From Ignavibacteriales bacterium (GTDB taxonomy: Bacteria; Bacteroidota; Ignavibacteria; UBA10030; UBA6906), in assembly GCA_037441705.1 (NCBI GenBank), contig JBBIRR010000037.1, positions 1 to 38,341 on the forward strand: a stretch of DNA of 38,341 nucleotides, written 5' to 3'. The stretch's first letter is position 1. The number at the start of each line of letters is the position of its first letter. The notes beneath the pieces are model-generated. The model saw nothing but the letters and a program-made list of their open reading frames with translations, had not been told where the DNA came from and did not search any database. Below are positions 1 through 38,341 of this stretch, in pieces. A program made the translations under genes and the position numbers.

Positions 1-85
1 GTCGCCATACTCGCCCTGCTACAGGAGCCGAGAAGGCTTCCAAACCTTGAGGGAGGGCGTGGAGGGACGGCCGCGGGCTCGGTGG

Positions 86-114
86 TTCAGATTCTCGACA
101 CGTTTTCGTATTTT
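86..114 (+). promoter_or_regulatory. putative sigma70-type promoter for the response regulator (possibly leaderless transcript)
   Basis: TTCAGA (86-91), 17 bp, TATTTT (109-114). ATG at 120 lies 5 nt after the -10, with no Shine-Dalgarno. Confidence 0.35.
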
Positions 115-119
115 TGGTC

Positions 120-800
120 ATGTACATACTCGTCATCGAAGATCAGAAAAAAGTCGCCGCTGCTTTGAAGGAAGGACTCGAGCAGCAGGACTACACTGTC
201 ACGGTTGCGCCAAGCGGCGAGGAGGGGTTCTTTCTGCTGCATGCGCAGCCGTTTGATCTGGTCATCCTTGACCTTGGTCTTCCGAGACACGACGGCCTCG
301 AGATTCTCAAAATGCTGCGCGAGGAGAAGATGCACGTGCCCGTCCTTATCCTCACCGCACGTGACTCGATAGAGGACCGCGTCGAAGGTCTCGAGGCCGG
401 GGCTGATGACTACATGGTTAAGCCTTTTGCGTTCCCTGAATTGCTCGCGCGTGTACACTCATTGCTGAGGCGAAGCGCGGAAAAGGAAGAAGCACTCCTG
501 CAGATCAAAGATCTGGTCTTCGATCGTGCAACGCGCCGAGTGACGCGTAACGGACAGCGAATCTCCCTGACCGCAAAAGAGCTGGAACTCCTGGAGTATC
601 TTCTCCTCAGGAAGAATACCGTCGTAACCCGCGAGATGCTTGCCCGCGATGTGTGGAGGGCAACCTCGCGCGCAACACCTCTGGACAATGTGATTGACGT
701 GCATATTACACATCTCCGAAAAAAGATAGACATCTGCGAGCCAAAGCTGCTTCACACAATCCGTGGCGTAGGGTTCATCCTGAGCGAAACGAAGCCATGA
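120..800 (+). CDS. OmpR/PhoB-family DNA-binding response regulator (CusR/heavy-metal-like)
   Basis: Receiver motifs ILVIED, DLVILDLGLP (phospho-Asp), LTARD, GADDYMVKPF; winged-helix end NVIDVHITHLRKKID...LHTIRGVGF. ATG 120 preferred over TTG 114. Confidence 0.95.
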   Translation: MYILVIEDQKKVAAALKEGLEQQDYTVTVAPSGEEGFFLLHAQPFDLVILDLGLPRHDGLEILKMLREEKMHVPVLILTARDSIEDRVEGLEAGADDYMVKPFAFPELLARVHSLLRRSAEKEEALLQIKDLVFDRATRRVTRNGQRISLTAKELELLEYLLLRKNTVVTREMLARDVWRATSRATPLDNVIDVHITHLRKKIDICEPKLLHTIRGVGFILSETKP

Positions 801-2173
801 AGCTGTTCAAGCACATTCGTGTCCGGCTGGCGGCATGGAATATCCTGGTCTTTGGCGGCATTCTCGCGCTGTATGCAGTCGGTACGTCGTGGTTCTTTCT
901 TTCCACCCTGAGCCGTCAGCTTGATGAGAGTTTGATGGAGGAGTTGGAGATGGCTGACCAGATGTTGTTTCCACTCCGGCCGGGTGACTACCTCGTTGAT
1001 TCCCACCCGGCGGACCCGAAGAGACATGAGCACTTCATCGAACTTTGGTCGCCCGACGGACGACTTCTGTACCGCAGCAAGATGCTCGGATCGCGCACGC
1101 TCGGCGGCCCGCCCGATACATCGGAGTTCCGCGGGGTGGTACGGACGGTAGTCCTCGATGACGGCTCGCGCATGCGCGTAGCGTCGAAACTTCACGTTGC
1201 TTCGACACCTCTCACCCTCCTTCGCCTTGCGGTTAACGAGGAGGATTATCTCGGCACGGTTCATCGCTTCATCAATGTTCTCATGGTCGCAATCCCGGTG
1301 GGCCTGCTCCTTGTCAGCGTGAGTGCCTACTGGCTGGCGCGGAACGCCTTGAGGCCTGTGGACTGGATGACATCCGCAGCCCAACGCATCACGGCCGAAC
1401 GACTGAACGAGAGACTCCGCGTGTTGAACCCCGATGATGAGCTTGGTCGACTTGCCGGCACGTTCAACGAACTGTTGGGCCGGATAGAGCATGCGTTCGG
1501 GCAGTTGCGGCAGTTCACCTCGGATGCATCCCATCAACTGCGAACCCCTCTGACTGCGATGCGCAGCGTTGGCGAAGTGGCCCTTCAGAAAAGTCGAACC
1601 CCGGAAGAATACCGCGAGGTTATAAGCAGCATGCTGGAGGAAAGCACGCGCCTCACGCAGCTCGTCGACAACCTGCTGTTTCTTTCCCGGACCGATGCGC
1701 AGAAGCATTTGTTGCATTGTGAACGGCTGGATGCCCTGGAGCTTGCGCACGAGGTCGCCGCGATGATGCACGTCCTTGCCGAGGAAAAATGCCAGCAGCT
1801 CAACGTTGTGGGCGAAACGGGCATCATCATCTCCGCCGACCGTTCGTTGCTGTGTCACGCCCTGATGAACGTGATTGATAATGCCATCAAGTTCTCTCCT
1901 GAAGCCGCCACAACGATTGTTGCCGTGAACAGACAGGATGACTCGTGTGTCATATCCGTAACCGATTCGGGCCCAGGCATCCCGCCAGAAGCACGCGAAA
2001 AGATATTCGAACGATTCTACCGAATTGACCCTAACGGCTCAGCCGGCAGTGGACTTGGGCTTGCAATTGCGAGCTGGGCCGTCGAAATCAACAACGGCAC
2101 GATCACCGTTCGTCCTCATGAACCTTCCGGCTCGACGTTCCTCATCACACTTCCGTGCGCAGACCCACCTTAA
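797..2173 (+). CDS. membrane sensor histidine kinase (2 TM, HAMP, HisKA, HATPase; CusS-like)
   Basis: Two hydrophobic helices flank a periplasmic domain; HAMP (DDELGRLAGTFN); H-box DASHQLRTPL; N-box NVIDNAIKFS; G1 DSGPGI; F FERFYR; G2 GSGLGLAI. ATGA overlap with the regulator. Confidence 0.95.
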   Translation: MKLFKHIRVRLAAWNILVFGGILALYAVGTSWFFLSTLSRQLDESLMEELEMADQMLFPLRPGDYLVDSHPADPKRHEHFIELWSPDGRLLYRSKMLGSRTLGGPPDTSEFRGVVRTVVLDDGSRMRVASKLHVASTPLTLLRLAVNEEDYLGTVHRFINVLMVAIPVGLLLVSVSAYWLARNALRPVDWMTSAAQRITAERLNERLRVLNPDDELGRLAGTFNELLGRIEHAFGQLRQFTSDASHQLRTPLTAMRSVGEVALQKSRTPEEYREVISSMLEESTRLTQLVDNLLFLSRTDAQKHLLHCERLDALELAHEVAAMMHVLAEEKCQQLNVVGETGIIISADRSLLCHALMNVIDNAIKFSPEAATTIVAVNRQDDSCVISVTDSGPGIPPEAREKIFERFYRIDPNGSAGSGLGLAIASWAVEINNGTITVRPHEPSGSTFLITLPCADPP

Positions 2174-2195
2174 GCAACCTTAAGGAAATCTTAAG
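2169..2195 (+). promoter_or_regulatory. triple CTTAAG direct repeat, PmrA/QseB-like OmpR-family binding site upstream of the cytochrome gene
   Basis: CTTAAG at 2169-2174, 2179-2184 and 2190-2195 (periods 10 and 11 bp). The last two form CTTAAG-N5-CTTAAG, matching the YTTAAK-N5-YTTAAK PmrA-type box. Confidence 0.6.
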
Positions 2196-2408
2196 TTGCA
2201 CCAGCGATGAATTCTTACGAGATTTTGAGTGTAGAAAATTGAAACAGTTGCTCTTCAGAATTCAGAAAACCAGCTCTTTTTCATCCCCACTCACTGTTCT
2301 GCAGGCTTCGTAGTTCGCTTCATCCCTTCGATTTACCCCAAGGACTCGCTCCCGCGGACAGATTGTGGGATCAGAGCATCAGATGAACATTCCATGAAGG
2401 AGAAGAAT

Positions 2409-4295
2409 ATGAAGCTGACTTTACGATTTCTCGTCCTCATCGGACTCGTTGCGGTGAGCGCTACGATCATGTTTGCGCAAACCTACCAGGGCACACAGTA
2501 CTGCCAGTTGTGTCACACCGCTGTCTACAACCAGTGGAACACGACACTGCATGCCAAGATCCATCTCCGCACCGATACGGTGTCGGTTCGACCGTTAGCG
2601 GCGTTCACACGCGGCGACACCCTGAGCATGGGTGCCAGTTACAACAACGCGAAGGTCATCCTTCGCAGAAGCGGAAACGACTTCTTCGCCCGTGTCGGTA
2701 TCGGCGGGCAGGAGTACCGAATCGCATTCACGTATGGCTGGGGCTACAAACAACGATATCTTGTGAAGATTGACACCAGCTACTACATGCTGCCGATTCA
2801 ATACAACCTCGCCAAGTACCTGGACAACAGCAGCGGCTCGTGGGTGACGTACAATCCCGGCAATTGGTTCAATGCCGATGGCACCGTCAAACCGATCAAC
2901 AACGCGTTCCGCGCGAAGTCGTGGGACAAGAACTGCATGGGATGCCATGTCACCGGAGGTCGTGTGCAGATGGTGGTTGCCGGGAACGACACATCCTGGA
3001 AGGCCACCTGGGCCAACAACAGCTCCGATCTCAACATCACGGTCGGCTGTGAATCCTGCCACGGACCTTCCACGGGCGGTGCAGGGGCAGGACATCAGAT
3101 GAACCCGACCAATCTGCTCAGCAAACAGTCAAAGATAGAAGTATGCGGGCAGTGCCACAATCGAGCAAGCTCCTGGCGCGGCGCGGGATTGGTCGGAACA
3201 CATGAGTACAACAAGAATGAACTTGATGGTACCTACTTCAATCCCGCGGACACGACACGCCGCCTGAACACGTTCATGAACTTCAATCTGCCGCCCAATT
3301 CCCCCGGAGGCCGAGGCACATGGGTGGTGGAGTCTGTTCCGCGACAACATCATCAGCAGTATCACGACATGCTCGGCTCGGCGCACTACACCAACCCCTT
3401 CGTGGAAATGACGTGCTTCACCTGCCATACGTCGCACAAACCGACGCCCAACAAGAAACTCATTGTGGATTCTCTCGTGGTAGGGACGTTCCGCTTCAGA
3501 GTCAGCGATGAAGACAATACCCTGTGTCTCGCATGCCATGCGACTCATGGCCCGTTTGCGGCGATCCAGAGAGAGTGGGTGCAGAACCCTGTCACCTATC
3601 GCGATTCGATTGCACGATACGTCAATCTCCACACAAAGCATAACGTGTACGACCCGACGAACACGCAGAACACCGGCGGCGGAGGCAGGTGCTCGAAATG
3701 CCATATGACGATGACCGCGATAACGGCAAAAGCCTTTGATATCTCCACACACACATGGGGCGTTATCACGCCCAACGCAACGCTGCGCTATTCAACGATC
3801 GGCACGCCTTCGCTCGGCATGATCAACACCTGCGCGGCAAGCTGCCATCGCAATCCCTCCGGTCCAACGGCAAACGTGCCGTCCTTCGGCGTGGGAACCG
3901 ATCCCAACTTAAGCGACTGGCGTGAGCCGACCGATTTGGCCCTTGCCGATACATTGTGGCGATACTGGCGCTTGTGGGGCTTCACCAGCGTGAAGGAGAT
4001 TGCGACGACAGTGCCCGCAGAGCACTCCCTCTCGCAGAACTATCCAAATCCGTTCAATCCCTCAACGAAAATCGTAGTGAACATCGCACGGAAGGATCGC
4101 GTGCTACTGACCATCTACAACGTGATCGGTCAGGAGGTTGTACGATTGATGGATGGCGAGTACAACGCAGGCAGGTACGAGGTTACCTGGAACGGAAAAG
4201 ACTATTTCGGCAGGACGGTCGCCACGGGTATGTATGTTTACAGACTTGAGGTCGGAACCTTCACCGCCAGCAAGAAGATGCTCATGATCAAGTAG
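2409..4295 (+). CDS. secreted multiheme c-type cytochrome (c554/c552-like N-terminus) with T9SS type A C-terminal sorting domain
   Basis: Signal peptide MKLTLRFLVLIGLVAVSATIMFA|Q. Heme motifs CQLCH, CMGCH, CESCH, CGQCH, CFTCH, CLACH, CSKCH, plus CAASCH. C-terminus SQNYPNPFNPST...WNGKD...ASKKMLMIK. ATG 2409 has an AAGGAG RBS (alternative ATG 2394). Confidence 0.9.
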   Translation: MKLTLRFLVLIGLVAVSATIMFAQTYQGTQYCQLCHTAVYNQWNTTLHAKIHLRTDTVSVRPLAAFTRGDTLSMGASYNNAKVILRRSGNDFFARVGIGGQEYRIAFTYGWGYKQRYLVKIDTSYYMLPIQYNLAKYLDNSSGSWVTYNPGNWFNADGTVKPINNAFRAKSWDKNCMGCHVTGGRVQMVVAGNDTSWKATWANNSSDLNITVGCESCHGPSTGGAGAGHQMNPTNLLSKQSKIEVCGQCHNRASSWRGAGLVGTHEYNKNELDGTYFNPADTTRRLNTFMNFNLPPNSPGGRGTWVVESVPRQHHQQYHDMLGSAHYTNPFVEMTCFTCHTSHKPTPNKKLIVDSLVVGTFRFRVSDEDNTLCLACHATHGPFAAIQREWVQNPVTYRDSIARYVNLHTKHNVYDPTNTQNTGGGGRCSKCHMTMTAITAKAFDISTHTWGVITPNATLRYSTIGTPSLGMINTCAASCHRNPSGPTANVPSFGVGTDPNLSDWREPTDLALADTLWRYWRLWGFTSVKEIATTVPAEHSLSQNYPNPFNPSTKIVVNIARKDRVLLTIYNVIGQEVVRLMDGEYNAGRYEVTWNGKDYFGRTVATGMYVYRLEVGTFTASKKMLMIK

Positions 4296-4329
4296 ACAGC
4301 GGCACCATCTCATCTTGATCCTTTCAAGC

Positions 4330-4365
4330 AACCCCGACTGCAGCAGCTTTGCGGTCGGGGTTTTT
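4330..4365 (+). terminator. rho-independent terminator of the cytochrome gene
   Basis: AACCCCGACTGCA / TGCGGTCGGGGTT stem followed by a T-run. Confidence 0.8.
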
Positions 4366-4399
4366 GTGTTGATAGCACAGAGTCTCTCAATCCTCTCAG

Positions 4400-4432
4400 A
4401 AAAAAATGCCCGGTCCTTCCAGGGCCGGGCAT
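4400..4432 (-). terminator. rho-independent terminator of dnaE-trxA
   Basis: ATGCCCGGTCCT / AGGGCCGGGCAT stem with A7 on its left (U-tail on the minus strand). Confidence 0.8.
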
Positions 4433-4456
4433 CACCGTGCACATCAGGTCTTGACC

Positions 4457-4789
4457 TCAGTTCACGCCAACGTACGGGAGAATTTTCTCCACCAGGGTTC
4501 TCTTCGGCACCGCGCCGATGATCTGTTCCACCACGTTCCCGTTCTTGAACACCATCAACGTTGGAATGCTGCGAATGCCCAGCTGCATGGAAACCTGAGG
4601 ATTGTTGTCCACGTCGAGTTTGCCCACCTTCAGCTTACCGTCGTATTCACGCGCAAGCTCTTCGACAACCGGTGCGATCATCTTGCACGGCCCGCACCAC
4701 GCGGCCCAGAAATCGACCAACACCGGTTTGTCCGAATTCAACACTTCCTGCTGAAAATTCGCATCCGTGATCTCGATCGGTTTCGTCAT
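4457..4789 (-). CDS. trxA: thioredoxin
   Basis: [14 protein letters not shown] active site, GIRSIPTL cis-Pro motif, 110 aa. Confidence 0.97.
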
Positions 4790-4819
4790 GTTGTTTACCC
4801 CTTTCGATCCTTTCTTCTG

Positions 4820-7800
4820 TTATGATGTAAGCCGCACACTCTGCGGTCCCAAGATCTTCTTGACCTCCTCCAGGAACCGGTCGGAGGGTTCGACGGTATA
4901 CTTTTTTGATTGATACGTTCTTCTGCGGTCGCTGTCAATAACGTCGAAGAAACAGGGGCAGTTCCCTTTGTTGGCTTCGAGGAGTTTTCGCAGCTCAATG
5001 ATCGTGTTCTCCTTCACATCGTTCACATCAATGGAGAGAACGATGCTTTTCGTGAACTTCTCTCGCACTTTTTCCATCGGATAGATTTCGTTGACCAGAA
5101 TCTTCACCGTCTCCCCCGTGACTTCGCCCTTGCCGACCACCATCACCATCGCATCGGGGTGAAGGTGCTGCTGGAATTTTGCGAACGGGTCGGCGAACAC
5201 AATACACTCGGCGCTGCCGGTGAAATCTTCCAGCGTCACAAACGCCATCGTCCGACCGCGTTTATCAATCTTTCGTTTGACTGAAGTGATGATGCCGCAT
5301 GCGCGGGCAGTGCTGCCGCTTTTGAACGTACCGATGTCGCCAAAGCGAACATTGGCAAACTCATTCACTTCCTGCTCGAAGCGCTGAAGCGGGTGCCCCG
5401 AGACGAAGAACCCGAGCACGTTTTTCTCGCGCATGAGCCTCTCATGTTCGCTCCAGGCGGGTACGTCGGGAAGCGAGGGATAGGAGATGATCTGACGCTG
5501 CACGCCGCCTGTGTCGAACAGGCTCGACTGGCCGCTGAGCGACTGTTCCTGGTACGCGGCGCCAAAGGCGGCGGCGCGCTCGATGTTCTCGTAATATAAT
5601 GCGCGGTGGCCTCCCATCGAATCGAACGCCCCTGCCTGCACCAAACTCTCCAAACATTTCTTGTTCACCAGACGAAGGTCAACGCGACGGCAGAAGTCGA
5701 AGAAGTTCTCGAACTTGCCGTGCTCTTCTCGTGTCCGTATCACGGACTGAATGGCGTTCTCTCCCACCCCTTTGATGGCACACAAGCCGAAGCGAATATC
5801 CCCGTTGACGACTTGAAAGTCCATGCCCGATTCGTTGACGTCGGGCGGAAGAACACGGAGACCCCTCTTGCGACAATCATTTATGAGCATCACGATCTTG
5901 TCCGTATCCCCGATCTCCGACGACAGCGTTGCCGCCATGTACTCCGCCGGATAATGCGCCTTCAGGTATGCAGTCTGATACGCCACAATGGAGTAGGCAA
6001 CGCTATGGGATTTGTTGAAGCCGTAGGACGCGAACTTCTCAATCAGGTCGAAAATCTCGCCGGCGAGCTTTCTCTCGGTTCCGAGGCGAACGGCGCCCTC
6101 GATGAATTCCGACTTCAGCTTCGCCATTTCCTCTTTGTTCTTCTTGCCCATCGCGCGGCGCATCAGGTCGGCTTTCGCAAGGGTGAAGCCGGCGATGTCG
6201 GTCGCGATCTTCATCACCTGTTCCTGATAGACGATGACGCCGTAGGTTTCCTTCAGGATGCTCTCCATCTTCGGATGGGGATAGCGAATTTCCTGCCGGC
6301 CATGTTTCCGCTCGATAAAATCGCCGATCATCTCCATAGGACCGGGGCGATACAGAGCGTTCATGGCAACCAGATCGCTGATGCAGGTCGGCTTCAGCTT
6401 GCGGAGCCAGTCCTGCATGCCCGAGCTTTCAAACTGAAACACCGCAACCGTATCGCCGCGAGAAAAAAGCTCGAACGTCTTCCGATCATCTTCGGGGAGA
6501 CGGTCAACGTCCAGCTCGATACCGTGATTGCGCTTGATCATCGCGAGCGTGTTCTCGATGACCGAGAGCGTGCGCAAACCGAGGAAGTCCATCTTGAGCA
6601 GACCCGCCGCCTCGAGGTCCTTCATGTTGTACTGCGTCATCAATTCGGTCTGCGGGGTCTTGTACAGAGGAACATAGTCGCTGATATCGCCCGGAGCGAT
6701 CACGACCCCTGCGGCGTGCATGCCAACGCCCCGGTTCATCCCCTCCAACACCAACGATGTTTCAATCAACGTCCGAATTTTGGGGTCGGCGCTTTCTTTG
6801 ACCCATTTCAACTCGGGAATCGTATCAAGGGCTTCCTGCAGCGGTCGTACTTTGCCCAACTCCATCGGAATCTGTTTGGTGATGGAATCGATCGTGCTCA
6901 GCGGTACGCCGAGGACACGCCCGACATCCTTGAGCACCGCGCGGGAGAGAAGTGCATTGAACGTGATGATCTGAGAGACGGATTGCTCGCCGTACTTCTC
7001 CTTCACATACTGAATGACCTGGTCGCGCTTGGAGTCCGAAAAGTCCACGTCAATATCGGGCATGCTCACACGATCGGGGTTGAGGAAGCGTTCAAACAGC
7101 AACCCATATTTGACGGGATCGACGTTGGTGATGCCCAGCGCGTACGACACGATGCTGCCGGCAGCGCTCCCGCGTCCGGGGCCGACCGCAACTCCCATGC
7201 GGCGCGCAGCAGCAATGAAATCCTGGACCACCAGAAAATACCCGGCGTATCCCATGCGCTGGATGACGGCGATCTCGTGTTCGAGGCGGTGCGTCAGTTC
7301 TTCCGTCGGTTCGGGATAGCGACGCTTGAACCCTTCCCGCGCCAGTTTTTCAAAGTACTCCTCGAGTGTGCTCACGCCGGCATCTGCCGGAATGGGAAAT
7401 TGCGGCATGTGGTTGGTCTTCAGATCCAACTCCAGGTTGCACTTTTCCATCACCTCGATCGTGGAACGCAGCGCCTCGGGAAAGTCCCGGAAGAGCTCCA
7501 CCATCTCCTGTTCCGTTTTGAAATACACCTGGTCGGTCTGGTACCGCAGCTGCCTATAGTCGTGCGTCGTGGTGCTCGTCGAGTCGGGAATGAGGAGCAG
7601 AATGTTGTGCGCGACGGCGTGTTCGCGCTTCAGGTAGTGGATGTCGTTGGAGCAGATAAGCTTCAGGCCTAACTCTTTCGCGAGTTTCGGAGCCTTTTCG
7701 CGAATGATCGCCTCGCGCTTGATGCCGTGGTTTTGAATCTCGATGTAGAAATCATCTCCGAGAATATCCTTGTAGATCTCCGCTGCCTCGTACGCCTCGG

Positions 7801-8284
7801 CGTCTTCGTTGTTGGCAAGATGGGCATTGACGACACCGCCAGCACACGCCGTTGTCCCGATCAATCCATCGCGATATTCTCTGAGCAGTTCTGCATCAAT
7901 ACGGGGCTTGTAGTAGAAGCCTTCGGTGTGGCCGAGCGTGCACAACTTGATGAGGTTCTTATAGCCTTGCAGATTTTTTGCAAGCAGGAGCATGTGGTGA
8001 TAGGCTCCACGCTTGCCGCCCGATTCGGTTGCCTGCGTCGTCTTTTCCTTCCGGCTTCCCTTCGTCACGATATAGGCCTCCATCCCAATGATGGGTTTGA
8101 TGCCGGCCTTCAGCGCCTTCTTGTAGAACTCCAGCGCTCCGAACATAACGCCATGGTCGGTCAGAGCAACGGCGGGCATTCGATTGTCGGCAGCCGCTTT
8201 CACCAATGCATCCACGGTGAGCGCTGCATCCAGAAGGCTGTAGTGTGTGTGATTGTGGAGATGGACGTACTCGGGCATCTTCAT
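4820..8284 (-). CDS. dnaE: DNA polymerase III alpha subunit
   Basis: PHP domain HLHNHTHYSLLD, GPGRGSAAGS, catalytic SMPDIDVDF, KMDFLGL, YGFNKSH, C-terminal OB fold. Start may be ATG 8278. Confidence 0.98.
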   Translation of the reverse strand: MKMPEYVHLHNHTHYSLLDAALTVDALVKAAADNRMPAVALTDHGVMFGALEFYKKALKAGIKPIIGMEAYIVTKGSRKEKTTQATESGGKRGAYHHMLLLAKNLQGYKNLIKLCTLGHTEGFYYKPRIDAELLREYRDGLIGTTACAGGVVNAHLANNEDAEAYEAAEIYKDILGDDFYIEIQNHGIKREAIIREKAPKLAKELGLKLICSNDIHYLKREHAVAHNILLLIPDSTSTTTHDYRQLRYQTDQVYFKTEQEMVELFRDFPEALRSTIEVMEKCNLELDLKTNHMPQFPIPADAGVSTLEEYFEKLAREGFKRRYPEPTEELTHRLEHEIAVIQRMGYAGYFLVVQDFIAAARRMGVAVGPGRGSAAGSIVSYALGITNVDPVKYGLLFERFLNPDRVSMPDIDVDFSDSKRDQVIQYVKEKYGEQSVSQIITFNALLSRAVLKDVGRVLGVPLSTIDSITKQIPMELGKVRPLQEALDTIPELKWVKESADPKIRTLIETSLVLEGMNRGVGMHAAGVVIAPGDISDYVPLYKTPQTELMTQYNMKDLEAAGLLKMDFLGLRTLSVIENTLAMIKRNHGIELDVDRLPEDDRKTFELFSRGDTVAVFQFESSGMQDWLRKLKPTCISDLVAMNALYRPGPMEMIGDFIERKHGRQEIRYPHPKMESILKETYGVIVYQEQVMKIATDIAGFTLAKADLMRRAMGKKNKEEMAKLKSEFIEGAVRLGTERKLAGEIFDLIEKFASYGFNKSHSVAYSIVAYQTAYLKAHYPAEYMAATLSSEIGDTDKIVMLINDCRKRGLRVLPPDVNESGMDFQVVNGDIRFGLCAIKGVGENAIQSVIRTREEHGKFENFFDFCRRVDLRLVNKKCLESLVQAGAFDSMGGHRALYYENIERAAAFGAAYQEQSLSGQSSLFDTGGVQRQIISYPSLPDVPAWSEHERLMREKNVLGFFVSGHPLQRFEQEVNEFANVRFGDIGTFKSGSTARACGIITSVKRKIDKRGRTMAFVTLEDFTGSAECIVFADPFAKFQQHLHPDAMVMVVGKGEVTGETVKILVNEIYPMEKVREKFTKSIVLSIDVNDVKENTIIELRKLLEANKGNCPCFFDVIDSDRRRTYQSKKYTVEPSDRFLEEVKKILGPQSVRLTS

Positions 8285-8352
8285 CCAACCTAAAAAGATC
8301 CTCGTGATTACGAACTTAGCGGGTCAGGAGAATGTACAAAGACAACACCAAT

Positions 8353-8385
8353 AGTTGTGAACAACTTTTTCGTTAGATATCCACA
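8353..8385. promoter_or_regulatory. DnaA-box-like pair and palindrome upstream of dnaE
   Basis: TGTGAACAA (8356-8364) and ATATCCACA (8377-8385), each one mismatch from TTWTNCACA, in opposite orientation. Palindrome AGTTGT-GA-ACAACT at 8353-8366. Confidence 0.35.
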
Positions 8386-8453
8386 CGCTTGATTCACTGG
8401 AAATGACGTAAACGCGGTGAGATTTTCCCCTTACAAAGAACGCACTTAGCCCC

Positions 8454-10145
8454 TTATGCTAAGTACTCTTTCAAGCGGTTCGTAAGTCCATCTGGCGAAA
8501 CCAATACTCTCTCCCCCGTTGCCCGTACTTTGATCTCGACCTTGTTGTTGGCAAGATTCTTCTCGCCAACAATTACCTGATAGGGCATTCCGAGGAGGTC
8601 TGCATCTTTGAACTTGAATCCGGGGCTTGTTGACGTCCGGTCGTCGTACAGGACTTCGATCCCTGCTCCCGACATTTCCTTGTAGAGATGCTCCGCCATC
8701 TCAACCACGTCCTTGTTCTTTGTGCTCACTGAAATAAGGTGGACGTGGTACGGCGCAATCGCCTTGTCCCAGATGATTCCGTTCTCGTCATGGTTCTGCT
8801 CGATGTGGCAGGCAATAATGCGCTCGATGCCAATGCCGTAACTGCCCATGATGATGGGCTTTGCGGCGCCGTTTTCGTCCAGATAGCGAGCGCCCAGCGC
8901 GTCGGAATACTTTGTGCCGAGTTTGAAGATGTGGCCAAGTTCGATTCCTTTCACAATGCGCAACTTGCTTTTGCCGTTGGGTGCAAGTTCTCCGGCCTGC
9001 ACGGTGCGCAAGTCATAGTAGCCGTCGATGGTGCAATCGCGCTCGAGATCAATGTTGAGCAGGTGATAGTCGTTCCTGTTCGCGCCACTGATTAGTCCGT
9101 TCGCGCCTTCCAGACGTTTGTCGGCAAGTATCTTGAACCCCTTCAAGCCTACCGGCCCGATCGAGCCTGCATCGGCGCCCGTCAGTTCGCGCAGGGTTTC
9201 TGATTCGATAGGCCTCACATTGGTTTTCATGATGGCAGCCAGCTTCGATTCGTTCAACTCGTCGTTGCCCATCATGAGAACCAGAACGGGCGTCTTGTCC
9301 GCCCAGTACACCACGGACTTGGCGAGGATGCTGTGATCCACCTTGAGAAACGCCGCGAGTTCGTCAATGGTCTTGACGTTGGGGGTATGCACTTCTTCAA
9401 TCGGTTTGCTGTGCGGATGTCGTACGGCTTTCGGTACGACCGAGGTTGCGACCTCGATGTTTGCCGCGTAGCTGTTGTCCTCCGCAAGCGCGATGGTATC
9501 CTCACCCGATTCCGATTCGAGCATGAACTCCTGCGATCCTGTTCCGCCCATAGCCCCGCTCGACGCGCCCACAACAAAGAACTTGAGACCGCAGCGTGTG
9601 AAGATCTTCGTGTACGCCTCCGCATGCCGGTCATAACTCTTGTCGAGGCCCTCCCACGTCGCATCGAGACTGTAGCTGTCCTTCATCAGAAACTGCCTGC
9701 CGCGCAGAACGCCCGAACGGGGGCGCGGTTCGTTGCGGAACTTCGTCTGAATCTGATACCAGATCTGCGGCAGATCCTTGTACGACTCGATGTGGTTCTT
9801 GGCAATCCAGCATATCACCTCTTCGTGCGTCGGCGCCAGAACCAGCGGCCGATTCTTGAGATGAAACAGGTTGTCCCCAAAATCTTTCACGCGTCCGGTC
9901 TCTTCCCACAACTCCAATGGGTTCAGAGCAGGAAGATGAAACTCCTGTCCGCCGATGGCATCCATCTCTTCCTGAACAATGCTGATGACTTTCTTCATCA
10001 CTCGGTAGCCGAGCGGAAGCCACGAGTAGATACCTGCCGCAAGCAGCCGCACCATGCCGGCCCGTATCATCAGCTGGTGACTTGGAATGATGGCATCGCT
10101 CGGCGTTTCTTTTACTGTCGGGATGAACCCGGAACTCAGTCTCAT
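8454..10145 (-). CDS. proS: proline--tRNA ligase (bacterial type with INS editing domain)
   Basis: SHQLMIRAG, LAPTHEE, QIQTKFRNEPRPRSG, GIELGHIFKLGTKYS, MGSYGIGIER, KFKDADLLG. ATG 10145 (MRLSSGF) preferred over the ORF-track GTG 10205. Confidence 0.97.
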   Translation of the reverse strand: MRLSSGFIPTVKETPSDAIIPSHQLMIRAGMVRLLAAGIYSWLPLGYRVMKKVISIVQEEMDAIGGQEFHLPALNPLELWEETGRVKDFGDNLFHLKNRPLVLAPTHEEVICWIAKNHIESYKDLPQIWYQIQTKFRNEPRPRSGVLRGRQFLMKDSYSLDATWEGLDKSYDRHAEAYTKIFTRCGLKFFVVGASSGAMGGTGSQEFMLESESGEDTIALAEDNSYAANIEVATSVVPKAVRHPHSKPIEEVHTPNVKTIDELAAFLKVDHSILAKSVVYWADKTPVLVLMMGNDELNESKLAAIMKTNVRPIESETLRELTGADAGSIGPVGLKGFKILADKRLEGANGLISGANRNDYHLLNIDLERDCTIDGYYDLRTVQAGELAPNGKSKLRIVKGIELGHIFKLGTKYSDALGARYLDENGAAKPIIMGSYGIGIERIIACHIEQNHDENGIIWDKAIAPYHVHLISVSTKNKDVVEMAEHLYKEMSGAGIEVLYDDRTSTSPGFKFKDADLLGMPYQVIVGEKNLANNKVEIKVRATGERVLVSPDGLTNRLKEYLA

Positions 10146-10256
10146 CGTCTTAATACAACCTCTTGGAGAATGAAATGTTCGTGTATCAAGGTGTCGGACC
10201 GGCACACTGCACCGGACGGGGCAAATGCTGAAGGCGCACGTACGTCATCGCGACTG

Positions 10257-10775
10257 TTATCGGGGGCGATTGGGCGGAAGCGGGTACGTACGAACCGGCT
10301 CCTGCTCCGCTTTGTTGGACGAGAGCAGGATGATGGCAAGGGCAAGACCGAGGACGCCCGCGCCTCCGGCAATGTACAACTCTGTGCTGGGACCGCCGCC
10401 TTGAGGCGAGACGGCGGTCACCACAAACTGCACGTCTGGCTTATCGAGCGCAGGAATGTACTCATCCGACGTCCGCCAGCTGATGCGTCTGTTCTTTCCC
10501 GGTCGGACGTTCGCACCGATGTCGCCGATGACGTTGATGGGGGTGTACGTGAATGATGTGTCGGACGCGAGTTTGACGCGCAGCGATACCGAATAAAGTT
10601 CATCCGGGTCGCCCGCCAGATCATATTCGATAAAGATGTTGATCCGTCCCTGTTTGCTGACTCGAACATTGGAGATCAGTTCGTCGTCTCCGGCCAGTGC
10701 CGGCACGTCCGCCGCGTACACGAGGAACGCGACGGCGAGCATCATCAATAAACTCTTCCGTGCAAAGGACACCAC
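10257..10775 (-). CDS. hypothetical exported protein: signal peptide, single beta-rich domain, C-terminal TM helix and Pro-rich tail
   Basis: GGAG RBS before GTG; hydrophobic N-terminus; IEYDL...GDIGANVRPGKNRRISW; LYIAGGAGVLGLALAIILL; ends YPLPPNRPR. Lies 34 bp downstream of the giant gene. Confidence 0.8.
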   Translation of the reverse strand: MVSFARKSLLMMLAVAFLVYAADVPALAGDDELISNVRVSKQGRINIFIEYDLAGDPDELYSVSLRVKLASDTSFTYTPINVIGDIGANVRPGKNRRISWRTSDEYIPALDKPDVQFVVTAVSPQGGGPSTELYIAGGAGVLGLALAIILLSSNKAEQEPVRTYPLPPNRPR

Positions 10776-10809
10776 AGTGCATTCTCCTTTCTCAAAACGT
10801 CAAGCATCG

Positions 10810-13800
10810 TCACTTCATGAGCAGCATCTTGCCGCTGAACGCCTTCCCCGTTGTCGTCGCGAACCGGGCAATGTACATGCCCGTAGCGACGTTGATGCCG
10901 CTGTTATTCTTCCCATCCCAGACGAAGAAATAGCGTCCAGGCTCCAGCGTCCCGACGAATACCGTCCGCACTTCTTCGCCCAGAATGTTGTAGACCTTCA
11001 GGGAGACATCCGCCGTCTGCGGCACAGCGATCGGTAAGGTCGTCGTCGGATTGAACGGATTCGGGAAGTTATTGCCGAGCGCGAACTCCTTCGGCAGAAT
11101 GGAGTTCAACACTTCTCGAACGGCTTCCTCCGTCCCCACAACTACCTTGAGTATTTTGCTTCCCGTCGGTAAATCGAATCTATACACCGGGTCGCTTCGA
11201 AGATCGGCGAATTTTGCCTGCTGCTCATCAATAAGGAAGACTTTCAGATGAGCAGGGATATCGGCAACTCCGTCGAAGGTCAGCTTCAAGTGGTTGCGGA
11301 AGGGTGAGCGAACCGTCATCTCCCATACTTCAAGCTGTTCCACCGCCGGCCGGAAGTCGGATGCGAACTCGCTGTACGCGCGATCCCATTCGGACCGATT
11401 GAAGGCAATGGATGGAATCTCGACAAAGCCGCGCGGCTTGCGATACTCGAAGCGATCCAGGCCCGCGCTCGCATCCCGCCGGACGCCGAACGACATCGAG
11501 CTGTCGGTGATGCCCGCCACTTCGAATGTCATGCCGACAACCCACTCGCCTTCGTTGCGTGCGTATGTCGGCTTGCCCAACGGAGACGTCGTGAACGAGC
11601 CGTACGGGATCTTCAGCGTCGCAAGACTCTCGGCGTTGAAGAAGTAATATCCTGCGTAAGGTACCATCGAGTTTGACGTCGAGAATGTTCCGTTGAATCC
11701 GTAGATAGGATCGAGGATACCGTTGATCGCGCGGACGTCATTCCATAGTACGGCACTCGTGTAGGGGTTAGTAATGATGTTCCATCCCCGCTGCAACGGA
11801 ATGGTGACAACGAAGCTGTTCGTGTCGAGCGGGGCGCTGGGCACCGAAACGTTGCTGATGGTCCACGGACCCTTCTTCAACACCCAGAATGCCCTTCCCG
11901 TCTGGAGGTTGAACGCGGGGTCATTGGCGTTGAATGCAACATAGTAGTTCTCTGCCGCGCCGTTGTCTCGATACACAACCCAGTCGACATTCTGCGTCCC
12001 GCCTAACAACTGATCCAGACGAATGTTGTTGCGCGAAGGATCACCCGGAAATCCGACCAACCGGTAGTCGCTCGGCAAATAGTCTCCCGGCGATTCCCGC
12101 GTCGGATAGGCAACGGTTGTGGCGAGCGTGTACGACGACGGATAGAGAGGCTGGATCGTGAAGACTTTTGCTCGCGAGTACTCGCCTGTTCCGCGCGGGT
12201 TCGTTGCCCGCACACGCCAGAAGTACGTTGCGCCGCGCTGCAACACGGGCGGCCCGATCGTCATCGTGGTAACGGTCAGTGTGGAATCTTCGAAGACCAA
12301 TCCGGTGAAACCCGCATCGGTTGCCACCTGCAACCGGTATGCAAGTGCCAGCGGCGTACTCGACCAGGAAAGCGTTGCGATCGGCGAATAGATTCGGCTG
12401 GAATCCGGCGGTCCGCCGAGAATCGGAGGCCGCGGCATGGGCACTTCGACCACGAAAGGTATCGTGTTGGACGGCCCGCCGCCCGGCTGCGCGTTGCTGA
12501 CCGAAATCGTTCTGCTTCCTGTGTCGGCCGTGACCCCAATCGTCACCGTCGCCCGGAGCTGCGTGGAATCATCTACCGTCAGTGCATTGACGGTGATGTT
12601 CGTTCCCATGTTCAAACTCGTCACGACGCTGTCAACGAAGTTCGAGCCGCGAACGGTGAGAAGAAGCGTGTCCAGTAAGTTTCCGATGGGCGGAGAAACG
12701 CTCACGATGCGCGGCACGGGATGGTTCACCTGGAACGCGTTACTCGTGCCCGATTGCGTTCCGCCTGTAGTCCGCGTCGCGGTAATACGGACGTTGCTCG
12801 CTGCCTGCCGCATGATGATGCGATGAATCAGCTCTCCGTTGTTGAACGTCGGCGTCACGCCTCCACCGGCAAGCAGTGTTCCCGTTGAGGTAATGGTAAC
12901 CGTTCCGGTGAAGTTTGCAATCAGATTATTGAACGCATCTCGCGCAGAAATGCGAATCGAGAACGGCACGATCGCAAGCTGCAAGCCGATGGCGCCGCCG
13001 TTTTCTGCTTCAACAAGAAACGTACTGAGCGGGCCGGTGATATTCGTGAGGTTGAACGTCGCCGGAGCTCCGATGGTGGGCGATGATGCCGTTACTGTGT
13101 ACGATCCTGCAATCGTGTTCGCACGAAACGCACTTGCAGTGGCAATCCCATTGCTTCCCGATTGCACAACAATCGTGGTAGCCCCGCCGGGGAACGACCC
13201 GCTCGGGCCCGTCGTCGGTGCACTGAACGTCACGTCAACGCCGCTGACGGGATTGCCGAAATTGTCTGTGACCAAAACACTAAATGCGGTATCGAACACC
13301 GTATTCACTACGGCAGTCTGCGTCCTTCCTGCGACAATGGTGATGGAACCGGCCGTTCCCGTCGTGTTCGTGAGACTGTAATTGACCGAATCGTTCAGCC
13401 CTTGCGCTTGACCCCGCACCGTGTAGCTGCCCGCGATGTTGTTCGCTCTGAACGGATTGGAAACGGCCATGCCGCTATCGTTCGTCAGCACCGAGTTCGA
13501 TCCTTCAAACGAACAGCTTGGCCCGTTGGATGGCGGCGTAAATGTGACAACGAGATTGGGAATGGGATTGCCGAACGTATCGCGAACCATTGCCTGCAGC
13601 CGAAGAGCGAACAGTGTGGTCACCGGCGCCGACTGCGGCGACCCCCCCGTTGCAATAATTGTGTGCGGAGAGGTTGCAACGTTCGTAAGATTGAAATCCG
13701 CCGGTTGTGTCACGCCATCGGTGGCAGCGCGAACCACATAGCGACCCGCAGAGGTGTTGGCAATAAACAGCGGAGAGGTCGCAAACCCGAAATCGTCTGT

Positions 13801-16800
13801 GCGTACGGTGTCAATCCCATTCTCGAACCTCCCGCTGGGACCCGTCAAGGGATACGTGAAGCGCACGAGGGCATTGGGGACACCGTTGCCCGCGCCGTCG
13901 CGCACAGCAACTCTCAGGAACGATGGGAACGGCGTATTGACGCGCGTCGTCTGATTGGTGCCGTCGATGGCAGTGATGGACGCGGCTGGCCCGGGAAGAT
14001 TTCGGAGATCATACCATGCCGTATCAGCGACGTTGGCGACAACCCCCTTCACCAGATACTGTCCCGCGTGAATGTTGGCGATGAACACCGCTGCGGTGGC
14101 AATGCCGTTCGTATCCGTCAGCATCGTATCCCTGTTAGCGAAGAATGTTCCGCTCGGTCCGCTTTGAGGAGGCGTGAGCCATCGAACGAGTGTGTTCGGT
14201 GTGCCGTTGAAGAACGTGTCCAACACCTCCGCCTGGAAATTGACAGGAAATGCCGTGCTGACCTGGGTTTGCTGCGGCGAACCGGCAATCTGACGAATAT
14301 GACGAGGAGGCCCGGCAAGGTTGCGCATGGCAAACTGCACCGGAGCAGACACGTTCGGAGCGGATGCCGTCACGATGTACGCGCCTGCCCGTAGGCTCGC
14401 CGTAAATGCCGACGCTTCAGCTATCCCGTTAGTATCGGTTTCGACATCAGTGGCTGTTCCTCCGCTGGCCTGGAAAGTTCCTGTTGCGCCTCCACCCGGG
14501 GCTTCGAAATGAACATTCCTGCCGCGAACCGGATTCCCATTTGAATCACGCACCAGCACGCGGAAGCGAATCGGGAATGTTGTGTTCACCTGTACTGCCT
14601 GACCCGAACCCTGCAGGATCTGAATGCTTCCCGGAGGCCCGCTGAGATTCGTCAAGCTATAACTTGTCATCGGGTTCGTACCGCCAACAGCCGTGGCCGT
14701 CACCTGATAAGGCCCACCGGCGATGCTGTTCGCCGTAAACGGACGTGCCCTGGCCAGCCCGTTCTGATCTGTGCGAACCGTATCGATGCCGTTTTCGAAT
14801 GTGCCGCTCGGTCCCGACGTCGGTGGTGTGAATCGAACCAGCGCATTCGGCACAAGGTTGCCAAAGGCATCGCTCACTGTTGCTTCCAGATCAATGGGAA
14901 AGCGCGTCCCGACTTGGGCTGATTGACCCGACCCGCGCGTTGCAGCTATGCTTGATGGCGGAGCCGCGAGATTCGTCAGCGTGTAGAAGGCAGGCGACGG
15001 TGCACCCGTTACCGTGGCCGAAACGGTATATTGCCCTGCAATTGTATTCGCAACGGCAACAATCCGCGCCACGCCGCTGTCGTTTGTCGTCGCAGTACCG
15101 ACCCCGCTTGAAGGGAAATTACAGCTTGCGCCGGTGGACGGAGATGTGAACGTTACCGTCCGGTTGGGTACAGGGTTGCCGAACTGATCTCGCACCAGAG
15201 CCTGCAGCGGAATCGGAAATGTCGTGCCGACAATTGTAGATTGTGATGACGGTTCGATCGTCGAGATTGTTGCAGGCGAACCGGGGGTGTTCCGCAACTG
15301 ATATAGCGCCGGTGTTGCAACGCCCTGCACGGACGCCGTCACCTGATATGTTCCTGCAATGTTGTTCGCCGTAAACGTCGGCGCAACGGCAACGCCGTTC
15401 GTTCCGGTCAATACCTGATTGCTTCCGTTGAAGCTGCCGCTCGGACCGGAACTGGGCGCGAGGAACGTCACAATCACATTGGGAACGGGATTGCCCGATG
15501 AATCTCGCACAAGGGCTTTCATCGTATCGGGAAACGTTGTTGCGACCTGTGCCGTTTGCGGCGTTCCGCTCGTCGCAATGATCGTGTGGGGTGAACCGGG
15601 ATTGTTGGTGAGTGCGAAAGTCGCAGGCGTCGACACTCCCCCGACTGTTGCCGTAGCACTCCACTGACCCGCGCTCCCGTTGGCCGTCAGCACAGGTGCT
15701 TGAGCAATGCCGGCGTTGTCCGTTTGTGCGATATTCACGCCTCCGGCAAACGTTCCGCTGGGACCCGAGGTTGGAACATTGAACGTCACGGTCCGATTCG
15801 GAACAGGATTGTTGAACGTATCACGCACCACCACCGTGAGCCGTTGGGGGAAAGGCGTGTTCACTGTCGTAGCTTGCGGAGTGCCGGCCGTCGGAACGAT
15901 TGTGTCGGGCACATCGGCAAGATTGGTCAGCGAGAAGTTCGCCGGCGTTCCGACGCCCGCAACGTTGGCTGTAACAACAAACGCCCCGGCTCGTTCGTTT
16001 GCCGTAAACGCAACCGCCGTAGCAACGCCATTGGCATTGGTCGTCGCCGTTTCCACGCCGCCGGCAAATGTCCCGCTCGGTCCGCTCAGTGGAGGCTTGA
16101 CGAATTGGACCAGCACATTCGGAACGGGATTGCTGAAAGCATCACGAACAGTCACTTCGAAATTGATTCCGTACGTTCTGCGAACAACAGCGGATTGTAC
16201 TGCGCCTGCAGTTGCCGTTACGGTTGCTGGGGCGCCAGGATCGTTCCTCAGAGAAAAAATCGCGGGAGCCGTAACACCCGAGACGCGCGCCTCCGCCGCC
16301 CAGCTGCCTGCAGCGGTGTTCGCTCGTACCGTTGTAGTTGCAACGCCGGAGGCATTGGTATTGACCGTGTAGGTCGTCGAGTCGTTTGCAAATCGCCCGC
16401 TTGCGCCCGTGAGCGGAGACGTGAACGTCACGGCTACGTTCGGCACAGGGTTCCCTGCCTGATCGCGTACGGTTGCCTGAAGGCTCAGCGGAAAGAGTGT
16501 GTTGACCGTCGTGGTTTGGTTACTGCCGCCGGTGGTCTGAATGACCGACGGCGCGGCTGCGGTGTTGGTGAGTGCGTACGAAGCCGAATCGGGCACTCCG
16601 GGCGCTGAGGCCTTCACCGTGTAGCTGCCCGCAATGAAGTTGGCAGTAAATTGCTGTGCCGTCGCCACGCCCGTCGAATCCGTCGTTCCCGTGTTCACAT
16701 TACCGAGAAACGTTCCCGACGGCCCTGAAGCCGGACGCGTCCAGGTCACTACAATATTGCGCAGTGGGTTACTGAATTGATCCATTACTCGTGCCCTGAA

Positions 16801-19794
16801 ATTCGTGGCAAACGGGGTCCCGATTTGAGTGCTTTGAGGTGTCCCCGCAGTTGCAAGAACTCTCGCTGCAGGACCAGGATTATTGGTAAGAGAGAATTGA
16901 GCCGGTGTGGAAACGCCCGGTGCCGACGCAGACACCTGATACGAGCCTGCAAGCGTATCTGCCGTAAACGCCGGGGCCGTTGCAATGCCGCTGGCGTTCG
17001 TGCGGACTTGCGCTGTTCTGCTCGTGCCAAACTTTCCGCTCGGCCCGCTTGATGGGGCCGTGAACGTTACCGTCGTATCCACAATCGGATTGTTGTTTGC
17101 ATCGCGAACAACAACAGCCAGGTTTGTGGCGAACGGGGTGTTCACCGTTGTAGATTGTGGATGACCAGCCACGATCGTGATGCTGCCCGGAGGACCGGCA
17201 AGATTGGTGAGCGAAAATGGAGCTGCAATGGAGTCACTGCCGGTGAACACCTTGCCGAACACGGTGTAACTTCCCGCGATGGTGTTGGCGGTAAACTGCG
17301 GCGCCGTGGCAATTCCCCCGGTTGTCGTTCTGACGGTATCAATCCCGCCGGCAAACGTGCCGCTTGCGCCGGTACCGGGCCGCGTAAACTTCACAAGCAC
17401 ACCGGGCACAGCGTTGTTTGCTCCGTCTCTGACTGCTACCTGAAGGTTCGTGGCAAACGGCGTCCCGACTTGAGTGGACTGTGGTGTACCGGCAGTCGCA
17501 ACAATCTGTGCGGGGGGCCCTGGAGTGTTAGTGAGATTGAAGACCGCCGGTGTTTGAGGGCCGGACGTTGCTGCCGTAACAACATACGATCCAGCAATGA
17601 AGTTTGCCACGAAAACTGCTGCCGTCGCAGCCCCGGAGGTATCGGTGAAAGCACTATCTACGTTATTGAAGAACGTCCCGCTTGGTCCACTGATCGGACG
17701 CGTAAACCGCACCAGCACATTGCTGAGCGGATTGCCAAATGTATCGCGCACAGTCGCTTTGAAATTGACCGGAAACGCCGTGCTGATTTGCGTGCTCTGT
17801 GGTGTGCCTGCCGTCGCCAATATCTGTCGCGCAGGACCAGGAGTATTTGTGAGAGAAAACAACGCGGGCGTAGCAACTCCCGCAACTCGTGCTGTGTCTG
17901 AATACGATCCTGCTATCGTGTTGGCGGTAAATGCCGTGGCCCGCGCAACACCGGCCGTATCCGTCACGACGTTGATGGAGCTAAGGCCGCCGGCAAATGT
18001 CCCTCGTGGGCCGGTTGTAGGTGCTGCAAATGTAACCGTCACCGCAGGCACACGATTGCCCGCTGCGTCCAGCACCGTTGCCTGAAGTAGGGTCGCAAAT
18101 GTGGTGTTCACCAACGCACTCTGCGGCGTTCCCGCCGTCGCCGTAATCGTTGCAGGCGGCCCCGGAGTAATGATGAAGGGATTGCTTACCGCCGAGGTAA
18201 GACCTGTGCTCGACGCAGTCAACACTTTTTCACCGACGAGGTTGATGCTCAAGTTACTGAATGTCGCGAGCCCCGATGCGTTTGTGTTTTGTGTCGTCGT
18301 GCCGCTCAAGGTTCCCGTACCGGAACTCAATGTCATCAACACGGCCACGCCGCTCTGGCTAACGTTGTTGCTGAACGTATCCTGCAACTGCACGGTCACG
18401 GGCGGACTGATGGACACGCCGGAGACGGTGTTCGTCGGCTGCTGGACAAATACCACCTTCTTCGGAGCTGCGGCGCTCACCACAATGTTGCTCGATGTCA
18501 CCGGCGTCAGAACGGGAGAGCTTGTAAACTGAATCGAGATGGTTCCTGCGACGTTGTGTCGCAAATCGGTGAAGGTAACCAGGCCGCCGGACGCTGTTCG
18601 CGTCACTGTACCTTGCAGCGTTCCGCTTCCTGCACTGCGTGCGGCGGTCACCACAGTCGAGTTGTCTGCCGTTACAAGGTTGCCGAACTGATCTTCAATC
18701 CGAACAACGGGCTGCTGGGCAAAGACAACGCCGGCCGTGGCTGTTGCCGATGGTTGCGTCTGAATTCCAAGCCGCGTCGCAGCAGCGTGACTGATAACAA
18801 ACGATGCACTCACGGCGGAATCTAACCCCGCGCTTGTTGCCTTGAGCTGCTTCGTTCCTGCAAGATTGATACTCAGATTGGAGAACGTCGCAAGTCCGGA
18901 GCTGTTCGTGTTTTGCGTCGTCGTTCCGCTCAGCACGCCGGTCCCCGAGTGAATTGCCATCACAACAGAGCGAACGCCCCCGACATTGTTGCCGAGGGAA
19001 TCTTGCACCTGGACGGTGATGGGCGGCGTAATGATCGTGCCGGCAGTATCGTTCGTTGGTTGCTGCACAAAAACCAATCGTGCTGCAACATTGGGGTTCA
19101 CGATGATATTCGCAGAGGTATCGGGCGTGAGCGTCGGACTGCTCGTAAAGCGAATGTTGATCGTGCCCGCAACATTGTGGCGCAAGTCGGTAAAGGTCAC
19201 AATGCCTCCGACAGCAAGGCGAGAGGTAGTGCCCTGCAAAGTACCTGTCCCAAGCAGCCGCGTTGCGGTAACCGTCGTGGTGTTGTCGCTCGTTACGAGG
19301 TTGCCGTTCGCGTCTTCGATGCGAACAATCGGCTGCTGTGGAAAGGGAACGCCTGCCGTCGCCACCGCCGAGGGTTCCTGGGAAATGGTCAGGCGTGCAG
19401 CCGCGCCGGGAATCACTGTAATCTTACCCGAAGGTACCTGGATGAGAAGTCCCGATGCCGCGCGAATGTATGCCGACCCAACACTGTGCCCCGTGAACAA
19501 CGCGCTCTTTCCGTCCGCGCTCGGAACAAGATCCCCCGGAACAACCCCTCCCGTCAGCGAATCAAGGCTCCATGTCGCAGCCACATTCGCAACAAACACT
19601 CCGGTGGCCGTCCGGGAAATCGCATAAACCCTGAGCGTGTCGCCTGACGCGAGGTTCTGGGCTGGAACGACTGTTCCGAGGCCGTCCGCTCTCGTTTCCA
19701 CACGAACCTGTGTGGCTTGCGCAAACGCACTCCCCACACAAACGGATGAGAGCATTACCCACGCGAAGGCCCATCGTTGTAATCGCTTTACCAT
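10810..19794 (-). CDS. giant (~2990 aa) T9SS-secreted surface protein/adhesin with tandem invasin/Big-like Ig repeats, IPT/FN3-like domains and type A CTD
   Basis: Signal peptide MVKRLQRWAFAWVMLSSVCVGSAFA|Q with GAGAGGG upstream. ~107-aa repeats with the VRD-x-xGNPVP motif; T/A/G/V/P-rich; WRVRATN FN3-like motif; C-terminus GNNFPNPFNPTT...WDGKN...FSGKMLLMK. The start is one of 19794, 19800 or 19815. Confidence 0.9.
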   Translation of the reverse strand: MVKRLQRWAFAWVMLSSVCVGSAFAQATQVRVETRADGLGTVVPAQNLASGDTLRVYAISRTATGVFVANVAATWSLDSLTGGVVPGDLVPSADGKSALFTGHSVGSAYIRAASGLLIQVPSGKITVIPGAAARLTISQEPSAVATAGVPFPQQPIVRIEDANGNLVTSDNTTTVTATRLLGTGTLQGTTSRLAVGGIVTFTDLRHNVAGTINIRFTSSPTLTPDTSANIIVNPNVAARLVFVQQPTNDTAGTIITPPITVQVQDSLGNNVGGVRSVVMAIHSGTGVLSGTTTQNTNSSGLATFSNLSINLAGTKQLKATSAGLDSAVSASFVISHAAATRLGIQTQPSATATAGVVFAQQPVVRIEDQFGNLVTADNSTVVTAARSAGSGTLQGTVTRTASGGLVTFTDLRHNVAGTISIQFTSSPVLTPVTSSNIVVSAAAPKKVVFVQQPTNTVSGVSISPPVTVQLQDTFSNNVSQSGVAVLMTLSSGTGTLSGTTTQNTNASGLATFSNLSINLVGEKVLTASSTGLTSAVSNPFIITPGPPATITATAGTPQSALVNTTFATLLQATVLDAAGNRVPAVTVTFAAPTTGPRGTFAGGLSSINVVTDTAGVARATAFTANTIAGSYSDTARVAGVATPALFSLTNTPGPARQILATAGTPQSTQISTAFPVNFKATVRDTFGNPLSNVLVRFTRPISGPSGTFFNNVDSAFTDTSGAATAAVFVANFIAGSYVVTAATSGPQTPAVFNLTNTPGPPAQIVATAGTPQSTQVGTPFATNLQVAVRDGANNAVPGVLVKFTRPGTGASGTFAGGIDTVRTTTGGIATAPQFTANTIAGSYTVFGKVFTGSDSIAAPFSLTNLAGPPGSITIVAGHPQSTTVNTPFATNLAVVVRDANNNPIVDTTVTFTAPSSGPSGKFGTSRTAQVRTNASGIATAPAFTADTLAGSYQVSASAPGVSTPAQFSLTNNPGPAARVLATAGTPQSTQIGTPFATNFRARVMDQFSNPLRNIVVTWTRPASGPSGTFLGNVNTGTTDSTGVATAQQFTANFIAGSYTVKASAPGVPDSASYALTNTAAAPSVIQTTGGSNQTTTVNTLFPLSLQATVRDQAGNPVPNVAVTFTSPLTGASGRFANDSTTYTVNTNASGVATTTVRANTAAGSWAAEARVSGVTAPAIFSLRNDPGAPATVTATAGAVQSAVVRRTYGINFEVTVRDAFSNPVPNVLVQFVKPPLSGPSGTFAGGVETATTNANGVATAVAFTANERAGAFVVTANVAGVGTPANFSLTNLADVPDTIVPTAGTPQATTVNTPFPQRLTVVVRDTFNNPVPNRTVTFNVPTSGPSGTFAGGVNIAQTDNAGIAQAPVLTANGSAGQWSATATVGGVSTPATFALTNNPGSPHTIIATSGTPQTAQVATTFPDTMKALVRDSSGNPVPNVIVTFLAPSSGPSGSFNGSNQVLTGTNGVAVAPTFTANNIAGTYQVTASVQGVATPALYQLRNTPGSPATISTIEPSSQSTIVGTTFPIPLQALVRDQFGNPVPNRTVTFTSPSTGASCNFPSSGVGTATTNDSGVARIVAVANTIAGQYTVSATVTGAPSPAFYTLTNLAAPPSSIAATRGSGQSAQVGTRFPIDLEATVSDAFGNLVPNALVRFTPPTSGPSGTFENGIDTVRTDQNGLARARPFTANSIAGGPYQVTATAVGGTNPMTSYSLTNLSGPPGSIQILQGSGQAVQVNTTFPIRFRVLVRDSNGNPVRGRNVHFEAPGGGATGTFQASGGTATDVETDTNGIAEASAFTASLRAGAYIVTASAPNVSAPVQFAMRNLAGPPRHIRQIAGSPQQTQVSTAFPVNFQAEVLDTFFNGTPNTLVRWLTPPQSGPSGTFFANRDTMLTDTNGIATAAVFIANIHAGQYLVKGVVANVADTAWYDLRNLPGPAASITAIDGTNQTTRVNTPFPSFLRVAVRDGAGNGVPNALVRFTYPLTGPSGRFENGIDTVRTDDFGFATSPLFIANTSAGRYVVRAATDGVTQPADFNLTNVATSPHTIIATGGSPQSAPVTTLFALRLQAMVRDTFGNPIPNLVVTFTPPSNGPSCSFEGSNSVLTNDSGMAVSNPFRANNIAGSYTVRGQAQGLNDSVNYSLTNTTGTAGSITIVAGRTQTAVVNTVFDTAFSVLVTDNFGNPVSGVDVTFSAPTTGPSGSFPGGATTIVVQSGSNGIATASAFRANTIAGSYTVTASSPTIGAPATFNLTNITGPLSTFLVEAENGGAIGLQLAIVPFSIRISARDAFNNLIANFTGTVTITSTGTLLAGGGVTPTFNNGELIHRIIMRQAASNVRITATRTTGGTQSGTSNAFQVNHPVPRIVSVSPPIGNLLDTLLLTVRGSNFVDSVVTSLNMGTNITVNALTVDDSTQLRATVTIGVTADTGSRTISVSNAQPGGGPSNTIPFVVEVPMPRPPILGGPPDSSRIYSPIATLSWSSTPLALAYRLQVATDAGFTGLVFEDSTLTVTTMTIGPPVLQRGATYFWRVRATNPRGTGEYSRAKVFTIQPLYPSSYTLATTVAYPTRESPGDYLPSDYRLVGFPGDPSRNNIRLDQLLGGTQNVDWVVYRDNGAAENYYVAFNANDPAFNLQTGRAFWVLKKGPWTISNVSVPSAPLDTNSFVVTIPLQRGWNIITNPYTSAVLWNDVRAINGILDPIYGFNGTFSTSNSMVPYAGYYFFNAESLATLKIPYGSFTTSPLGKPTYARNEGEWVVGMTFEVAGITDSSMSFGVRRDASAGLDRFEYRKPRGFVEIPSIAFNRSEWDRAYSEFASDFRPAVEQLEVWEMTVRSPFRNHLKLTFDGVADIPAHLKVFLIDEQQAKFADLRSDPVYRFDLPTGSKILKVVVGTEEAVREVLNSILPKEFALGNNFPNPFNPTTTLPIAVPQTADVSLKVYNILGEEVRTVFVGTLEPGRYFFVWDGKNNSGINVATGMYIARFATTTGKAFSGKMLLMK
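13030..18165 (-). repeat. 16 tandem diverged ~107-aa Ig-like repeats within the giant protein
   Basis: Hand count of 16 units of (AG)TPQS..V.T.F...L...VRD..GNPVP...V.F..P.SGPSG.F...AN..AG.Y.V.A...F.LTN; boundaries approximate. Confidence 0.85.
18170..19410 (-). repeat. A-B-A-B duplicated two-domain unit in the giant protein N-terminal region
   Basis: QQPIVRIEDANGNLVT...DLRHNVAGTI versus QQPVVRIEDQFGNLVT...DLRHNVAGTI; VFVQQPTN...TTQNTNxSGLATFSNLSINL occurs twice. Boundaries approximate. Confidence 0.8.
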
Positions 19795-20236
19795 ACGCAT
19801 CCCTCTCTGACTCATACGTTCACCTGAACACTCAACGGACAAGATCTCACCGATCTGTTGGGAGAAAGACTCATGGATTTTGTTTCGTAAGGCAGATTGC
19901 TTTTGGTTTGCACCGGAGATCACAAAGCGCAAGGAGAGGTCTATCTTGAAAATCCTATCGCGACCCTCCGCGAAACCACGTATTGCACGCCTCAACATAC
20001 GAAGAATTCGCGCATCAGTCAACGAATGCGAGGCTTCGTTTCGCTTCAACTTGTTTATACGCTAGGGCCACAGGACCGGATTTGTGACTCTCAGACCCAT
20101 CGTCACAAACCCCCTCCGCAGCGGACGCAGGCAAGCACCAACTCGCCGACCCGCAATCAGCAGGCTAGTGTGGAAGGCCCCCATTCCCCAAATACATACG
20201 ACGAAAGTGAACAGGCCGATCGAGAACCCCGACCGC

Positions 20237-20275
20237 TGCCCTCGAGAGGATTCGAACCTCCGACCAACGGTTTAG
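20237..20275 (-). repeat. 39-bp exact duplicate of the 3' half of tRNA-Arg(CCT) (att-like)
   Basis: TGCCCTCGAGAGGATTCGAACCTCCGACCAACGGTTTAG is identical to 20565-20603. Confidence 0.95.
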
Positions 20276-20513
20276 TCCCAAAGCGACTACAGGAAGCGTT
20301 TCTTCAGCTTCCTGTTCGTCGCTTTGCGGATCTCGCCGAAGGGGCTGTACAAAAAGAAACCATTGTCATTCTGAACCCTTCGGCTTCGCTCAGGGTAAAC
20401 TCAGCGAAGCGGAGTGAAGAATCCGGTAAATGGCTCGGTTCTGGATTCTTCGCCTCTGAAAAACGAGGCTCAGAATGACGCGTTACCACTCTTTGGTCAG
20501 CCTCGAAGGCGGA
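20276..20513. mobile_element. non-coding nested palindromic (REP/MITE-like) insert within the anticodon loop of the partial tRNA copy
   Basis: Inverted repeats: CAAAGCGAC/GTCGCTTTG (20279/20318); ACAGGAAGC/GCTTCCTGT (20289/20307); TCTCGCC-GAA-GGGGCTG...CAGCCTC-GAA-GGCGGAGA (20331-20515); GTCATTCTGA/TCAGAATGAC (20365/20470); GAAGAATCC/GGATTCTTC (20416/20443). tRNA sequence resumes as GAAACCGC at 20514-20521. Confidence 0.65.
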
Positions 20514-20564
20514 GAAACCGCATCGGCCATCAAAAAAAATCATCAACTCCGTAAAACACCTCTG

Positions 20565-20639
20565 TGCCCTCGAGAGGATTCGAACCTCCGACCAACGGTT
20601 TAGGAAACCGCTGCTCTATCCATACTGAGCTACGAGGGC
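20565..20639 (-). tRNA. tRNA-Arg (anticodon CCT), CCA not encoded
   Basis: Minus strand reads GCCCTCG TAGCTCAGTATGGATAGAGC A GCGGT TTCCTAA ACCGT TGGTC GGAGG TTCGAAT CCTCT CGAGGGC A, a complete cloverleaf. Confidence 0.97.
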
Positions 20640-20648
20640 AGCAATGGC

Positions 20649-20677
20649 AAGATAGTCAAACGCGCATTCTTTATCAA
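20649..20677 (-). promoter_or_regulatory. sigma70-type promoter of tRNA-Arg
   Basis: Minus strand TTGATA, 17 bp, TATCTT, ending 9 nt before the tRNA 5' end. Confidence 0.65.
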
Positions 20678-20890
20678 AGAGCAGAACGATGCTCCTATCT
20701 CCGAACATGCATTCGTGCCATGCAACACGATCTCGCCACGTTCAAGATTGTATCTTGATGCCGACAACTCTTCTTTGACTGCACCGGTCAACATCCCCCA
20801 CTCAACAGCGAAATCATTTTCTTCATCCCCCTTCGTTTGTCCGGCATGGTGCAGGCTCATTCAACAGCATTGTTATCGGGAGACTCACGC

Positions 20891-21019
20891 ATGGTGTTTG
20901 CATACATTGCTTTTGCCGCGCTGTTTGCTGCCACACTCCACTCACTCTCTCTTACCGCAAAAACGTACAGGCAGTATCGCGGCCTCAAGGTGATGAGGCG
21001 ACGTACAGCCGGTTCCTGA
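20891..21019 (+). CDS. possible 42-aa single-TM small protein
   Basis: GGGAG RBS before ATG 20891; MVFAYIAFAALFAATLHSLSLTAK followed by a basic tail; overlaps the nadD 3' end convergently. Confidence 0.4.
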   Translation: MVFAYIAFAALFAATLHSLSLTAKTYRQYRGLKVMRRRTAGS

Positions 21020-21575
21020 TCATGTAGCTGTAGACGCGTTCCGGCACGAGATGGCGAAAGGGCTTGCCGTCGCGGACGCGCCTGCGGATATCGCTCGATG
21101 AGATTCCGATCTCAGGAACGGGGCAGATGATTGTTCGCGTGCTCAACCACTTTGGAAGGCGCGCCATGGGAACGCCGGGGCGCGTCATGACCACGACAGA
21201 GGCGAGTTCAAGAATGCGATCGGGCGATTTCCAGGTATGCAGCGCGCGCAGATTGTCCATTCCCATCAAAAGAAAAAACTCATCGCGCGGTCGCCGACGG
21301 CACAGTTCTTCCAGCGTATCAACCGTGTAGGACACGCCACCGCGCTTCACTTCAAGGTCGGACACGAGGAAGTTCGGGTTCCCAGCAACGGCACGCGCTA
21401 CAAGCTTCAATCTCTGAGCGGCGGGCGTGATCGTGCGCCCTTGCTTGTGCGGCGAGCGCGATGCAGGAATGAATAAGACTCTGTCAAGCTTCAGTGCACC
21501 GCGAACCTCGTCGGCCACAATCAGATGACCGATATGGGGAGGATCGAACGTTCCGCCGAAAATGCCGATCTTCAT
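20985..21575 (-). CDS. nadD: nicotinate-nucleotide adenylyltransferase
   Basis: GIFGGTFDPPHIGH, SYTVDTL, LMGMD, ISSSDIRRR. Confidence 0.96.
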   Translation of the reverse strand: MKIGIFGGTFDPPHIGHLIVADEVRGALKLDRVLFIPASRSPHKQGRTITPAAQRLKLVARAVAGNPNFLVSDLEVKRGGVSYTVDTLEELCRRRPRDEFFLLMGMDNLRALHTWKSPDRILELASVVVMTRPGVPMARLPKWLSTRTIICPVPEIGISSSDIRRRVRDGKPFRHLVPERVYSYMIRNRLYVASSP

Positions 21576-21585
21576 AATCTTTCTT

Positions 21586-22584
21586 TCATAGAATGGATTT
21601 CCAACCGCCGAATCGTTTCACGCCGCGCAGGAACCAGTAGAAGTACCAAAGCGGCAGCACGGCGTACGCTGCCGTATCGCGCACGCGCCAGAGTTTCACT
21701 GCATCCCTCTCCTGGAATTTGTATCGAAGAACGATGTGTGCCGCGAGCGCAACGCCTGCCGCGAGCCAGACCAGAACAACATTGCCCATCAATGCAGATG
21801 TGCACGCAATCAAGCCCGAAAGCACGAAGGCGAGACAGCTGTAGTGCATCGGCCGGCCGAACGAGAGACGCCCAACCTGCTTGCGCTCGATGTGCGTACG
21901 AAAGAGCCGCGGATGCTTCCTGTACAGCAGCGGATCAAACATGTAACGCTTGACATGCGCAAACGCACTCCCGGTTGTCGGGAACTGGATCGGATGCCAG
22001 GCAACGACATCCTCGGGCTGAAGTGCCGTGTAGCCGGCTTCAACGATCCGAAATCCGAGGTCGGCATCGTCACGAAAGAAGAGCCCCGTCTGTTGGTCGA
22101 AGAACGCCGGATCAAAGCCGCCGACGTTCATGACGACGTCGCGCCGGAAGAAGATCGCCGCAGTAACGAAACCCTGCCGCGACGCGTGAAGCTGCAGCGG
22201 ACGGTCGTTTCCGTCGATGAGCAGCGTTGTTTCGACGATACCCACGCGTGAGTCGGAAAAGTATGCGAGCGCCCTCTCCAGACAGTCGTTGCGAAGCACA
22301 ACGTCATCATCCATGCAGGCAACGATGGGCGCACACGCCCGCGCGAGTCCTGCATTACGGGCACGCGGAGGCCCCACGCGTTCGTTTTCAATCACATGCA
22401 ACACGAACGGAAATCTCGCTGCGCGAAGAAATTCCCTCGTAGTGTCGGTTGAGCCGTCATCCACAACGATCACTTCAAGGTCCGAGGCGGGAAGTGTCTG
22501 CTCACCAAGCGAGCCGAGGAGACGCCGGAGCAACTGTACGTGGTTGCGGGTAGGAATGACAACCGAGACACGACAGTTAGCCAC
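21586..22584 (-). CDS. GT2-family glycosyltransferase
   Basis: VSVVIPTRN, VIVVDDGSTD, ARNAG, MDDD (DxD), GGFD...DADLGFR. Confidence 0.92.
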   Translation of the reverse strand: MANCRVSVVIPTRNHVQLLRRLLGSLGEQTLPASDLEVIVVDDGSTDTTREFLRAARFPFVLHVIENERVGPPRARNAGLARACAPIVACMDDDVVLRNDCLERALAYFSDSRVGIVETTLLIDGNDRPLQLHASRQGFVTAAIFFRRDVVMNVGGFDPAFFDQQTGLFFRDDADLGFRIVEAGYTALQPEDVVAWHPIQFPTTGSAFAHVKRYMFDPLLYRKHPRLFRTHIERKQVGRLSFGRPMHYSCLAFVLSGLIACTSALMGNVVLVWLAAGVALAAHIVLRYKFQERDAVKLWRVRDTAAYAVLPLWYFYWFLRGVKRFGGWKSIL

Positions 22585-23524
22585 GCGCGTACTCCTTCCC
22601 TCCAGACATCAGTACTAGCGTGCGAAGATAGCCGCGCATACTCGATGCTGCCGTCATTCGCAGCGAAGGTTTCAGCAGCGCAATCACCGCCCACACACAC
22701 AGCCGAAGGCATGACCGCATGACGAGAATCAGTTTCACCATCGCACGCTGCCAGGCCGAATAATGCTTGTGGTAAAAAAGCATCAGACTCCGATGATAAT
22801 GAACAAGACGGCGCTCATCGTAATGGCCAAGCTCCACGTTGGCGAAATGCGTTACGGTTGCCGCCGGGCAGACATAGACGCTGTATCCTGCGTGCACCAT
22901 TCGCTTGCACCAATCAACTTCTTCAAAATACAAGAAGAAACGTTCATCCAATCCTCCGATGGTTTGTATCGCAGAAGTCCGAACGATCATGCACGCTCCC
23001 TGAACATAGTCGACGCGACGCGGTACGGATGCATCGGCGTACAGCTCCTTATGCCGTCCGAAGATTCTCGATCGGGGAAAGAGCCGATCGAGAAACATCG
23101 TCTCGAAGAAGATGTTGAGAGTATTCGGAAATCGAACTCCGGTGTACTGCGGAGTGCCGTCTTCATTGCGCAGGCCAGGGCCTGCTGCCGCAGCGTCGGG
23201 ATGGGCATCCATGAACTGCACGAGCGCATCCAGCGCGCCTTTGTGCACGACGGTATCGGGATTCAGCAGCAACACGTATCGTCCGGCGGCTTGTTCGAAT
23301 GCCTGATTGTTTGCCGATGCGAAGCCCCTGTTCTCCGCATTGGTAATCAACCGAATGCGGTGAGGATAGCCCCTCACAACGTCCGGTGTTCCGTCCGTCG
23401 AGGCATTGTCCACCACAATCACCTCGTACGTTATCGCCGGCGTCGAGGCGGCAAGAGACTCGAGGCAACGCTGCAGGTGCGCGCGACTGTTCCAGCTAAC
23501 GATAACGATGGAGAGATCACACAT
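22577..23524 (-). CDS. GT2-family glycosyltransferase (WbbL/rhamnosyltransferase-like)
   Basis: LSIVIVSWN, VVDNASTDG, NRGFASANN, LLLNPD, GACMIVR, DERFFLYFEEVDWC. Confidence 0.92.
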   Translation of the reverse strand: MCDLSIVIVSWNSRAHLQRCLESLAASTPAITYEVIVVDNASTDGTPDVVRGYPHRIRLITNAENRGFASANNQAFEQAAGRYVLLLNPDTVVHKGALDALVQFMDAHPDAAAAGPGLRNEDGTPQYTGVRFPNTLNIFFETMFLDRLFPRSRIFGRHKELYADASVPRRVDYVQGACMIVRTSAIQTIGGLDERFFLYFEEVDWCKRMVHAGYSVYVCPAATVTHFANVELGHYDERRLVHYHRSLMLFYHKHYSAWQRAMVKLILVMRSCLRLCVWAVIALLKPSLRMTAASSMRGYLRTLVLMSGGKEYARG

Positions 23525-24539
23525 GAAAGGGCAACCTCATGAGTCTTGCATACCCTCGTGCGAGACGATTGATCACGCCGGCAATGCGCGGCGAGCGAAC
23601 CCCATCAAACACGTCGGCGCTCATGAGCGAAAGAATTCGGCTATCCTCGATGGTACGCGCTGCCTGCTCCTTCGTGCGTTTGCGCCTCAGCCAACCCGGA
23701 TGCGTCACCAGCCACACGTACGCCTGCATCGCGCCGCGCACCGACATTGATCGACTCATTGCCGCCCGTATGAGCGTTGCTAACATGTCTGCAATCAGAA
23801 GGGGCAGAAGCTTCAGCAGCGTTCGACGTTCATAGAACAACAAAAGATTCAACAGCCTGTTCCGCACCTGATAGAAGCTGATGAGCGACGAGGGCTGTCG
23901 CTGTGTCGTCTGACTTCCCCGATGATACACCACCGAGCCTTGTGCCATGCGAACATCTTTTCCCTTCAAGCGCACGCGCCAGCTCAGGTACACATCTTCA
24001 TGATACAAAAAGTAGTCGCTGAGGAACGGCTTACCGATTTCTTCCCGTCGAAACATGAGCGACGTGCCGCCGGCATAGAAGATCATCGAAAGATCGGTGA
24101 ACGCCCGCATGATGTTGTAGCCAAGATAGTTGATTGTCCCGTTCATGGCGTAGAACTCCGACGGCACGCCGTCCGTCAGCACCTTCGAAGCAGCAATCGC
24201 AACATTCGGGTCGGCCAACAGTGTCAGCAGCGGCGCCAGCCAGTTCTCATCCACGGTGGCGTCATTATTCAACAGAACAACGAACTCCCCCGTCGCTTCC
24301 TGAACGCCGATGTTATTACCGCCGGCGAAGCCAGCATTACGATTCAGTGCAATCACCCGCGCATCTGCAAATTCCTTCTTCACGATCTCGACGCTGCCAT
24401 CGGCCGATCCGTTATCCACCACAATCACTTCGATCGGGCGATATCGCTGGGCAAAGACACTGCGCAAACACGGTCGCAGAAGTTCAGCGCCGTTGTAGTT
24501 TACAATGACGATGCTGACAAGCCCTCTCTGCGTGTTCAT
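23517..24539 (-). CDS. GT2-family glycosyltransferase
   Basis: VSIVIVNYNG, VVDNGSADGS, NAGFAGGNN, LLNND, YFLYHEDVYLSWR. ATG 24539 overlaps the upstream stop (ATGA); the ORF-track extension to 24797 is rejected. Confidence 0.92.
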   Translation of the reverse strand: MNTQRGLVSIVIVNYNGAELLRPCLRSVFAQRYRPIEVIVVDNGSADGSVEIVKKEFADARVIALNRNAGFAGGNNIGVQEATGEFVVLLNNDATVDENWLAPLLTLLADPNVAIAASKVLTDGVPSEFYAMNGTINYLGYNIMRAFTDLSMIFYAGGTSLMFRREEIGKPFLSDYFLYHEDVYLSWRVRLKGKDVRMAQGSVVYHRGSQTTQRQPSSLISFYQVRNRLLNLLLFYERRTLLKLLPLLIADMLATLIRAAMSRSMSVRGAMQAYVWLVTHPGWLRRKRTKEQAARTIEDSRILSLMSADVFDGVRSPRIAGVINRLARGYARLMRLPFHV

Positions 24540-25672
24540 CGGGCGGCTAATGCGCAGTGATGTGGCAGAAGTTGACGATACACGTCCTCGGTTTTCTTGA
24601 TCATGGTATGGACGGAAAACTCCTCGGCAGCGCGACTCCTCGCGGCATCGCCCAACCGCTTTCGGAGTTCGGGATCGGCGATAAGCTCGCGCAACGCAGC
24701 AGCAAGGGCGGAGGCGTTCTGCGCTTCGACAAGGATTCCGTCCGCCCTGTCGGTCACGACCTCCTCGATACCCCCGATGCGTGTCGCGACGACACAACAG
24801 CCCGCCGCCATCGCCTCGATCAGAACGACGGGCAATCCTTCGAAGAGCGACGGCAGCACAAACACATCCAACATACCCAACAATTGCGGCGTGTCCCGAC
24901 GATATCCCAGGAACAACGCAGTGGTCAGGCCCAGGCTCGAGGCCTCTGCTTGCAAATGCGGCTTCATCGTTCCTTCCCCCACGATCACAACTCGCACGTT
25001 CGGATTCTCCTTGCTCACTTCCGCAACGGCTTGAAGAAGATACGTGATGCCCTTCTGCTCTTCAAGTCTTCCTATAAAACCGATGACGATGTCATCCGAA
25101 GAGATTCCTAAGCTCCGCCTCACCTCTCCACGATTCACCGGTTGGAAACGTTCGGGATTGATGCTGTTGTGTATGACGATGATCCTCTTGAGGCGGAGAA
25201 GCGGAAAGAATTTGCGGGAAAAGTTTCGCACATGATGGGAAACGGCGATGACGCGAGAGGCCAGCAGGCAATACAGGCTGTAGGCGATTCTTTCTTTGGT
25301 TGTAAACCAGTGATACGTGTTGTGAATCGTCTCGACGCGTCGAGCACGCCCCAGCACTCCGATAATGAGTCCGTACCAGTTGAAGTGATTGTGCACAATG
25401 TCCGGCTTGAATGCGCGCACAAAGCACCGCAGGACAGCGAATCGTTGCCATCGGCTGGATGCATCATAACACACGAGTTGTACGCCCGGCAGCCGTGCCA
25501 GCTCCGACGACGCGATCCCTCCGACGCGGAAAGCAACCGCTACATCGTATCGCTCCCGGTCGAGGAACCGCGCATACATGAGAATGACTTCTTCGAGTCC
25601 GCCTTTATCGAGGTTCTGCGTCACGATGAGGACTCGTATCTTCGGTTCGAGCGAGGAGGGTGTTGAGTTCAT
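24536..25672 (-). CDS. GT4-family (GT-B) glycosyltransferase
   Basis: GGLEEV, GFIGRLEEQKG, DVFVLPSLFEGLPVVLIEAMAAG (ExxxxxxxE). ATG 25672 follows the upstream stop at 25680. Confidence 0.93.
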   Translation of the reverse strand: MNSTPSSLEPKIRVLIVTQNLDKGGLEEVILMYARFLDRERYDVAVAFRVGGIASSELARLPGVQLVCYDASSRWQRFAVLRCFVRAFKPDIVHNHFNWYGLIIGVLGRARRVETIHNTYHWFTTKERIAYSLYCLLASRVIAVSHHVRNFSRKFFPLLRLKRIIVIHNSINPERFQPVNRGEVRRSLGISSDDIVIGFIGRLEEQKGITYLLQAVAEVSKENPNVRVVIVGEGTMKPHLQAEASSLGLTTALFLGYRRDTPQLLGMLDVFVLPSLFEGLPVVLIEAMAAGCCVVATRIGGIEEVVTDRADGILVEAQNASALAAALRELIADPELRKRLGDAARSRAAEEFSVHTMIKKTEDVYRQLLPHHCALAAR

Positions 25673-25679
25673 CGAAACT

Positions 25680-26516
25680 CTACTTCCAGCAGATGATTCG
25701 CAGTGAGTCATTGAGGGTAAGCTGCACGGGAGTTCGGTCGCGGCGCATCCGCGAAGCAACAACGGCTTTGAGGTATGCGGGGGTAATTTTTCTGCAGTAG
25801 GGAAACGTCATCAATCGTATCGCCTGGAAGCCGGCGCGCGTGAAGAGCGCCTTCGCACTCTTCGGCCCGTAGAGACAGATGTGTGCGCGCGGCTTTATGA
25901 GATCGGCGTGTTCCCGATACACGTATCGCGCAAAGAAGCCGTCAACATTCGGCGTCTCGATGACGAGCACGCCGCCCGGCACCAGGATGCGACGGATCTC
26001 CCGAAGATACTCAAGCGGCGTTGACAGATGTTCGAGCACATCGAACATGGAAACGGCATCGAAGGAATCGGATGGGAAGCGGGCATCGAGGAGCGAGCCT
26101 TTATGAACGTTCAAGCCTGCAGCCTTCGCTTCCTGCGCAGCCCACGAGGAAATTTCAACACCTGCGGCCTCCCAGCCTTTCTGCTGTGCAACGTGCAGCA
26201 CGCCTCCCGGGCCGCAACCAACATCGCAATACCTGCCCGGGCGGGTCGGAGCATACCGTTCAACGATGGCGAAGTATTCTTCGCGCAAGTCCTGCGTGCA
26301 CTGAGCAAAATAGTTCTCATACCCGCTGGTCGGCTCCTTCCCCTCATTGATGAAATAGGATTTCTTGGAGTAGAAGGCGATCAGTTCCTGTTCGCTCAGG
26401 CGTGGGTTCTCGTACACCAACGAGCACACGTTGCAGCGAACGTAGTTAGCTCCCTGCTTCGTCCACAATGGACGAGCATTGTCTGCACCACACACGGGAC
26501 AGGATACGAATTCCAT
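25680..26516 (-). CDS. class I SAM-dependent methyltransferase with N-terminal CxxC...CxxC zinc ribbon
   Basis: CPVC...CNVC; motif I CDVGCGPG; FDAVSMFDVLEH; LVPGGVLVIETPN. Alternative start GTG 26525. Confidence 0.9.
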   Translation of the reverse strand: MEFVSCPVCGADNARPLWTKQGANYVRCNVCSLVYENPRLSEQELIAFYSKKSYFINEGKEPTSGYENYFAQCTQDLREEYFAIVERYAPTRPGRYCDVGCGPGGVLHVAQQKGWEAAGVEISSWAAQEAKAAGLNVHKGSLLDARFPSDSFDAVSMFDVLEHLSTPLEYLREIRRILVPGGVLVIETPNVDGFFARYVYREHADLIKPRAHICLYGPKSAKALFTRAGFQAIRLMTFPYCRKITPAYLKAVVASRMRRDRTPVQLTLNDSLRIICWK

Positions 26517-26527
26517 CAGGCACAAGG

Positions 26528-27223
26528 TCAGGTTTTGGTTGCTGCATCTTCAGCGCGACGCTTGCGCGCCACCAGCAAATACCCCAACGTGAGATCGGGA
26601 TTGTAAAAGAGTCTGTCGAAGAACTTTCCCACCACTTGAGCAGGCCCGAAGATCAGGCGTGCGGCATGTGTTCGCCACTTCCTGTCGGCATTGGGAAGAT
26701 AGACCATCAGCGCGAGCATCTGGGCGATCGTTGCAAACGCTCCGTACCGCTCATGCAGCGCCACAACTTCGAGATTGTTGTTTTCGCAGAGCAGCTCCAG
26801 CGCGTAGCGCGTAAAGCGGTAGTAATCGTGCGGCTTTTCATGGAGACACCACAGTTGCGGCGCGGTGACGATCATAACGCCGCCCGTTTTCAGCACGCGG
26901 CTGGCCTCCGACACAAACAGCTCGGGATGTCGGACATGTTCGATTGCCTGATTCGAAATCACGGTATCGAACGTCTCGGAACGAAACGGCAGACGCAAGG
27001 CATCGGCGCACACATCAACCTGCTTAGTCTTGTCGGTATCCACATCCACGCCAATGTACGCCTGCGCGCGTTTGATGAACAATTTCTCGTATGGCTTCGC
27101 GCCGCAACCGATATCGAGGATCATGCCGCCCGCATAGCGCGCTGCATGCTTCATCGCCTGCGCAAGCGATTCCTGTTCAAGCTGTACGGGGTTCCTGAAG
27201 TAGTCAATGATCATCGTGGCCAT
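26528..27223 (-). CDS. class I SAM-dependent methyltransferase
   Basis: LDIGCGAKPY, DALRLPF, FDTVISNQAIEH, RVLKTGG, PHDYYRFT. Start uncertain (27235, 27223 or 27214). Confidence 0.9.
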   Translation of the reverse strand: MATMIIDYFRNPVQLEQESLAQAMKHAARYAGGMILDIGCGAKPYEKLFIKRAQAYIGVDVDTDKTKQVDVCADALRLPFRSETFDTVISNQAIEHVRHPELFVSEASRVLKTGGVMIVTAPQLWCLHEKPHDYYRFTRYALELLCENNNLEVVALHERYGAFATIAQMLALMVYLPNADRKWRTHAARLIFGPAQVVGKFFDRLFYNPDLTLGYLLVARKRRAEDAATKT

Positions 27224-27235
27224 AGTCTCCGTCAA

Positions 27236-28540
27236 TCACCGCATGTGCAACGCATTACGGGTGAGAAAGTAGTACGTCCCAGGAACAAGCAATCCCACCC
27301 CAGCGCTCAAGGCATACGCCATAGCTGCGCCATCGGCACCGAAGCGCGGCACCAGCAGCAGGTTTCCCGCCACAAAGACGGGAACCGATGCGGCCGACAT
27401 CAGCGGAAATACAGCAGACTTGTTCATCGCAAAAAGACTTGCATTGATTGGATATGCCGCTACCGTCAAGAGAAGTCCGACACACAGAATGCGCAGGACA
27501 GAGCTTGCTTCGACAAATTCGGCCCCGAACAGAATCCGTATGAGGGGGTCGGCCAGCAGCATCACCACCCCAACACCGGCCGCCATCATGCCGACAACCA
27601 CGAAGGCATTGCGCCGTTTTCTTCCCAAGCTTTCCAATGATGACGAAGCAGACATATCCGGCAGCAGCACCGTCATGTACGAACTCGCTGCAACCGTCAT
27701 CAACCCGGACACCTTCGAGGCGGCACCGTACAACCCCAACGCATTGGCATCGGAAAGTCCGCCAACAAATGCAAGATCGAGTCGCGCGCCCAACAGGGCA
27801 ATAGCCTGATAGAGCGAGATCCACTTGTTGAACCCGAACATCCGTCGCTCGAGTGTCCGATCATGCATGCCGAGCGCCAACTCCTTGAACGGAGCAACGG
27901 CGTAGAGAAGCATCAGATACACGAGAATCGAGATGATCTCAATCCAGATCAAGAGGGAGATGGATGACTGAACCAAGACGAGAACGGCGCCCAGAATCAG
28001 GACAAGTTTTGTGAGGCCGCGCCCGGAGAATATCAATGCATACGAACGAAAGTGTTTGTGTGCATGATAAATGGGAACGAAGATGCCTGCAAGAATGCCA
28101 AGCGCTACCGCAACGAGCGACAGGCGAAAATACGCGGCGATGCGATCATCAACATGGTGGAAGACGTACCCTACGATCGTGTCGAGAAAGAGAATGGCAA
28201 CAAGCAGCACGACAGCTCCTGCCGCCAATTTCCATCGCGTCACGATAGCGACAACGGCTTTCAGCTTCTGGCGATTGCCTTCGGCGATGCTCTCAGACCC
28301 GAATCGAATGACCGAGCTGTTGAAGCCGAAGTCCGCTACGTCGGTGAGCAGAACGATGAGCGAGATCATGAGCGAGTAGATGCCGTACTCTTCGACGCCA
28401 AGCGTGCGCGCCAGTAATGCTGCCGTGATAGCTCCCAGCATGCCGTTGAACGCAGACGATCCTGCGAGCCACAACGTGTTCTCGACGGTTTGCGACGCCG
28501 CTCCCCGCTTGAAGAAATCTATCATGCGCCTGATCATCAT
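27236..28540 (-). CDS. wzx: oligosaccharide flippase (Wzx/MOP superfamily)
   Basis: Many hydrophobic helices; LARTLGVEEYGIYS, DFGFNSSVIRF, LGLYGAASK, LFGAEF, LVPRFGADGAAMA. Confidence 0.88.
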   Translation of the reverse strand: MMIRRMIDFFKRGAASQTVENTLWLAGSSAFNGMLGAITAALLARTLGVEEYGIYSLMISLIVLLTDVADFGFNSSVIRFGSESIAEGNRQKLKAVVAIVTRWKLAAGAVVLLVAILFLDTIVGYVFHHVDDRIAAYFRLSLVAVALGILAGIFVPIYHAHKHFRSYALIFSGRGLTKLVLILGAVLVLVQSSISLLIWIEIISILVYLMLLYAVAPFKELALGMHDRTLERRMFGFNKWISLYQAIALLGARLDLAFVGGLSDANALGLYGAASKVSGLMTVAASSYMTVLLPDMSASSSLESLGRKRRNAFVVVGMMAAGVGVVMLLADPLIRILFGAEFVEASSVLRILCVGLLLTVAAYPINASLFAMNKSAVFPLMSAASVPVFVAGNLLLVPRFGADGAAMAYALSAGVGLLVPGTYYFLTRNALHMR

Positions 28541-29754
28541 CGGAGCGTTCGTTCCTCCACTCCAAGAGCATTCAGAAACGAACGGGCAAGCATCTTCCAG
28601 GAGTGTGCCGCTGCAACCTCGATGCGCGCCATCTGCTTCTCGGTATCACGCTCGGCGCATGCCCGCTTCACAGCAGCACAGAACGCCGCAGCCTCATCGC
28701 CAAAGTAGACAAGCCCCTCACGTTCAAACGCCTTCAGCTCATGCAGCGATGTGGAAACCACCGGCTTGCCGAGCGCGAAGTATTCGAATAGCTTCACAGG
28801 ATTGGTCGTCTCCGCAATCTCTCCCCGACGGAAAGGAATCATGCACACATCGAAGCCCTGAATGTACGCGGGAACATCATCGTACGATTTTCGTCCGAGC
28901 CAGAAGATGTTGAGCGATCGGCAAAGCTGCTGTACTTGTTGTTCGTGTTCGGCCGGGCCAACAAACACGAACGAGAAATCGGACATCGCCCGCGCCACGT
29001 CAGCAATCAGTTCGTAATCCAACCAGCCGGCAACACTGCCGACGTATCCGACGATCGGCCGTTGAATCTGCGTGAGATCGAGCGGGATGGTGCAGGCTGC
29101 AGCTTGCGTGCGGAACCACTCGACATCCACGCCGTTGGGAATGCGATGAATGGGCGTTGACGTGATGGTGCGGAGACGCGCTTCTAGTTTTTCGGCAGTC
29201 GTTACAACCACGTCCGTCTTCTGCAGCAGCATGCGTTCGTACGTGTAGAATCGAGCAAGCGACGCGCGGCCGGCGTAGATCGAAACATCATCCAAACAAT
29301 CATAACATACTCGCCCGAATGCGTTCCGTTCTATCACACTCCCCCAAAAAGGATTTTCGACAATGGCGACGCCTCCTCGGGCATCCTTGCCCGCAATCTC
29401 CCGCCGCAGAAACGCGTGATAGACCAGAGCATTCAATCTCTCGAGCATCTTCGAGTTGAATCGATTGACCGGAATGGTCACAGGCAGCGAAACGATCGTG
29501 AAGTGTCGCTGCGCAGGTGTTGCCCGACGTTTCTTCGGAACGAAGCGCGCAACAAGGAAGACGAGGGCAAGAACGTGGTACCAGAGACTGACGAAGAGAA
29601 AACGAACCGGATGAGGCTCCGCACTCAAGTCGCGCACGCCCGTCGGCTGCACGAATGTTACCGGAATGCCCATGGCCAGAACCTGGTTGGCAAGCTTCTG
29701 CGGCCGTTGATGAAGATAGTCGTACCGGATCGGAGAAAACCAATAGACGTGCAT
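28537..29754 (-). CDS. GT-B glycosyltransferase (TuaH-like)
   Basis: QRPQKLA, YDCLDD, IPNGVD, GYVGSVAGWLD, FDVCMIPF, NPVKLFEYFALGKPVVST. Confidence 0.9.
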   Translation of the reverse strand: MHVYWFSPIRYDYLHQRPQKLANQVLAMGIPVTFVQPTGVRDLSAEPHPVRFLFVSLWYHVLALVFLVARFVPKKRRATPAQRHFTIVSLPVTIPVNRFNSKMLERLNALVYHAFLRREIAGKDARGGVAIVENPFWGSVIERNAFGRVCYDCLDDVSIYAGRASLARFYTYERMLLQKTDVVVTTAEKLEARLRTITSTPIHRIPNGVDVEWFRTQAAACTIPLDLTQIQRPIVGYVGSVAGWLDYELIADVARAMSDFSFVFVGPAEHEQQVQQLCRSLNIFWLGRKSYDDVPAYIQGFDVCMIPFRRGEIAETTNPVKLFEYFALGKPVVSTSLHELKAFEREGLVYFGDEAAAFCAAVKRACAERDTEKQMARIEVAAAHSWKMLARSFLNALGVEERTLR

Positions 29755-30549
29755 TCAGTCGGGCTTTCGTGCAATCCACAGCGTACCGCTGCAGTGCAGC
29801 CAGGGTGAAATGGAACGGAGAACGCCGTCCAGAATCTTGCCGACGGCATTCAACTCCCAGCGTTTTGTCTTGTGACGCAGGAAGCGGAAGTCCGCGTGCA
29901 AGCCCATGTTCTTCGGCGGTAAGAAGTCATCGTGGACCATCTCCATGATTTCGAATCCTGCGTGCCGCAGGCGCTGCGAAAAGTCTTTTCGCCAGTAGCG
30001 GTATTCTTCGAACATCACGGGCGTTCTTGTCACCTTTCTATAAAGAGCTTGCAGGTCCTTCAGCCGATTGACACATGCAACTCTCACAACGTTCTGTGTC
30101 GGCACAGTCACCAGAAAGACCCCTCCGGGCTTCAGGAGCCGCATGACTTCGGCAAATGCAGCGTGCGGTCCCTCTTCGAAATGCTCAACAACACCCAACG
30201 AGATCACGGCGCCGAACGTTGCATCGGGAAATGACGTATGCAGAACATTGTCATACGTAATCGGGAGTGTCGGGTCAAAGCGTTTCGCATACGCAATGTC
30301 GCTGGTTGCGATGTCGATCCCGACGACATCGTAGCCGAGGCGGCGGAGATAGACAACCCAACGGCCTCGCCCCGAGCCGGCTTCAAGAATTTTGTCGGCG
30401 CGCGGCAGATACTTCCGAAAATACGGTTCGATAGTCTGAAGACGACAGAGCGCGACGTCTTCTTCAAGATCTTCGGCACCGTCGAGTTGACCGAGCGCCT
30501 CGATAGCGGCAACCCGATCTGCGCGTGCGTAACGTTTGTACGGCCTCAT
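29755..30549 (-). CDS. class I SAM-dependent methyltransferase
   Basis: ILEAGSGRG, VVGID, SLGVVEHFEEG, RLLKPGG; ATGA overlap with the upstream gene. Confidence 0.9.
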   Translation of the reverse strand: MRPYKRYARADRVAAIEALGQLDGAEDLEEDVALCRLQTIEPYFRKYLPRADKILEAGSGRGRWVVYLRRLGYDVVGIDIATSDIAYAKRFDPTLPITYDNVLHTSFPDATFGAVISLGVVEHFEEGPHAAFAEVMRLLKPGGVFLVTVPTQNVVRVACVNRLKDLQALYRKVTRTPVMFEEYRYWRKDFSQRLRHAGFEIMEMVHDDFLPPKNMGLHADFRFLRHKTKRWELNAVGKILDGVLRSISPWLHCSGTLWIARKPD

Positions 30550-31877
30550 GAGGCAGCTTCGCTCGGCGTCGGCACCGGTTGCTCGATTCTGCGAACCTTC
30601 ACCAGACGTATCCGGCGCTGACTTTTCTTGACGATGGTGAAGCAGAGGTTTTCGTATCGCAGTTCCTCGTTCAGCTCCGGAATCCGGCCCGTGAGTTTCT
30701 GAAGAAATCCGCTCACCGTGTCATACTCTTCGCCCAGAGGCAGACGGGCATTGAAACGTTCATTGAAATCATCCACCGCCATGCGCGCATTGATCAGGAA
30801 GGAACCATCGGCGGCTGACTCGACATCCTTTACCTCTTCGTCGTACTCGTCGTGAATCTCGCCGACAATCTCTTCGAGAATATCCTCCATTGTAATGATG
30901 CCGGCGGTCCCGCCGAACTCATCAATCACAACGGCCATGTGGAGCTTGCGCTGCTGCATCTCGCGCATAAGCTGACTGATCTTTTTCGTTTCCGGAACGA
31001 AGTAGACGGGACGCAGAATGTCGTGAATGATGATGAGATTCTTGTGCTCCAGCAAGCCGAGGATGTCTTTGGCGTACACGATGCCCACGATGTTGTCGAT
31101 CGTATCCTTGTACACCGGCATGCGGGAATAGCCTTCCTCCAGCACCTTGCGCACCGCTTCTTCTCGTGCCATGTTGATGTTGAGTGCAACAACATCGGGA
31201 CGAGGGATCATCACTTCCTTGGCGGTTGTGTCTGTGAACTCGAAGATGCTTTCGATCAACTCATGTTCGGTCTTGTCGATGACGCCTGTCTTCGTCCCCT
31301 CTTCCAGCATGAGTTTGAATTCTTCTTCGGAGATTCGCGACTCCGTGAACGTCGTTTGATCCTTGAACGGCTTCAGGAACAGATTGCTGGCACCGGTCAG
31401 GAGATGAATGGGGAACCGAAAGACCGTGGCCAGAACCTGAATGGGCCGGGCGACGCGCAGGGCAACCTGTTCGGGAAAGCGCAGCGCCAACGACTTAGGA
31501 ACCAACTCCCCGAAGACCACCAGCAGGAAGGAGATGCTCGTGGCAATAATGCCCAACGCAATCCAGTTTGCTCCTTCGCTGATCCAGTGCGTTGTGCTTG
31601 CGGCAAAGGCCGGAGCCAGATGCTGGAATCCCATGATCCCGCCGATGCCGGATGCCAGCGTGATGGAGAAGATGACGCCGGCGTGAATCGTCGCGAGGAA
31701 GCGTTCGGGGTTCGACTGAAAGTTCAGGACAATGGCGGCTCGGCGGTTACCGCGCTCGGACAGCTCTTGCATTCTGCTCTTGCGCGTGGAAAGCACGGCC
31801 ACTTCACTCGCTGAAAAGAATCCGACGAGGGAGACCAGCACCACCACGCCGAAGACCTCGAACCAGAATGCATCCAT
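30546..31877 (-). CDS. hemolysin-family CNNM/CBS/CorC membrane protein (Mg2+/Co2+ homeostasis type)
   Basis: GFFSASEVA, VVFGELVPKSLA (DUF21/CNNM), EVMIPRPD, YSRMPVY, VVIDEFGGTAGIITMEDILEEIVGEIHDEYD, C-terminal CorC domain. Confidence 0.94.
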   Translation of the reverse strand: MDAFWFEVFGVVVLVSLVGFFSASEVAVLSTRKSRMQELSERGNRRAAIVLNFQSNPERFLATIHAGVIFSITLASGIGGIMGFQHLAPAFAASTTHWISEGANWIALGIIATSISFLLVVFGELVPKSLALRFPEQVALRVARPIQVLATVFRFPIHLLTGASNLFLKPFKDQTTFTESRISEEEFKLMLEEGTKTGVIDKTEHELIESIFEFTDTTAKEVMIPRPDVVALNINMAREEAVRKVLEEGYSRMPVYKDTIDNIVGIVYAKDILGLLEHKNLIIIHDILRPVYFVPETKKISQLMREMQQRKLHMAVVIDEFGGTAGIITMEDILEEIVGEIHDEYDEEVKDVESAADGSFLINARMAVDDFNERFNARLPLGEEYDTVSGFLQKLTGRIPELNEELRYENLCFTIVKKSQRRIRLVKVRRIEQPVPTPSEAAS

Positions 31878-31990
31878 TGATGGGGGAATGATTCTTGTGC
31901 ACGAAACTGCTACAATTAACCAAAAAACGCAGTGATTTCCAAAGAAGGGAAAACTCCACCCAAAGCTACCGAGCAGAGATCTGCTACAAC

Positions 31991-32015
31991 AAAAAGGCGA
32001 GCCGTTCGCTCGCCT
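31991..32015 (-). terminator. rho-independent terminator of bioY
   Basis: AGGCGAGC / GCTCGCCT stem with an A-run on its left. Confidence 0.65.
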
Positions 32016-32042
32016 CCGAGTAATACTGCAATGAGCAACCGC

Positions 32043-32618
32043 TTACCGAGCAACGCTGAGCCGCCTGGTCGCTTCGCTATAGATGGCAGCCGCAGCGGTC
32101 AGCTTCAGTAGATCCCACCACGAAAATGCTAGGAACCCCGAGCCGATCGCCGTCCGAACGTCGTGCAGATAGAATGCGTAGAGATGAAACGTTCCCGACG
32201 CGAAGATCAGCAGCAAGCCTGCAAGCATCGAGACCCATACACCCACGAAACTTCTGAAGCCTTTTGTAAGAGAACCGACAAGCGCAGCGGCAAAGGGAAA
32301 GGCAAGCAAATAGCCGCCCGTCGGTCCGACGAGTGTCATCACCCCAAAACCTCCGAGTGCGAACACGGGCACACCTAAAGCTCCGATCAGAAGATACACC
32401 ATCTGGCTCAAGGCACCGCCGCGCGCACCGAGGAATGCGCCGGCAAGAAGAACGAAGAATGTTTGCAGCGTGTACGGCACGGGATCATGGGGGATCTCAA
32501 CGCGCGCCCCGACGGCGGTCGCTGCAGCAAACAGCGAAACCCAGAGCGTTTGCGAGAGACGCGCGTTGTCAACGAGGGGAAAACGTTTCGTCAGGGTTGC
32601 TTCGCGATGCATGAGCAT
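32043..32618 (-). CDS. bioY: biotin transporter BioY (ECF S component)
   Basis: PVPYTLQTFFVLLAG, YLLIGALGVPVFA, GPTGGYLLAF, DLLK. Confidence 0.95.
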   Translation of the reverse strand: MLMHREATLTKRFPLVDNARLSQTLWVSLFAAATAVGARVEIPHDPVPYTLQTFFVLLAGAFLGARGGALSQMVYLLIGALGVPVFALGGFGVMTLVGPTGGYLLAFPFAAALVGSLTKGFRSFVGVWVSMLAGLLLIFASGTFHLYAFYLHDVRTAIGSGFLAFSWWDLLKLTAAAAIYSEATRRLSVAR

Positions 32619-32656
32619 GCTCCAATGATGTTGGCGTTGGGGAATGATGTGTGGAG

Positions 32657-32685
32657 AAAATACTCATTCGTGCCGAGAGAGTCAA
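32657..32685 (-). promoter_or_regulatory. sigma70-type promoter of bioY
   Basis: Minus strand TTGACT, 17 bp, TATTTT. Confidence 0.6.
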
Positions 32686-32692
32686 CGACATG

Positions 32693-32721
32693 TTGTGAAT
32701 CGTCTATCTATTGAGTATCTT
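32693..32721 (+). promoter_or_regulatory. sigma70-type promoter of the carboxypeptidase (back-to-back with the bioY promoter)
   Basis: TTGTGA (32693-32698), 17 bp, TATCTT (32716-32721). Confidence 0.55.
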
Positions 32722-32765
32722 GCGTGCGTCACCAGTTCCCTTCCTTACTACACGGGGTACCTCTC

Positions 32766-35700
32766 ATGAAACGCCTTACACTGACGCTTGCTATCATCTG
32801 TGCATTTGTAGCTCTCAGCGGTGCAGCTGTTGAGACGTACAAGCAAATCAGAATCGTTGTTCCTGACCAATCAACCCTCGAACGCATTTGGGCAACCGGC
32901 ATTGACCGTGAAGGATCGTCGGGCAAAGTGGGCGGCGCGATGGAGTTTGTCGCCGGGGAGTTTGAACTGAATGCGCTTGCGCGCGCCGGCATTCCATACG
33001 AAGTCGTGATCGGAGATCTCTCCCGGCACTATGAACGGCAGCTCACGTCCTGGCCCTTCAACGCGCTCGGCTTCGGGTTGGGAAGCATGGGCGGGCACTA
33101 CACGTTGCAGGAGGTCATACAGCAACTGGATTCGATGCGCTTGCTCTATCCCAACCTCATCGCCGCCCGCGATTCGATCGGACGCTCGCAGCAGGGACGC
33201 GCAATCTGGGCAGTGAAGATCGGCAGCAGCCAGAGTGCGGGCAAGCCCGAGGTGCTGTACACGGCCTTGCATCATGCACGTGAGCCGCAGGGGATGATGT
33301 CGGTGATGTACTACATGTGGTGGCTGCTGGAAAACTACGCGACCAATCCGGAGGCAGCCTACCTCGTTGATCATCGGCAGCAGTGGTTCATTCCGGTGGT
33401 GAACCCGGACGGCTATGAATACAATCGCACGACCAACCCCAACGGCGGCGGCATGTGGCGCAAGAACAGACGCGACAACGGCAGCGGTATCTACGGCGTT
33501 GACCTCAACAGAAACTACGGTCCCTACTACATGTGGAACGCCAACAACGGCGGGTCGAGCACCATTCCCAGCAGCGACACGTACCGAGGGCCGGCACACT
33601 TCTCCGAACCGGAGACCCAGGCCATTGACAATTTCATGCGCGCACACAATATCAAGTCGTGCCTCAACTATCACACGTTCGGCAACTATCTGATCTATCC
33701 GTGGGGATATCTCTCGCGCGAGAACGGCGATTCGCTCATCTACCGCGATTGGGCGTACGATATGACGGCGGTGAATCGCTTCACGAACGGAACGGACCAA
33801 CAAACAGTTTCCTATTCCACACGCGGCAACTCGGATGACTACATGTTCGGCGACACGACCAAGCCCATCACCTACACAATGACGCCGGAAGTAGGAACAG
33901 GTGAAGAAGGCGGCTTCTGGCCTCCCTCAACGTTGATTCTGCCTCTCGCCGTCAAAACTCTTCCCATGAACAAACGACTTGCGTACATAGCGGGCCACTT
34001 CACCACCGTGGTGTCGTACACCATTCAGGACGCGGGCGGAAACGGCTTCCTCAACCGCGGAGAGAGTTTTGGGTTGATGGTGCGAGTGAAGAACAAGGGC
34101 CTTTCGTCGGGCAACGCCGTCTCCGTGCTGGCAACAACCAATCTTCCCACCGTGCAGATGTCCGGCGCACCGGTCGTAATCAGTCCCAGCCCGCAGCAAG
34201 AAGTTCAGGTCAATCTCAGCGGAACGGTTTCGTTCAACGCAACGGAGGGCGTCCCTCTCCACTTCTACATCTCCATCACCGACGCACAAGGTTATCAGAA
34301 GATCGACACGCTGAAGACATTCCTCGGCACGCCGTCAGTTCTGCTTGCCGACAGTGCAAACTCCGGCATGACCAACTGGACGGGCGGATGGGGACTCACG
34401 GCAAACGCACACACGCCCCCTTTTGCGTTCACCGATAGTCCAACCGGGCCCTATGCGGCCAACGCCAACAACTCAATGACAATGCTGTCTCAGATCAATC
34501 TGACGAATTATGATTACGCAGAGTTGAAATTCTGGACAAAGTGGGCGATCGAGCCGACATGGGATTTCGGGACGGTGGAGATTTCGACGAACAACGGATC
34601 GAGCTGGACGGTGCTCAGAACCGAGCTGTCGCATCCCGGTTCGGCGCGCAGCGGAAGCGTACAGCCTGCCGGCTCCTGGGGCTTTGATAGCTACACGCCC
34701 GGCGGCACGTGGCTGGAACAATCGGTCGATCTCTCATCGTATGTCAACCGCCAGATCAAGATTCGATTTCGGATGGCTTCGGACGGCAGCGACCAACGGG
34801 ATGGGTTCTATGTTGATGACGTTCGCATCTACGGCTACACCTTTGCTCCGCCGCCCGATACCGGCATCCTCGTTCAGCCCGGTGCATTCCTGTTCAACGG
34901 GCCGATCGGAAGGGTGTTCGTTGATTCGATCAAGATCAAGAACATGACCGGCTCGCCCGCCACGATAACCCTTGCCGAGTCTCTCATCACTCCGGCCCTT
35001 CGACCGGGCGCCAACCGGACGAGTGGCACACTCAAGGTCCAGGAGCTGATTCAGCGCTTGCGTCCTGCGTTTCAGCGAGCCGGCATCACACGTGCATCGC
35101 TGCAGCGAACCGACGAACCGCCCAACGGCCCGAACGCGTACACGACCATCCTTACCGATGAGCGCGGAGAAATGGGTCTCGGTGCCGCGGATATCTTTCG
35201 TGTGCAGTATCAGTATCGGACCTCTCCCCTCGGCAACTTCCATGATTTCAGAATCGTCATGGGCGCGCTGGCAGATACAAATGTGGTGATTCTTCTTTCT
35301 GTTGATACGGATCAGGACTTCGGAACGGGAAGATTCCCTACACCCTTCGGCGTCGGGCCTACGTCGCGCGACATTGGATCGGAACGGGAAATCCTGATTG
35401 ATGCAAGCGGCATCATTGTGGATTCACTGATTGGACTGGGACGAATTCCGGCCGGTGTTGTGCTGAGTACCGAAAACGACACACTCACCGTTGTGGGCTT
35501 GCCTTTCCTCTTAAGCATCACGCGCGATAGTGTCCTGAACATCAGCACCGAGACGATCACAGGCGGAATCAACGCCACGGCGCTGAACGACCCCGATCGA
35601 AAGATGAACCTCGGTCTCGTGGCCACACACATCAGTCAGAACGCCAATCCCTTCCCCGACTTTGCTCCGGCAATCGGACATACAAATGTTGGAGGAGAGA

Positions 35701-36521
35701 CCGGCGTCTCGTGGCTGAGCCAGAGCCGCACGACTCTGACGCTCGCAAGTAATGACTCCGCATTCGTTCGGGTTACCGGCGTTGCCGCAACGCCTGCGGG
35801 AGTCTCCCATGCTGCCATCTCCGTTCAATCGCAGGGAAGGTTACCCGCCGCGATTCCAATCACCATGAACGTGTCGGCGGCGCCCCTTCCCTCGATCAGC
35901 ATTTCACCGGCGGCGATGCGGGACACGCTGGTTGTTGGCGACAGCGTGACCAACACGTTAACGATTGCAAACCTTGGCGCGGGCCAGTTGAACTTTCTCG
36001 TCCTTGATACGGCGCGTACGTCGTGGCTCTCCGTCTCGCCGTTAGGCGGCACGCTCGATTCGGGATTGACGACGCTTGTCTCCGTTCGTGTGCGCTCTGC
36101 CGGACTTCAGGTCGACACGACATACAACGCGACGCTGTTCGTCGTGAGCAATGATCCGTCGAACGCGACAACCCCCATACCCGTTACCCTCCGCGTACGC
36201 CGGCTCACCTCGGTGACCGAGCGTGGGGAACTTCCGCGCGTGTTTGCCTTGCACCAAAACTATCCGAACCCCTTCAACCCCGAGACGAACATCAGCTTCG
36301 ACCTGCCGGTGAATGCGTTCGTGACGTTGAAGGTGTTCAACCTCATCGGACAGGAGGTTGCGACGATTGTCAGCGCAGAGCTTGAGGCGGGGAGACATTC
36401 GTACAAAGTTGGGAAAGAGGTGTATGGACTCTCGAGCGGTGTGTATTTCTATCGCCTGCAGGCACGAGGCGTTCACGGGTCAAGCTACATCGCAACGCGC
36501 AAGCTCATGCTTCTCAAGTAA
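32766..36521 (+). CDS. M14 zinc carboxypeptidase (carboxypeptidase T-like) with accessory beta domains and T9SS type A CTD
   Basis: Signal peptide from ATG 32766; HHAREP (HxxE), NPDG, WRKNRR, GVDLNRN, FSEPET, NYHTFG, TPEVG; jelly-roll-like DFGTVEISTNNGSSW...GFYVDDV; HQNYPNPFNPET...RKLMLLK. Confidence 0.93.
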   Translation: MKRLTLTLAIICAFVALSGAAVETYKQIRIVVPDQSTLERIWATGIDREGSSGKVGGAMEFVAGEFELNALARAGIPYEVVIGDLSRHYERQLTSWPFNALGFGLGSMGGHYTLQEVIQQLDSMRLLYPNLIAARDSIGRSQQGRAIWAVKIGSSQSAGKPEVLYTALHHAREPQGMMSVMYYMWWLLENYATNPEAAYLVDHRQQWFIPVVNPDGYEYNRTTNPNGGGMWRKNRRDNGSGIYGVDLNRNYGPYYMWNANNGGSSTIPSSDTYRGPAHFSEPETQAIDNFMRAHNIKSCLNYHTFGNYLIYPWGYLSRENGDSLIYRDWAYDMTAVNRFTNGTDQQTVSYSTRGNSDDYMFGDTTKPITYTMTPEVGTGEEGGFWPPSTLILPLAVKTLPMNKRLAYIAGHFTTVVSYTIQDAGGNGFLNRGESFGLMVRVKNKGLSSGNAVSVLATTNLPTVQMSGAPVVISPSPQQEVQVNLSGTVSFNATEGVPLHFYISITDAQGYQKIDTLKTFLGTPSVLLADSANSGMTNWTGGWGLTANAHTPPFAFTDSPTGPYAANANNSMTMLSQINLTNYDYAELKFWTKWAIEPTWDFGTVEISTNNGSSWTVLRTELSHPGSARSGSVQPAGSWGFDSYTPGGTWLEQSVDLSSYVNRQIKIRFRMASDGSDQRDGFYVDDVRIYGYTFAPPPDTGILVQPGAFLFNGPIGRVFVDSIKIKNMTGSPATITLAESLITPALRPGANRTSGTLKVQELIQRLRPAFQRAGITRASLQRTDEPPNGPNAYTTILTDERGEMGLGAADIFRVQYQYRTSPLGNFHDFRIVMGALADTNVVILLSVDTDQDFGTGRFPTPFGVGPTSRDIGSEREILIDASGIIVDSLIGLGRIPAGVVLSTENDTLTVVGLPFLLSITRDSVLNISTETITGGINATALNDPDRKMNLGLVATHISQNANPFPDFAPAIGHTNVGGETGVSWLSQSRTTLTLASNDSAFVRVTGVAATPAGVSHAAISVQSQGRLPAAIPITMNVSAAPLPSISISPAAMRDTLVVGDSVTNTLTIANLGAGQLNFLVLDTARTSWLSVSPLGGTLDSGLTTLVSVRVRSAGLQVDTTYNATLFVVSNDPSNATTPIPVTLRVRRLTSVTERGELPRVFALHQNYPNPFNPETNISFDLPVNAFVTLKVFNLIGQEVATIVSAELEAGRHSYKVGKEVYGLSSGVYFYRLQARGVHGSSYIATRKLMLLK

Positions 36522-36531
36522 GGCAAGCTCG

Positions 36532-37272
36532 ATGATCCCTCTTCGCGACACAATACCAAGCCGCAGCGTACCGGTTGTTACGTGGTCGCTCATCGCAATC
36601 AACTCTATGGTTTTCCTCTTCGAGCTTTCGCTTGCGCCCGAAGAGCTGGAAAGTTTCATCCGGCTCTTCGGCATGGTGCCGGCTCGCTACTCACATCCCG
36701 AGTGGGCAACGCGGGTGGGTTTTCCGGTAGATGACTACTGGCCGTTTCTGACCAGTATGTTCCTTCACGGCGGTTGGACTCACATCGTCGGCAACATGTG
36801 GACGCTCTGGATTTTCGGCGACAATGTCGAAGACAGAATGGGACGCGGACGTTTTCTTCTCTTTTACCTGCTCACGGGGATCGCTGCTGGGCTTACGCAT
36901 TGGTTCGCCCATCCCGAATCAACCGTACCGGTGGTTGGCGCATCGGGGGCAATTGCCGGAGTGCTCGGCGCATATTTTGTACTCTTCCCCCGCTCGCGCA
37001 TCATTGCCGTCTTTCCAGTGTTCTTCTACCCGTTCTTCTTCGAACTCCCGGCGGTAACCTACCTCATGTTCTGGTTTCTCAGCCAACTGATCAGCGGAAC
37101 ACTTGCGGGACTTGCGGACGGTAGTGTCGGCGGCATTGCATGGTGGGCACATATCGGCGGCTTCGTTGCAGGCATCATCCTTCTGCCGATCTTTGCCTCG
37201 CGTCGCAGACGAGGACGGCGCTGGGAGCGCGACGAGTACGGCATTGAAGGAGCGTGGCTTCGGTGGGAATAG
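36532..37272 (+). CDS. rhomboid-family intramembrane serine protease
   Basis: MIPLRD start, SMFLHGGWTHIVGNM, FGDNVEDRMG, catalytic GASG and AHIGG. The ORF-track extension overlaps the upstream gene and is rejected. Confidence 0.95.
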   Translation: MIPLRDTIPSRSVPVVTWSLIAINSMVFLFELSLAPEELESFIRLFGMVPARYSHPEWATRVGFPVDDYWPFLTSMFLHGGWTHIVGNMWTLWIFGDNVEDRMGRGRFLLFYLLTGIAAGLTHWFAHPESTVPVVGASGAIAGVLGAYFVLFPRSRIIAVFPVFFYPFFFELPAVTYLMFWFLSQLISGTLAGLADGSVGGIAWWAHIGGFVAGIILLPIFASRRRRGRRWERDEYGIEGAWLRWE

Positions 37273-37348
37273 GCACACGGGCGACGTCTCGGAAAGGGCT
37301 TGCAAGCTTCACGACAATCCCTTCGATACTTTTGTAAGGAGAAATGAG

Positions 37349-38194
37349 ATGGACATTGGACAGCTCATCTGGTTCTTTTTCGCTATCAGCGCGCTGCAGC
37401 CGGTGATCAAGCAGCGTCTGCTCGAAAGTTCTCGCCTGAGGCTGATTGCGCAGATCGAGCACAAGCGTAATTCGCGCGTCATCCTCCTGGTGCACCGTCA
37501 GGAAACCATGAGCCTTCTCGGATTTCCCGTCATGCGCTACATTGACATCAACGATGCGGAAGCCGTCATGCGCGGGTGCGAGCTGACCGACCCCGACGTA
37601 CCGCTGGACATTGTGCTGCATACGCCCGGGGGACTCGTTCTTGCCTCGCTGCAAATTGCGCGCGCGGTACGCAACCACAAAGGCAAAGTCACTGTCTTCG
37701 TTCCGCACTACGCGATGTCCGGCGGAACCCTTATCGCCCTTGCGGCGGATGAAATTGTTATGTCGCCGCATGCCGTCCTCGGTCCGGTCGATCCTCAACT
37801 CGGACAGTTCCCCGCTGCATCGCTGCTCAAAGTGGTTGCGCAAAAACCCATCGCCGAGGTGGACGATCAGACCCTCATTCTGGCCGACGTTGCCGAAAAG
37901 GCCGTGCGCCAGGTCCGGGCCAGCGTGAAAGACCTTCTCACGCGAACACAAACTCCAGAGCAAGCCGAGAAGTTAGCCGACCTGTTTTCCACCGGAACGT
38001 GGACGCATGACTACCCGATTACGTTCGAACAAGCCCAAGAGCTGGGCCTCAACGTTCGCTCCGATATGCCAGCCGACATTCTGCAGCTCATGAGTCTCTA
38101 CCCGCAGCCTGTACGACGGCAGCCGTCGGTCGAGTTCCTGCCTATACCGCGACGAGCCGAACGGACGGTACAAAAGAATGCTGCCTCGTTCTAA
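37349..38194 (+). CDS. SDH_sah/ClpP-like serine peptidase with N-terminal membrane anchor
   Basis: AAGGAG RBS before ATG 37349; LVHRQETMS, LHTPGG, YAMSGGTLIALAADEI, LGPVDPQ, WTHDYPI, LYPQP. Confidence 0.9.
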   Translation: MDIGQLIWFFFAISALQPVIKQRLLESSRLRLIAQIEHKRNSRVILLVHRQETMSLLGFPVMRYIDINDAEAVMRGCELTDPDVPLDIVLHTPGGLVLASLQIARAVRNHKGKVTVFVPHYAMSGGTLIALAADEIVMSPHAVLGPVDPQLGQFPAASLLKVVAQKPIAEVDDQTLILADVAEKAVRQVRASVKDLLTRTQTPEQAEKLADLFSTGTWTHDYPITFEQAQELGLNVRSDMPADILQLMSLYPQPVRRQPSVEFLPIPRRAERTVQKNAASF

Positions 38195-38218
38195 CTCCTC
38201 TTCGGTTCGTTGAAACAA

Positions 38219-38255
38219 ATTCGTGGGCAGAAAGTGATTGTTGACCGTCGACCTC
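38219..38255 (+). pseudogene. possible frameshifted relic of an ORF6N-domain gene
   Basis: Translates IRGQKVIVDR, then (+1 nt) DL, resembling the ORF6N N-terminal IRGQKVMLDxDL motif; no start codon or continuation. Confidence 0.35.
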
Positions 38256-38309
38256 TCCTGACTCATCGCCTGGTTTGATCGTCGGATGCAGGATGACCAT
38301 GCTTCCTCC

Positions 38310-38341
38310 GTCATGCTGAGCGCTGCTTTCCAAGCGCAAAG
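38310..38341. repeat. left end of a second GTCATnCTGAGC-type palindromic element, truncated by the window edge
   Basis: GTCATGCTGA-GCGCT...AGCGC-AAAG parallels GTCATTCTGA-GCCTC...GAGGC-GAAG read on the minus strand from 20479. Confidence 0.45.

Follow-up and report, generated by a model that had tools for sequence, protein, structure and literature searches.

The window, by which we mean the whole analysed stretch of 38,341 nucleotides from an Ignavibacteriales bacterium, contains an octaheme c-type cytochrome gene encoding a T9SS type A tail, preceded by the genes of a two-component system and accompanied by two further genes encoding the same type of tail (Table 1). The longest open reading frame at the cytochrome gene, 2394..4295 on the plus strand, comprises 633 residues, or 628 if translation starts at 2409, and the latter start is preferred because AAGGAG lies 6 nt upstream of it and homologues align from that Met, which is M1 in 50 of 51 alignment rows. 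A 33,027-nt contig from another assembly run covers the full span 2100-4450 of the window with 12 differences, and a 674-nt contig from a third run bridges 3504-4177; since core and tail are thus bridged by contigs of two other runs, the junction between them is not an assembly artefact. The claim that the gene has its own terminator is supported by the hairpin that follows it. No sigma-54 promoter was found upstream of the gene in the window, a single loose match occurring at one orthologous locus (L157), and a sigma-70 consensus scan gave 0 sites.

Table 1. Features of the window bearing on the cytochrome (window positions; aa, residues of the cytochrome)
Feature	Position	Strand	Remarks
OmpR-type response regulator, heavy-metal-regulator-like	114..800	+	Pfam Response_reg and Trans_reg_C
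Sensor histidine kinase, heavy-metal-sensor-like	797..2173	+	Pfam HAMP, HisKA, HATPase_c
CTTAAG x3, spacing 10-11 bp	2169..2195	.	candidate response-regulator binding site
Shine-Dalgarno-like AAGGAG	2397..2402	+	6 nt 5' of ATG 2409
Octaheme c-type cytochrome gene with T9SS type A tail	2409..4295	+	628 aa and stop
Signal peptide, aa 1-23	2409..2477	+	by eye; predicted cleavage MFA/Q, leaving N-terminal Gln
Heme motif 1, CQLCH, aa 32-36	2502..2516	+	C32 invariant; C35, H36 92%
Beta-sheet domain, aa 71-147	2619..2849	+	between hemes 1 and 2; model pLDDT ~92-97
Heme motif 2, CMGCH, aa 176-180	2934..2948	+	invariant; aligns with OcwA heme 2
Heme motif 3, CESCH, aa 214-218	3048..3062	+	
Heme motif 4, CGQCH, aa 246-250	3144..3158	+	
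His-His pair H314, H315	3348..3353	+	aligned with OcwA HH 281/282
Heme motif 5, CFTCH, aa 336-340	3414..3428	+	
Heme motif 6, CLACH, aa 373-377	3525..3539	+	
Heme motif 7, CSKCH, aa 428-432	3690..3704	+	
Heme motif 8, CAASCH (CX3CH), aa 475-480	3831..3848	+	aligns with the last CxxCH of OcwA
T9SS type A C-terminal sorting domain, aa 545-628	4041..4292	+	TIGR04183
Terminator-like hairpin	4330..4362	+	14-bp stem, 8 GC pairs, then TTTTGTGTT
Giant Big_1 adhesin	10810-20049	-	same tail type
M14 carboxypeptidase	32724-36521	+	same tail type

The N-terminus of the product, MKLTLRFLVLIGLVAVSATIMFA/QTY, appears Sec/SPI-like by eye, as had been claimed, with K2 and R6 in the n-region, a hydrophobic core at 7-20 and a small residue at -1, and the heme-free AlphaFold2 model of the protein (pLDDT 86.7) has a helix at 2-21 with pLDDT below 50 at 19-22. 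The Gln following the predicted cut fits the 'Q-rule' seen for Ignavibacterium album, for which a Q-value of 77% is given (PMC5837995). The signal peptide contains no Cys, and there is no lipobox. Beyond it, the seven CxxCH motifs and one CX3CH motif of the original prediction are all present, and every one of the 16 Cys residues falls within them; CxxCH arises by chance 0.01 times on average and at most once in 2000 shuffles of the protein. All eight heme sites are conserved across 51 homologues with identities as low as 42%, and this includes the unusual eighth, in which C475, C479 and H480 are invariant (51/51 rows), the motif being CX3CH in 48 of the homologues and an eighth CxxCH in the other 3. 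The many spare histidines noted earlier are likewise there, since the protein has 22 His in total, and in the same 51 homologues H48, H343, H408, H411 and H448 outside the motifs are invariant and H52, H314 and H326 are 92-96% conserved. Judged by these motifs, the protein is a real multiheme cytochrome.

OcwA of Thermincola potens (PDB 6I5B) is both the best profile match and the best fold match to this protein. In the PDB the family profile found OcwA (6i5b) with an E-value of 3.5e-26 over 324 profile positions, followed by 6qvm (1e-15) and NrfA (1e-10), and a phmmer comparison of the cytochrome with OcwA gave 1.2e-8. The structure prediction and Foldseek search proposed with the original prediction ranked OcwA first (E 2.3e-11, 507 columns, identity 19%), with low TM-scores of 0.35/0.43 and an rmsd of 10 A for the heme-free model, the undecaheme S-layer cytochrome of Carboxydothermus ferrireducens third (E 3.7e-7) and MccA fourth. 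In both OcwA and the present protein a beta-sheet domain comes after an N-terminal heme, and such an extra beta-sheet domain has been described as common to OcwA and MccA (PMC6703420). Motifs 2-8 of the present protein have their aligned counterparts in heme motifs 2-6, 8 and 9 of OcwA; OcwA has nine hemes against eight, its seventh motif is without counterpart, and its last motif is CxxCH rather than CX3CH. In OcwA heme 2 has an open distal face with a His-His pair above it (PMC6703420), and by alignment this pair (281/282) is conserved here as H314/H315 (92% and 88% in the 51 homologues), while the invariant H408/H411 (HxxH) align near its second pair, HH 380/381, at heme 5. The last heme of OcwA has His/Met ligation. 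OcwA furthermore lacks a T9SS tail and belongs to a Gram-positive host, whereas the present protein has the tail and a diderm host; a cell-surface site has been proposed for OcwA and is proposed here as well, in our case from tail and gene context. The second-best match by profile and also by fold, the C. ferrireducens cytochrome (PDB 6QVM; OmhA in PMC7829351), is a cytochrome of the cell surface whose expression rises on ferrihydrite (PMC7829351), but differs from ours in having 11 hemes, a Gram-positive host, an S-layer association and no CTD.

The proposed role is also like that of MtrC/OmcA of Shewanella, an outward-facing cytochrome fed by a porin-cytochrome conduit, and Pfam PF22113 (MtrC/MtrF domains II/IV) does match, with 35.9 bits against a cut-off of 30. 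MtrC and OmcA are lipoproteins that depend on type II secretion for their export. Membership of this decaheme family can nevertheless be ruled out, since TIGR03507 (OmcA/MtrC family) gave no match at E<=1, a lipobox is lacking and the hemes number eight; the core that carries them resembles NrfA/c554, unlike that of MtrC/OmcA. A Protein Atlas look-up returned generic multiheme and barrel clusters and nothing further. From sequence and model comparison we conclude that the protein is homologous to surface reductases (OcwA). Among 128 relatives outside the clade, 35 have lipobox-like N-termini and 4 have C-terminal membrane anchors, which we count as support for reading the family as surface cytochromes.

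The C-terminal tail matches TIGR04183 with 34.5 bits against a cut-off of 23 (aa 545-624) and is, as the original prediction had it, of a type common to the giant adhesin and the carboxypeptidase of the window. Pfam PF18962 (Por_Secre_tail) reaches 21.0 bits, below its gathering cut-off of 27, and PF13860 (FlgD_ig) matches the same stretch with 29.8 bits, above its cut-off of 27. In the AlphaFold2 model the tail forms six beta strands at 553-626, and its Foldseek matches include the CTDs of PorU (6za2_A, rmsd 3.5 A over 100 columns) and RgpB (7pq4) as well as those of NucA and RemA bound in T9SS complexes (8glk_D, 8gl6_D; TMt 0.62). TIGR04183 and a predicted beta-sandwich are thus common to the cytochrome tail and type A CTD cargo (RgpB, NucA, RemA, PorU). 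CTDs are described as having a functionally important Gly and a conserved Lys in the last strand (PMC11285876); across the family alignment of the cytochrome, G574 and G588 never vary and K623 is conserved at 90% or more. The tail is present in 19 of 21 class homologues, some of them just 27-37% identical, and tailed forms cluster in a tree of 113 cores, with 4 label changes against 20.4 when labels are shuffled and 0 of 500 shuffles as low. A metagenome scan with the family alignment was seeded on the CTD motif and returned near-exclusively unrelated CTD proteins (residues ~500-628), the cytochrome core being matched solely at L041.

A profile search of the genome for T9SS genes gave a divided answer. 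SprA is found as two stretches of one 2346-aa frame (880.6 and 206.8 bits, cut-off 200), and PorV (256.4 bits against 250), PorU (966.8 against 420), PorZ (335.7 against 260) and PorQ (251.3 against 220) are likewise above their cut-offs, but GldK/L/M/N, which form the motor and ring in studied T9SSs, were not detected. GldL, GldM and GldN had no match in the genome either by profile or by phmmer with the Bacteroidia proteins, searches that strongly divergent GldKLMN could escape, and PorP/SprF was likewise not detected in this genome. A match on contig C52 was considered as GldK and rejected, since it reaches 110 bits where the cut-off is 350, and the protein is of the FGE-sulfatase/thioredoxin kind, its neighbours being unrelated. 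The same pattern extends to the class, with SprA in 41 of 41 genomes and GldM in 0 of 41, whereas in a phylum sample GldM occurs in 10 of 41 genomes, all 10 outside the class. The present bacterium thus differs from the studied hosts of type A CTD cargo in having no detectable match to PorK/L/M/N, and since the motor and ring genes were not detected, the export machine would be T9SS-like but not the canonical set, and export in the lineage is putative. The genome nonetheless encodes 137 CTD matches, hydrolases and adhesins among them. Our literature search found no experiment on a T9SS in Ignavibacteria, and of such systems PMC11285876 says that they 'may also be present'. For maturation, the check suggested for Ccs/Ccm genes found the Ccm type, with four Cytochrom_C_asm genes in the genome.

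It had been remarked that the gene has no partner next to it, and this holds for the window, where no porin or quinol oxidase gene is adjacent, but not for the genome, since contig C34 carries a full syntenic island of quinol oxidases, barrel and cytochromes. Its modules are of Rieske/cytochrome b and NrfCD type and, furthermore, CbcL-like and NrfH-like. CbcL-like and NrfH-like modules are of a type linked to quinol oxidation. The island is physically linked to the orthologue, beside or inside it, in seven other genomes: at L014/L138, L019, L025 and L143 the barrel, a 12- or 14-heme cytochrome and a lipoprotein cytochrome come immediately after the orthologue, and in G137, G171 and G004 the orthologue occupies the margin of a single island of 15-18 kb, which further includes an 18-heme cytochrome, cytochrome b561, Rieske, cytochrome b and an 11-heme cytochrome. 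Where a surface cytochrome would get its electrons is an obvious objection, and the linkage of the gene to such an island of porin and cytochromes meets it. The barrel protein is modelled with 24 strands (pLDDT 89), and its matches are outer-membrane barrels only (381 at E<=0.001), led by the FimD/PapC ushers and AlgE; sequence searches of the PDB with the barrel family, the lipoprotein cytochrome family and the 470-aa CTD cytochrome gave nothing significant. The layout of the partner cluster (barrel, 12-heme c7-type cytochrome, lipoprotein cytochrome) matches the Geobacter-type OmbB-OmaB-OmcB, and the cytochrome of the window is none of these three parts but an extra T9SS-tagged cytochrome beside them in some genomes. 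Porin-cytochrome complexes have been reported in M. roseus and I. album (PMC7399161). Against this stands that at 6 of 12 close-orthologue loci there is no cytochrome gene within ~9 kb, and across the class the cytochrome family does not co-occur with the barrel gene, which is found in 11 of 27 family-bearing genomes against 96 of 151 overall; in family f4, tailed homologues occur in 14 of 16 genomes and the barrel in 0 of 16.

All computational checks suggested with the original prediction were carried out and the majority favoured it, so that its interpretation is supported in part. The reading that we favour, and to which we assign a probability of about 0.6, is that the holo-cytochrome is exported by a T9SS-type pathway and acts as an outward-facing terminal oxidoreductase. 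The protein would be exported by Sec and its signal peptide removed, whereupon the Ccm system would attach eight hemes covalently in the periplasm. The folded holoprotein of ~72 kDa would then be recognised via its C-terminal beta-sandwich and pass the outer membrane by way of SprA, the translocon, together with PorV, after which a PorU/PorZ/PorQ attachment complex would cleave the tail and leave a cytochrome of ~62 kDa fixed to the surface or released. Electrons would come from the trans-outer-membrane conduit of C34 (24-strand barrel, 12-heme cytochrome, lipoprotein cytochrome), itself fed by the quinol-oxidising modules, and would pass to extracellular acceptors, for example Fe(III)/Mn(IV) minerals, humics, electrodes or redox shuttles. 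The conserved His-His pocket hints that small soluble substrates may be accepted as well. The analysis shows the heme motifs and their conservation, the homology to OcwA, the match of the tail to the CTD model, the machinery named above and the linkage in relatives; heme loading, export, surface location, electron donor, acceptor and regulation we infer, and the surface location and the reduction of Fe(III) or electrodes are suggested by tail and gene context only. That an OcwA-related eight-heme protein carries a T9SS tag makes it probable that respiratory cytochromes are found on the surface of this bacterium, delivered by a route that is so far undescribed for proteins of this kind. A wider reading, to which we give a little less than even odds, is that a T9SS without PorK/L/M/N serves as a general route for folded holo-cytochromes of 60-70 kDa in Ignavibacteria and allied FCB bacteria and that electron export is two-tiered, the OcwA-like cytochromes constituting an outermost tier that docks on a Geobacter-type porin-cytochrome conduit.

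The cytochrome might also be, rather than a respiratory mineral reductase, an exported surface enzyme for soluble substrates or a metal-detoxifying reductase, in which one or two hemes of open coordination reduce nitrite, hydroxylamine, other N or S oxyanions or toxic metal ions and which is switched on by the adjacent metal-sensor-like two-component system. We find this unlikely, even though the pair over the open heme 2 of OcwA is conserved, MccA and NrfA come next among the relatives by structure and sequence and the gene is unlinked from the conduit in this genome. OcwA itself acts on nitrite and hydroxylamine as well as on iron oxides, electrodes and shuttles, but its nitrite turnover is very slow, with a kcat of 1 per min (PMC6703420). 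Likewise, the kinase and regulator do match heavy-metal sensor families best, but both TIGR models remain under their cut-offs (TIGR01386 on the kinase with 266.4 bits over profile positions 4-456 of 457, cut-off 292.55; TIGR01387 on the regulator with 222.7 bits, cut-off 279.2). Furthermore, an extracellular enzyme would need the identical electron supply anyway, and the orthologues lie in or beside electron-export islands in seven genomes.

It seems distinctly improbable that the cytochrome is periplasmic and shuttles electrons within that compartment, either because its Ig-like C-terminal domain is no export signal in this lineage or because a system without PorKLMN does not work. The undetected GldK/L/M/N, the lack of a GldM match in all 41 class genomes, the PF18962 score below threshold when FlgD_ig is above its own and the lack of a reported experiment on Ignavibacteria would fit such a location, but the presence of SprA in all 41 class genomes and of PorU, PorV, PorZ and PorQ above cut-offs does not, and the maintenance of 137 CTD-matching genes is hard to explain without a working pathway. 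In addition, the tail fold matches CTDs bound to the translocon, and the nearest characterised homologues are surface proteins. Location and export route could also be as we propose with electrons flowing inwards, the source being Fe(II), reduced humics, a cathode or a neighbouring partner cell. As wires, multiheme cytochromes are reversible, and the Rieske/cytochrome b and NrfCD-type modules of C34 could run either way, but reductase is the function described for OcwA and for the S-layer cytochrome of C. ferrireducens, and the CbcL-like and NrfH-like modules are of the quinol-oxidation type, and we consider this direction very unlikely.

How outward-facing cytochromes are delivered to the surface is understood mainly for Shewanella and Geobacter, and the known cargo of T9SS consists of hydrolases, adhesins and motility proteins. 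A holo-cytochrome delivered by T9SS would, if confirmed, thus be a new export route for extracellular electron transfer and would extend the cargo range to large proteins with covalently bound cofactors, and if the reading of a motor-less T9SS is also true, T9SS would be a respiratory secretion system, beyond the export of hydrolases and adhesins. The original prediction knew of no characterized example, and our literature search likewise found no paper linking T9SS and multiheme cytochromes: the portions consulted of the T9SS literature nowhere name a multiheme cytochrome as cargo, and a link between CTD and cytochrome is absent from those of PMC3534657, PMC5596340, PMC7399161, PMC11495043, PMC5492636 and PMC7509429, whose supplementary tables might list some. 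An OcwA-like core combined with a TIGR04183 tail would be a simple sequence marker of surface redox capacity in Ignavibacteria, Kryptonia, KSB1 and related uncultured groups, and these groups are on record from biofilms on anodes and from sludge dosed with Fe(III) (PMC7399161, PMC11495043). The occurrence of SprA without GldM across the class also raises the question of what powers secretion in these bacteria.

The heavy-metal-sensor-like two-component system next to the cytochrome gene probably governs its expression via the CTTAAG repeats. CTTAAG occurs just 116 times in the 3.83-Mb genome, and 2169..2195 is the sole site in it where at least two copies are found 4-6 nt apart. The response regulator is furthermore found directly upstream of the cytochrome orthologue at L009, L012, L016, L024 and L144, and CTTAAG repeats 3' of the kinase gene are present at L009, L016 and L024 as well.

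The octaheme cytochrome starts at an ATG at 2409, which has AAGGAG 6 nt 5' of it and encodes the methionine from which homologues align; an alternative in-frame ATG at 2394 would lengthen the protein by five residues. All 16 cysteines lie inside heme motifs, namely seven CxxCH (residues 32, 176, 214, 246, 336, 373 and 428) and an eighth site of the CX3CH form, CAASCH at 475-480, and shuffled versions of the sequence hold 0.01 CxxCH on average. The N-terminus resembles a Sec/SPI signal whose cut leaves Gln, and this predicted residue agrees with the 'Q-rule' reported for Bacteroidetes, with a value of 77% in Ignavibacterium album (PMC5837995). The last ~85 residues match the type IX secretion (T9SS) domain model TIGR04183 with 34.5 bits against a cut-off of 23, and a strong terminator-like hairpin follows the gene. 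The original prediction of a multiheme cytochrome with a signal, these eight sites, a T9SS C-terminal domain (CTD) and its own terminator is thus borne out, as is the claim that an adhesin and a carboxypeptidase of the window bear CTDs. The fusion of core and tail is furthermore real, since the gene, core-tail junction included, is covered by contigs of two other public runs. In three metagenome runs contig depth rises 4- to 20-fold at window 3996-4074, which encodes the first tail residues (the QNYPNPFNPST region); this stretch is shared by numerous further CTD genes in the communities and led a pattern-based metagenome scan astray.

The tail falls below the threshold of PF18962 (21.0 against 27), but the same stretch is above threshold for FlgD_ig. 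When the family profile was searched against all PDB sequences its tail part matched the CTD of PorU itself (E 2e-4), and in Foldseek against the PDB the tail part of the protein model matches, by itself, the CTD of PorU, FlgD, the NucA and RemA CTDs bound in T9SS complexes and the CTD of RgpB. Nineteen of 21 homologues from genomes of the class pass the TIGR04183 cut-off, one of the remaining two reaching 22.9 bits and the other having no listed match, and this set includes a subfamily merely 27-37% identical to the octaheme cytochrome. Of 128 cluster representatives that reach 480 aa or more, drawn from the best 150, an HMM built from the tails of the family finds such a tail in 21, a regular expression finds a lipobox-like N-terminus in 35, four have a C-terminal membrane anchor and 68 have none of these; TIGR04183 itself matches 15 of the 77 short enough to scan with NCBIfam. 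In a FastTree phylogeny of the 113 cores left after removal, from 129 rows, of 16 with short core matches, 4 label changes suffice for the tailed rows, against a mean of 20.4 and no value as low in 500 shuffles, and 25 of 28 lipobox rows fall in the opposite half of the tree from the tailed ones. Counts and tree together point to different surface anchors on one cytochrome core by lineage, and such predicted variety in anchoring devices supports an extracytoplasmic surface role of the core.

A word-indexed search gave 480 relatives at E<=0.001 among 8000 candidates scored, with source names Ignavibacteria, Ignavibacteriales, Candidatus Kryptobacter, KSB1 or Bacteroidota; apart from a few automatic nitrite-reductase names, they bear no labels other than 'hypothetical', 'CXXCH cytochrome' or 'T9SS type A sorting domain-containing'. 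Residues 1-538, searched exhaustively against 1.84 billion cluster representatives, match 790, 280 and 65 proteins at E<=1e-3, 1e-10 and 1e-30, respectively, and the family occurs in 27 of 151 sampled genomes of the class (18 of 83 genera). Across 51 homologues of 42-80% identity each of the eight heme sites is either invariant or kept at 92% or more, the eighth being CX3CH in 48 and CxxCH in three, and eight further histidines are 92-100% kept. Some members are longer, at 890-980 aa (P0051, P0063, P0065, P0068, P0071, P0073, P0078 and L143:7938-10634), and most of the listed proteins P0051-P0078 hold PF09459 (ethylbenzene-dehydrogenase-like, heme-b-type) between core and tail, the L143 copy lying outside the Pfam scan.

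The closest known structure is that of OcwA, the surface cytochrome of Thermincola potens, which the family profile matches at positions 172-495 (6i5b, E 3.5e-26), ahead of the S-layer undecaheme cytochrome of Carboxydothermus ferrireducens (6qvm, 1e-15) and of NrfA-type nitrite reductases (~1e-10). An AlphaFold2 model from a 51-sequence alignment (mean pLDDT 86.7, pTM 0.76) likewise has OcwA first in Foldseek against the PDB (E 2.3e-11, 507 columns), the Carboxydothermus protein third and the octaheme sulfite reductase MccA fourth; since core TM-scores are low (0.35/0.43 for OcwA) and the model is heme-free and includes signal peptide and tail, rank and E-value are preferred over superposition. 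The OcwA paper describes a surface-exposed protein with nine hemes, c554-like and NrfA-like heme cores, an extra beta-sheet domain and two open-coordination hemes with a His-His pair over each, and it gives as substrates iron oxides and electrodes as well as flavins, nitrite and hydroxylamine (PMC6703420). The octaheme cytochrome likewise has a modelled beta-sheet domain (strands 71-147), its H314/H315 align with OcwA HH 281/282 (92% and 88% kept) and its CX3CH aligns with the last OcwA heme motif, whereas the seventh OcwA motif is without counterpart. On these shared features it would work like OcwA, but as it has eight sites rather than nine, we file it as an OcwA-like octaheme relative.

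The genome of the window, G000 (3.83 Mb, 92 contigs, rated 100% complete), holds 137 TIGR04183 matches, and SprA (one 2346-aa frame with two matching stretches, 880.6 and 206.8 bits), PorU (966.8), PorV (256.4), PorZ (335.7) and PorQ (251.3) all exceed their curated cut-offs, so that translocon and attachment complex are present. GldL, GldM, GldN and PorP/SprF gave no match in model searches of this genome, nor did Bacteroidia GldL/M/N as phmmer queries. The best match to the GldK model is an FGE-sulfatase/thioredoxin protein and hence not GldK. The proposed check for T9SS core genes therefore succeeded for SprA, PorV and PorU, whereas GldK/L/M/N were not detected; that for heme maturation genes found four Cytochrom_C_asm genes, two of them 1.1 kb apart on contig C17, with product sizes (246 and 761 aa) that would fit CcmC/CcmF-type genes and thereby periplasmic heme attachment. 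The missing GldM is a lineage trait, since the model matches none of 41 class genomes (all of which have SprA) but 10 of 41 in a sample of the phylum, all 10 outside the class. Either motor and ring are too divergent for recognition, or this lineage powers secretion in another way; the literature consulted goes no further than that T9SSs 'may also be present' in Ignavibacteriota (PMC11285876, PMC5837995).

The original prediction found no adjacent porin or quinol-oxidase partner, and indeed the window holds no electron-transfer partner gene, but contig C34 carries an island syntenic with those of relatives in which such genes are linked to the orthologue. In L014/L138 (one contig), L019, L025 and L143 the genes 3' of the orthologue, on its strand, encode a 435-463-aa heme-less protein, a 12- or 14-heme cytochrome and a CxxxxCH/CxxCH-domain protein of 5-9 hemes, and in L014/L138, L025 and L143 it is preceded by a second T9SS-tailed cytochrome of nine hemes (714-941 aa). 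Three further genomes (G137, G171 and G004) have an octaheme-family gene at the edge of one island, and the C34 island is syntenic with these. The heme-less protein of the island gives a 24-strand all-beta model (pLDDT 89) that matches outer-membrane barrels only (381 at E<=0.001, FimD and PapC ushers and AlgE first), the 12-heme protein matches the 318-residue 'cytochrome c family protein' 3ov0 (E 2e-17), which we take to be Geobacter GSU1996, and otherwise c7/PpcA-type proteins, and the lipobox cysteine of the lipoprotein cytochrome is invariant in 44 homologues. Barrel, 12-heme and lipoprotein cytochromes make up a Geobacter-type porin-cytochrome layout, previously reported for Ignavibacteria (PMC7399161).

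Positions and gene orders of features in the window, in contigs of G000 and in loci of relatives
Feature	Position	Strand	Remark
CTTAAG, three copies	window 2169-2195		10-11 bp spacing; at kinase stop codon
Octaheme cytochrome	window 2409-4295	+	628-aa open frame
Terminator-like hairpin	window 4330-4362		
Big_1/invasin-type adhesin with CTD	window 10810-20049	-	3079 aa
Polysaccharide-synthesis cluster	window 21586-29754	-	glycosyltransferases, methyltransferases, flippase
M14 carboxypeptidase with CTD	window 32724-36521	+	
Syntenic island of G000 (L026)	C34:19945-38033		769-aa protein, 13 heme motifs fused to b-type cytochrome; 19-heme cytochrome; NrfH-like cytochrome; NrfC/NrfD-like proteins; Rieske; cytochrome b; 11-heme cytochrome; heme-less protein (barrel); 12-heme c7-type cytochrome; lipoprotein 8-heme cytochrome
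Island of G137, G171, G004			T9SS cytochrome; sigma-54 regulator (Pfam-confirmed in G137 only); tailed propeller protein (G137, G171 only); 18-heme cytochrome; cytochrome b561; 17-heme cytochrome; Rieske and cytochrome b (G137, G171); 11-heme cytochrome (G137, G171); 3-4-heme cytochrome; heme-less protein; 10-14-heme cytochrome; lipoprotein cytochrome
T9SS-tailed cytochrome (L002)	C10:72402-73814	-	470 aa; 8 CxxCH
T9SS-tailed cytochrome (L002)	C10:76519-78654	-	711 aa; 8 CxxCH
Heme-rich cluster	C1:216425-224892		three adjacent open frames; 34, 20, 16 CxxCH
Sigma-54-dependent regulator paired with tailed cytochrome (G137, probably G171)	L156:4563-5900	+	Pfam-checked in G137 only
Sigma-54-dependent regulator paired with tailed cytochrome (G137, probably G171), second locus	L157:3778-5118	+	

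Five of 12 close-orthologue loci, from 11 class genomes other than G000, lie in or beside an electron-export island, one has a regulator-kinase pair and six have no cytochrome gene within ~9 kb; among 19 loci of the species-genome collection, many on short contigs, three have the barrel-cytochrome trio and four the regulator-kinase pair. The barrel gene occurs in 96 of 151 class genomes and in 11 of the 27 with an octaheme-family member, and in one family (f4) tailed homologues are encoded by 14 of the 16 genomes, none of which has the barrel gene. As it is found in 11 of 12 genomes with close orthologues, G000 included, the link holds for the clade of the window and not for the whole family. 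Two more T9SS-tailed cytochromes are encoded on contig C10, the larger of which is the counterpart of the nine-heme protein adjoining the orthologue in L014/L138, L025, L143, L145/L158 and L146, with OcwA as its sole PDB sequence match (E 4.2e-5). Contig C1 has a very heme-rich cluster.

The interpretation offered in the original prediction is partly supported. We put at roughly 0.6 the probability that the holo-octaheme cytochrome is exported by a T9SS-type route and forms the outermost redox member of a chain that exports electrons. A surface enzyme for a soluble substrate or for metal detoxification seems unlikely. That the protein is periplasmic with a non-exporting tail is quite improbable, and inward electron flow is very improbable. 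Outward transfer from the surface, the preferred reading, is a function of a known class with an undescribed export route and architecture: a literature search found no paper joining T9SS with multiheme cytochromes or extracellular electron transfer, and the link is absent from the passages searched in papers on Ignavibacteria cytochromes, secretomes and T9SS cargo. Two results are new here: a tailed cytochrome is physically linked to a conduit island, and SprA occurs across the class without GldM.

The neighbours of the gene on its 5' side are a response regulator and a histidine kinase, which match heavy-metal sensor families best, near full length and below cut-offs. On the 3' side the neighbours are thioredoxin, DnaE and ProS on the opposite strand. 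In G137 a gene for a sigma-54-dependent response regulator of NtrC type stands divergent to that of the tailed cytochrome, as is probably also the case in G171, and in L157 a sigma-54-like TGGCAT-N5-ATGCA lies 55 nt 5' of the cytochrome start; in the window the regulator is a different one, and the motif was not found there. CTTAAG occurs merely 116 times in G000 and its triple arrangement nowhere else in that genome, but the arrangement recurs in L009, L016 and L024, loci of relatives, and may be a binding site of the response regulator. The region is also near-palindromic (GCAACCTTAAG ... CTTAAGTTGC) and could thus act as an operator or form an RNA hairpin.
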